Below, one piece after another: positions 1 through 42,070 of a stretch of 42,070 bases of DNA; position 1 is the stretch's first letter, and the number at the start of each line of letters is the position of its first letter. The notes beneath the pieces are model-generated. The model ran no database searches and was not told where the DNA came from. It saw nothing but the letters and a program-made list of their open reading frames with translations. The position numbers were made by a program, and so were the translations under genes. This stretch comes from a virus (Duplodnaviria; Caudoviricetes), in IMG/VR virus record IMGVR_UViG_3300045580_000043, positions 1 through 42,070 of that record, one strand, 5' to 3'.

Positions 1-126
1 GGACTTGGCCTCGGCCTTGCGAACCGCAGCGGCCTCGATGGCGTCACGTCCGAGCCGCAGCATCTCGGCCACCCCGATCAGGCCGAGGGCCTGAGCCACC
101 GATGCCAGTGCGTGAGTCTGGCCGAG
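1..126. repeat. Terminal overlap, identical to 41930-42055 (circular assembly overlap)
   Basis: Base-by-base identity of 1-126 with 41930-42055; a reading frame runs through it. Confidence 0.95.
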
Positions 127-657
127 CGCATCGGCCTTCCAGACCTTGCCGATGGCCTCGGCGGCCTTGCGGATGGCCTCGGTCTCGCGGTCGACGTGAG
201 CCGATCCGCCCGCCCGCGCGGCCTTGACGGCCTTCACGTCATCCACGCGGCCACCCGCGGCCTTGACTTCCGAGAGGAAGGCCGAGAGGTCCTCGGCATC
301 ATCCTCGCCGAACGACTCGCCGCGGCCGAGGGCCTCCACCGAGCGCAGGATGACGGTATCACCGATCCCCTTGCACGCCTCGGGGCTCACGGTCTTGGCC
401 GTACCAATCTTGACGGCATTCGTGCAGTGCGTCGGCGAGACCTCGAAGCCCATCTCAGCCGCCAGACGAGGCCCAAAGACCTTGAACGGAAGGCCCGCGC
501 GGGTGTGCGCCTCGGTCTTGGCGAGATTGAAGAGGGCCACCGAGAGGTTGTCGCGGGCCTTGCCGAATGCGGTCGCGGCGGTCTTGACGGCCTCGGCAAT
601 CTTGCGCTCGGCGGGCGAGAGGGCGGCGACGAGGGCGGCGGTCTTGGTTTCGGACAT
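1..657 (-). CDS. 5' part of a 264-aa junction-spanning early protein, putative HTH DNA-binding protein (continues at 41929-41792)
   Basis: ATG at 657 with upstream GAAAGGAAAG; open frame MSETKTAALVAALSPAERK...; in frame with ORF 41792..42028; HTH-like segment RLAAEMGFEVSPTHCTNAVKIG; missed by the ORF track. Confidence 0.85.
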   Translation of the reverse strand, partial: MSETKTAALVAALSPAERKIAEAVKTAATAFGKARDNLSVALFNLAKTEAHTRAGLPFKVFGPRLAAEMGFEVSPTHCTNAVKIGTAKTVSPEACKGIGDTVILRSVEALGRGESFGEDDAEDLSAFLSEVKAAGGRVDDVKAVKAARAGGSAHVDRETEAIRKAAEAIGKVWKADALGQTHALASVAQALGLIGVAEMLRLGRDAIEAAAVRKAEAKS

Positions 658-725
658 TGTTCAACTTTCCTTTCGATTCTGACTCACTGACTTGCCCTCG
701 GGACATCCCCTCGGGCGACAAGTGA

Positions 726-753
726 AGATTAGCAGCGGATCCGAGAGGGTCAA
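726..753 (-). promoter_or_regulatory. sigma70-type early promoter TTGACC-N16-TAATCT
   Basis: Consensus-like hexamers upstream of the junction gene; same spacing as five other early promoters. Confidence 0.7.
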
Positions 754-830
754 CTAATTCTGGCGAAGAATTGTCGAAATTGTGCAAATCGTCCGTACGG
801 CCTTCCATGCGTTCCCGAGGCCCTCGGCCC

Positions 831-845
831 GTCCAACAATTGGAC
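831..845. repeat. 15-bp palindrome copy GTCCAACAATTGGAC
   Basis: Exact copy upstream of the junction-gene promoter. Confidence 0.95.
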
Positions 846-884
846 GGCCCTACGGCCATCCTAGTGCGTCTGGCGCGGCCATCG

Positions 885-899
885 GTCCAACAATTGGAC
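885..899. repeat. 15-bp palindrome copy GTCCAACAATTGGAC
   Basis: Exact copy, 54 bp from the previous one. Confidence 0.95.
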
Positions 900-1316
900 G
901 GCCCGAGGATGCGACCGATAATCAAACGGGGAGGGAGAGAGATGCACGTCCGAATAACTCCCGATGCACCATCGTCCGATAACCTTACGCCACCCGTAGG
1001 GCCGATAAGCGCCACCGAGGGCAACGTCCGATAACCGCGGAACTGTCCGCCAACCGTGGCGCTTGTCGTTGACAAGAAGTCCCCCGCGGGGGGGATTCGG
1101 CGGCTGGTTGTATTATCAAACCTTCTCAGATTTTTCCCCCAAACATTCCGAAGCCCTACTTCTTCTTCTTGATCTTCACCTTCTCAGGGAGCTTCGAGAT
1201 GCTTTGGCTCTTTTTGGACCATCTTTTGGCTATGTCCGGGTGCTGCGAGTACATGAACCTAGCCTGAGCTTTGGACTTGAACGGCATGGCGTGGCTTCCA
1301 AGGGCCCTAGAATGGC

Positions 1317-1670
1317 CTATAAGGCTTCCGGAGAGTCTGGCAGGGTCTGACTAGGGGGCCAGTCTCGAAGGTCTGTAATGCGATTTTCCCGGCCTTGGTG
1401 GAGACGTTCCACAAACCAAGGATTCTGGAAGAAGACAGCCATGAGGGAGACCTCCAGAGTCCTGACCTGAGACTCCTCAAGGTTCAGGCCGTAGATGTCC
1501 GAGATCATCTCTAGGACCTCATGGAGGATGGTGCTGGTAAGAATCTCCTGATTGAGTTTCTTACTGACCTGTATCTCTGGATAAGGGTAGAAGAAGAACT
1601 GTCCAAACTCACCTTCAGGCATCTCTGTGACTACTACAGGAATCCTATAGGTGTTGAACAGCAGCTGCAT
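1317..1670 (-). CDS. Small metallopeptidase-like protein (ImmA/IrrE-like fold, HExxE variant)
   Basis: G+F...I.V...L.....STILHEVLEMI pattern; TGATG coupling to the upstream gene. Confidence 0.55.
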   Translation of the reverse strand: MQLLFNTYRIPVVVTEMPEGEFGQFFFYPYPEIQVSKKLNQEILTSTILHEVLEMISDIYGLNLEESQVRTLEVSLMAVFFQNPWFVERLHQGRENRITDLRDWPPSQTLPDSPEAL

Positions 1671-1909
1671 CAGCGGTCACCCTTTTTCCTGTTCTCAGTC
1701 CGGGACATCACCTTCAGGTTCTTATGGTGGTTGTTCCGTGGGTTGCCGTCCTGATGGTCCACTTCCTTGCCGTCTCCCTTGCGGACCTTGCCCTTCTTGA
1801 TCATCAGTGCCCTAGCCCTGTTGCGGCTGGTCCTGTTCTTGATCTGCTCTGGGCGACCGTGGTACTCACGGTATTCCTTCTTGTAGTCGCGGGGTTCTTT
1901 TCGGGGCAT
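1670..1909 (-). CDS. Small basic HNH-motif protein
   Basis: KEVDHQDGNPRNNHHKNLKVMSRTENR HNH signature. Confidence 0.75.
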   Translation of the reverse strand: MPRKEPRDYKKEYREYHGRPEQIKNRTSRNRARALMIKKGKVRKGDGKEVDHQDGNPRNNHHKNLKVMSRTENRKKGDR

Positions 1910-1912
1910 AGA

Positions 1913-2152
1913 TCACCAAGCCTTGCAGGACCAGTAGCGGGCCTTGGTCTTTGGACCGGGGTTGTCGCAGTTGTGACGGGCACGGAAGTTCTTGCGCCGT
2001 CCGGGGATGTGCTTCTTGATCTTCATGTTCGGATCACCGAAGCGGACGATCTTGGTCTTGTCCCCGTCCTTGACGCAGACAGCTGACTTCTTGGGACCCC
2101 CGGGGGTCTTCCAAGGGACATTTAGCTTCTTGCCTTCGCATGGGCTTGGCAT
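1913..2152 (-). CDS. Conserved basic phage hypothetical protein
   Basis: VRFGDPNMKIK...RRKNFRARHNC...ARYWSCKAW, a pattern I recognise from phage hypotheticals; start MPSP chosen. Confidence 0.7.
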   Translation of the reverse strand: MPSPCEGKKLNVPWKTPGGPKKSAVCVKDGDKTKIVRFGDPNMKIKKHIPGRRKNFRARHNCDNPGPKTKARYWSCKAW

Positions 2153-2319
2153 TTGAACTCCTTGCACATCTCCATGACTTCAGGGGAGACCATCTCCCGC
2201 AGCATCCTCATTCCTCGGGCCAGCTCGGTTGCCGTGTTGATGGCTCCCTGATTCCGGAGATGGTCTTCGTAGAGCAGAACCACGGATGCAGCAAGGATTT
2301 CGAGATCGTCTACATCCAT
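2122..2319 (-). CDS. Hypothetical protein
   Basis: 65-aa ORF coupled to the terminase end, GGGGGAGA RBS. Confidence 0.6.
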   Translation of the reverse strand: MDVDDLEILAASVVLLYEDHLRNQGAINTATELARGMRMLREMVSPEVMEMCKEFKCQAHAKARS

Positions 2320-3959
2320 GTCTCCCCCTGTGGTCTACGTCCGATGGCGTGTTCCATAAACCGCTCCAGCTCCTCATCGATCATCCGTTCCTTGTGGATG
2401 GCCATCTTCCTGTCCGCATCCTGAGCCATCTTGTCCACCCAGAAGCCAACGGCCATGCTCAGGGCGTCCAGACGGTCATCGTGGTGCAGCGATCCCTTGG
2501 CCCTGCTGATGCGACTGAGCTGCCAGATAAGGGAAAATTGGAGAGCCTTTTCGCTGGCATACGCCTTGGTGGACTCGTAATCGTTCTTGATGACCCCGAC
2601 ATCTATGACCAGCTTGTGCTGGCACAGCACTGGCTCAAGGGTGTCGATGATGCGGCGTTCCTTCTGGATGTTGTGCCGAACTTCCTCGGTCGTGCAGGGA
2701 TACTCCCGCATCAGGTACGGCTTCAGGAGCTCGGTGAACATGCCGTCTCCGAAGTTCGACTCAACTAGGATCAGGTTGACCTTGTTGTTCTTGGCGATGG
2801 ATGTCAGCTTCTTCATGACATCCTCCCCGTAACCTCCGGCAAGACCACCACAGGCGGTCACATACAGGAAGCCGTTCAGCATCTTGACCACGCAGTAGGA
2901 GGTCTCGTCGCCTCCACGGCCCGCAGGGTCGATGGTCATGATCCCGCCCTCGTAGGGAATCCACTTGCCTTGGATCTCCATGGGGGCGTAGAAGCGGTCC
3001 CCGTTGAACCCAACGCAAGGCAGGTCCTTGACGATGTTGTTCGGATTCATCGCCCAGATTGGCTTCTCGGGGGCGTTATCCGGGTTCAACCCAAACACAA
3101 TCAGGTCGTTGATCTTCAGCGGATACCTGTCTGCATCGCTGAGGGTCGAGTCCAGCATGAACTGGAGGGCGAAGCCAGTCCTGCCATAGGACGCCTCCCG
3201 CTCCATCAGATCCAGCTCGGTGAACCGCTTTGGATCGGTCGGCTTGCCCGTGGTGCCCGTCTTGAGCATCGGGGCCAGCTTGTCCCCAAAGGCCGTCCTG
3301 AGGCGATCCTCGGGGTATCTGGCTGGCCAGATGCGGGTGATGTACCCCTTCTCGGCGAGACCGTGGTAGATGCTCTGCTCGGTCTGGGGCGTTCCTAGGT
3401 AGATGATCTCTCCACCCGGCTTGAGGACTGCCTCGAACTCAGCCGTGCTTGCCAGCAGCTTGTCCCGCATCACTGCGGTGGCTGAGTTGTTCAGGGACTC
3501 GACATCGTCGGCGATGATGAGATCACCACGGCTACCAGTGATCTGACTGGTGATTCCCTTGGAGACCACGCTCGGAGCCTGACTTGGCGGAGCAGGTCCC
3601 ACATCGAAGGCGATCTTGCTGTTCCTCTGGTGGTCCCTCGGCTTCAGGTGCTGGCAGAAAGGAACCTCGTTGATCAACCTGAGGGTGAAGGTGCTGAAGT
3701 CATCCGCCCGCTGCTTCGAGGCAGACACCACCAGAACGTTCAAGGTGGGGTCATGCAGCAGCCGCCACACGACATAGGCACTGGTGAGCCAGCTCTTGCC
3801 CACCCCACGGAAGGCTTGGATGACTCGACGCCTAGGCCCCTTCTGTAGGTACTTGGCGATGTCCAGCTGCACGGGGGTCGGCTCAGGTAGCCCAAGGTGA
3901 TCCCACGCAAGACACACGAAGTTGCGGAAGTCCTTGAGCTTGTCCTGAGCTTCGCTCAT
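2310..3959 (-). CDS. gp19: Terminase large subunit (T7 gp19-like)
   Basis: IQAFRGVGKS Walker A, DLIIADDVE Walker B, LGTPQT, IDPAGRGGDE and HDDRLDAL nuclease motifs. Confidence 0.97.
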   Translation of the reverse strand: MSEAQDKLKDFRNFVCLAWDHLGLPEPTPVQLDIAKYLQKGPRRRVIQAFRGVGKSWLTSAYVVWRLLHDPTLNVLVVSASKQRADDFSTFTLRLINEVPFCQHLKPRDHQRNSKIAFDVGPAPPSQAPSVVSKGITSQITGSRGDLIIADDVESLNNSATAVMRDKLLASTAEFEAVLKPGGEIIYLGTPQTEQSIYHGLAEKGYITRIWPARYPEDRLRTAFGDKLAPMLKTGTTGKPTDPKRFTELDLMEREASYGRTGFALQFMLDSTLSDADRYPLKINDLIVFGLNPDNAPEKPIWAMNPNNIVKDLPCVGFNGDRFYAPMEIQGKWIPYEGGIMTIDPAGRGGDETSYCVVKMLNGFLYVTACGGLAGGYGEDVMKKLTSIAKNNKVNLILVESNFGDGMFTELLKPYLMREYPCTTEEVRHNIQKERRIIDTLEPVLCQHKLVIDVGVIKNDYESTKAYASEKALQFSLIWQLSRISRAKGSLHHDDRLDALSMAVGFWVDKMAQDADRKMAIHKERMIDEELERFMEHAIGRRPQGETWM

Positions 3960-4168
3960 GCAGCCTCCTCCTCATCTGGATCGAAGGGCATGACCTTGGC
4001 GAGGTTCAACAGCGGTTCACTGGCCCTGACCGAAGCATCGATCCCATTGTCCTTGAGGAACTGACGGGCGACATTCAGGTCTGCGGCGTTGGCCTCCCCT
4101 GACTGGATTCTCTCCAGCAAGGCTCGGCCAACGCCCTCATGCAGAAGCTTCAGGATCTCGTCCATCAT
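3956..4168 (-). CDS. gp18: Terminase small subunit (T7 gp18-like)
   Basis: LH...LLERIQSGEANAADLNVARQFLKDNGID; directly upstream of TerL; true start is internal to the listed ORF. Confidence 0.88.
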   Translation of the reverse strand: MMDEILKLLHEGVGRALLERIQSGEANAADLNVARQFLKDNGIDASVRASEPLLNLAKVMPFDPDEEEAA

Positions 4169-4563
4169 GCACCAAGGATCTCGGCCTTGCGCTGGGCCGT
4201 CAGGAGGTTCTGGCTGACCAAGTAGTCCATGCCAGCCACAGTGTTCGGATCGTTGGAGTAAATCTCCTGTGCGGCGGTGGCCAGCGTCAGGAACCGCCAC
4301 GTCACGGGGTCGGTGTCCGAGGCCGCACGGATCGCCGTGAGCTCGGATTCGGTGAACCGCAGCAGGAACTGGTACGCGGTCCACGAACGCGGAGACGCGG
4401 GCGGGTTGAAGCGCGGCGTTGCATCAGCCGTGTAGAGCCAGCCAATCGCGCACTCCTCGTCAGGCAGGAGCTGGAAGCGGCGCTCGGTGTTGGGCTGATC
4501 TTCGTCCCGCTCGACCACCGCAGCAACTTTACCGTTGGAGATGTAGGCGTATCTGTAGCTCAT
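4165..4563 (-). CDS. Tail-fibre-associated protein (possible assembly chaperone)
   Basis: IGWLY motif, QFLLRFTESELTAI...LLTAQRKAEIL; follows the fibre gene. Confidence 0.55.
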   Translation of the reverse strand: MSYRYAYISNGKVAAVVERDEDQPNTERRFQLLPDEECAIGWLYTADATPRFNPPASPRSWTAYQFLLRFTESELTAIRAASDTDPVTWRFLTLATAAQEIYSNDPNTVAGMDYLVSQNLLTAQRKAEILGA

Positions 4564-5564
4564 CGGGTCACCGTGGAGAGGAGGCTCAAGTGATCGACCA
4601 TCATGTAGCGGGTTGAAGTGAGGGTTTGCGTTTGAATCGCAACCATTGGGCTGTGCAGGCTCACGATGGTCATATCAACATAGTTGGGGCCAGCTGCGAG
4701 GGTGCTGTTGCTCAGGGAAGACTTGACCACATCATTGATCTTGCATGTGTAAGTGACATCCCCGCCACTAGCAGCAGTCGTGATCTCGAACTTAGTCCAA
4801 GCGGTGGTAACCGGAACATCGGTCAGAATGATCTTGTAGTTGGCGTAATCCTGTGCTGGACCCACTCCCCAACCACGGTACATAACCCGCCAATATGGAG
4901 TTCCCGACTCTGCGGCACACCAGAAGTAGACTCCATAGTCCAGAGCTCCGGGACCGAACTCCCCACCGTCATCCCACAGAAGGTCTTGTCTTGAGTTAAA
5001 ACCTATTCCCGCTTGAAAGTAGTCAGTCGTTGTGGGGACACTTGGAAGTCGAACAACCGCAGTAAGTTTGTTTGAGCCGAGCGCCAAGCTGAAGACGCTG
5101 GACTGGTTCAAGGTGCTTCCATGTCCCCCAAGCATTGCCAAGCCTCCCGAAGTGGTTGTTACACCAAGTTCGAGATACCCACTCTTTGTCGAGTTTGCTC
5201 CGTAAGTCCGGTTGACAATAGAAGGATTTCGCACGAAGCCGTTGTTCCGCGTGTAGGCAGACCATCCACCGAGTCCAAAGCCTTCGGTCGAGGTGTACGA
5301 CTGAGTTATCAGGGGGACCGTGCCATCGGATCCACCGCCACCACCAGCCGGGACCGCCCACGTTCCATCGCCCCGCAGGAAGGTGGTGTTGTTCGCTGTG
5401 CCAGTTCCGAGCTCGGCAGGAACGTGCTTGTGTCCAAGGCCGCCGACCGTTGAGCCATCCCCGAGGAGAAGCCGTTGAGTGTCGATGGCAAACAGGGGCT
5501 CACCTTGAGCTGGAGTAACCGACGAAAGGTCGGCAGCGTTGCCGCGTCGAATCTGAAGAGGCAT
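4560..5564 (-). CDS. Tail fibre/receptor-binding protein with Mtd-like N-terminal domain
   Basis: LQIRRG...PAQGEPLFAIDTQRLLLGDGSTVGG N-terminus, GTANNTTFLRGDGTW motif, beta-rich C-terminus. Confidence 0.75.
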   Translation of the reverse strand: MPLQIRRGNAADLSSVTPAQGEPLFAIDTQRLLLGDGSTVGGLGHKHVPAELGTGTANNTTFLRGDGTWAVPAGGGGGSDGTVPLITQSYTSTEGFGLGGWSAYTRNNGFVRNPSIVNRTYGANSTKSGYLELGVTTTSGGLAMLGGHGSTLNQSSVFSLALGSNKLTAVVRLPSVPTTTDYFQAGIGFNSRQDLLWDDGGEFGPGALDYGVYFWCAAESGTPYWRVMYRGWGVGPAQDYANYKIILTDVPVTTAWTKFEITTAASGGDVTYTCKINDVVKSSLSNSTLAAGPNYVDMTIVSLHSPMVAIQTQTLTSTRYMMVDHLSLLSTVTR

Positions 5565-5573
5565 GGTGTGTCC

Positions 5574-6185
5574 TTAGGGGATGACGTTGAAGTCGGCGTT
5601 GTAGCCCGTATCGAGTGTGAAATATCCGAAGTCTCGGTGAGTACCTGTCGGATTGGTGAAGGTTCCGTAGTCGAAGGAAGTAACAAGCCGGGTGGCCGTG
5701 AACGTGGTCAACAGGGTGTTGAAGTCCGACAGGTTCCGCAGCTCGTAGGTGTTGGTCACGCCGGGGGCAATGACATCGACGGCGAAGCCGACCTTGAAGC
5801 CGGGGTTGATCGTGATGGTGGCGCTTTGGTTCAGCGTGAAGTTCAGCACCGACCAAGCGCCGGGATTGATCCGGTAGTCATTGGGACTGAGACGGGAAGA
5901 GGTCGTTCGGTAGTAGACCGTGCCACCGCTACCCGAGGTCAGGACCAGCCGGACATCAATCGGTTGATCCGTACCCGTGATGCTTGGATGTGAGGTGTTG
6001 CTTTCGATGGGCGATCCATCGTCGTAGCTCATGTTCGTGGGGTTGAACACGACCGGGTCGGGGGTGAAGTCTCCTTCAGGAAGCGTGGCCTCTGGCTCAA
6101 TCGTTCCGTTGGTCTTCACATCCGTCTTGAGCAGTGCGGGCCAGTTGGGCTCTGACGCACTCACCGTGAACTTGATGAAATTCAT
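5574..6185 (-). CDS. Hypothetical virion protein (beta-rich)
   Basis: GAGGAG RBS before MNFIKF; Thr/Asn-rich; lies in the tail cluster. Confidence 0.7.
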   Translation of the reverse strand: MNFIKFTVSASEPNWPALLKTDVKTNGTIEPEATLPEGDFTPDPVVFNPTNMSYDDGSPIESNTSHPSITGTDQPIDVRLVLTSGSGGTVYYRTTSSRLSPNDYRINPGAWSVLNFTLNQSATITINPGFKVGFAVDVIAPGVTNTYELRNLSDFNTLLTTFTATRLVTSFDYGTFTNPTGTHRDFGYFTLDTGYNADFNVIP

Positions 6186-6195
6186 GCGGTGCTCC

Positions 6196-6573
6196 TCAGT
6201 AGGTGATCCACACGGCCACACCTGAACGGTTGGGATCGCTGTTGTGCGCCCTAGCAGTCAGCTTCAGCTTGATGTAGGGCGGAAAGGTGACGGAGTACGC
6301 CAGCGTCTGCTGTTGGCCGTTTCCTCCGTTGGTGAAGGAAATGCCAGTGATCAACGGTGAGTAGTTGATCCCATCGATGCTTCCCAAGATCTCACACGCC
6401 GCGGCGACATTGCCTTGGGCAAGCTGGGCCACGAACAGCAACCCAGAGTTGTTCACGTTGTTGAGATCGGAGTTCCAAGACAATGTGTCTCCGGTCTCAG
6501 GAGCAACCACAGCCGTTGCCGCATTGATGACGGTGATGTCATTAAATCGGGGGATCAGGAGTTTTGTCTGCAT
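6196..6573 (-). CDS. Hypothetical virion protein (GSIDG motif)
   Basis: GAGGAA RBS before MQTKLL; EILGSIDGINYSPL. Confidence 0.7.
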   Translation of the reverse strand: MQTKLLIPRFNDITVINAATAVVAPETGDTLSWNSDLNNVNNSGLLFVAQLAQGNVAAACEILGSIDGINYSPLITGISFTNGGNGQQQTLAYSVTFPPYIKLKLTARAHNSDPNRSGVAVWITY

Positions 6574-6580
6574 GGTTTCC

Positions 6581-6958
6581 TCAGAAGCAGAGGTTGGCTC
6601 CGCCCACAGTGACTCCCGAGGTGGCTCCGGGTGCGGTGGTGCAGACAAAGCGCATGTAGGGTGCAAGTGCCACGGTACGGAAGATCCCTCCGTTGGTCGT
6701 GGGTGTGGTGAGCACTCCTCCGGTTGCGGTGAAGGCCGTCACAGGAACAATGGGAGCCCAGTTCGTTCCATCGATGCTGCCTTCAAGACGGAATACGAGC
6801 TGAGTGATCGTGGCTCCCGGAATTCCAGACGCCGTCTGGTAGACGTGGAGAAGTCCCGTGTTGTTCGTGTTGCGGACTTCCGTGTTCTTCGTCTCGATGG
6901 CAACCGTGGGTCCATTCCCTACGGCTGTGACGTTGGTTGCAAGGGTGTATGCGATCAT
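6581..6958 (-). CDS. Hypothetical virion protein (GSIDG motif)
   Basis: RLEGSIDGTNWAPI...APYMRF; resembles the neighbouring gene. Confidence 0.72.
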   Translation of the reverse strand: MIAYTLATNVTAVGNGPTVAIETKNTEVRNTNNTGLLHVYQTASGIPGATITQLVFRLEGSIDGTNWAPIVPVTAFTATGGVLTTPTTNGGIFRTVALAPYMRFVCTTAPGATSGVTVGGANLCF

Positions 6959-6967
6959 GTAAAGCCT

Positions 6968-7168
6968 TCAGGGAATGAGTTTGACGATGAATCCCGCGAT
7001 TGCCGAGATGACCGCGGCTGCTCCAAGCATCCAAGCCCTGCTTTGCTCCAGCTCACGGATGCGTTTCTCCAGTGTCTTCAGTTCCTGCTCTTGAATCCGC
7101 AAGGAGGTCATCATGGCGTCCACCTTGCCCTCTAGGCGACCAAGCGCCAGCAGGATCTCCTCGTTCAC
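6968..7168 (-). CDS. Coiled-coil protein with C-terminal transmembrane helix (XhlA-like, possible holin)
   Basis: GTG start with GAGGT RBS; LGRLEGKVD...LEKRIRELEQSRAWMLGAAAVISAIAGFIV. Confidence 0.65.
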   Translation of the reverse strand: MNEEILLALGRLEGKVDAMMTSLRIQEQELKTLEKRIRELEQSRAWMLGAAAVISAIAGFIVKLIP

Positions 7169-7449
7169 GGGTCGTACCTCAGCGCCTTGATTGCATAGCG
7201 GAGACGGCTGTTGCCGCTGAGATTCGGAATGTTCGGGACATTGAAGTTGCCTCCCCCCGGATTTCCGAAAGTGGTGCCTACCACGGCAAACAGAGCCGAG
7301 TAGGTGATCTGGCTGTAGGCCGTTCCATCGCACAGGAGCCACCCCTTGGGCATGGATGCCGAAGTGAGAACCTGAACGGTCCCAATGGGAACCTGCTGGT
7401 CGTTGAATGCACCGACCGTCATCGCGGGATCAATGAGATTGAGCGGCAT
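7165..7449 (-). CDS. Tail collar domain protein
   Basis: PIGTV...PKGWLLCDGTAYSQITYSALFAVVGTTFG...FNVP collar signature. Confidence 0.88.
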   Translation of the reverse strand: MPLNLIDPAMTVGAFNDQQVPIGTVQVLTSASMPKGWLLCDGTAYSQITYSALFAVVGTTFGNPGGGNFNVPNIPNLSGNSRLRYAIKALRYDP

Positions 7450-9095
7450 CAGGAGACCCTCTGAAGAAGGACGGGGAGCCAATCACCGGAACCAGCGGCA
7501 CTGCTCGAACAGACTCCCCGGAACAACCAAGTGCCTACAAGAGGCGTGGTGCTTGTGTTGCTTGGTGCCGTTGCCGTTGAGTTGGCGAGGTACTGCAAGC
7601 TGTCCGTAGCGAGTCCGACATACGGATACAGCTGGACATTCCTGTTCCTGTAGGCAATCGATACGTTGCCCAGAGAAGTGGTGAACTGAAGCGCAGTTCC
7701 AGTGATGTGGGCGATGATCGTCGTTCCGATGGCAAAGTCGGTGAGATCCGCATCAGCAGAGGAACTGACCGTGGCCGTGATCTTGGAATCGACGTATCCC
7801 TTCGTGGCCGCATCGCGGGCATTCGTCGGGTTGCGGAGGTTGACCGCGGTGTATCCGTCATTTCCAGTGGTGCTCTGGAAGCTCACATCCGTGGTGGGAG
7901 TTCCCACAGGAATGCTGGAGACGTTGGCAAGCGTCAGGGCCCCCGAAGGGGCGATGTTCATGTAGCGGTTCTGAGCGCCAGATGCGGCAAAGACGCCCGG
8001 AGCCGTGGTGCCACGCTGCAACTTGTCGTATGTGATGGAGTCGCTTGCGATCTTGCTGCCAGTGACGGCACCAGTTCCGATCTTGGCCTCGCTGACCGCT
8101 AGCTGGCCGATCTTGTTGGTGGTCACTGCCTCGTTGCCGATCTTTGCCTCGACCACCTGAAGGTCTTGGATGTTGGCCGAAAGGATCGAGTTGGCCCCGA
8201 GCTTTCCAGAGATCACCGATCCCGCCTGAATAGCCGCCGAGTCCACCGAGTTGTCTGCCAGCTTCTCGGCAGTGACCGCATTGGCGGCCAGCTTGACCGT
8301 GGTGACGGAGCCGTCCTGAAGGTAGGCGGAGGTGATGGAGTTCACCGCAATGACATCGAGAGCCGCCCGTGCGACTCCGAAGTTCCGCACCCTGATGCCG
8401 ACACCGTTTCCGGGAGCGCCATTCAGGAACGTCAGCTTGGAGGCTGTGATCGAGTAGTCGGGATCCAGACCGCTCGGGCGCTGGAGAACACCTCCCACCT
8501 CCACGATGAACATGTTCGGATCGGTGGCGTTTGCCTCTGGATTGAACGTGAACTCGGTTGCAGAGCCGTTTCCGGTGAATTCCCAAGCCTGAGGAAGGGT
8601 GATCGGGGCTCCGTAAAGCGCCACGGCATCGAGCTGCGCCTTGGTGACGAAGTCTCCTTGGTCGAGCCCAGCGGCACCGTTGGTGATGCGCTTCTGCTGG
8701 GCGTCCCAGTTCAGGCCGTCAGCGGTCTTTCCAAGTGCACCGCTGCCCGTGTCGTTGGCCTCCTGCACGATGTGGAGCAAGCCCTTGAATCCCTTGTCGA
8801 GATCCGTGGCCGTCAGGACGGAACCATCGGTGAAGTCGATGATGTTCGAGGCGAATCCAGCACTGGTGCTCGGAGTCTCCCGTGCGATCTTCACCGTGGC
8901 TCCGTTGGCTGGAGCGGTGTTGAAGATGACGTTCTCGTTGCCTCCGCTGACGTTGATCGTGTAGTTGTTGGTTGCAACTAGGGCGTTGTCAACGTAGACC
9001 TTGATGTAGCCAGTGCTGAGGTAGTCATCGATCCCCGCAAACGAGAAGGTCGTGGTTGACCCGTTTCCGGTGAATGTGACGTAGCTGTTTGGCAT
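7449..9095 (-). CDS. gp17: Tail fibre (T7 gp17-like N-terminal adaptor)
   Basis: FTGNGSTTTFSF...RETP...DFTDGSVLTATDLD adaptor; ~10-aa (AVTTxKI) repeats; NARDAATKGYVD. Confidence 0.9.
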   Translation of the reverse strand: MPNSYVTFTGNGSTTTFSFAGIDDYLSTGYIKVYVDNALVATNNYTINVSGGNENVIFNTAPANGATVKIARETPSTSAGFASNIIDFTDGSVLTATDLDKGFKGLLHIVQEANDTGSGALGKTADGLNWDAQQKRITNGAAGLDQGDFVTKAQLDAVALYGAPITLPQAWEFTGNGSATEFTFNPEANATDPNMFIVEVGGVLQRPSGLDPDYSITASKLTFLNGAPGNGVGIRVRNFGVARAALDVIAVNSITSAYLQDGSVTTVKLAANAVTAEKLADNSVDSAAIQAGSVISGKLGANSILSANIQDLQVVEAKIGNEAVTTNKIGQLAVSEAKIGTGAVTGSKIASDSITYDKLQRGTTAPGVFAASGAQNRYMNIAPSGALTLANVSSIPVGTPTTDVSFQSTTGNDGYTAVNLRNPTNARDAATKGYVDSKITATVSSSADADLTDFAIGTTIIAHITGTALQFTTSLGNVSIAYRNRNVQLYPYVGLATDSLQYLANSTATAPSNTSTTPLVGTWLFRGVCSSSAAGSGDWLPVLLQRVS

Positions 9096-9114
9096 GGTTT
9101 AGAGCTCCTTAGAT

Positions 9115-12100
9115 TCACGGCTTCCTAGGCTGCTGCTTGGCAAGCTCGAATTGCTCCGCGATCTCCGATTCCGCGATGTCGAAGAACTGCTTGAGACCGG
9201 GCATGGTGGACGCTGGGATGAGCATTCGGGCCTTGTGCAGGGTGCCCTTGGTGATCTCCCGTTCGCGTTCCTCGACGCCGAGGGCCCGAGCCACAGTAGC
9301 GCCATAGATGTCCCGTCCGACCTCGTAGCTCTTTGAGATGAAGCTCTGGGCGGGGAACGAGTACCACTGAAGACCGCTGTACCTGTAGGGGGACATGAGG
9401 GGATCGTCGCTGATGAACGTGTTCCAAGTCGCATCCACAGCCATGATCGGAAGGAAGAACTCGCTGGGTCCAGTGAAAGACCCCTTGACGAAACCCTTGA
9501 CTCCCAAGAAGTCGTTCTTGATCCGCTCCGATTCGGTGTAGTTGCCGTTGGACAGCGCCGACTCGTAGTTCATGTACTGACGGGCATACTGGATCAGGCC
9601 GCCGAAGACCATGGTCGCGGCGATCTCCTTGGTCACGTTCATGGTGCCGCCACGACGAGCCCTAGACAGGTTCTGGAGCATGAAGTTGTCCACGCCCTTC
9701 AGGTTGAAGGTGCGGAACTGGGTCATGAGGCGTCCGAAGAAGCTGAAGGCCCACCGTCCGAAGTCTCCGCGTGTCGGGATGTCCTGAACACGGGTTCTCA
9801 CGAAGCGGTCGATGAAGACCCGCAGGTTGTCGAACTCTGGTCCATGCATGTTGCGGATGTCGATCACCCGTTCAGCGCCTCCACGCATATGGGTGACCGC
9901 ATTGGCTCCGAGCCACTGGATCATCTGCTCGTACTGGGCGGGCTCCAGACCAAGGGTGCGGATGGTCGGATCATCCAGACGGGTTGCGGTGTTCCTAGCC
10001 ACGTCGAACAGGTGCTGGATGCTTGCCGCTGCGGCCAGATGCTGCGTGAACGAGGTCACAGGCGACAGCAGGGTGAAATCCGAAAAGAAATTCGAGACGC
10101 TGTTCAATCCGTTGATGAATGGATTCGGAGCTTCTCCGCGGATCTGGTTCTCGATGTCGTAGAACAAGGCCCGCCGCAGACGGTCGGTTGACGGATGGAA
10201 TGACTGATCGACCATCATGGAGAAGTTGCGGGGACCTTCATCCATGCTCTGCCAGTTCTCCACCATCTCTCGGATGATCGGCATCTGCTTCAGCGTGGAC
10301 TTCATTCCCAGAGTGCCGACGATTCGGGAAGTCTCCGTGGTGGCCGCCAGAGCGAACGCTCCGCCAGTCGCCATGTACGACAGCGGCAGCATCACGCTGA
10401 GGACCTGATCTCCGAACCGGGACAGAGCACCGAGTTCGCTGTTGGACCTGTGCAGAGGCTCGTACCGAAGGGCGGAGACGATCTCCCGCATGGATCCGAG
10501 CGTTCCCGCATCCATCTGCCCACCCATGCCGTGGACCTGAGTTCCGATGCGGTTCGCCGTGTCGAAGTACTCGTCAAAGGTGTTGAATGCCGGAATCGGG
10601 TTTCCGTTTGGTCCGGTGATTCCGTAGTGCCCCAGCTGCGCATGAAGCTCATCCAGCATTCGCCGCTCATTGACCGCTCCCATGACCGAGGTCAGGTAAC
10701 GCTTCATGATCAGCGGAACATCATCGGCGATGAGGTCGGAGAAGCGCAGCTCGGTGCGGCCCAGACCAAGGAAGTCCTGAGCTCCCGCCAGAGTGGCCTG
10801 TTCGTTCAGGATGATCCTCGGGCGACCGTAGGGCGTCCTAGAGGCTCCTGCGGGCCTGAGGGCATCTAGGATGTCCTCAAGGGCGTCTGCCAGCTCCTGA
10901 TCGATGTCGAGCAGCGGGGCGTTGTCCGAACGGGTGGCCAGTGAGATCAGACGCTCGGCAAGGACACGGGCAGCCGCAGGGACATCCGCAAGCTGGACCA
11001 TGGTTCCGTCATCCAGCATCAGCTGGCGGGTTCCCGTGGGACCTCCGAGAGCCTGTTCCATCAGCTGGATAAGGGCGGTGCGTCCATCGGGAGTACGGGC
11101 CAGCTGCTCGATCCTGCCCCAGCGGTACATGCGGCTCAGGTAGTTGAGGTTCGCTCCCTGCTGGAATCCACGGACGTTCGCATTCGCCGCAAGGGTGTGG
11201 ACATCGTTCAGGATCTGCCGCATCGACCTTGCAGCCTCGTTGACCACAGGACTGGGGTCGTTGAAGGCTCCGCTGCGGATCTGTGCGGCAAGGGCCTCGT
11301 TGAAGGTCCTGCGCGTCTCCCTTCTTCCACGCCCGAAGCCAGCCCTGAGTCCGTCCATCAGTCCGATGCGGTCTGTGGGAGCCCTGTTCAGGGCGTAGCG
11401 TGTATATGCATTCCGATATGTCAGGATTGAGCGGGACAGAAGCCCGACCATCTCGTAGGTGCCGAGCTCGAAGATCGTCTGGCCCTGAGCGACCATGGTC
11501 CCGTCAGGGGTGTTCATCGCCCTTCTGGAGTTGTATCCAGTGAAGCCAAAGAGACGCACCAGAGGGTTGTTGTGTCGCAGGATATTGGCCGCCTGATTGA
11601 ACAGCTGCTGGACTCCTCCCAGCGTGTCAGGCCCGGTCAGGTGCGGGATCTCACGCTGCATCTGCGTGGCTCCAGCCACCGTTCCCTGAGGGTTCACGGG
11701 AGGAGGAGTTGTTCCAGCGGCTGCTCCAGCTGCACGGAGTCCCACACCGCCTCCACCGCTTCCGCCTACGGCAACCGCTCCGGGAAGCTGGAAGTTGGCG
11801 ACGGTCTGGCGCAGGTAGTTCGGCACATAGATCTGGTTCGTCACCAGAGGAGTGCGCCTGTTGATGATCGTTGCCAGCTGTGCGATTCGAGCCTTGCTGT
11901 CGAGCATCCGCGCACCACGGGAGTTCGTCCGCATCGGAGGATTCTGCATCAGCTGACGCAGATCCTCGATGACGTTCTCGAACTCCTCGCGGGTCAGGTT
12001 TCCACCACGGCGGCGGATCTCCTGCATAGTCTGGAGGATCAGCGAGGTGTCTCCTCCTCCGCTGGCCCTGCGCAGGGCTTCGGCTGCATCGTCTCCCTGC

Positions 12101-14259
12101 TCGAAGATGTCCCAAAGTCCGTTGATGAACTCCTCGCGCTGCACCAGTTCATCGAAGTCGGCGGAAAGATTCTGGACGCGGAACTGGTTGCCCAGTCGGC
12201 GGGTCTCATCGATGCGGGCCATGACGGCAGGATCAATGAGGTTTCGCACCTGAGTCCACACATGGCTTTGCAGGGCTTCTCCCCGCAGGTTCAGACGCCG
12301 AGCCTCGAACAGCACACGGGCCACTTGCTGGGTCAAGGCCGCATCGACCATTCCTCCACGGCGCTCGATCTCAGCCACGATTCCGAGGATGTTCGACTGG
12401 ATGCCCTCGACCGCATAGCGGAAACGCTCGTTCGCCGTGCGGAAGATCGGAGTGCGTGGAGGGGTGAAGACCTCGTCTCCGTTGTCCAGCACTCGACGGT
12501 TCCATCCACGGGTCTCCATCATGCTGCGTACTGCCTGAGCTTCCGCTGCATCGGCATTGCTCCGCAGCATGACCGAGCGGACGGATCTGTTCAGGTTGGA
12601 CCACGATCCGCCGTACTGGAAGTTGAACAGTCCGCGGGCTTCATCTGCCTGAGCCGAAGGACCAGTCAGCGCCCGTCCGTACATCCTCGTGGCGTCGAAC
12701 TCGATTTCGATTGCATCGTCCAGCCCCTGACCGCCTACTCCTTCTGCGATGGGGTCGGGAGTGATGCGGCGGGTCAGCATCGGCACTTGATTGCCATTCG
12801 CATCAGCCACCTGAAGGAATGCCTGAGGAGACCTTCGGGTGTTCGACATGACGATGCCAGCGGGGCGGAAGCCTCGGACATCGTCGGGAACCCCAGAGGT
12901 GTTCCTGAGGGCCTGTACCTCGCGGGCGAACTCGTCGGGAACAGGAGTCCGCTCGGTGCGGTTCAGGATGGTCCGCAGGAACGCAGATCCTCCCTGAGTG
13001 AACGAGGACTCGCCGTGGTTCGCAGGACGGAACATTCCCCTCAGGGTTTGCACACCGATGTCTGCGGCGGCCTGAGGAGCTGCCGTGGCTCCTCCGGGCG
13101 TCTGGGAGCCCTGAAGCATGGGAAGACCCATGGTCTGGGTGTTCGGCACGAACTCGGTCCTGTTGACGGAGTAGACGGTCCACGCCTCGTTAGCGATCTC
13201 CGTGACTGTCTCCCCTACTGGAGCGACATCGTCTCCGATGAGCCGTGCATCAGCCGCAGAGGTGCTGGCGAACGGAAACGCAGATCTCATGGAGATCGTG
13301 CTTTCTCCCATCCTAGCCCGCTGCACATACCTGTTCGCCGTGGTCTCGATGAGTCCGGTTGCGTATCCACGCCCAGCCCATCCTCCCAGTGCGAACCCGA
13401 TTGTTCCCGAGAAGACCGCATCGCCAGCGATGGTCTGGAAATCGGGATCGTATGTCGGATCAAGCCCGTACTTGGCGATCTTGATCGCCGTCTCCTCAGC
13501 GACTCCGAGAGCCGCATACCGCCCCATGTTTCCGAAGGTGCTGATGGTTGCCGCTGCTTCCGCAGCTTCGGTAGCGATGTTGACCTGACGCCCCCAGAAA
13601 GGCACTGCCGCACGGGTTCCGATCTGGGTTCCCTGAGCGATGAACTGAGCCCTAGTTCCCGTTGCGGCGAAAGCAAGGGGTTCCAGTGCAAGCGATGTGG
13701 TGATCAGGGCGAGAGCGTCCGTGGCAAAGCCAATCGTGGCTCCGGTCATGTTTCCCATCGCCGCGAACTCGGGCGAGTAGATCTTGGTGCGGAACAGCCG
13801 CTCCTGATATTCACCGTAGCTGTCGGCTCCGAGGATGTACGACCACTGCGATGGAGGGATGGTGGAGAGATCCTCCGCGATGCCCTCGATGTTGTTCTTG
13901 TTGAAGTGCTGCCATGGACCGACCGCTTCGGCGATTCCTCCTCCGACAGTCGAGGGATACGGCTGCTTGTCCCCGAAGTTGAGTGGAGTGGCGAATGCCT
14001 TGTCCCCGTCACGGGCCTCCAGAAAGCTGGAGAGCTCCATGCCGAGGCTCATGCCCGCCTTGCCGATGAACGAGGCACCGAAGCCCGTCATGGTCGGGCC
14101 TAGCCAGCCAGCGAAAGCCTTGGTCTCGGCGTCGAAGTTCCTGAACGGATCCTTGCCAAGCTCAAGCTCAAGGATCTCCGTCTGCGTCATCCTGTCGATT
14201 GCGTCCTCGCGGGCAATCAGATCAGGATCGAAGAATGCGCGTGGTTGGATCGTTGTCAT
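9115..14259 (-). CDS. Large internal virion (ejection) protein, gp16-like
   Basis: ~1714 aa in the gp16 position; C-terminal GRLMTQFRTF motif; ATGA overlap with the upstream gene supports start 14259. Confidence 0.8.
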   Translation of the reverse strand: MTTIQPRAFFDPDLIAREDAIDRMTQTEILELELGKDPFRNFDAETKAFAGWLGPTMTGFGASFIGKAGMSLGMELSSFLEARDGDKAFATPLNFGDKQPYPSTVGGGIAEAVGPWQHFNKNNIEGIAEDLSTIPPSQWSYILGADSYGEYQERLFRTKIYSPEFAAMGNMTGATIGFATDALALITTSLALEPLAFAATGTRAQFIAQGTQIGTRAAVPFWGRQVNIATEAAEAAATISTFGNMGRYAALGVAEETAIKIAKYGLDPTYDPDFQTIAGDAVFSGTIGFALGGWAGRGYATGLIETTANRYVQRARMGESTISMRSAFPFASTSAADARLIGDDVAPVGETVTEIANEAWTVYSVNRTEFVPNTQTMGLPMLQGSQTPGGATAAPQAAADIGVQTLRGMFRPANHGESSFTQGGSAFLRTILNRTERTPVPDEFAREVQALRNTSGVPDDVRGFRPAGIVMSNTRRSPQAFLQVADANGNQVPMLTRRITPDPIAEGVGGQGLDDAIEIEFDATRMYGRALTGPSAQADEARGLFNFQYGGSWSNLNRSVRSVMLRSNADAAEAQAVRSMMETRGWNRRVLDNGDEVFTPPRTPIFRTANERFRYAVEGIQSNILGIVAEIERRGGMVDAALTQQVARVLFEARRLNLRGEALQSHVWTQVRNLIDPAVMARIDETRRLGNQFRVQNLSADFDELVQREEFINGLWDIFEQGDDAAEALRRASGGGDTSLILQTMQEIRRRGGNLTREEFENVIEDLRQLMQNPPMRTNSRGARMLDSKARIAQLATIINRRTPLVTNQIYVPNYLRQTVANFQLPGAVAVGGSGGGGVGLRAAGAAAGTTPPPVNPQGTVAGATQMQREIPHLTGPDTLGGVQQLFNQAANILRHNNPLVRLFGFTGYNSRRAMNTPDGTMVAQGQTIFELGTYEMVGLLSRSILTYRNAYTRYALNRAPTDRIGLMDGLRAGFGRGRRETRRTFNEALAAQIRSGAFNDPSPVVNEAARSMRQILNDVHTLAANANVRGFQQGANLNYLSRMYRWGRIEQLARTPDGRTALIQLMEQALGGPTGTRQLMLDDGTMVQLADVPAAARVLAERLISLATRSDNAPLLDIDQELADALEDILDALRPAGASRTPYGRPRIILNEQATLAGAQDFLGLGRTELRFSDLIADDVPLIMKRYLTSVMGAVNERRMLDELHAQLGHYGITGPNGNPIPAFNTFDEYFDTANRIGTQVHGMGGQMDAGTLGSMREIVSALRYEPLHRSNSELGALSRFGDQVLSVMLPLSYMATGGAFALAATTETSRIVGTLGMKSTLKQMPIIREMVENWQSMDEGPRNFSMMVDQSFHPSTDRLRRALFYDIENQIRGEAPNPFINGLNSVSNFFSDFTLLSPVTSFTQHLAAAASIQHLFDVARNTATRLDDPTIRTLGLEPAQYEQMIQWLGANAVTHMRGGAERVIDIRNMHGPEFDNLRVFIDRFVRTRVQDIPTRGDFGRWAFSFFGRLMTQFRTFNLKGVDNFMLQNLSRARRGGTMNVTKEIAATMVFGGLIQYARQYMNYESALSNGNYTESERIKNDFLGVKGFVKGSFTGPSEFFLPIMAVDATWNTFISDDPLMSPYRYSGLQWYSFPAQSFISKSYEVGRDIYGATVARALGVEEREREITKGTLHKARMLIPASTMPGLKQFFDIAESEIAEQFELAKQQPRKP

Positions 14260-17072
14260 CGAGTTCCTCCGCGGGGAGAGTTTCGAGCTCTCCATTCAGC
14301 CGCCTCTCGCATACCTGCACGGGCAGCTTCAATGGCGTCATCTCTCTCCTTTTCCTTCTTTAGTCTCTCTTCGCGAAGACGCTGGCGTTCCTTGGCTGCC
14401 TCCAATTTGGAACTTCTCTTTGACCTCTCCAATTCAGCCCTTTCCACCTCACGCCGGATCTGCATACGCCTGATGATGTCCTGACGCTCCTCAGGCTTCG
14501 TCATGCCTCCAAGCGTGTAGTATTTCTGGTTGATCGAATTGCCTTGGGGAGTACGCAATGCGAAGACTGGCTCACCTCTCTGATCCCGCCCGACGATGAC
14601 AAAGGTGGCGTTGACTCCCGGAGATTCCCTGTCAATGAACTCTGCAATGTAGAAGGTATCGACGTTGTACTTCTTCATGTCCTTCTGGGGGAGAACGCCA
14701 CCGTTGTAGAAAGTCAGGTCATTCAGGGAATCGTTGGCGATCTCGATGGCTCTTCCGTGATCCTTGGTGTCGTTCAAAGCCGTCATGTAGGCTTCAGCGT
14801 AGTAGCTGTGAATGACCCCTTCTGAATCAGGGTTCAATTCAGGAACGGTCCATCCGAATAGATCGAAGTTCTCGAAGAACGAGCCTAGGGCGGACTGGTT
14901 TTCCAGCCACTCCTCAATATTCGCTGACATGGCGATCCGCAGCTCTTCAGCCTGTGTCCCGTTGGAAGCGATGTCCGTCAAGGCAAGTGCGGGGAGGTTC
15001 AGGCTTGCCGCCTGTGCCGCATCCCTTACCGCCTCGCCAATTGGCATCCCTCCGATCATCTTCCCGCGAACCGACTGTAGGAAGGTCTCCATTCGCTGCT
15101 TGCCGACACCGCTTCCAAGAAGGGCCTCTGTCGGGAACTGGCCTCCAGTGGAGTAGTTGTAGGCGTAGATCAAGTCCGCGAGACGGGCATCTACTCCACG
15201 CTCCACATCGTAGGTGATTGCGTTGAGGGCCACCCTGCGGTAATCCGCCAGCAGTTCCGGACTGTCGAAGTGAATGCCAGCGTTGATGCGGTTGAGGTTG
15301 TACTCGCCACGGAACTTCGCCTTCACGGCAGCGACTTCATCGGAGTCGTTCGCCTCGGGATACAGGCTGGTGATCGTCGGGGCATTTCGTTCTCCCCTGT
15401 TTCGGGCAGCCTCAGCCAGCTCCTTGTTCACTTCCGCGATGAATGTAGGAACCATTCCCTGAACCGCCGCATCTACCCTAGCCATCATCTTGCGGACAAC
15501 GGCCTTGCCCTTCTCGCTGTCGAGAGGGATGTTGAGGCGCACCAGTTCGGCGTTGAAGTTCTGGCGAAGGGCCGCGAAATCCTTGACCGGATTGGGATCC
15601 CTTGCGAGACCTTCGGAAAACCTGCGGGAAAGAGTGTTCATGGATGCGGCGTCTATGAACGAAGCGCCTTCCTTGCGGGCCTTGTTCCAAGACTCGACGT
15701 ACTGACTGAGAAGCTTGTTCTCCTCCTCGACGCCAAGGGTGTCCATGCCCTTCATCAGGGTGCGGAAGCTCTCGAAGTCGGGCCCCATCACCGCGTCTTC
15801 TCCACGGGTCGCCACCGTGTTGTAGACCTCATCGAACTGCGTCTTGATGAACGTCTCGATCACGGCGGTCTGCTGGGACTTGCGGATCTCGAACCTGTTC
15901 TTGGAGATCTCTGCGCGGGCATCCGCAAGCATCAGGCGGACATCCTCGGTCTCGGCCAGAGGGCCAGTGCCCGCCTGAAGACCGTTCAGGATCTCCTCGG
16001 CCTCGTAGGTCATCCCGCTGCCCTTCATCAGCTCGATGAGATGCGAGGCAACGGCGATGTTGGCCACGCGGGGGAGACCCATGTTCTTCCCCATCTCATC
16101 GAGATACGCCTGAAGATTCGGGATTTGCTCGTCATCCATCGTGCTGAAGAACGGACTTTTACCCTGCTTCACCCTTTCTTCTGCATGGGAGAAAATCAAC
16201 TCTCTGTCCTTAGCCGGAAGGGAGTTGAGAAGTTCGTTTGCAGTCTTATCAGGATCGGCAAAGACAATTGCTTCCCGAGCTTCAATGCTCAATCCGGGGA
16301 CAAGCATGGGAATATCCATTTCTCGTCCTTCGATTTCTGTGCCTATGGACATCTCGGTTATCCCGCTTCCGTCTAGACCGAAAAGAGTCCCGTAGTATCC
16401 GACATCCTTGTACGACCCATCGGGCCTTCTTCCGAATCTCTGACTCTTCCCGACCGCGGAAATCACTTCATCCACCTTCAGCTTGAGGGAATCAATGATC
16501 CTCGACTGACGGTACTTTCCGACAGACTCCGAGTGCTTGGCGCTGGCCGAGAGCAGGAAGGGATTGAACTCCTTGTAGAAGGATCGGCTCAGGTACTGGG
16601 CGGTGCCGAACTCAGATGACTTCTGCTGCGCGAAGGATGCGGCGAGGGCGTCGAAGTACTCATGGTCCTTCAGCAGCTCGGGGTTGTTGGTCACGTCCTG
16701 CTGGTACTTGCGCTCGAACTCGGCTCGGGCCCTCGCAGCCTCGATGACTCCAGAAGCCTCCTGAGCTCCGACCGCAAGCCAAGGATTCTCGGAAGGCTTG
16801 ATCCGCCCGCTCCGAACCAGATCGGCGTAGGTCTTCCTGCTGGAGTTGACCATGTCCTGACCAGCATTGAACTCCTCTTGGTTCTGCTCGGTCTTGATCG
16901 TGCTGGCCACCTTGACCATCGACTCGCTGAGGTCTGCGAAGGCATTGGCGAAGGCATAGGTCTCCCTGATGGCCTGTTCGTCAAGCGGCGTGACGGTCTT
17001 CTCCGCAGCGATGGGCTGGACGAAGTTGGACACAGGCTGCGCGTATGTCCCGAGTTGTGGACGCTTCGCCAT
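14256..17072 (-). CDS. Internal virion protein, gp15-like
   Basis: 938-aa helical protein in the gp15 position; ENPW motif near the N-terminus. Confidence 0.75.
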   Translation of the reverse strand: MAKRPQLGTYAQPVSNFVQPIAAEKTVTPLDEQAIRETYAFANAFADLSESMVKVASTIKTEQNQEEFNAGQDMVNSSRKTYADLVRSGRIKPSENPWLAVGAQEASGVIEAARARAEFERKYQQDVTNNPELLKDHEYFDALAASFAQQKSSEFGTAQYLSRSFYKEFNPFLLSASAKHSESVGKYRQSRIIDSLKLKVDEVISAVGKSQRFGRRPDGSYKDVGYYGTLFGLDGSGITEMSIGTEIEGREMDIPMLVPGLSIEAREAIVFADPDKTANELLNSLPAKDRELIFSHAEERVKQGKSPFFSTMDDEQIPNLQAYLDEMGKNMGLPRVANIAVASHLIELMKGSGMTYEAEEILNGLQAGTGPLAETEDVRLMLADARAEISKNRFEIRKSQQTAVIETFIKTQFDEVYNTVATRGEDAVMGPDFESFRTLMKGMDTLGVEEENKLLSQYVESWNKARKEGASFIDAASMNTLSRRFSEGLARDPNPVKDFAALRQNFNAELVRLNIPLDSEKGKAVVRKMMARVDAAVQGMVPTFIAEVNKELAEAARNRGERNAPTITSLYPEANDSDEVAAVKAKFRGEYNLNRINAGIHFDSPELLADYRRVALNAITYDVERGVDARLADLIYAYNYSTGGQFPTEALLGSGVGKQRMETFLQSVRGKMIGGMPIGEAVRDAAQAASLNLPALALTDIASNGTQAEELRIAMSANIEEWLENQSALGSFFENFDLFGWTVPELNPDSEGVIHSYYAEAYMTALNDTKDHGRAIEIANDSLNDLTFYNGGVLPQKDMKKYNVDTFYIAEFIDRESPGVNATFVIVGRDQRGEPVFALRTPQGNSINQKYYTLGGMTKPEERQDIIRRMQIRREVERAELERSKRSSKLEAAKERQRLREERLKKEKERDDAIEAARAGMREAAEWRARNSPRGGTR

Positions 17073-17746
17073 TATGGATTACCTCCTGCAAGATTCCCAA
17101 GGTTGGAGTTCCAACCCTGAAGCATCCCAGCCGTTCCTGTTCCAGAACTCGCTCCGGAAACCTGACCCGGATTCGGGTTCGTGAATGCGGAGTACGAAGC
17201 AAGACCTGCGTTGAGTCCGGTCGTTGCCGCGTTGACCGCGATGAGTCCGTAGTTGACCTGAGCGGGAGGCGGCAGCGGAGACGGGTAGCCGGAGTTGATG
17301 ATGCTCTGGCCCCGGCTATAGATGGCCTGTGCCTCCCGGTTGATCTGCGCCGTGTAGTTCGTGATGTTCCGTGCGGCAGCGGACTCGAAGTCCATAACGT
17401 CACGCTCGAACTGCTGGTGTGCCAGCTCAACGGTGCGTCCCTCGATACCCATCTCCGCCTGTGCGGCACGGAAGGATGCTGAGGATTGCCGAGCGTCGCG
17501 GGTGATGTTCTGGAGCTCCTGCTTCTGCTGGTCGATGACCTGTAGCCGCTGGGCTACAAGCGCGTCCACCTGAAGGCCGATGTCCCGCTGGACCGACTCC
17601 ACCGTCTGCTCGAACTGCTTGTCCTGAGCCTCGCCCATTGCCCTTCTGTACCTGTTCTGCTGTTTCGCGGCACTGGACTGGGCTCCAGCCTGTGCAGCCA
17701 TTGACGCAGCAAATGTGCTGAGGCCGATTGCGACTGGGTTACACAT
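17072..17746 (-). CDS. Internal virion protein, gp14-like
   Basis: MCNPVAIG start, Ala/Gln-rich, GIEGRTV; synteny. Confidence 0.8.
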   Translation of the reverse strand: MCNPVAIGLSTFAASMAAQAGAQSSAAKQQNRYRRAMGEAQDKQFEQTVESVQRDIGLQVDALVAQRLQVIDQQKQELQNITRDARQSSASFRAAQAEMGIEGRTVELAHQQFERDVMDFESAAARNITNYTAQINREAQAIYSRGQSIINSGYPSPLPPPAQVNYGLIAVNAATTGLNAGLASYSAFTNPNPGQVSGASSGTGTAGMLQGWNSNLGNLAGGNP

Positions 17747-18200
17747 GGGGGATCCTCACGAACTGGTAGAAGAGCCGATGCTCCGCTCCGTGGTTTGGCA
17801 GTTCCTGTATGAAGGTGAAGCCCAGCCACTGAAGCCACTTGATGTGGGCCGTGTTGCGGGCGTCGATGGAGTTGCACAGTACGGGATACTTGGACTGGAA
17901 GTGATCGACCCAGTCCTTCGACTTCCTTAGAAAATCGATCCTGTGTCGGGCGATGACATCGCTTCCAAGAAGCCAGATCACGCCGACCGATGGATTGTCC
18001 GTTGGACAGACGCCGAAGATGGCGATGGGTTCTCCATCCACCAACGCGGTGTACGCCTGTTCCGATGACTCGATCCCATCCAGAAGGACGAGATACGGAT
18101 GCTTTCCCGATGCCGCCTTGATCTCGTCCTTGTCCGCTTCGCGCAGACGGGGAGCCAGAGACTCCGCATCGTCCTGAACAGTCGGCCTGACCTCGATCAT
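17739..18200 (-). CDS. gp13-like protein (DUF2833/GNAT-like)
   Basis: LREADKDEI...GVIWLLGS...LCNSIDARNTAHIKWLQWLGF; start MIEV is internal to the listed ORF. Confidence 0.85.
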   Translation of the reverse strand: MIEVRPTVQDDAESLAPRLREADKDEIKAASGKHPYLVLLDGIESSEQAYTALVDGEPIAIFGVCPTDNPSVGVIWLLGSDVIARHRIDFLRKSKDWVDHFQSKYPVLCNSIDARNTAHIKWLQWLGFTFIQELPNHGAEHRLFYQFVRIPHV

Positions 18201-20704
18201 CCGAACCTCTGCGCTCTGTCGGTGTATTCGGCCTCGACTTCGGCGCTCAGGAGCTTGCATGGCAAGGCAGTGTCGTTCACGATGGTGATGGTCGTGGTCG
18301 TGTTCCGCCCGTAGATGGGAAGCCTGAAGGTGCCTCGGTTCAGGTAGATCTGGTTCAGGATGTTCGATCCGACGATCAGGCCCGAGTAGTCGTACTGGTA
18401 CGCCGTCTCCGTGTCCGCTGCGACCTTGACCCTGAAGAAGGAGGTGTCCTCGTAGAGCAGAGAGAGGTTCCTGAGCTGGTAGCGTCCGCTCTGGAGTGCA
18501 GCCTCGCCCTGTCCGCTTCGGCCAGCCCTTCCCTGAAGCCAGATCTGCGAGAACTGGTACTTCATCTCGTACTTCAGGCCGACCCACACCTCCGCGGTCG
18601 AGTAGTCCCCACGAACCGAGATGGTTCCAGCGGTGTCGGACCCGAGGTTGTACGAGGTTCCAGACACGACCGTCAGGGCCGCTCCGTTGGGCGTATAGAC
18701 CGCGCTGAGGCCGGGGATGTACGAGTAGGGCTTCTCTAGGGTCCAAGTCGTGAGGCCCGTATTGGCATCGTAGGAGCCCGAATCGGCAAATGCCTTCTGA
18801 TCCAGATGCACCAGCCAGTTGGAGTCCTTGACCGTGGGCGCATCGTTCAGCGCGGTACCCAGAGGCATCTTCTCCAGCACGGGGATCTTGTTGTTGGTTC
18901 TGAGAACTAGAACATAAAGTTCCATGTCCACGAACTCGGCCCAGACGATCTCCGCAAATCCCCCTGTAGCGATGTCGGGGAACATGTACTTGAACCAAGC
19001 GGACTGGACCAGATTGTCCCCGCTCTTCAGGTACTTGTACATGTACAGCGTCCCGTCACTGACAACGGCGGCCATGTCATCCTGAGTCGTGGCAGTGGTG
19101 TGGACGGGCTTGCCGACGATGTAGCTGGGAACCACCTCGGTCGCCGTGGTGACCACATAGGAGCCGTCGATGTTCGGCTGCGGGATCATCTCCCTGACGC
19201 CAGCGAAGCCTCCTCCGCGGTTGTACGGGAAGAAGACGGACAGGCCCGAGGAGACGGGCTGGATGTCCGAGTAGTTCTCGTAGTCACCGACAGGCAGCAG
19301 AGCCACCGACTTCGGGCTGAGGATCTCCCCTCCACGCAGGACTAGCTGGCTGCTGTCGGTGAACAGGATCAGTTCGGTGTTGAACACCGTTCCAGACTTC
19401 AGCTTGCCGATCTTCGGACTGCTGGACGCGACATCGATGGGATCGGAGTCTGGCAGGTCGAGGACCGTGGTCCTCCAGAAGTTGAAGAACTCGGAGGTCT
19501 CGCTGAGGATGATGTTCTCATCGCTCAGGAAGCCAAGTCGGTTCTTGAACAGGACGATGTTGTTGATCTCGACCCCGACGAAGGAGGGATCGCTGTTCGT
19601 GTTGACATCCCCGACGAGGCGGTCGGCCCACTTGTACCCGCTGTAGTCTGCTCCAGCCGGAGCTGTGGGGGAAGCGGGAGTGATGCCATCGGCCCTCTTG
19701 AACAGGAAGGAGCCATCGGACTGCCTGATCAGGATGTGGGGCATCGTCGCGAAGTCGTAGAGGTACTTCGTGTTCGGCGCGATGGTCTCGGCCCAGACGC
19801 CTCTGGCGAAGCTCTGAGCTCCCTCCGTCTGGAACTTCACGAAGTAGTCATCGATCTCGCTCTCGGGAGCCCCGAGTACCTTGACGATGTAGTTGTTCGG
19901 GGCCGTGGATGGCAGGTCCTCGAAACGCTGGACCTTGTCCCTGATCAGGACCATCGCCTGACCGCCATAGTCATCCTCTACGGTGATGTTGAAGTCTTGG
20001 TTTCTGGTGATGTAGACAACGCTGTCCGTAGCCGTGGCCGCATAAGCAACCCCAACGCCATTACCGTTCAGATCCGCAGCAAGGTCGGTCGCCACATGAT
20101 CTGTTCCCGGAGCTCCCGAAGTCGCCTTGTGAGTGGCCACCAGAGGATTGGAACCATTGGCATCGGTTACGGTGATCGTGAAATCACGGTCTGCCGCGCT
20201 CTGCTTGATGTAGACAAGAGCCACCCGTGCATAGTTCACTGCTGTCGTGACTGAGGCGGAGAGTGCGGGTTTCTTTGAAGTGTTGACCACGAAGGTCACA
20301 TCTGCAACCGTTAGGGCCTTCAGCGATGCACGGGTGGCGTTTACGAGGTAGTCCTGCGAATTAGCTCCGTAGTGGACGGTCTTCTTGGTTCCGTCCAGAC
20401 CGTAGACCTCGATCCGGCAGTCCGCCGCAGTCGCCGCGGGGCGGATGAAGACGAAGAACTTCTCCGTCGAGTCCCTGACGATCAGGTGTGGCTTGACGTT
20501 GGTCGAGCTGATGGCCGTGTACAGGGTGTTGGATGCGTTTCGGATCTCGGCGACCTTGGAGGTCGGGGAACGCTTCACAAGGCCCTCGATGGGGCTGGGG
20601 AAGGCGTTCACCATGTCCTCGCACTGGTTCACACTCCTGATCGCCGGAGCCTGTTGACTGACTCCTCCGATGAGGTTCGGGATCGACTGGGTGATCAGGG
20701 GCAT
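18197..20704 (-). CDS. gp12: Tail tubular protein B (nozzle)
   Basis: QSIPNLIGGVSQQ, RLVGDVNTNSDPSFVG, FKNRLGFLS, FFNFWRTTV, VQSAWFK. Confidence 0.96.
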   Translation of the reverse strand: MPLITQSIPNLIGGVSQQAPAIRSVNQCEDMVNAFPSPIEGLVKRSPTSKVAEIRNASNTLYTAISSTNVKPHLIVRDSTEKFFVFIRPAATAADCRIEVYGLDGTKKTVHYGANSQDYLVNATRASLKALTVADVTFVVNTSKKPALSASVTTAVNYARVALVYIKQSAADRDFTITVTDANGSNPLVATHKATSGAPGTDHVATDLAADLNGNGVGVAYAATATDSVVYITRNQDFNITVEDDYGGQAMVLIRDKVQRFEDLPSTAPNNYIVKVLGAPESEIDDYFVKFQTEGAQSFARGVWAETIAPNTKYLYDFATMPHILIRQSDGSFLFKRADGITPASPTAPAGADYSGYKWADRLVGDVNTNSDPSFVGVEINNIVLFKNRLGFLSDENIILSETSEFFNFWRTTVLDLPDSDPIDVASSSPKIGKLKSGTVFNTELILFTDSSQLVLRGGEILSPKSVALLPVGDYENYSDIQPVSSGLSVFFPYNRGGGFAGVREMIPQPNIDGSYVVTTATEVVPSYIVGKPVHTTATTQDDMAAVVSDGTLYMYKYLKSGDNLVQSAWFKYMFPDIATGGFAEIVWAEFVDMELYVLVLRTNNKIPVLEKMPLGTALNDAPTVKDSNWLVHLDQKAFADSGSYDANTGLTTWTLEKPYSYIPGLSAVYTPNGAALTVVSGTSYNLGSDTAGTISVRGDYSTAEVWVGLKYEMKYQFSQIWLQGRAGRSGQGEAALQSGRYQLRNLSLLYEDTSFFRVKVAADTETAYQYDYSGLIVGSNILNQIYLNRGTFRLPIYGRNTTTTITIVNDTALPCKLLSAEVEAEYTDRAQRFG

Positions 20705-21297
20705 CAGATCGTCCTGTACGAGGAGTTGCGGTTGACCACGCTGGCCACGCTGTACTCATCGAAGATGCTGTGGTCCGCGGTGTCGTTCTCGTACTCCCTC
20801 ATGCGGGCGAGGGCCAGCATCTCGTCCTGCCCGGTGAACATGTGGTGCTTCTCGGAGCCGACCATCCGGTCGCCGAAGATGCGCGAGGCGCGGATCATGA
20901 CGTACCTGCGGGCCTGTTCTGGCATGTCCTCGAAATCCAGCATCACCACCCGGCTCACGACGAGAGATGAGGTGAAGACGGAGGAGTTGGTCACGCGGTC
21001 GTACAGCATGTTCCCGCGAAGGGTGATGTCCAGATCCGTGTACCGCGATGGATCCGTGTCCACGCGGGAGACATTGTCGGAGACGAGGATGTTCCCGTTG
21101 GTGTCGGGGGCCAGCGTGACGTTGTTCTCGGTGTTGAAGTGCCAGCCATACGACTGCACCTCCCTGCTGACCTCGTCAAGGATCTGCTCGGCGATGTTGC
21201 TGTCTGCCCGCTGTGAGTTCAGTGTGTTGATCGGGGGTTCCCCGATTGCCGACAGCATCGTGTTGATCGCTTGGAGCTTCGTTGTCTTGGCCAGCAT
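20704..21297 (-). CDS. gp11: Tail tubular protein A (adaptor)
   Basis: LQAINTMLSAIGEPPINTL, VQSYGWHFNTE, FEDMPEQARRY. Confidence 0.96.
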   Translation of the reverse strand: MLAKTTKLQAINTMLSAIGEPPINTLNSQRADSNIAEQILDEVSREVQSYGWHFNTENNVTLAPDTNGNILVSDNVSRVDTDPSRYTDLDITLRGNMLYDRVTNSSVFTSSLVVSRVVMLDFEDMPEQARRYVMIRASRIFGDRMVGSEKHHMFTGQDEMLALARMREYENDTADHSIFDEYSVASVVNRNSSYRTI

Positions 21298-21309
21298 TTG
21301 AACCTCGGT

Positions 21310-21345
21310 AAATGGGCGGTGAGCTCCTTGAGGAACCCACCGCCC
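21310..21345 (-). terminator. Post-capsid hairpin (T-phi-like position)
   Basis: GGGCGGTGGGTTCC-TCAA-GGAGCTCACCGCCC 14-bp stem followed by only ATTT. Confidence 0.65.
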
Positions 21346-21379
21346 TTGTGTTGTGTGTCAGCCTTCCGGCTGGTCAGGA

Positions 21380-22507
21380 TCACGCTGCGTCGATGAACTC
21401 GTAGCAGCACTCCTCGCGGAGGATGCCGTGACCCATCGCGTACTTGGCCAGCATGAGCGTACCGAGACGCTCCATGACGTACTCGCTCTCGACCGAGAGG
21501 TCCATCAGCTTCACCGTGCCGACCGCGTCGGTCTGGAAGGCGATGCCCTTGGTCAGGGAGTAGTTGAGGCCCGAGTAGCCAGTGTTAGCGCCCGAGAGGT
21601 CGTTCTTGATTCCCGCAGCGCCGTGGAGAGGAGACTCAGTCGAGGACTCGTCAGCAGTCGGGATGTGGTTCGACTTCAGGATGCGGATGCCAGCGACCTC
21701 GGCCACCATGCCCCGCGAGAGGCTGCCGTCACCGCCGTAGTCCTTGTTGATCGCAACGCCGATCTTCGTGCCATCGCCAGTGATGAGCTTGTAGTACATC
21801 TCGGGCGTGAAGATCGCATAGCGACCGTCCATGGGGACGTTCTTCTCGTCCATGAGCTGCGCGACCTTGTAGATCGCCATGACCAGCTCCTCAGCGGTGA
21901 TGGTCGCGTCTCCACCGGAGACATCGACCTGAGAGCCGAGGTACTGGGTCGAAACACCAGAGGCGACACCGTAGCGGTCGGTGGTCTTGCGGGCACCAGC
22001 GATGACCGTGCGGATCAGGTTCTTGTCGGCGGCGTAGGCGAGGGCACGACCGATCTCACGCGAGTAGGTCGAGCGCACGTCATAGTGGTTCTTCATCTCA
22101 TCGATGTCGGCCACGAAGACGGAGCTGAGGAGAACGTCATCGATGTAGATGAGCTTCTCGTTGTGCTTGAACCGCTGGAGGTACTTGCTGGTCGTGCCAC
22201 CGTCGAAGGCAACGGTCATGTTCGCAGCCGTGCTGTTTGCGGAAGTGGTGCTGCCGTAGCCCGTGGTCGCACCCGTGCTGAGGACCGACTCACCGGGGGT
22301 GTGGTAGGCCGCTCCGGCAACGCCAGTGACCGCGAAGGTCGCGACCTTGCCGCTGCTGATGGTGCGGGTCTTCGTGAGGGGAAGCATGAGGTTCGCTTCC
22401 TCGAAGCTGGCGATGATCTCGCCGCTGAAGACCTTGAGGAACAGGTTGTCTGCGTCACCAGCCAGATTGACCTGACCGAGACGGGATGGGGTTGACTGAA
22501 TTGCCAT
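21380..22507 (-). CDS. gp10: Major capsid protein
   Basis: LFLKVFSGEI, RTISSGK, HYDVRSTYSREIGRALA, KYAMGHGILR. Confidence 0.97.
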   Translation of the reverse strand: MAIQSTPSRLGQVNLAGDADNLFLKVFSGEIIASFEEANLMLPLTKTRTISSGKVATFAVTGVAGAAYHTPGESVLSTGATTGYGSTTSANSTAANMTVAFDGGTTSKYLQRFKHNEKLIYIDDVLLSSVFVADIDEMKNHYDVRSTYSREIGRALAYAADKNLIRTVIAGARKTTDRYGVASGVSTQYLGSQVDVSGGDATITAEELVMAIYKVAQLMDEKNVPMDGRYAIFTPEMYYKLITGDGTKIGVAINKDYGGDGSLSRGMVAEVAGIRILKSNHIPTADESSTESPLHGAAGIKNDLSGANTGYSGLNYSLTKGIAFQTDAVGTVKLMDLSVESEYVMERLGTLMLAKYAMGHGILREECCYEFIDAA

Positions 22508-22615
22508 TGCTTGAGTTTCCTAGAGAGAGAGTTGCGTGTACAAGTCTTGACCTGTAGGCGCTACTCTTGAGGTTATCCCACGCATGGGGCCACAACTCGC
22601 CACCCGTTCCACCCG

Positions 22616-22858
22616 TCAAGAAGATGGAACTTCCTTAGACTCATCTTCATCCACGAAGCGGGGAGGTACGCAGTACCAGCCCTCTGGGATGGTGACTTGG
22701 TTGTCACTCAGGGTCCACTCGCCGTTGATCAGCAGGTAGACCTTGGCCTTCACGTTGGGTCCCATCCTGATCGGGCTTGCCTCCGGAATGAACACGGCTC
22801 TGCTGCACCCACTGGCGGATCCGAGAGCCAGCACGGCGCAGAAGAACAGGATCACGGT
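22616..22858 (-). CDS. Putative lipoprotein (o-spanin/Rz1-like); start uncertain
   Basis: Hydrophobic VILFFCAVLALGS followed by lipobox-like ASGC and a short Pro-containing tail. Confidence 0.55.
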   Translation of the reverse strand, partial: TVILFFCAVLALGSASGCSRAVFIPEASPIRMGPNVKAKVYLLINGEWTLSDNQVTIPEGWYCVPPRFVDEDESKEVPSS

Positions 22859-22946
22859 CAGCAGAAATCGCAGTACGGGTGAACTGGTAAGCCCTGACCA
22901 GAGACTCCAGAATCCCGATGATGATCGACTTGACGAACCCATTCAC
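22704..22946 (-). CDS. Hypothetical protein overlapping the lipoprotein gene (possible i-spanin)
   Basis: GTG start overlapping the holin-like stop (GTGA); MNGFVKSIIIGILESLV. Confidence 0.4.
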   Translation of the reverse strand: MNGFVKSIIIGILESLVRAYQFTRTAISADRDPVLLRRAGSRIRQWVQQSRVHSGGKPDQDGTQREGQGLPADQRRVDPE

Positions 22947-23140
22947 TTCGCCCCGGCCTCTTCGCTGGAGACGTTGTTGTCCCGTGCGAGGATCAGGCCG
23001 ATGCCAGCCATGATCGCACTGGCGGTCACGGCCACATCGAGCGTGGTATTCGGGTCGTTGTCGAAGAGTGCGGTGAGAGCTGCGCCGACTGCGGTCAGGA
23101 TCGCGGCAACTCCGGTAACGGTGGTCTTCCAAGACTTCAT
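22943..23140 (-). CDS. Small two-TM membrane protein, holin-like
   Basis: MKSWKTTVTGVAAIL...AIMAGIGLILARD; AAGGAG RBS. Confidence 0.7.
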   Translation of the reverse strand: MKSWKTTVTGVAAILTAVGAALTALFDNDPNTTLDVAVTASAIMAGIGLILARDNNVSSEEAGAK

Positions 23141-23149
23141 CTGTGCTCC

Positions 23150-23908
23150 TTAGCGAGAGGTGGTGTTCATGACGTTGCTGTTCTTGAGACGGTTCTCGAC
23201 ATCGCGGCGGTAGGCGGGATCCTTGGTGTAGCGGGGATCGCGCATGGCGGCGGTGACCTCCGCGATGCTCCGGAACGCCCCGCCAGAGGGACCAGAGGTG
23301 TCTCCCTGAACGAGCTTGGACGGCTGGCCGTTCATCTGGATGTAGCGGGCCTGAAGACCCTTGACGGCCATCTGGCGGGCTCCCTGAGTGCCTGACTCCA
23401 TGATCTCGTTGAATGAGTCGATCTCGGCCTCATCGAGGTTCTCCGAGGCCCACTCCATCATGCCTCCGTACTGCTCCTCGCCACCGACCAGAGAGTAGAT
23501 CTGCTGGGTCTGCTTCTCGGAGATGGCCGAGATGCCCTCAAGGTAGTTGTTGACCACGCTCTCGGGAATGCCCATGGCGGCCAGCTTCTGGACGCTCTCC
23601 GCAGAGAGCTCTCCAGTCTCCTCGTACTCCTTGGCGAAGGCGTCGAGAGTCAAGTTCCCCTGAGGACCAGCGTCAGCCTTCGGGATGGCCGTTGTCGGCT
23701 TCTCGGAGGGGGTTGAGAAACGCTTCTCCAGTTCGGAGTATGCCTTGGCAAGATCCTCAGGGGACTTGAACTTCTCGGGAAGCCACTGGGGACGCTCCTC
23801 GGGTGCCGGAGTGTCCACGGTTTCCGCGTTCTGGTCGGCGATGGCCTTCTGCATGGCCTCGTCAACGGGTGCTTCCTTGGTGATCGTGATCGACTGATGG
23901 GTGCTCAT
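23150..23908 (-). CDS. gp9: Capsid scaffolding protein
   Basis: ERPQWLPEKFKSPEDLAKAYSELEK, VGGEEQY, AMRDPRYTKDPAYR. Confidence 0.95.
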   Translation of the reverse strand: MSTHQSITITKEAPVDEAMQKAIADQNAETVDTPAPEERPQWLPEKFKSPEDLAKAYSELEKRFSTPSEKPTTAIPKADAGPQGNLTLDAFAKEYEETGELSAESVQKLAAMGIPESVVNNYLEGISAISEKQTQQIYSLVGGEEQYGGMMEWASENLDEAEIDSFNEIMESGTQGARQMAVKGLQARYIQMNGQPSKLVQGDTSGPSGGAFRSIAEVTAAMRDPRYTKDPAYRRDVENRLKNSNVMNTTSR

Positions 23909-25434
23909 TGCTGGTTCTTCATGTTGGCCTCAAGCAGACTCGTTCCGCTGCTGAGGGCTTGGTTTCCATGCTGCGCGAGTAGCTGCATCTGCATGGCTTG
24001 CTGCTGCTCCATCTGGAGCTGCTCTTCGGACTTTACCAGTCCCGCCGTCTCGATGCCCAGTGCAGCGGCTCGGCGGTTCAGGTATTCGCGGACATCGATG
24101 TACTGCTGGAGCATCTGTGGTCCAAGCAGCTGACCGATGCCCTGTAGGTAGACATCGAGGCGGTTCAGGTCGTTACCTCGGCCAAGTGCGTCGATTCCCG
24201 TGACAATCGTGGGAGTGACGAAGTCCTTCGGGAGCTTCGGCATCCGCTTGCTCTTGGTCAGGCGGTCGATGATGCGGGCAACCAGAGGAAGCTGGAACTC
24301 CTGCGAGAGGATGGAGTAGATGCCTCCCAGCTGGCGCTCGATGCTCTGGGTGACCAGACGGACCTCCTCCGCGGTGACCCGTTCGGCGTTGCGGATGGTC
24401 GCCTCGGTCAGCAGGAAGGCGTAGCTCAGGCGCTCGTTGATGGTGTTCATCGTCTGCATGGCCACCATCAGATCCCCGCCCTTGTTGGCCTGAAGCACGG
24501 TCACGTCTGCCGCGTTGCCTTCTCGGATCGCTCCGTTGGGTGCCTGAGCCAGAGTCTTGGCTCGGGTGGTTCCGGTTGGATTGACGAGGAACAGAAGCTT
24601 CGAGGAAGCCGCTGCGGCCTCCACGATGCTCTTGGACAGGCTCTCCAGCGAGATGAGGTCTCCGAGGTACTGCTCCACATAGGAGCGCCCGTAGTCCTCG
24701 CCGTCCACGCGGTTCATGCGGAGAGCGAGGAACGGAGACTGCTCCACCGGGTAGACGCCGTAGGAGTCGGGGATGATCTCGCCTTCGACCTCTTGGTAGA
24801 TCTCGACACGGTCTCCCATGCGCTTGCAGCAGGTGTAGATGTCCACCGTGTTGTCGTGGCTGCACATGCAAGCCTTGACGAACGGCTGGATCTCCTCTGG
24901 TAGAACGGCTGGGGCCACCGTTTCCTTGATGATGATCATCTTCGCCGTGCCCATCGGGTCGCGCTTGACCACGAAGCGGTCCAGCTTGATGACCCGCATG
25001 GGCCCGTCATCGGGGAAGTAGAGGACCACCGAGCCACAGACGATCAGCTGCTTCAGGCACTCGAACAGGTTGCTTCGGATTCCCTGACTCTCGATCTCCT
25101 TCTGGATCCGCCGCTCAAGATCGGACAGGCTGGCCTCGACCTCGCCCTTGGCGTTCGGAGACAAAGCCATCAGCTTGGCCTGTGCCTTGCTGTCCAGAAC
25201 GAAGCGGAAGAAGGGAGCGTTGGGCGGAAGCAGGGACAGGAGGAGAGCCGAAGCCAGATTATTAACGCCCCGCGCACCTACCGACTGGTACGGGGTCGGA
25301 AGCCGCTGCGCGGACTGGTCCCCGTCATCGGTCATCAGATGCGGCAGCGTCAGCCGTGAGCAGTCCCGCGCCCTCTGTAGGTAGGCATCGCGGAACGTCT
25401 CCATCATCTGGTACTTCGACTTCATCGTCTCCAT
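23905..25434 (-). CDS. gp8: Portal (head-tail connector)
   Basis: PYQSVGARGVNNLAS, GEDYGRSYVE, RNAERVTAEEVR, LSQEFQLP. Confidence 0.97.
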   Translation of the reverse strand: METMKSKYQMMETFRDAYLQRARDCSRLTLPHLMTDDGDQSAQRLPTPYQSVGARGVNNLASALLLSLLPPNAPFFRFVLDSKAQAKLMALSPNAKGEVEASLSDLERRIQKEIESQGIRSNLFECLKQLIVCGSVVLYFPDDGPMRVIKLDRFVVKRDPMGTAKMIIIKETVAPAVLPEEIQPFVKACMCSHDNTVDIYTCCKRMGDRVEIYQEVEGEIIPDSYGVYPVEQSPFLALRMNRVDGEDYGRSYVEQYLGDLISLESLSKSIVEAAAASSKLLFLVNPTGTTRAKTLAQAPNGAIREGNAADVTVLQANKGGDLMVAMQTMNTINERLSYAFLLTEATIRNAERVTAEEVRLVTQSIERQLGGIYSILSQEFQLPLVARIIDRLTKSKRMPKLPKDFVTPTIVTGIDALGRGNDLNRLDVYLQGIGQLLGPQMLQQYIDVREYLNRRAAALGIETAGLVKSEEQLQMEQQQAMQMQLLAQHGNQALSSGTSLLEANMKNQQ

Positions 25435-25437
25435 TGG

Positions 25438-25638
25438 TCAGCTCCCCGGCATGTTGACGTTGCTCTGCGGAATGGTCAGCGCCCGCTTGCCCTTCTTGCG
25501 GTAAGTCGTGTTGGCCGGACGGGCCGGAGCAGGGGTGCTCTGGAGCATCATCGGGGCCGACATGTTGATCTGCGGAGCTGGGGGAAGCTGGACTGGGGCG
25601 GGCTGCTGCGGCGTGTAACCGCGACCTCCGATGCACAT
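25438..25638 (-). CDS. Small virion protein (gp6.7/gp7.3-like position)
   Basis: MCIGG start, Pro-rich, KKGKRALTI; directly before portal. Confidence 0.7.
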   Translation of the reverse strand: MCIGGRGYTPQQPAPVQLPPAPQINMSAPMMLQSTPAPARPANTTYRKKGKRALTIPQSNVNMPGS

Positions 25639-25643
25639 GGCTG

Positions 25644-25838
25644 CTACTCCGAATTCTGTTCGTTGTAAATCTCGCGGAGCATCCGCACGATGGAACGCAT
25701 ACCCGCGTAGAAGAAGATCTCCCGCTCATGCATGGGGATGTCGGGGCACTTCTCCGGGATCTCCGCCTCAAGCTTGACCAACAGGCTCAAGGGAATCGGA
25801 GGAAATTCTCCGTCCTTAAACTCATTCAAGGAACTCAC
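25644..25838 (-). CDS. Conserved podophage hypothetical protein
   Basis: L..LE...P.KCPD...REIFFYAGMRSIVRML; GGAGGTG near the start. Confidence 0.65.
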   Translation of the reverse strand: MSSLNEFKDGEFPPIPLSLLVKLEAEIPEKCPDIPMHEREIFFYAGMRSIVRMLREIYNEQNSE

Positions 25839-26178
25839 CTCCCGAAGCCTCCTTGTCCTTACGCTCCGTGTGGATGGCGTAGAAGATCACGATGTAGTTG
25901 ATGATGTCGAGGACGGTGTCGAGAACCTTCTCATCGTCCACCTCGTACTTGCGGTTGGAATCAGCAAGGGTGTTGAGGCGGGAGATCTTGTCGCTGAGAC
26001 GGACAAGGACACCAGTCTCCGTCTTGCATAGTCCCAGTTCCTCGCACTTGATGAAGTTGAGGAAGGCGTGAGTCGCATCCTGACCGCCGCTGTAGTCGTG
26101 GTTCTTGCGTCTGGAAAGAGCACGGGCTTGATCGCAGAGCTTCTCATGGATTTCCATCAGTTCTTCTCGGGTCGCCAC
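25822..26178 (-). CDS. DUF1599/Nmad1-like nucleotide-modification-associated protein
   Basis: KNHDYSG, NF, VRLSDKISRL, DTVLDIINY. Confidence 0.7.
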   Translation of the reverse strand: MATREELMEIHEKLCDQARALSRRKNHDYSGGQDATHAFLNFIKCEELGLCKTETGVLVRLSDKISRLNTLADSNRKYEVDDEKVLDTVLDIINYIVIFYAIHTERKDKEASGGEFLE

Positions 26179-26921
26179 AGTTTGACCTCCTTTGTGTCTT
26201 TGTCGTACTCGCCATCCCGAAGGATCCGAGCCATCTGTGCCTGAATCACCGCATACTCGGCGGAGAACCCGCTTGCCTCATAGGCCACCTGAACGGTCTC
26301 CCATGTGGCTCCGTTCTTGGACAGGAGCTTCTCAGCTCCGACCGGGCCGACACCCTCAAGGCCGGGGTAGCCATCCGACTTGTCCCCCACTAGGGTCTGC
26401 ATGAGCCAGTTGCGGTCGGCCTGTTCCTTGGTCTGGAAGGTGAAGCCGTCCGTGTCGGGGTTGTAGAGCCACCCCGGTATGGTCCTGAAGTCCTTGTCGG
26501 TGGAGATCATCAGCGAGGAGATGCCGTACTTCAGGCAGGACGTGTGGTGGATACCGACGAGATCGTCGGCCTCCAGCCCATCCTCCACGATGACCTGATG
26601 GTTGTTGTCGAGCAGTCCCTTGAGGGCGGCGTATCCAGCGGGTTTCCTGACCTTCTTTCGGTGAGCCTTGTACTCGGGGTAGATCGCCTTGCGGAAGTTG
26701 CCCTTGCCAGTGAAGTAGATGGTCAGGTCTCCCTTGCCCATCGCCTTGTACTTGGCTAGGGCAGCCTCGGCCATCCCTAGTGCCTCGTTGATGTTGCAGA
26801 ACACCACGTCGAGATCGTCATCGAACCTAGCGCAGTACTCGCAAGCCGAGCAGATGCCGTAGATCAGGATGTCTCCGTCGATGTGGATCCTGTCGAACTT
26901 CTCTGGAAGTGGTTCAGTCAT
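26157..26921 (-). CDS. gp6: 5'-3' exonuclease
   Basis: IDGDIL, NFRKAIYPEYKAHR, LEADD, DKDFRTIPG, GDKSDGYPGLEGVG. Confidence 0.95.
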   Translation of the reverse strand: MTEPLPEKFDRIHIDGDILIYGICSACEYCARFDDDLDVVFCNINEALGMAEAALAKYKAMGKGDLTIYFTGKGNFRKAIYPEYKAHRKKVRKPAGYAALKGLLDNNHQVIVEDGLEADDLVGIHHTSCLKYGISSLMISTDKDFRTIPGWLYNPDTDGFTFQTKEQADRNWLMQTLVGDKSDGYPGLEGVGPVGAEKLLSKNGATWETVQVAYEASGFSAEYAVIQAQMARILRDGEYDKDTKEVKLWRPEKN

Positions 26922-27036
26922 CGTTCTTCCTCAACTCACGCAGGGTATTCCATGATCCGATCAGGTAGCCGAAGGCGAACAAGCAGAAAGCTTGGAAGAA
27001 GCAGAACGCTAGAAACGCGATTGGCAAGTCACTCAT
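26914..27036 (-). CDS. 40-aa single-TM membrane protein
   Basis: MSDLPIAFLAFCFFQAFCLFAFGYLIGSWNTLRELRKNDD fills the gap and overlaps both neighbours; below the ORF-track cutoff. Confidence 0.55.
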   Translation of the reverse strand: MSDLPIAFLAFCFFQAFCLFAFGYLIGSWNTLRELRKNDD

Positions 27037-27238
27037 CTGCTGCCACCTCTGCCATCCTCATGGCCATGTTGGCGAGACCCATGACCTCATGGAGCTCGGC
27101 GTTCGTAGCGCAGTGGTAGTCGGTGCGCTTGTTCGTGCTGTTCTTGTACCCGATGAAGAGCATCTGGTCGTAGCGGACCTTGAGCTCCCTGAGCAGGTCT
27201 TCGGTCGCGGTGAATGCCAACGGATTGTCTTCGGTCAT
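27029..27238 (-). CDS. Hypothetical protein
   Basis: TGATG-coupled to the DNA polymerase stop; MTEDNPLAF. Confidence 0.7.
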   Translation of the reverse strand: MTEDNPLAFTATEDLLRELKVRYDQMLFIGYKNSTNKRTDYHCATNAELHEVMGLANMAMRMAEVAADE

Positions 27239-28980
27239 CAGTGAGTCTCCGCCCAGTTCTTGCCGACCCTGTACTCGCCGTCCAGTGGGCACCTGAATCC
27301 GAAGTGCGCTCCCGCTTGCTGGATGGCCTTGACCATGATCCTACCGACTTCATCGGCATGTTGAGGGAAACACATCAACTGGTATTCGTCGTGGACCGCA
27401 GCCACCTGAGACACGGGAATCGACTTCCTGTCGTACTCCTCATGGGCGAGGATGCAAGCCTTCTTCATGATCACGGCACCAGCACTCTGGAGCAGCGTGT
27501 TCAGTGCAGCATGTGCGCTGCGGATCGGCAGGATGCGTCCGTCGATGCCCTTCAGATGGCCCTTGGTTGCCACGATGCGCTCGACATCGTCCTTGAGCTT
27601 CTGGAAGGCGGGAACAGCCGTGTAGAAGTTGGCACGGCTCTTCTTGCCCTTCTTCGCATCGCCGCCTAGGACAAGCCCGAGCTTGGTGTCGGCTGCGCCG
27701 TAGATCAGCGCGTAGATGCCGCCCTTGGCTTGGTTGCGGGCCGACTTGTGGCTGGGGTTGGCCTTGTCCTGCTGCTGCTGCGGGGCGAGACCGAAAGACT
27801 TGGCGTTCTCCCAGTGGATGTCGCAGGAGATGACCTTTCTGGCGTAATCGCCTCCATCGTACTTTCCGAGGAAGTGCGCGAGGCAGCGAAGCTCAAGGCC
27901 GCTAGCGTCAGCACCCACCAGAACCAAGCCATCGTTCGGGATGAAGAGGGATCGGTAGGCTGGATCCGTTGGGACCTGAGCCATGTTGGGTGCGCTGTGG
28001 GTGCAACGGCCAGTAACAGCACCATTGGTGTTGACCCTTCCATGAAGCCTTCCGTTCTTGTGGAGCTTGAGCCATGCGTTCTCCCCGTCAGCCAGCTGGC
28101 CCAGCCGCTTGATGCAGGTCAGGTACTTTGCGAGGAACTTCGCCTCGGGGTAGTCCAGTGAATCCAGCACGGCTTCATCGACGCGGGGACGCCCATCCGG
28201 AGTCATCTCCTCTGGTTGCCAGCCGTACTTCTCGATCAGCCGCTCCGCGATCTGGGTGCGTGAGCCGGGGTTGAACTCCTCGACCTTCGGCTTGAGCTTC
28301 TTCCCCGTCTTCTCGCTGACGCGCTCGATGACCTTGTCGGGGAAGATCAGGCGCATCTGCGACTCGATCTCGATCTTCTCCTTCAGGAGCGAGGAGTGGA
28401 GCTTCTCGGCTGCATGGACATCGAACCTGAAGCCAGTGCGCTCCTGCTTGCGGATGATCTCCGCGAACCTGTGCTCGATCTCCTCGGCGGCGGCAGGGAT
28501 GTTGTCCGCGATGTGATCGTACAGCTTCACCGTGACGCGGACATCCTGCTTGCAGTACTCCACCATCTCGGGGCTCCAAGAGTCGAAGCTGGGAGCCTCT
28601 CCCTTCAGGAGGCCAAGCCTGTGTCCCCAAGCCCTGAGGCTGTGGGATCCGATCAGCTCCTTCGGGAAGCCATCGTTGATCAGCTGGAACTCGTCGTTCC
28701 TCAGGTCGGGGAAGCACAGGCGGGACATCACAAGCGTGTCCTTGACCTGCGCCTTCGGGATGAACCCGATCAGCTTGCGGAGAGCGGGGATGTCGAAGGC
28801 CATGATGTTGTGGCCGATCAACACGTCCGCATCCCAAGCAAGCTTCTTGAACTCGTCTGGGGTGACCGACCTCGGCTCATCCCCATCGACGCTGACCACG
28901 ATGCAGTACAGCGTCTTCAGGTCGCTGAAGTTGATCCAGTCCTCCAGCGCGTTCGTCTCGATATCGAAGTGAAGCTTCAT
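27238..28980 (-). CDS. gp5: Family A DNA polymerase with 3'-5' exonuclease
   Basis: FDIET, GHNIMAFD, YCKQDV exo motifs; DASGLELR (A), RNQAKGGIYALIYG (B), VHDE (C). Confidence 0.97.
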   Translation of the reverse strand: MKLHFDIETNALEDWINFSDLKTLYCIVVSVDGDEPRSVTPDEFKKLAWDADVLIGHNIMAFDIPALRKLIGFIPKAQVKDTLVMSRLCFPDLRNDEFQLINDGFPKELIGSHSLRAWGHRLGLLKGEAPSFDSWSPEMVEYCKQDVRVTVKLYDHIADNIPAAAEEIEHRFAEIIRKQERTGFRFDVHAAEKLHSSLLKEKIEIESQMRLIFPDKVIERVSEKTGKKLKPKVEEFNPGSRTQIAERLIEKYGWQPEEMTPDGRPRVDEAVLDSLDYPEAKFLAKYLTCIKRLGQLADGENAWLKLHKNGRLHGRVNTNGAVTGRCTHSAPNMAQVPTDPAYRSLFIPNDGLVLVGADASGLELRCLAHFLGKYDGGDYARKVISCDIHWENAKSFGLAPQQQQDKANPSHKSARNQAKGGIYALIYGAADTKLGLVLGGDAKKGKKSRANFYTAVPAFQKLKDDVERIVATKGHLKGIDGRILPIRSAHAALNTLLQSAGAVIMKKACILAHEEYDRKSIPVSQVAAVHDEYQLMCFPQHADEVGRIMVKAIQQAGAHFGFRCPLDGEYRVGKNWAETH

Positions 28981-29159
28981 GTGTCCACCATGTCCTCTAG
29001 GCTTTCGCCTCTGTCCTGAAACCGTTCACGCAGCTTCCGCATGGCCACTAGGCCGATCTGCTTCACCGTGTTCGGATGCAGGTTGTCGTTCTCTCTGTGG
29101 TTGTAGATGACCGTCACTTCCTCCCAAGTCAGGAGGTAACGGTCTTGTTCAGTGCTCAC
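28977..29159 (-). CDS. Small sigma70 region-4-like HTH protein
   Basis: LTWEEV...PNTVKQIGLVAMRKLR resembles TLEEV...RERIRQIEAKALRKLR. Confidence 0.6.
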   Translation of the reverse strand: MSTEQDRYLLTWEEVTVIYNHRENDNLHPNTVKQIGLVAMRKLRERFQDRGESLEDMVDT

Positions 29160-29487
29160 GGGCCTCGTACTCCGCGATGCGAAGCAAGAGCTTTGCGTTC
29201 TCCCGCTTCAGGCGTCTGATCGTCGTTTCCTTGTCCTCGATGGGCTCCATGAGGATCGGAGTGTGCTCCCCATGCCAGCCTCCAAGGATGTTGAACTCGA
29301 AGAACTCGATGGCATCGGTCTCATCCATGCCTTCAGCCATCAGGTTGGCCCGGATGACCGCGTTGTCGTAGACGGCGAGTGCAAGCTGCCCGCACCGCTG
29401 ACCAACGCCGATGATCGCGTTGTCGTGTCCGTCGATGAACAGCGCACGGTCATCGTACTCGGCCACGAATGTCCTAGGGTCATGCAC
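29149..29487 (-). CDS. Conserved phage hypothetical protein
   Basis: DGHDNAIIG...AVYD...AIEFFEFNILGGWHGEHTPI; GTG start with AGGAG. Confidence 0.75.
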   Translation of the reverse strand: MHDPRTFVAEYDDRALFIDGHDNAIIGVGQRCGQLALAVYDNAVIRANLMAEGMDETDAIEFFEFNILGGWHGEHTPILMEPIEDKETTIRRLKRENAKLLLRIAEYEAREH

Positions 29488-29707
29488 GGAGGATGCTCCT
29501 GACCGCCTCAAGGCCGTTCATGAGATCCCTGAACGGAACCTCGATCTTCGTGATCTCCTTGCCGTCCGACACCAGATCGTGATGCTCGATCTTCAGCGTG
29601 ACGGTGTCACTGTGCTCCGACCAAGCCTCAAGGACAAGGCTGGTCCTGCTTGACTTGCGGATCTCCTCGCAAGTGATCCTCACATCGATTGTCGTTTCGC
29701 CTTCCAT
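29480..29707 (-). CDS. Hypothetical protein
   Basis: 75-aa ORF, GGTGGA upstream, in the tightly packed operon. Confidence 0.55.
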   Translation of the reverse strand: MEGETTIDVRITCEEIRKSSRTSLVLEAWSEHSDTVTLKIEHHDLVSDGKEITKIEVPFRDLMNGLEAVRSILRA

Positions 29708-29873
29708 TGGCTTCCACCTTTTCTGCGTGGATGGCCGAGAGGGTGATGCCCATCCTGACCACGTCCACGATGCTGTAGTGTGTTCCGAACAGGACGCTGA
29801 ACTTACCCGCTAGGTAGGTCAGGGCCGTGTGCGACTCCAAGTCGATCCTGACCGTCTTTGTCCGGCGTCTCAC
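29628..29873 (-). CDS. Putative ribbon-helix-helix DNA-binding protein
   Basis: TKTVRID strand, helix, then YSIVDVVRMGI; GTGA coupling and GAGGA RBS. Confidence 0.5.
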   Translation of the reverse strand: MRRRTKTVRIDLESHTALTYLAGKFSVLFGTHYSIVDVVRMGITLSAIHAEKVEANGRRNDNRCEDHLRGDPQVKQDQPCP

Positions 29874-30046
29874 TTGCTTTCCTCGGCCAGCTCCGTGAGC
29901 TTGCGCTCGTTCATCTTGATCTCGGTCCTGAGGGCCTTGATGTGGGCCTCAAGCTCGGAGATGCGCTTGCGGATGTTGGCCTCGGTCACATGGTTCTTGA
30001 TGGCGCTCTTCCACGGATGGTTCGCCTTCGGTTTCACAACGGTCAT
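29870..30046 (-). CDS. Small coiled-coil hypothetical protein
   Basis: ATGA-coupled to the helicase stop; KPKANHPWK plus heptad repeats. Confidence 0.65.
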   Translation of the reverse strand: MTVVKPKANHPWKSAIKNHVTEANIRKRISELEAHIKALRTEIKMNERKLTELAEESK

Positions 30047-31635
30047 TGAAAGTCCTCGTTCACTGGAAGTTCCTCGACCTCGGCCAAGCGACCACTGTCC
30101 CTGTACCACCGAAGTCCTCCTGCAAGTCCAGTCTCACCCGTGTATCGGTTCTTGAGAACGCGCAGCGTTAGGAGGTTCGCGTTCTCCTCGTCCTGCTGGT
30201 TGCGCTCAAGCCCGATCACGGCGTCTGCAAGCTGCGCGATGCTATGCGATCCGCGCAATTGTGCAAGGCTGGTCTGGGCTCCGTTCTCATGGCCACGGTC
30301 GCCGTCTGGGCGGCGGAGGTGGCTCACGACGAACAAGGCGATCTGCGTCTCCTCGACTAGGGATCGCAGAGATGTCATGGCGTTGTCGATGAGTCGGCGC
30401 TCGTCTCCGTCACCGAGTCCGGACACCACGATGCTGAGGTGGTCGAGGAAGACGTACTCGCAGCCCAGCGCCTTGGTCATGTATCGCACCCTCGCCAGCA
30501 GGTTCTCGGGATCGACCGAGCCGAAGTGGTCGAACATCACGACCTTCGCAACGGTGGCCTCGAAAGCCTCGCGCTTCTGCTGCTCGGAGATCCCCCGTTC
30601 CTCCCACCAGTACGGAGGGCAGTTGAGGTGGATGCCCATGAGGTTGCGCCCAGTGCGCTTCACCGACTCCTCAAGCATCAGCAGCCCGACCTTCTTGCCA
30701 GCGCGGATCAGGTGGCAGATGAGCTCACGGCACACGCTGCTCTTGCCGATGCCTGTGCCGGAAGTGAGCACGATCAGTTCTCCCCTGCGGATGCCGAGAA
30801 GCTTGTCGTTCACCTTGGTCCACGGGTACTCCACGCTCTCGGTGTTGTCCTCGGTGATGACCGCATCCCAGAGGTCGCTGCCCATGACAACGCCGTCAGG
30901 ACGGTACACCTTGGCCCCGTAGACGGCGTCCACGACCTTGGCTCCAGCCCCAGCCTGAAGAGCCTCGTTGGCATCCTTGAAGCCCTGTACGCGGCCAATG
31001 CGGGCCTTGCCGGGGGTAAGGAGAAGAGCGCACTCGCGGGCAGCCTTGCGTCCGGCGTCATCGTCATCGAACAGGATGTTGACGGTCTCGAACGTCTCAA
31101 GCCACTCAAGGCTCTTCTGGAAAGCCTTCACGGCTCCCGCAGCCCCTGTGGGAATGCTCACGACTGGCCACTTGTTGCCGAAGAGCTGGGACACGGTCAG
31201 GGCATCGATCTCGCCCTCGGTGACCGTGACCATCTTGCCTCCGTCGCGCCACAGGTGCTGGCCGTACAGGCCGACATCCTTGAAGTCCCCGAGCGTCACG
31301 AAGTCCTTGGAGGGGAAGCGCAGCTTCTGAGCCACGATTGTCCCGTCCTTGTAGTACTGGGCGACCTGAACGGACTGGCCGTTGAACTCTCCGACACCGT
31401 AGCCCCAGATGCGGCAGGTGTCCTCGCTGATCCCTCGCTTCTTCAGCGGGGAGAATGTGACATCGATCATGTTCGCCTTTCTCGGGGTCAGTCCAATTGT
31501 TGGACTGCCGTCGCCTCGTTCTCGGTAGTTGCATCCGAAGCACCAAGCGTGGCCGTCCGTGTACCGAGCAAGGTTGTCCCTGCTACCGCACTTCGGGCAC
31601 TCCTCGTGCCTTACGAATTCTGACTGGTTCGACAT
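30043..31635 (-). CDS. gp4: DNA primase-helicase
   Basis: CPKCGSRD...CFGC zinc finger, TEGEID and FDDDDAG TOPRIM, SGTGIGKS Walker A, LDHL, LRGS. Confidence 0.97.
   Translation of the reverse strand: MSNQSEFVRHEECPKCGSRDNLARYTDGHAWCFGCNYRERGDGSPTIGLTPRKANMIDVTFSPLKKRGISEDTCRIWGYGVGEFNGQSVQVAQYYKDGTIVAQKLRFPSKDFVTLGDFKDVGLYGQHLWRDGGKMVTVTEGEIDALTVSQLFGNKWPVVSIPTGAAGAVKAFQKSLEWLETFETVNILFDDDDAGRKAARECALLLTPGKARIGRVQGFKDANEALQAGAGAKVVDAVYGAKVYRPDGVVMGSDLWDAVITEDNTESVEYPWTKVNDKLLGIRRGELIVLTSGTGIGKSSVCRELICHLIRAGKKVGLLMLEESVKRTGRNLMGIHLNCPPYWWEERGISEQQKREAFEATVAKVVMFDHFGSVDPENLLARVRYMTKALGCEYVFLDHLSIVVSGLGDGDERRLIDNAMTSLRSLVEETQIALFVVSHLRRPDGDRGHENGAQTSLAQLRGSHSIAQLADAVIGLERNQQDEENANLLTLRVLKNRYTGETGLAGGLRWYRDSGRLAEVEELPVNEDFQ
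31491..31505. repeat. 15-bp palindrome copy GTCCAATTGTTGGAC inside gp4
   Basis: Exact copy encoding SPTIG, 20 nt before internal ATG 31470. Confidence 0.95.
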
Positions 31636-32002
31636 TGTGTTCCCTTATCCAGACTTCGATTCGCGGCTGTTCCGCGTACTTCTTCTGCGCCGTGATCTTG
31701 CAGATCTGCACATCGTCCCGCCAAGCCCACTCGTTCAGCACATCGAGAACACCCTTCTGGTAGTTGTCGATGTCGCCTATGGGATACGGGTTGCTTGGGT
31801 TCTTCGGTGTGCGGCAGAAGAAGATCAGCTCGACTTCAAGCGGACAAGACAAAGGGCAGCCCTTGGGTCGGCTCATCTCACCAAGGGCTGCCCACGCGAG
31901 TTTCCTGAAGTTGTCGTAACGCTTCTGGTAGTAGACCCTGCCGTTCCTCGCGACACGAGGGCGGGAGGCTGCGACGGGTTCTACCCAGAGCGTGAAGTGC
32001 AT
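31583..32002 (-). CDS. rusA: RusA-family Holliday junction resolvase
   Basis: PVAASRPRV, GDIDNYQKGVLDVLN...WRDDVQI; TGATG coupling to SSB. Confidence 0.88.
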   Translation of the reverse strand: MHFTLWVEPVAASRPRVARNGRVYYQKRYDNFRKLAWAALGEMSRPKGCPLSCPLEVELIFFCRTPKNPSNPYPIGDIDNYQKGVLDVLNEWAWRDDVQICKITAQKKYAEQPRIEVWIREHNVEPVRIRKARGVPEVR

Positions 32003-32598
32003 CAGAAGTCGTTGTCCGAGTCGTTGTCGCTGGACACCACGGTCTCCTGCTCCTTGACGAAGCCGTCCGTGGCCTTGAAGCCGAAGGCGTCGAAGTTGTC
32101 GCCAGCGATGTACTCGCGCAGCTCCAGCACCTGAACAGCGCGGAGGCGCAGGGAGATGCCGTGGCCGACCATGGCAGTGAAGTACGGGGCGCAGTCGAAG
32201 GCGACCTTGATGGTGCTGCCCGAACCGACATTCAGGTTCGAGACCGGGTTGCCCTTGGCGTCGAACAGCGCGGGCTTCTGGTCCCACTGCTTCTCGCCCG
32301 TGCCACCCTTGGCCTTGAGCTTGAACTTGAAGCGGATCTTGCCGTCCTCGGTCTGCTTCCACGGCATATCGGCCCGCTTGAGAGCCTTCTTGCCCTTCGC
32401 CTTGCACTCGTTGGCGTAGTCGGCCTCGGCGATCTTGGTCAGCTTCGCCACGAGGTCATCGGCGTCCTTGCCAGTCAGGTCGAGATCGACCGAGTACACG
32501 CCATCGGCGTTGAACTTCGTGTCGGGCTTCTCGATCTTGGGGTAGACGGCGATGCCAGCGGGGCTCGTGATGCGGACGATGTTCTGCTTGCCACTCAT
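32002..32598 (-). CDS. gp2.5: Single-stranded DNA-binding protein
   Basis: SPAGIAVYP...PDTKF...GSGSTIK...GISLRLRAVQVLEL; acidic tail ending in Phe. Confidence 0.93.
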   Translation of the reverse strand: MSGKQNIVRITSPAGIAVYPKIEKPDTKFNADGVYSVDLDLTGKDADDLVAKLTKIAEADYANECKAKGKKALKRADMPWKQTEDGKIRFKFKLKAKGGTGEKQWDQKPALFDAKGNPVSNLNVGSGSTIKVAFDCAPYFTAMVGHGISLRLRAVQVLELREYIAGDNFDAFGFKATDGFVKEQETVVSSDNDSDNDF

Positions 32599-32612
32599 TG
32601 TGTGTTCTCCTA

Positions 32613-32627
32613 GTCCAACAATTGGAC
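32613..32627. repeat. 15-bp palindrome copy
   Basis: Exact copy between the RNAP stop and the SSB RBS. Confidence 0.95.
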
Positions 32628-32633
32628 TGGTTC

Positions 32634-35030
32634 TCAGTTGAAGTAGTACTCACTACTCAACACCTCAGTCACATCCAGAGATCCGTACTCTGGAACTTCA
32701 GGCAATACTACCATAGAAGGCAGCATTGTCAATGCCTGTAGCCTGAACTCGGCCAGCAGGTCTCGGCTGAAGATGTCAACGGTCGCCTTGCGGACGCATT
32801 TGGCGACGATTGGGGCGTCTGCCGCTAGGCAAAGGAGCTGGTCGTGGACCTCTCCGAAGTCCTGCACTCCGTTGTCAAGAGCGAGGTTGGCGGTGTGGCC
32901 GAGAAGACCACCGATGCCGTCGAAGCTGTGGACGATGTTGGGAGCCCCGCCGTTGGTGGCCTTGCGCTTCGACTGCTTGCCGTTCTCCTCGCGGATCGTC
33001 AGCACACGCGCCTTGGCACCGACACGGGTGGAGACCATGACCGAGTCGTAGTTCTCGTAGCGCATCCTGACCGGGAGACCAAGTGGAGTCATCCATCGTG
33101 GAGTGATGTCGTGGTCTATGAGGATGCCCATGACATCGCGGATGAACTTCATGCCGCGTGTGGCCGAGCCAACGACATCGTCCATCGAGTTCCAGATGAT
33201 CTTCCCTAGGAAAGCGGCTGGCTTGTAGACCTCAAGTCCGAACGGGTTGCCCTTGTGCCTGATCTTCTCGTCCAGCCACTCGCGGGTGTAGTTGATGCAG
33301 GAATGCTGGGTCAATCCGTAGGGCAGCGTCATGGTCTGCCTCTTGGTCGTGCTCCGGTCGATCCCTAGGGAGAGCAGTCCCTTGGCGTAGGGAGAGTCGC
33401 TGACAAGCAGCTTGGCGATGACGCGGTCGGCCACTGCCTTGTACGGATCGGCTGGGGACTTGCCCGGAGTGACGTTGGTCGCGGCGGCGGCGATTGGATC
33501 ACGCAGCAGCATCGAGTAGATCTGCAATCCCTGAGTGGTCGCGTCCATGCCGATTGGCAGACGGGAGTTGTACCCGAAGCCCTTGGCCCAGAAGTTGGAG
33601 AGCTCCTTACAGGCCGCGTAGAACGCGAACGGATCGTCTGCCTTCATCCAGTCGCCGTGGCCGTATGGATCGGTTCCACTGCACTTGATGAGATCTGTAT
33701 TCGATTCGATCCAATGCAGACGCTCTTCCTTCGACTTCTTGTCTAGACCCCACTTGTTCGCGGTGTGGAGCATCAGCGCCTGAAGCTGGGCTTCGGTCTT
33801 GATCTGCTTTCCACGGGCGAAGCGGAGCAGGGACTTGGCGACACTCGTCCCCTGTGGATTGAGGTAGAGGGGCAGGTAGTAGCCGCGTCCTCGGAAGTCG
33901 AGCTGCATCGGGAACCAGATGCGCTCGTAGGTCTTCATCTTGTCCGCGACCATCAGGGTCTTCAGCAGCTGGAGCCTCTGGCTCTCCAGAGACTCGTTGT
34001 GGAAGTAGACCTTGGCTGCCGCCTTTCGCCACTGTCGGCGGGACTCGATGTTGGTCTCGATGTCATCAGGCTTGGCCGGGACGATCTCGTCAAGCGCACT
34101 GGGGAGACCGTCGATCTTGGCGGATTCCTTCCAGCAGTGCCTGATTAGGTCATAGACCTCCTGATCCACCTGCCACGGCGTGGACTGGATCATGTTGGTG
34201 GCGCTGTAGACCTTGGAGAGATCGCAGCCAGAAAGCTCGGTCTGGTACGCCTTGTTCCTCGACTTGATTAGGGGTCGGGGTTTCCAGTCCAGCTGGCGGT
34301 ATCCACCGATCCAAGGATTGGACCATGGGAGAGGACGCTCCGCCGTGGGCAGGAAGAACGGAGTGAGTTCCTCATGGTACTCATGGCACTTCCTGACCCA
34401 TTCGCTGATTTCGCGGCTGGGGGCTATCGCGCAATACCGCCGACCACGGGCATTCAACTTGGTCAGGATCTGGATGATGCCCGTCCGTGTCGCCATCATG
34501 TCCGTGAGCAGCACACCAATGGCCAGTGCGTCTGCCTTGGCCCACCGCTGGGTGACGAGATCGACGGCCTTGGCGGCATCGCGGATGAACCTGCGCTTGA
34601 GTCCCGCTCCAACGGACTTGAAGGAGACCTGCTGCATCCTGCGGAAGAAGGCAGGAGACTCCTCGGCCAGTTTCTCCAGCAGGATCTCGTCCTCGATTGT
34701 GCGCCCCACGGCGATGCACAGGGAGGTCATCATTCGCTCCGTGCTCAAGCCGTCTATGACGGCCTTACAGGCGATCACGGCGATCTTCTCCGCTGGGAGC
34801 ATCTCCATGAACGGAAGGCAGCGGTGGTGCTTGCCGGGGCTCTTGCGGGCCTTCAGGACCCAGTCGTAGATGCCCTTGGTCATCTCCTCGGTGCACTTGT
34901 TCAGCAACTGCCGACCGGGGATGGTGTTGGACTCGGAGGTGATCTCCGTGGCCTTCTGCTTCCGTGAGCGGTAGCGGGCCTTGCCCAGTTCACGCATCTC
35001 GTTGTGGAGGTGGTCCTGCTTGGATTCCAT
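32634..35030 (-). CDS. gp1: Single-subunit T7-like RNA polymerase
   Basis: DFRGRGY, LNPQG, MDATTQGLQ (A), RSTTKRQTMTLPYG (B), PNIVHSFD, VHD (C). Confidence 0.96.
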   Translation of the reverse strand: MESKQDHLHNEMRELGKARYRSRKQKATEITSESNTIPGRQLLNKCTEEMTKGIYDWVLKARKSPGKHHRCLPFMEMLPAEKIAVIACKAVIDGLSTERMMTSLCIAVGRTIEDEILLEKLAEESPAFFRRMQQVSFKSVGAGLKRRFIRDAAKAVDLVTQRWAKADALAIGVLLTDMMATRTGIIQILTKLNARGRRYCAIAPSREISEWVRKCHEYHEELTPFFLPTAERPLPWSNPWIGGYRQLDWKPRPLIKSRNKAYQTELSGCDLSKVYSATNMIQSTPWQVDQEVYDLIRHCWKESAKIDGLPSALDEIVPAKPDDIETNIESRRQWRKAAAKVYFHNESLESQRLQLLKTLMVADKMKTYERIWFPMQLDFRGRGYYLPLYLNPQGTSVAKSLLRFARGKQIKTEAQLQALMLHTANKWGLDKKSKEERLHWIESNTDLIKCSGTDPYGHGDWMKADDPFAFYAACKELSNFWAKGFGYNSRLPIGMDATTQGLQIYSMLLRDPIAAAATNVTPGKSPADPYKAVADRVIAKLLVSDSPYAKGLLSLGIDRSTTKRQTMTLPYGLTQHSCINYTREWLDEKIRHKGNPFGLEVYKPAAFLGKIIWNSMDDVVGSATRGMKFIRDVMGILIDHDITPRWMTPLGLPVRMRYENYDSVMVSTRVGAKARVLTIREENGKQSKRKATNGGAPNIVHSFDGIGGLLGHTANLALDNGVQDFGEVHDQLLCLAADAPIVAKCVRKATVDIFSRDLLAEFRLQALTMLPSMVVLPEVPEYGSLDVTEVLSSEYYFN

Positions 35031-35036
35031 GGAGGG

Positions 35037-35063
35037 ATTCTAATGCCTGTCCAACAATTGGAC
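35037..35063 (-). promoter_or_regulatory. Putative leaderless RNAP promoter: TAGAAT -10 with the palindrome (35049-35063) over the spacer/-35 region
   Basis: TAGAAT-CCCTCC-ATG, no SD; exact palindrome copy 6 nt upstream of the -10. Confidence 0.6.
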
Positions 35064-35064
35064 C

Positions 35065-35105
35065 AAAAGAAAACCCCCGTGAACCGCTGGTGCGGCCCAC
35101 GGGGG
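35065..35105 (-). terminator. Intrinsic terminator upstream of RNAP
   Basis: CCCCCGTGGGCCGC-ACCA-GCGGTTCACGGGGG then TTTTCTTTT. Confidence 0.85.
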
Positions 35106-35135
35106 CGAGGAAAAGAGAACGGGGTGGAGTCTAGC

Positions 35136-35173
35136 AAGAAAAGAAGGCGATGGCCTCAAGGACCACCGCCTTC
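35136..35173 (-). terminator. Intrinsic terminator after the DUF932 gene
   Basis: GAAGGCGGTGGTC-CTTGA-GGCCATCGCCTTC then TTTTCTT. Confidence 0.8.
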
Positions 35174-35197
35174 CGAGGGGGAAAAGATGCGGGAACC

Positions 35198-35926
35198 TTA
35201 CGCCGCGACGAAGGTCTCGTCAAGCAGCTTGTCGAAGGCGATCACGCGGCGGGCGAAGTCGCCAGCCTCCATGCCCTTGGCGGTGTGCGTGTAGGCGTTG
35301 TGGATGTTCCACAGGGTGTTCTCCTTGACGCCGTAGTCGAACGAGGGCTTGTGGATCTCGTTGGCATACGCCACGGCCTTGCTCTCGGGCAGGAGACCCC
35401 TGCGGGCCACCTCCATGGCGAAGGCGTCGATCATGCGGCGGTCATCCACGACGATCTCACGGAGCGTGTCGTTGCGCCGCTGGGCCTCCAAGATGGTGTC
35501 GCCGAAGACATCGACCGACTCGGCGATCAGGCTGGGGATGCGGTCCCACACATTGAGGGTGTGACGGGTCTTCAACTTGTGGTCGGCGATGATCGCACCG
35601 TTGGAGCACACGAAGACGCGGGCACCGAACAGCAGGGTGACGCTGCGGCTCATGTCGTAGGAGTTCATCACCCCGACCATCCAGTCGAGAGCCTTGTCCT
35701 GCGGGAGACCGCCGCCGCTGACGGAGAACATCGACACGAAGCGGGGCTTCTTGCGGTGGATCTGGTGCGTGGGCTTGTCGATGTCGAACCCCTGCGAGGT
35801 GAACGCCGACATGACGTTGTGCATCAAGTGGCGGTGCGGCACGGGGGTGTACGAGGCGGTCGGGGACGGAACGGGGATGTTGTCGATGGCTGCGCTGCTG
35901 ACGTATGCGGTGTTGAGAGAGATCAT
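35198..35926 (-). CDS. DUF932-family protein
   Basis: YTPVPH, NSYDMSRS...GARVFVCSNG, TLWNIHNAYT. Confidence 0.85.
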   Translation of the reverse strand: MISLNTAYVSSAAIDNIPVPSPTASYTPVPHRHLMHNVMSAFTSQGFDIDKPTHQIHRKKPRFVSMFSVSGGGLPQDKALDWMVGVMNSYDMSRSVTLLFGARVFVCSNGAIIADHKLKTRHTLNVWDRIPSLIAESVDVFGDTILEAQRRNDTLREIVVDDRRMIDAFAMEVARRGLLPESKAVAYANEIHKPSFDYGVKENTLWNIHNAYTHTAKGMEAGDFARRVIAFDKLLDETFVAA

Positions 35927-35949
35927 GTGTCTGTTTCCTCTGAAGTTGT

Positions 35950-35964
35950 GTCCAACAATTGGAC
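35950..35964. repeat. 15-bp palindrome copy
   Basis: Exact copy between stop 35970 and start 35926. Confidence 0.95.
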
Positions 35965-35969
35965 TGGTT

Positions 35970-36182
35970 TCACTTGTTCTTGCGCTGCTTGCGCTTGAGA
36001 ACCTCTGCGATGTAGGCCCGCTCGTTGTCGGTCAGGTGCATGTCGTTCGTATGCGCCTGATCGAGAACCCTGATGGCCCACAGGAAAGCCGTGTCGATGT
36101 CCTTGGCTACGAATGCCTTGCAGGAGTGGATGAACGAGGTGCTGACTTTGTCGCGGTCGGTGAGTTTGAGTCTCTTTGCCAT
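35970..36182 (-). CDS. Small basic hypothetical protein, probably leaderless
   Basis: ATG follows the -10 hexamer after 6 nt; no SD. Confidence 0.7.
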   Translation of the reverse strand: MAKRLKLTDRDKVSTSFIHSCKAFVAKDIDTAFLWAIRVLDQAHTNDMHLTDNERAYIAEVLKRKQRKNK

Positions 36183-36188
36183 GTATAT

Positions 36189-36216
36189 ACTTTACCCGAA
36201 ATTTGGCAAAAGTCAA
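36189..36216 (-). promoter_or_regulatory. Early promoter TTGACT-N16-TAAAGT
   Basis: Hexamers seen directly; shares CGGGTAAAGTAT with the 36846 promoter. Confidence 0.8.
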
Positions 36217-36260
36217 GTCTGCGCGTTGCTACGGGTATGCGCGCCCCACCCTCGAAAGGA

Positions 36261-36773
36261 TCAGGCGGTGGTTGCAGACTTGCTGCGCTCGGCGATGACA
36301 TCGAGCAGCGCCGTGGCCAACTTCTTGTAGTCGATCTTGTCCGCGATGGACTCAAGGTCGATGTGCTGCTCCACGATGGTGTCCGCGAGGTTGTCGATGT
36401 CGATCTCGTTGGCGATGTCGCTGACGGACAACTCGGAGGCGATGTCACTGAGCGAGATCTCCGCAGCGATGTCACTGGTGTTGACCTCGGCGGCGAGGCG
36501 TCCGATGCGGATGTACGAGGCAACATCCGAGACATCGATCTCCTCCGCCAAGTCGGAGTAACTGATGTTGTCGCGGACGAGGTCAGCGATGTCGCCACGG
36601 ACGATGTCGCTCACGACACCCTCGAACTCCCTCGACTGCGTGTGATCCTTGACGATGTCGAGGATGCGGTCGTTGCCGTACAGGGTCGGAGCCATCTCCT
36701 CCTTCACGATGGACTTGATGAAGGTGCGGAGTGGGGACGGGTCGATGCTGATGCTGATGTTCTCGGTGCTCAT
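36261..36773 (-). CDS. Acidic protein with 9-aa tandem repeats
   Basis: ISYSDLAEE/IDVSDVASY/VNTSDIAAE/ISLSDIASE/LSVSDIANE/IDIDNLADT/IDLESIADK. Confidence 0.8.
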   Translation of the reverse strand: MSTENISISIDPSPLRTFIKSIVKEEMAPTLYGNDRILDIVKDHTQSREFEGVVSDIVRGDIADLVRDNISYSDLAEEIDVSDVASYIRIGRLAAEVNTSDIAAEISLSDIASELSVSDIANEIDIDNLADTIVEQHIDLESIADKIDYKKLATALLDVIAERSKSATTA

Positions 36774-36790
36774 TGTTCTCTGATCCTTCT

Positions 36791-36805
36791 GTCCAACAAT
36801 TGGAC
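36791..36805. repeat. 15-bp palindrome copy
   Basis: Exact copy 17 nt before ATG 36773. Confidence 0.95.
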
Positions 36806-36845
36806 TGGTTCTCTGCGGCTCAAGACCTCCTTGAGCCATGTACAT

Positions 36846-36873
36846 ACTTTACCCGAAGATCGGGGAAAGTCAA
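36846..36873 (-). promoter_or_regulatory. Early promoter TTGACT-N16-TAAAGT followed by a 5' stem-loop
   Basis: Hexamers plus GGCTCAAG-GAGGT-CTTGAGCC hairpin at about +1. Confidence 0.8.
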
Positions 36874-37136
36874 GTAGTCTTCGTCTCGGTGCGTCGAAAT
36901 TGATCGACGGCGTTCCAGTACGCGCTGGCCTTGCCTGACGGGATCTTGGCGGTGATCAGGGCCGAAGCCTCGCGGATGACCGCATTGGCTCCGATGATCG
37001 CCTCGTTCCGTTCGGAGCGCAGCCGTTCGATCTCGTCGGCAGCGTCTCGCAGATCACGCGACCAAACTCCCATAGCGGGAGCAATACAGCACTTGGAAAG
37101 AAGGACGCGAAGCCTCGTCACGATGTCGTCACTCAC
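36870..37136 (-). CDS. Hypothetical protein (AADEIERLR motif)
   Basis: DIVTRLR...AADEIERLR; GGAGG RBS, GTGA coupling. Confidence 0.7.
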   Translation of the reverse strand: MSDDIVTRLRVLLSKCCIAPAMGVWSRDLRDAADEIERLRSERNEAIIGANAVIREASALITAKIPSGKASAYWNAVDQFRRTETKTT

Positions 37137-37498
37137 TTGTCGTCCTCCTTGAAGCAGTCCCAGTTACGTTCTTTCATGTACCTCATGGCGACCTCATGAA
37201 AGCGACCGCTTTCCATTCCTTCCGTGTTGTCTGCTCCATCGACAATGGCTGCATACTCACAACACGAACGCCGCGCTTCGTCGCGCTCGGCGGTGAGGCG
37301 GGCGACCTCGCGCTGCGCGTCCAACGCCTCCGCGCAGAACTGCGTTGATCGCTGGTTGCGGGCACAACCCGTGTTCCGACGCAACCGCTCGATCTCGTCG
37401 GCGGCTTCGCACAACAGCCGACCAAGCACCGCTGACTTTGTTTCGCCCATTCGCTCTGAATACAGGCGCAGCCGATCCATGATGTCAGGCCCGGTCAT
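37133..37498 (-). CDS. Hypothetical protein (AADEIERLR motif)
   Basis: DIMDRLR...AADEIERLR...ERDEARR; ATGA coupling. Confidence 0.7.
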   Translation of the reverse strand: MTGPDIMDRLRLYSERMGETKSAVLGRLLCEAADEIERLRRNTGCARNQRSTQFCAEALDAQREVARLTAERDEARRSCCEYAAIVDGADNTEGMESGRFHEVAMRYMKERNWDCFKEDDK

Positions 37499-37746
37499 GA
37501 CTTGCTCTCCTTCTTCTTGCGCTTGGGCTTGAGGCTCAAGGCACGGGTGAACAGGCGGTCGATCATGTCGAGGGAACGGCTCTCGACCTCCCTGCGGTTG
37601 TCTCCCTCGTCGGAGTCGAGAGAGAAGTGGTACGAATCCTCCAAGGCGGTCTCGATGGCGGTGATGAACGCCTGAAGCTCCCGCTTGGTGTAGCACGATG
37701 CGACTGCCTTGGCGGCGAGTCCGAACTTGGTCGGCTTCTCAGCCAT
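37495..37746 (-). CDS. Hypothetical protein
   Basis: GGAGGT RBS before MAEKPTKF; basic C-terminus. Confidence 0.7.
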   Translation of the reverse strand: MAEKPTKFGLAAKAVASCYTKRELQAFITAIETALEDSYHFSLDSDEGDNRREVESRSLDMIDRLFTRALSLKPKRKKKESKS

Positions 37747-38257
37747 CGCACACCTCCGCATCGGCGATCTTGGTCACCATGATCTCGCACAGCATGTTGT
37801 CGTGGTCACGGGCTCGGGACTGGTGGTACAGGCAAGCAGCACCCTCCTCGGTCAACGCCATGACGTAGATCCTCTCGGTCTCGGAGGTGTCGCTGTTGAT
37901 CGCCCACACCGCGTACAGGTTGAGGCGGTTGGCCTCGGGATCGACAGGAACCGCCGAAAGATCCTCCGCATAGTCTGGAAGGTAGGTCTTCGGGGCGCAT
38001 CCCTTGCACGGAGGGTCCCCCATGCAGCCACAGGCGCTCTTGGCGATGTTGTCGGGGAACTCCGTGCCGTGGCGCGAGGCGGGGATCTCGACTCCTTCGG
38101 GGTACTTGACGATCTCGTAGGAGTCACAGCCGCACTCCTCTGCGTGGTCGAGAAGGTCGAAGATCTGATCCTTGTCGCCCTCGACGCGGATGAGGAAGGT
38201 CTTGGCGGGATCGGTGTCGATCTTCGGCTCGATGTTGATGTTGATGGGCTTGCTCAT
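37739..38257 (-). CDS. Hypothetical protein (acidic, Cys cluster)
   Basis: AAAGGA RBS before MSKPIN; CGCMGDPPCKGC. Confidence 0.7.
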   Translation of the reverse strand: MSKPININIEPKIDTDPAKTFLIRVEGDKDQIFDLLDHAEECGCDSYEIVKYPEGVEIPASRHGTEFPDNIAKSACGCMGDPPCKGCAPKTYLPDYAEDLSAVPVDPEANRLNLYAVWAINSDTSETERIYVMALTEEGAACLYHQSRARDHDNMLCEIMVTKIADAEVCDG

Positions 38258-38278
38258 GGTTCTCTGTTCCTTTCTCTG

Positions 38279-38293
38279 GTCCAACAATTGGAC
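38279..38293. repeat. 15-bp palindrome copy
   Basis: Exact copy abutting stop 38294 and 21 nt before the next ATG. Confidence 0.95.
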
Positions 38294-38815
38294 TCACTTG
38301 GCGAACTTGCCCTCGGACACGACCTGCTTGATCATCAGGTAGATGCCGTGGACGGAATCCTCGGTCGCGCCGACGAAGTGACGGTGCCAGATGCCCAGCC
38401 AGTTGCGGGACATCTGCTCCATGTTGAGGGAGCCGTCGATGTTGCGGACGGCCATGATCTCGACCTCGCCGCCCACAGCGCCGATGGGGATCCAGTCGCT
38501 CGTACCGTCCCTCTGCATGAGCAGATCGACGGACTCGCACACGAACACCTCGGGGCAGTCGGGGTCGGCGGTGAAGGTGAAGGACGCCATGAAGTCATCA
38601 CCGTGGCCCGCCTCAAGAGCGGGGGCGATGAACTTGGGACGGAGGTCGCCATCGCTGCCGACCGCGACATCCTCGACCTCGTCAAGGATCACGGGGTAGC
38701 CATCGGCGATCATGTCCTTGACGATCTCGTTGGCGCACTCCTCGGGGTTGCCGTTGGCGACATCGAACGAGATGGTGAGGAAGGCACGGTGGGTGGTGTA
38801 GGGCTTCTTTGGCAT
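38294..38815 (-). CDS. Hypothetical protein
   Basis: AAGGA RBS before MPKKPY; in-frame upstream ATG at 38875 near +1. Confidence 0.72.
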   Translation of the reverse strand: MPKKPYTTHRAFLTISFDVANGNPEECANEIVKDMIADGYPVILDEVEDVAVGSDGDLRPKFIAPALEAGHGDDFMASFTFTADPDCPEVFVCESVDLLMQRDGTSDWIPIGAVGGEVEIMAVRNIDGSLNMEQMSRNWLGIWHRHFVGATEDSVHGIYLMIKQVVSEGKFAK

Positions 38816-38832
38816 TGGTCTCTTGTCCTTCT

Positions 38833-38847
38833 GTCCAATTGTTGGAC
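38833..38847. repeat. 15-bp palindrome copy (TTG orientation)
   Basis: Exact copy 17 nt before ATG 38815. Confidence 0.95.
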
Positions 38848-38881
38848 TGGGTGAATCGGAGCAGAGTTGCTCCATGGATGT

Positions 38882-38909
38882 AATGTACCCGAAGATCGGA
38901 GTAAGTCAA
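38882..38909 (-). promoter_or_regulatory. Early promoter TTGACT-N16-TACATT followed by a stem-loop
   Basis: Hexamers; GGAGCA-ACTC-TGCTCC hairpin at about +1; shares CCGATCTTCGGGTA with the 36846 promoter. Confidence 0.8.
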
Positions 38910-39736
38910 GTGGTGACGATGAACGGGGAGCCCCAGTCGGAGGCACTCATGCGCTTGCCGTTGACGGTGACGGTCTTGTACCGCAGTCCGACGATGACTC
39001 CACGCGGGTCGAGGAAGCGGAGGTCATCCTTGTCGCCGTCGATGACCGTGTAGCCGCGCCAGTGGGTCGGCAGGGGCTGGCCCTTCTTGGTATCGAAGAC
39101 CACGGCGACACGACCCCGGCAGTCCGAGAGAAGCTTGGCGCAGTCATCCCAGTTGTGGCCCGAGAAGGACAAGGTCTGGTCCCAAGACGGGGTCTGCTGG
39201 TAGGCACGGTTGATCGACTTGGTGTAGTCGTAGAACCGCCAGCCGATCAAGTCGAAGTAGCCGAACAACTCGGGTGCGATGTAGTCCCACGGCAGATCGG
39301 AAGTGCCGTTGAGACGCATCACGGGCTTCGTGGACAGGTCCAGTGAAGCCTTCTGCATCTCGCACAGCAGCGACCAGAAGAAGTCGTGCGGGGTCTCGAC
39401 AAGACGCTGGGTCTTGCGGATCCGCGCTTGCTGCACCGACGAGAGAGCACCCTTGCCCGAGCAGTTGAGGCAGATGTCCGTGCAGTCCTGAGACCGCCAC
39501 AGGCACATCTCATGACCGCTGCTGTCGGCTGGGGCAAGGAACAGGCTGTAGATCCTGTACTGCGCCGTGCGGTCGGACTCCTTCGCCAACTTGGCGTTGG
39601 CCTTGGGCTGGGTCAGCACGGGGAACAGGGCTCGGCTGTTGATCGTGCCAAGCCACTTGTCGAAGGTGCGCTGGAACTCGTCACGAAGCCGCGTGAAGTT
39701 GACCGTGTTCGCCTTGTCGATTACTGGAAGGTTCAT
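38906..39736 (-). CDS. GP88-like protein with radical-SAM-like Cys motif
   Basis: NAKLAK, CLWRSQDCTDICL, RLNGTSDL, FYDYTK, VIDGDKDDLRFLD, VGLRYK. Confidence 0.75.
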   Translation of the reverse strand: MNLPVIDKANTVNFTRLRDEFQRTFDKWLGTINSRALFPVLTQPKANAKLAKESDRTAQYRIYSLFLAPADSSGHEMCLWRSQDCTDICLNCSGKGALSSVQQARIRKTQRLVETPHDFFWSLLCEMQKASLDLSTKPVMRLNGTSDLPWDYIAPELFGYFDLIGWRFYDYTKSINRAYQQTPSWDQTLSFSGHNWDDCAKLLSDCRGRVAVVFDTKKGQPLPTHWRGYTVIDGDKDDLRFLDPRGVIVGLRYKTVTVNGKRMSASDWGSPFIVTT

Positions 39737-39757
39737 GTTCTCGTTTCCTTTCGTGTT

Positions 39758-39772
39758 GTCCAATTGTTGGAC
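39758..39772. repeat. 15-bp palindrome copy (TTG orientation)
   Basis: Exact copy 21 nt before ATG 39736. Confidence 0.95.
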
Positions 39773-39805
39773 TGGCTGCACCGAGCAGGACCGTCCAACA
39801 CCCAT

Positions 39806-39833
39806 ACTGTACCACAGGAGTTAGATTTGTCAA
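39806..39833 (-). promoter_or_regulatory. Early promoter TTGACA-N16-TACAGT with extended -10 TG
   Basis: CTATTGACAAA...TGTGGTACAGT. Confidence 0.8.
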
Positions 39834-39923
39834 TAGGTTTCCGATTAGGGAGTCGGCAGTCGGGAATCGGCTATTAGGGATCTCGATTAGGGATTGGCGA
39901 TTGGGGCCCGAGGCTCAACGGCG

Positions 39924-39938
39924 GTCCAACAATTGGAC
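39924..39938. repeat. 15-bp palindrome copy
   Basis: Exact intergenic copy. Confidence 0.95.
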
Positions 39939-40017
39939 AACGTCCGCAGGGGCTGTCATAAGCTCTATCATGGAACTGTCATAAACGGCCCGCAACAGCG
40001 GCCCGATGACGATTCCA

Positions 40018-40032
40018 GTCCAATTGTTGGAC
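40018..40032. repeat. 15-bp palindrome copy (TTG orientation)
   Basis: Exact copy just downstream of a terminator T-tract. Confidence 0.95.
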
Positions 40033-40034
40033 AC

Positions 40035-40071
40035 AAAAAAACCCCTGCCGCACCCGAAGGCACGGCAGGGG
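40035..40071 (-). terminator. Intrinsic terminator
   Basis: CCCCTGCCGTGCC-TTCG-GGTGCGGCAGGGG then T7. Confidence 0.9.
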
Positions 40072-40094
40072 CAGAGGGGAAAAGATGTCGTGTT

Positions 40095-40109
40095 GTCCAA
40101 TTGTTGGAC
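40095..40109. repeat. 15-bp palindrome copy (TTG orientation)
   Basis: Exact copy overlapping the TAG stop by one base. Confidence 0.95.
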
Positions 40110-40747
40110 TAGATGGCCTCGGCGTAGACCAGAGCGGTGTCGAGAAGAGTCTCGGTCCGCTGCTGCATGTTGCCGCCCATGACGCTCGTCATGACGGGAC
40201 GGTAACCCTTGGCCCTCTCGGGCCCATAGCGGTGCTCCAACATATCGCGGAGCACGTGCTCGACCTCGCGGATGGCGAACAGGAACTGCTGAAGACGCAG
40301 GGCAGCGTACTCGCCAGTGCCGTCCTCGGTGCACTTCTCGCCGTCCATGCGGCTGGCGAAGCCATCGTGGACGAACTGGATTGCAGACAGGAACTGACGG
40401 AACTTGTTGACGAGGCTGGGTGGGTGGAACGCCCACTCCAACACCACCCCACCGCCGCACGACCACACCACGTTGTCGTGGATCTCCCCGAGGGTCTCCT
40501 CGGAGAGGTCGTGGGCGTTGCTGGTGGTCTTCTCTGCCTTCAGCGCCCGCTCAGTCATCAATGCGCCAACGGCGCACTTGCAGACCTTGCCGTCAGCCCT
40601 CGTCACGATGTTGCAGCAAGCGGAGAGGCTGGGGTTCTCCAGACCGAACTCCTGCTGCGCCTCGAAGTGGTCACGGACCGATTCGAGGAGGGACACGATT
40701 CCAGAGATGCGACCGATGCTGTACTTGTTTGCGAGAATGGTTTCCAT
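40109..40747 (-). CDS. Hypothetical early protein
   Basis: AAGGAAAGAGAACA before METILANK; DGKVCKCAVGALM...IQFVHD. Confidence 0.75.
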   Translation of the reverse strand: METILANKYSIGRISGIVSLLESVRDHFEAQQEFGLENPSLSACCNIVTRADGKVCKCAVGALMTERALKAEKTTSNAHDLSEETLGEIHDNVVWSCGGGVVLEWAFHPPSLVNKFRQFLSAIQFVHDGFASRMDGEKCTEDGTGEYAALRLQQFLFAIREVEHVLRDMLEHRYGPERAKGYRPVMTSVMGGNMQQRTETLLDTALVYAEAI

Positions 40748-40815
40748 TGTTCTCTTTCCTTCTTTCTGAAGTGAGCGTGTTGGAGAAGACTGGCTGTATG
40801 CGCTCCCCACAGCCA

Positions 40816-40830
40816 GTCCAATTGTTGGAC
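40816..40830. repeat. 15-bp palindrome copy (TTG orientation)
   Basis: Exact copy abutting stop 40831. Confidence 0.95.
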
Positions 40831-41193
40831 TCAGTCGAGTTCGACGGGGAGGTCGCTCATGAAGTCGGGGATGTCGTTCTCCTCGACCTCCTTCAAGGTG
40901 CGCATGTGATGGGCGCTGACGCGGGTCAAGCGGTACTCGCAGCCAAGCCACTGCATCACGAACCAGCCGCCCTTGCCGCAGACCTTGAGGGTGTTGCTCC
41001 CCTGACGGAAGTCGATGCCGAGCATGAAGGTGGTGGCCAGAGCCACAGCGACATCCTCGGTGATGCGGGGGCTGCGGTCGCTGATGGCCGCATGGTGGGC
41101 GAGAGTCGCTGCGGCGACGATGGCGGGCACTGGGATCTCCTCGCCCTTGATGTTGATGATCGAATCCCAGCACAGGTGGTTGTTGGTCTTCAT
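40831..41193 (-). CDS. Hypothetical early protein
   Basis: GAGGAAAG RBS before MKTNNHL; acidic tail. Confidence 0.75.
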   Translation of the reverse strand: MKTNNHLCWDSIINIKGEEIPVPAIVAAATLAHHAAISDRSPRITEDVAVALATTFMLGIDFRQGSNTLKVCGKGGWFVMQWLGCEYRLTRVSAHHMRTLKEVEENDIPDFMSDLPVELD

Positions 41194-41213
41194 GTTCTCT
41201 GCTTTCCTCTCTG

Positions 41214-41228
41214 GTCCAATTGTTGGAC
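41214..41228. repeat. 15-bp palindrome copy (TTG orientation)
   Basis: Exact copy 20 nt before ATG 41193. Confidence 0.95.
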
Positions 41229-41269
41229 TCGGTTCTCTGTGGCCCAAGACCTCCTTGAGCCATGTAGGC

Positions 41270-41297
41270 ATATTACCACAGCATCCAACTTTGTCAA
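41270..41297 (-). promoter_or_regulatory. Early promoter TTGACA-N16-TAATAT with extended -10 TG and 5' stem-loop
   Basis: CTATTGACAAA...TGTGGTAATAT; leader nearly identical to that of the 36846 promoter. Confidence 0.85.
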
Positions 41298-41446
41298 TAG
41301 ATTCCTGTAGTTACCTTTAGTTGTATCTATGGATACTCTGGGGTTGAACCTAGGTATCTTTCTTCTAGTCTTTCTTCTTACCTAGTAAGAGAGAAGTAAG
41401 AAGTACTAGGGTAGACAATGGGTAATCCTATGGGAACGGCATAGCC

Positions 41447-41461
41447 GTCCAACAATTGGAC
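41447..41461. repeat. 15-bp palindrome copy
   Basis: Exact intergenic copy. Confidence 0.95.
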
Positions 41462-41621
41462 TAGGGATGTCTTCTTCTAGGTCTCCCGATTAGGGAGTTT
41501 GTTGGGGCTGTCATTCCAGAACGGCACCAGACGCCCTAGGGATCCATTGCAGCCTTCCCCGTCACCGACTAGGGTCGGAGGTCTCCCCGATTGGGGATCG
41601 TCTCCACGGGGCTCCTAGGCG

Positions 41622-41636
41622 GTCCAATCGTTGGAC
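41622..41636. repeat. 15-bp palindrome variant GTCCAATCGTTGGAC
   Basis: Arms intact, spacer TCG. Confidence 0.9.
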
Positions 41637-41725
41637 CAGAATCAGCCCTCCCAGTCAGCGATTGGCGATTGGCAGCTGAACTATCACTCCACTATCATGG
41701 GGCTATCCCGCCGCCGAGCGCGGGC

Positions 41726-41766
41726 AAACAAAAAACCCCCGACCCCGCGCAAGCGGGGCCGAGGGT
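41726..41766 (-). terminator. Intrinsic terminator after the junction gene
   Basis: CCCTCGGCCCCGC-TTGC-GCGGGGTCGGGGG then TTTTTTGTTT. Confidence 0.88.
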
Positions 41767-41776
41767 CGTTCGGTCG

Positions 41777-41791
41777 GTCCAATTGTTGGAC
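41777..41791. repeat. 15-bp palindrome copy (TTG orientation)
   Basis: Exact copy abutting stop 41792. Confidence 0.95.
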
Positions 41792-42055
41792 TCACTTACC
41801 CTTCGGGGCGGCCTTGCCCTTCGGGGCGGACTTGGCCTCGGCCTTGGCATCGGCGGCGGCCATCCGAGCGGCGGCGGCGGCCACATCCTCGGCGCTCGGA
41901 CGGGCGGCCTTGCGCACGGCCTTCGGCTCGGACTTGGCCTCGGCCTTGCGAACCGCAGCGGCCTCGATGGCGTCACGTCCGAGCCGCAGCATCTCGGCCA
42001 CCCCGATCAGGCCGAGGGCCTGAGCCACCGATGCCAGTGCGTGAGTCTGGCCGAG
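41792..42055 (-). CDS. 3' part of the junction-spanning protein (Ala/Lys-rich tail)
   Basis: ...AADAKAEAKSAPKGKAAPKGK-stop; in frame with 657-1. Confidence 0.85.
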   Translation of the reverse strand, partial: LGQTHALASVAQALGLIGVAEMLRLGRDAIEAAAVRKAEAKSEPKAVRKAARPSAEDVAAAAARMAAADAKAEAKSAPKGKAAPKGK

Positions 42056-42070
42056 GCCATCGGCAAGGTC

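Follow-up and report, generated by a model that had tools for sequence, protein, structure and literature searches.

The window, the whole 42,070-nt stretch of DNA analysed, is a circular T7-like phage genome from a freshwater source, and its first 126 nt are repeated at 41930. Its 11.3-kb early arm, transcribed by host RNA polymerase, contains all 18 exact copies of the palindrome GTCCAA-N3-TTGGAC. Because the genome is circular, the sites at 885 and 831 are the first two of one continuous arm, which runs from 899 to 1 and from 41929 to 31491. The first gene, gp1, encodes 264 aa on the minus strand and spans the circular junction. The features of the arm are given below in circular order; palindrome copies have no strand.

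885–899: palindrome copy, exact match, the arm's first site, ahead of the gp1 promoter
831–845: palindrome copy, exact match, upstream of the gp1 promoter
726–753, minus: sigma70-like gp1 promoter, TTGACC-16-TAATCT (pattern match only); site-free from here to the gp1 stop
1–657, minus: gp1 residues 1–219, candidate binding protein
41792–41929, minus: C-terminal end of gp1, across the circular junction
41777–41791: palindrome copy directly 3' of the gp1 stop, ahead of a terminator
41734–41767, minus: predicted intrinsic terminator after gp1
41622–41636: palindrome copy with variant central base, non-coding DNA
41447–41461: palindrome copy, non-coding DNA
41270–41297, minus: sigma70-like promoter, site at about +36
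41214–41228: palindrome copy 20 nt before a start
40816–40830: palindrome copy at a stop codon
40095–40109: palindrome copy overlapping a stop codon, ahead of terminator 40072–40041
40018–40032: palindrome copy after a terminator
39924–39938: palindrome copy, non-coding DNA
39806–39833, minus: sigma70-like promoter, site at about +28
39758–39772: palindrome copy 21 nt before a GP88-family gene (PF17338)
38882–38909, minus: sigma70-like promoter, site at about +29
38833–38847: palindrome copy 17 nt before a start
38279–38293: palindrome copy at a stop codon, with the next start 21 nt downstream
36846–36873, minus: sigma70-like promoter, site at about +35
36791–36805: palindrome copy 17 nt before an acidic repeat protein
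36189–36216, minus: sigma70-like promoter immediately preceding the start codon (ATG) of the 70-aa gene, whose transcript is predicted to be leaderless; this gene has no site ahead of it
35970–36182, minus: 70-aa gene
35950–35964: palindrome copy between the 70-aa gene and DUF932
35073–35174, minus: two predicted terminators that isolate the RNA polymerase gene
35049–35063: palindrome copy ending 6 nt short of the -10-like hexamer conserved at the RNA polymerase gene
35037–35042, minus: conserved TAGAAT lying 6 nt upstream of the RNA polymerase start (ATG), putative -10 of a leaderless transcript
32634–35030, minus: T7-type RNA polymerase gene
32705–32732, minus: sigma70-like promoter within the RNA polymerase gene end, site at about +72
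32613–32627: palindrome copy before ssb, within a 24-nt insert missing from several relatives
31491–31505: palindrome copy in the primase/helicase frame, 20 nt before a putative internal start; swapped in frame in relatives

Each of the 18 copies listed by the earlier note proved to be an exact match, and 100 shuffles yielded none (mean 0.00, maximum 0); the stretch from 900 to 31490, described as empty, indeed held none. A mismatch-tolerant scan, suggested at the same time, added just two matches with two or fewer mismatches (32919 and 34309, both within the RNA polymerase gene) against 1.5 expected. Matches with one to three mismatches numbered four in the 11.3-kb arm and ten in the 30.6 kb elsewhere, and since they are thus no denser in the arm than outside, the palindrome family is sharp. 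Both spacers were in use as reported, CAA in nine copies and TTG in eight on the plus strand, plus TCG in one; site orientation as transcribed was 9:9. On recounting, the reported positions were also correct: half of the sites lie 14–23 nt before a start codon (one such start being the putative internal start of the primase/helicase gene), six lie at a stop codon or within 6 nt of one, and two (35049 and 40018) sit after predicted terminators.

Seven host-type promoters were recognised as pattern matches. Five of them have a site ahead of the next gene, forming five promoter–site–ribosome-binding site units, and the exceptions are those of gp1 and the 70-aa gene. Sites show a strong preference for positions downstream of the transcription start and ahead of the ribosome-binding site. 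For five of the 18 (885, 831, 41622, 41447 and 39924), which precede the first promoter or fall in non-coding gaps, no promoter that they might block is apparent.

Relatives carry other palindromes in the same slots, with about a dozen spellings, hereafter types. Eight long records each had one type out of nine tested; mixed-type and tandem-site genomes exist as well, and exact slot use differs between relatives. In six near-complete genomes the sites begin shortly ahead of gp1 and reach the primase/polymerase region, with one after exo, and the portal-to-terminase block of these genomes contained none. Leaders of the B and C alleles are near-identical, the palindrome alone differing between about 70 and about 50 nearly identical flanking bases. 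In 12 of 21 records, the site of the polymerase gene stops 5–6 nt short of the conserved TAGAAT, and in tandem E+A records the new type occupies the position before this hexamer; four close records (G001, L128, L169 and L129) keep a TAGAAT-like hexamer and have no site before the polymerase gene. A scan for types B, G and H gave no further clade member among the 80 loci listed. The polymerase is 34% identical to that of the closest isolated phages, and no relatives of it were found in species genomes. The terminase had one match, to a proteobacterial MAG contig of phage-like character, which we did not take as host evidence.

Processing sites punctuate T7 early RNA, and the element might likewise act as an RNA hairpin that directs processing, stabilises the transcript or influences translation. 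Every copy is able to form a 7-bp stem closed by a 3-nt loop (-6.6 kcal/mol), many copies stand immediately before a ribosome-binding site, and types D and M occur in a single orientation. Types A, F and J, however, occur in both orientations, so that the sequence of the RNA loop differs, and two sites precede the first promoter. Any hairpin stabilises RNA, which would leave the genome-wide sequence identity and the covariation with gp1 described below unexplained, and we consider this explanation improbable.

The palindromes could also be crossover sites at which a site-specific recombinase shuffles single-gene cassettes, as the earlier note proposed with the nearly invariant spacer as its argument. 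The spacer of type A is indeed near-invariant, L164 has an extra 86-aa gene flanked by two direct copies, and a related contig has gene replacements whose ends coincide with sites. Among relatives, however, the central spacer base varies, and the spacer flips at orthologous slots without its flanks. No PF00589 or PF00239 match was detected in the window and four near-complete relatives by a profile search in which the controls matched in 14/14 and 12/14 genomes. Despite adjacent opposite sites, none of 24 relatives had an inverted early segment, all translated matches, most of them partial, being on the same strand. Breakpoints of gene gain or loss, expected at the sites, could be mapped in one case, where the junction falls after the ribosome-binding site and not in the spacer. 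Of 22 joints in assembled contigs, the 15 viewed included no site-to-site inversion or circle, a sample that does not establish absence. Crossovers would, moreover, be harmful at the sites that lie within the primase frame or adjoin essential genes. Site-specific shuffling is therefore very improbable, although ordinary homologous shuffling between repeated leader units appears to occur.

We then considered gp1 as the protein that reads the sites. It is the first gene in all 37 copies listed, most of which have their own genome's palindrome about 150–250 nt upstream and at the stop; type B records are without the site at the stop, and L246 has gp1 with no family site nearby. The predicted model is all-helical from residue 2, with a DNA-binding-like domain at about residues 31–150, a C-terminal helical domain and Ala/Lys-rich tails. 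Searches of Pfam, PHROGs, PDB sequences and the Atlas assigned no named family, and Foldseek against the PDB returned no match below E 0.001. The Pfam profile of DUF3102 (PF11300) matched 0/40 gp1 members, with sub-threshold matches in three of the nine most distant profile hits and weak Foldseek viral hits. The N-domain aligned with KorB, ParB, Spo0J and SopB at VIA Z 5.0–6.6 and rmsd 3.0–3.6 over 89–102 residues (KorB 8qa8: Z 6.2, rmsd 3.2, 97 aligned), middling scores below Z 8 that are level with AAA+ lid fragments. The whole N-domain was aligned only by ParB-family chains (KorB 8qa8, ParB-parS 6s6h, Spo0J and SopB) and Raf1. Among known folds, the predicted domain may best resemble the DNA-binding domains of KorB and ParB (Z about 6).

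This resemblance would also suit a parS-like structural coat, in which gp1 binds the sites to compact, position or shield the first-injected DNA without repression. The Ala/Lys-rich tails, the sites before the first promoter and in non-coding gaps, and the variation in the slots used by relatives are in keeping with a coat. Against it, the ParB CTPase motif G[EHN]RR was present in 0/85 gp1 family members, and ParA/IncC was absent from the 37 non-structural and small proteins scanned with Pfam and PHROGs. A coat also gives no obvious reason for the type swaps, and the strong preference of the sites for positions after the transcription start and ahead of the ribosome-binding site speaks against it, so we regard it as rather unlikely.

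Palindrome type was compared with gp1 and terminase in 12 close-clade records, the rows of which are not independent of one another: identity of the gp1 N-domain was 46% within types versus 18% between (permutation p 0.0002) and that of the putative recognition helix 55% versus 12%, whereas terminase DNA was 85% identical within types and 84% between (p 0.27). The gp1 tree (12 rows, five types) required four changes of type, the minimum, with type A as one clade (96/86) and C and I together as another (92/89); the terminase tree (18 rows, six types) needed seven. Within type A, gp1 domains were just 26–32% identical in two comparisons. Two swap pairs illustrate the pattern. B and C records with 98% identical terminase DNA have different sites and gp1 domains of 14–16% identity, and L186 and L187, 97% identical over 3.3 kb to the left end, also have different sites, the gp1 start being, judged by eye, from another clade. 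By these comparisons, palindrome type tracks gp1 and not terminase. Since gp1 adjoins several sites, linkage alone could yield the covariation.

Alternatively, a host protein may read the sites, with type mirroring host lineage. The family GTCTAG-N3-CTAGAC is retained across at least four deeply different gp1 lineages, and tail genes differ between some types. Yet phages of unlike type can be 94–99% identical in replication and capsid proteins, type goes with gp1 instead of terminase, and wholesale exchange for an unrelated palindrome fits a phage-borne reader better. A host reader accordingly has a low probability.

Other phage genes were rejected as readers. The 70-aa gene, found in 15 clade records and fast-evolving, gave an unresolved tree, the window copy being 72% identical to a type E copy and 47% to a type A copy. 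Its Atlas model is a TPR-like helical hairpin, and a guessed likeness to the gp1 C-terminal domain received an hhalign probability of 0.1; the 70-aa protein is a possible partner of gp1. As type-setters, a small HTH-like gene (28977–29159) was 100% identical in a B and a C record, and an RHH-like ORF recognised by eye (29628–29873) was absent from the ORF lists of L127, L128 and L132. For the RNA polymerase, C and A records lie 0.02 apart on the tree and the late genes are site-free. By parsimony, the RNA polymerase, DUF932 and 70-aa trees each gave eight changes for nine states, a count that carries no information on type.

We therefore favour, with a probability of roughly 0.55 and on sequence grounds, that the 18 palindromes are operators for gp1, a dimer of which would bind them and obstruct host RNA polymerase throughout the early arm. 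The earlier note's idea of protein-binding sites thereby gains a candidate reader through type covariation and the predicted KorB/ParB-like domain, while its crossover alternative found no support. In the gp1 operator model, gp1 would be produced first, from its own host-type promoter, and would contact the sites through the KorB/ParB-like helix-turn-helix domain. At five early promoters the bound dimer would be a roadblock (+28 to +72), and ahead of the phage RNA polymerase gene it would mask the -10-like element; the gp1 and 70-aa genes would stay transcribable because their first site lies beyond the stop codon. Early expression would be timed or damped, and a phage of the same type arriving late would be silenced. 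Escape from silencing would favour rare types, and this advantage could lead to acquisition of a new gp1 allele by recombination, with the sites rewritten one by one. A stable repressed state would have no visible means of inheritance, as neither an integrase nor a resolvase was found.

More tentatively, and still doubtful, integrase-free T7-like phages might run an immunity-like system with a stripped-down ParB domain, in which the first protein silences the early arm and RNA polymerase gene and permits a dormant carrier state, same-type superinfection is shut down, and competition rewrites 8–18 operators genome-wide to fit a newly acquired reader. If true, a widespread freshwater T7-like clade would have a self-made early-gene brake and possibly immunity groups without integration. 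The phages would also offer a natural library of about a dozen protein–palindrome pairs sharing one fold, in which switches of DNA-binding specificity could be studied, and they raise the question of how many sites, one inside a coding frame, are rewritten jointly.

T7-like phages are textbook lytic phages without repressors, and a literature search, with most subscription papers outside its scope, found no description of this network. Dispersed operators with an element-encoded repressor at early or first-transferred genes are found in the phiC31 conserved inverted repeats, the IncN CUP elements and plasmid establishment regulons. These belong to other protein families in a temperate phage or plasmid setting, and we know of no wholesale operator swapping in them. 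KorB OB operators occur in multiple dispersed copies on RK2.

KorB, the top or near-top fold match of the gp1 N-domain, represses from a palindromic operator through a ParB-family DNA-binding domain, as gp1 would do in the operator model (KorB-OB of IncP plasmid RK2; PMC11790492; PDB 1r71, 8qa8). KorB is, however, a clamp-type CTPase, whereas gp1 is without a CTPase domain and would not be expected to form a sliding clamp. KorB with a defective clamp still represses, at nearby promoters only (PMC11790492), which fits the promoter-close sites found here. The present system differs further in having no visible KorA or IncC/ParA homolog, in being phage-borne and in its swapping of sites among relatives. 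ParB-parS and Noc-NBS (PMC7383237) pair a two-fold symmetric DNA-binding domain with a palindrome of about 16 bp, as proposed for gp1 and its sites, and changes of specificity are known in their family; here there is no CTPase domain and no ParA, and the sites are unlike in sequence and lie in early-gene leaders.

PeSL cassettes of T4-type phages (PMC2839356) also place a repeated unit of promoter, stem-loop and Shine-Dalgarno sequence before variable early genes, and genes are gained and lost between the repeats; here we observed one such case between direct units. PeSL stem-loops are described there (PMC2839356) as G/C-rich, terminator-type and variable in position, whereas here each genome keeps to a single 15-bp stem sequence, which covaries with a protein and is found away from such units as well.

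The stoperators of Cluster A mycobacteriophages (PMC6550527; see also PMC9283540) are likewise many dispersed sites whose motif co-diverges with the repressor into distinct immunity specificities (PMC6550527), and the phages studied here similarly have many dispersed sites with a motif that covaries with the candidate repressor gp1. Unlike the near-perfect palindromes at 9:9, stoperators are asymmetric and predominantly face one way (PMC6550527). Cluster A phages have integration or partition genes, whereas the scans here gave no PF00589 or PF00239 match and the proteins scanned included no parA. The stoperator motifs form a gradient; here we found discrete swaps between near-identical genomes.

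All 18 copies of the type A palindrome (GTCCAA-N3-TTGGAC) listed in the earlier note were exact, against none in 100 shuffles, and the feature is real. A scan allowing two mismatches added just two matches, the chance expectation. Their placement was also as described, with nine before starts, six at stops and two after terminators, as was the use of both orientations (as transcribed, nine TTG and nine CAA or CGA spacers among the 18 sites); this equality indicates that the element is orientation-free. Its territory is a single unbroken 11.3-kb arm, 27% of the genome, running from 899 across the circular junction to 31491.

The genome is complete and circular, with the first 126 nt seen again at 41930, and its minus strand carries all genes, including those for T7-type RNA polymerase, ssb, RusA, primase/helicase, DNA polymerase A and exonuclease. 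The final 141 nt (41930-42070), consisting of this copy and a short fold-back copy of 142-162 at the tip, come from overlapping assembly ends, with an artefact at the tip, and are not a biological repeat. The source runs containing this DNA are freshwater or aquatic metagenomes. Seven sigma70-like promoters were predicted in the early arm, and two genes have a -10-like hexamer 6-8 nt from the ATG.

Predicted transcription signals of the early arm.
726-753, sigma70-like promoter (pattern match)
32705-32732, sigma70-like promoter (pattern match)
36189-36216, sigma70-like promoter (pattern match)
36846-36873, sigma70-like promoter (pattern match)
38882-38909, sigma70-like promoter (pattern match)
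39806-39833, sigma70-like promoter (pattern match)
41270-41297, sigma70-like promoter (pattern match)
35030-35042, hexamer to ATG of the RNA polymerase gene (32634..35030, minus strand), conserved in relatives
36182-36194, hexamer to ATG of the 70-aa gene (35970..36182, minus strand), conserved in relatives

At five of the seven predicted promoters a site falls between about +28 and +72, ahead of the next ribosome-binding site. The exceptions are those of gp1, the first early gene, and the 70-aa gene, where the first site comes only after the stop codon; the ATG of the 70-aa gene is at the predicted transcription start position. The RNA polymerase gene is isolated by two predicted terminators and preceded by a site, 6 nt, TAGAAT, 6 nt and the ATG. 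Of 21 records, 12 kept this spacing (several of these records are redundant), and four had the hexamer but no site. Judged from sequence, the transcripts of the polymerase and 70-aa genes appear leaderless. Early promoters of six records preferred a 16-bp spacer (24 matches vs 7 at 17), which may be a trait of the host's sigma factor.

Relatives, whose loci were collected with the polymerase, DUF932 and terminase, carry other multi-copy palindromes in the same slots, so that the sequence changes and the slots stay.

Palindrome types in relatives (letters are our own labels).
Type B, GTGAAAC-N3-GTTTCAC
Type C, ATCCCA-N4-TGGGAT
Type I, ATCCCG-N4-CGGGAT
Type D/E, GTCTCA-N4-TGAGAC
Type F, GTCTAG-N3-CTAGAC
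Further types, G, H, J, K, M and N

Each of eight long records had exactly one of nine tested types. In six near-complete genomes the 8-18 sites began shortly ahead of gp1 and extended as far as the primase/polymerase region; a single one followed exo, and the portal-to-terminase block had none. Replication proteins were 94-99% identical among B, C and one A record, and in the leader of the acidic gene (36261-36773) the palindrome was the sole difference between B and C, flanked by about 70 and 50 near-identical bases. The slot within the primase frame held an in-frame A, C or D copy, or degenerate copies. In two records (L165, L167) an E site adjoining a -10-like hexamer stood in tandem with an old A copy before the polymerase gene, likely a snapshot of site replacement. 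Mixed genomes carried A with H (L129) or with an I-like copy (L126), and a 24-nt allele ahead of ssb was empty in some records and filled in others. One public contig, independent and some 95% similar, diverged from the window at the sites; a second carried type E at the 41777 slot. No such palindrome family was seen in two more distant loci (L177, L178). A further contig, L283, had an 18-bp B/H-like palindrome three times (9052, 14056, 14636); the part of it covered matched neither terminase, polymerase nor gp1.

The earlier note had favoured crossover sites shuffling single-gene cassettes. This idea found no support: neither a tyrosine nor a serine recombinase was detected in the window and four near-complete relatives, and early segments were inverted in 0 of 24 relatives. 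The spacer varied at the ssb slot (CAA in four records, TTG in two) and the polymerase slot (TTG in five, CAA in two, TAA in one) with genes unmoved. In one relative, L164, two direct site-plus-RBS units flank an additional 86-aa gene; its junction with the window lies off the palindrome, downstream of it, because the window retains the first unit's leader through the ATG. This gain or loss resembles homologous shuffling between PeSL-like repeats (PMC2839356) and would be a side effect; new sites may spread partly through such shuffling.

The candidate reader of the palindromes is gp1 (264 aa, 657 to 41792 through the junction), whose family comprised 50 clusters at E < 1e-10 and received no name from a Pfam search. 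It was the first gene in 37 of 37 listed copies, usually with its own genome's palindrome on both sides, the exceptions being type B (no downstream copy) and L246 (neither copy). Among 12 close-clade records with gp1 and a site (C and I counted as one type; the rows are not independent of each other), identity within versus between types was 46% versus 18% for the N-domain and 55% versus 12% for the putative recognition helix, and the adjacent terminase had no type split (85% versus 84%). Type A and C+I each formed a single clade in the gp1 tree; both were scattered in the terminase tree. Linkage can mimic such covariation, and an F palindrome common to at least four distant gp1 lineages counts against a strict one-to-one code. 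AlphaFold models were confident (pLDDT 87 for the whole protein, 93 for the N-domain). Foldseek returned nothing significant with the model, and the only whole-N-domain structural alignments were to KorB, ParB, Spo0J, SopB and Raf1 (Z 4.6-6.6, below the tool's bar), a suggestive resemblance of the modelled domain to KorB/ParB-type chains. The CTPase motif was absent from 85 of 85 family members. That gp1 binds the palindromes is probable.

The sites, their placement, swaps and covariation with gp1 are observed. On this basis, gp1 would be expressed first, dimerise and bind the palindromes, and bound dimers would obstruct host RNA polymerase in the leaders of early genes as well as at the phage polymerase gene, sparing gp1's own gene and the 70-aa gene. 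The purpose could be early-gene timing or damping, and silencing of same-type superinfecting phages could select for new types. We put binding and repression jointly at roughly 0.55. A structural coat of gp1 on the palindromes, kept alive because five sites fall outside obvious leaders, is unlikely.

Several other features were recorded. At 31470 the primase/helicase gene contains a conserved ATG preceded by purine-rich sequence, which suggests that a shorter second product is made, like T7 gp4B. The acidic protein, found in most types, has repeated D/E-I-A motifs and by eye is a possible DNA mimic or anti-restriction protein. Two small ORFs looked by eye like ribbon-helix-helix (29628-29873) and sigma-4-type helix-turn-helix (28977-29159) proteins; family searches gave no significant match. 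A C5-N-G5-type hairpin at 1081-1095, near the inferred left end, is a possible packaging or terminal signal; relatives carry similar ones, and several contigs terminate close to them. The same G/C hairpin ends L380, a late-gene contig related to the clade (its terminase is 80% identical), which lies within a proteobacterial MAG and is probably phage DNA binned there. In the type B record L127 (G001), the non-coding gp1-GP88 gap (~4900-5450) is taken up by consecutive short imperfect repeats.

A literature search found no published account of such a system in T7-like phages. In PMC7383237, the ParB-type DNA-binding domain family binds palindromes with two-fold symmetry and switches specificity, and the parS half-site equals the type B half-site GTGAAAC with the halves in reverse order. 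Clamp-closure-defective KorB variants still repress nearby promoters, according to PMC11790492; by analogy, this fits a CTPase-less gp1 that would require a site per promoter. The proposed system would work like KorB/OB, yet has no CTPase domain and no ParA among the 37 non-structural and small proteins scanned, and like mycobacteriophage stoperators (PMC6550527), but with symmetric sites and no integrase; it is therefore a member of neither.
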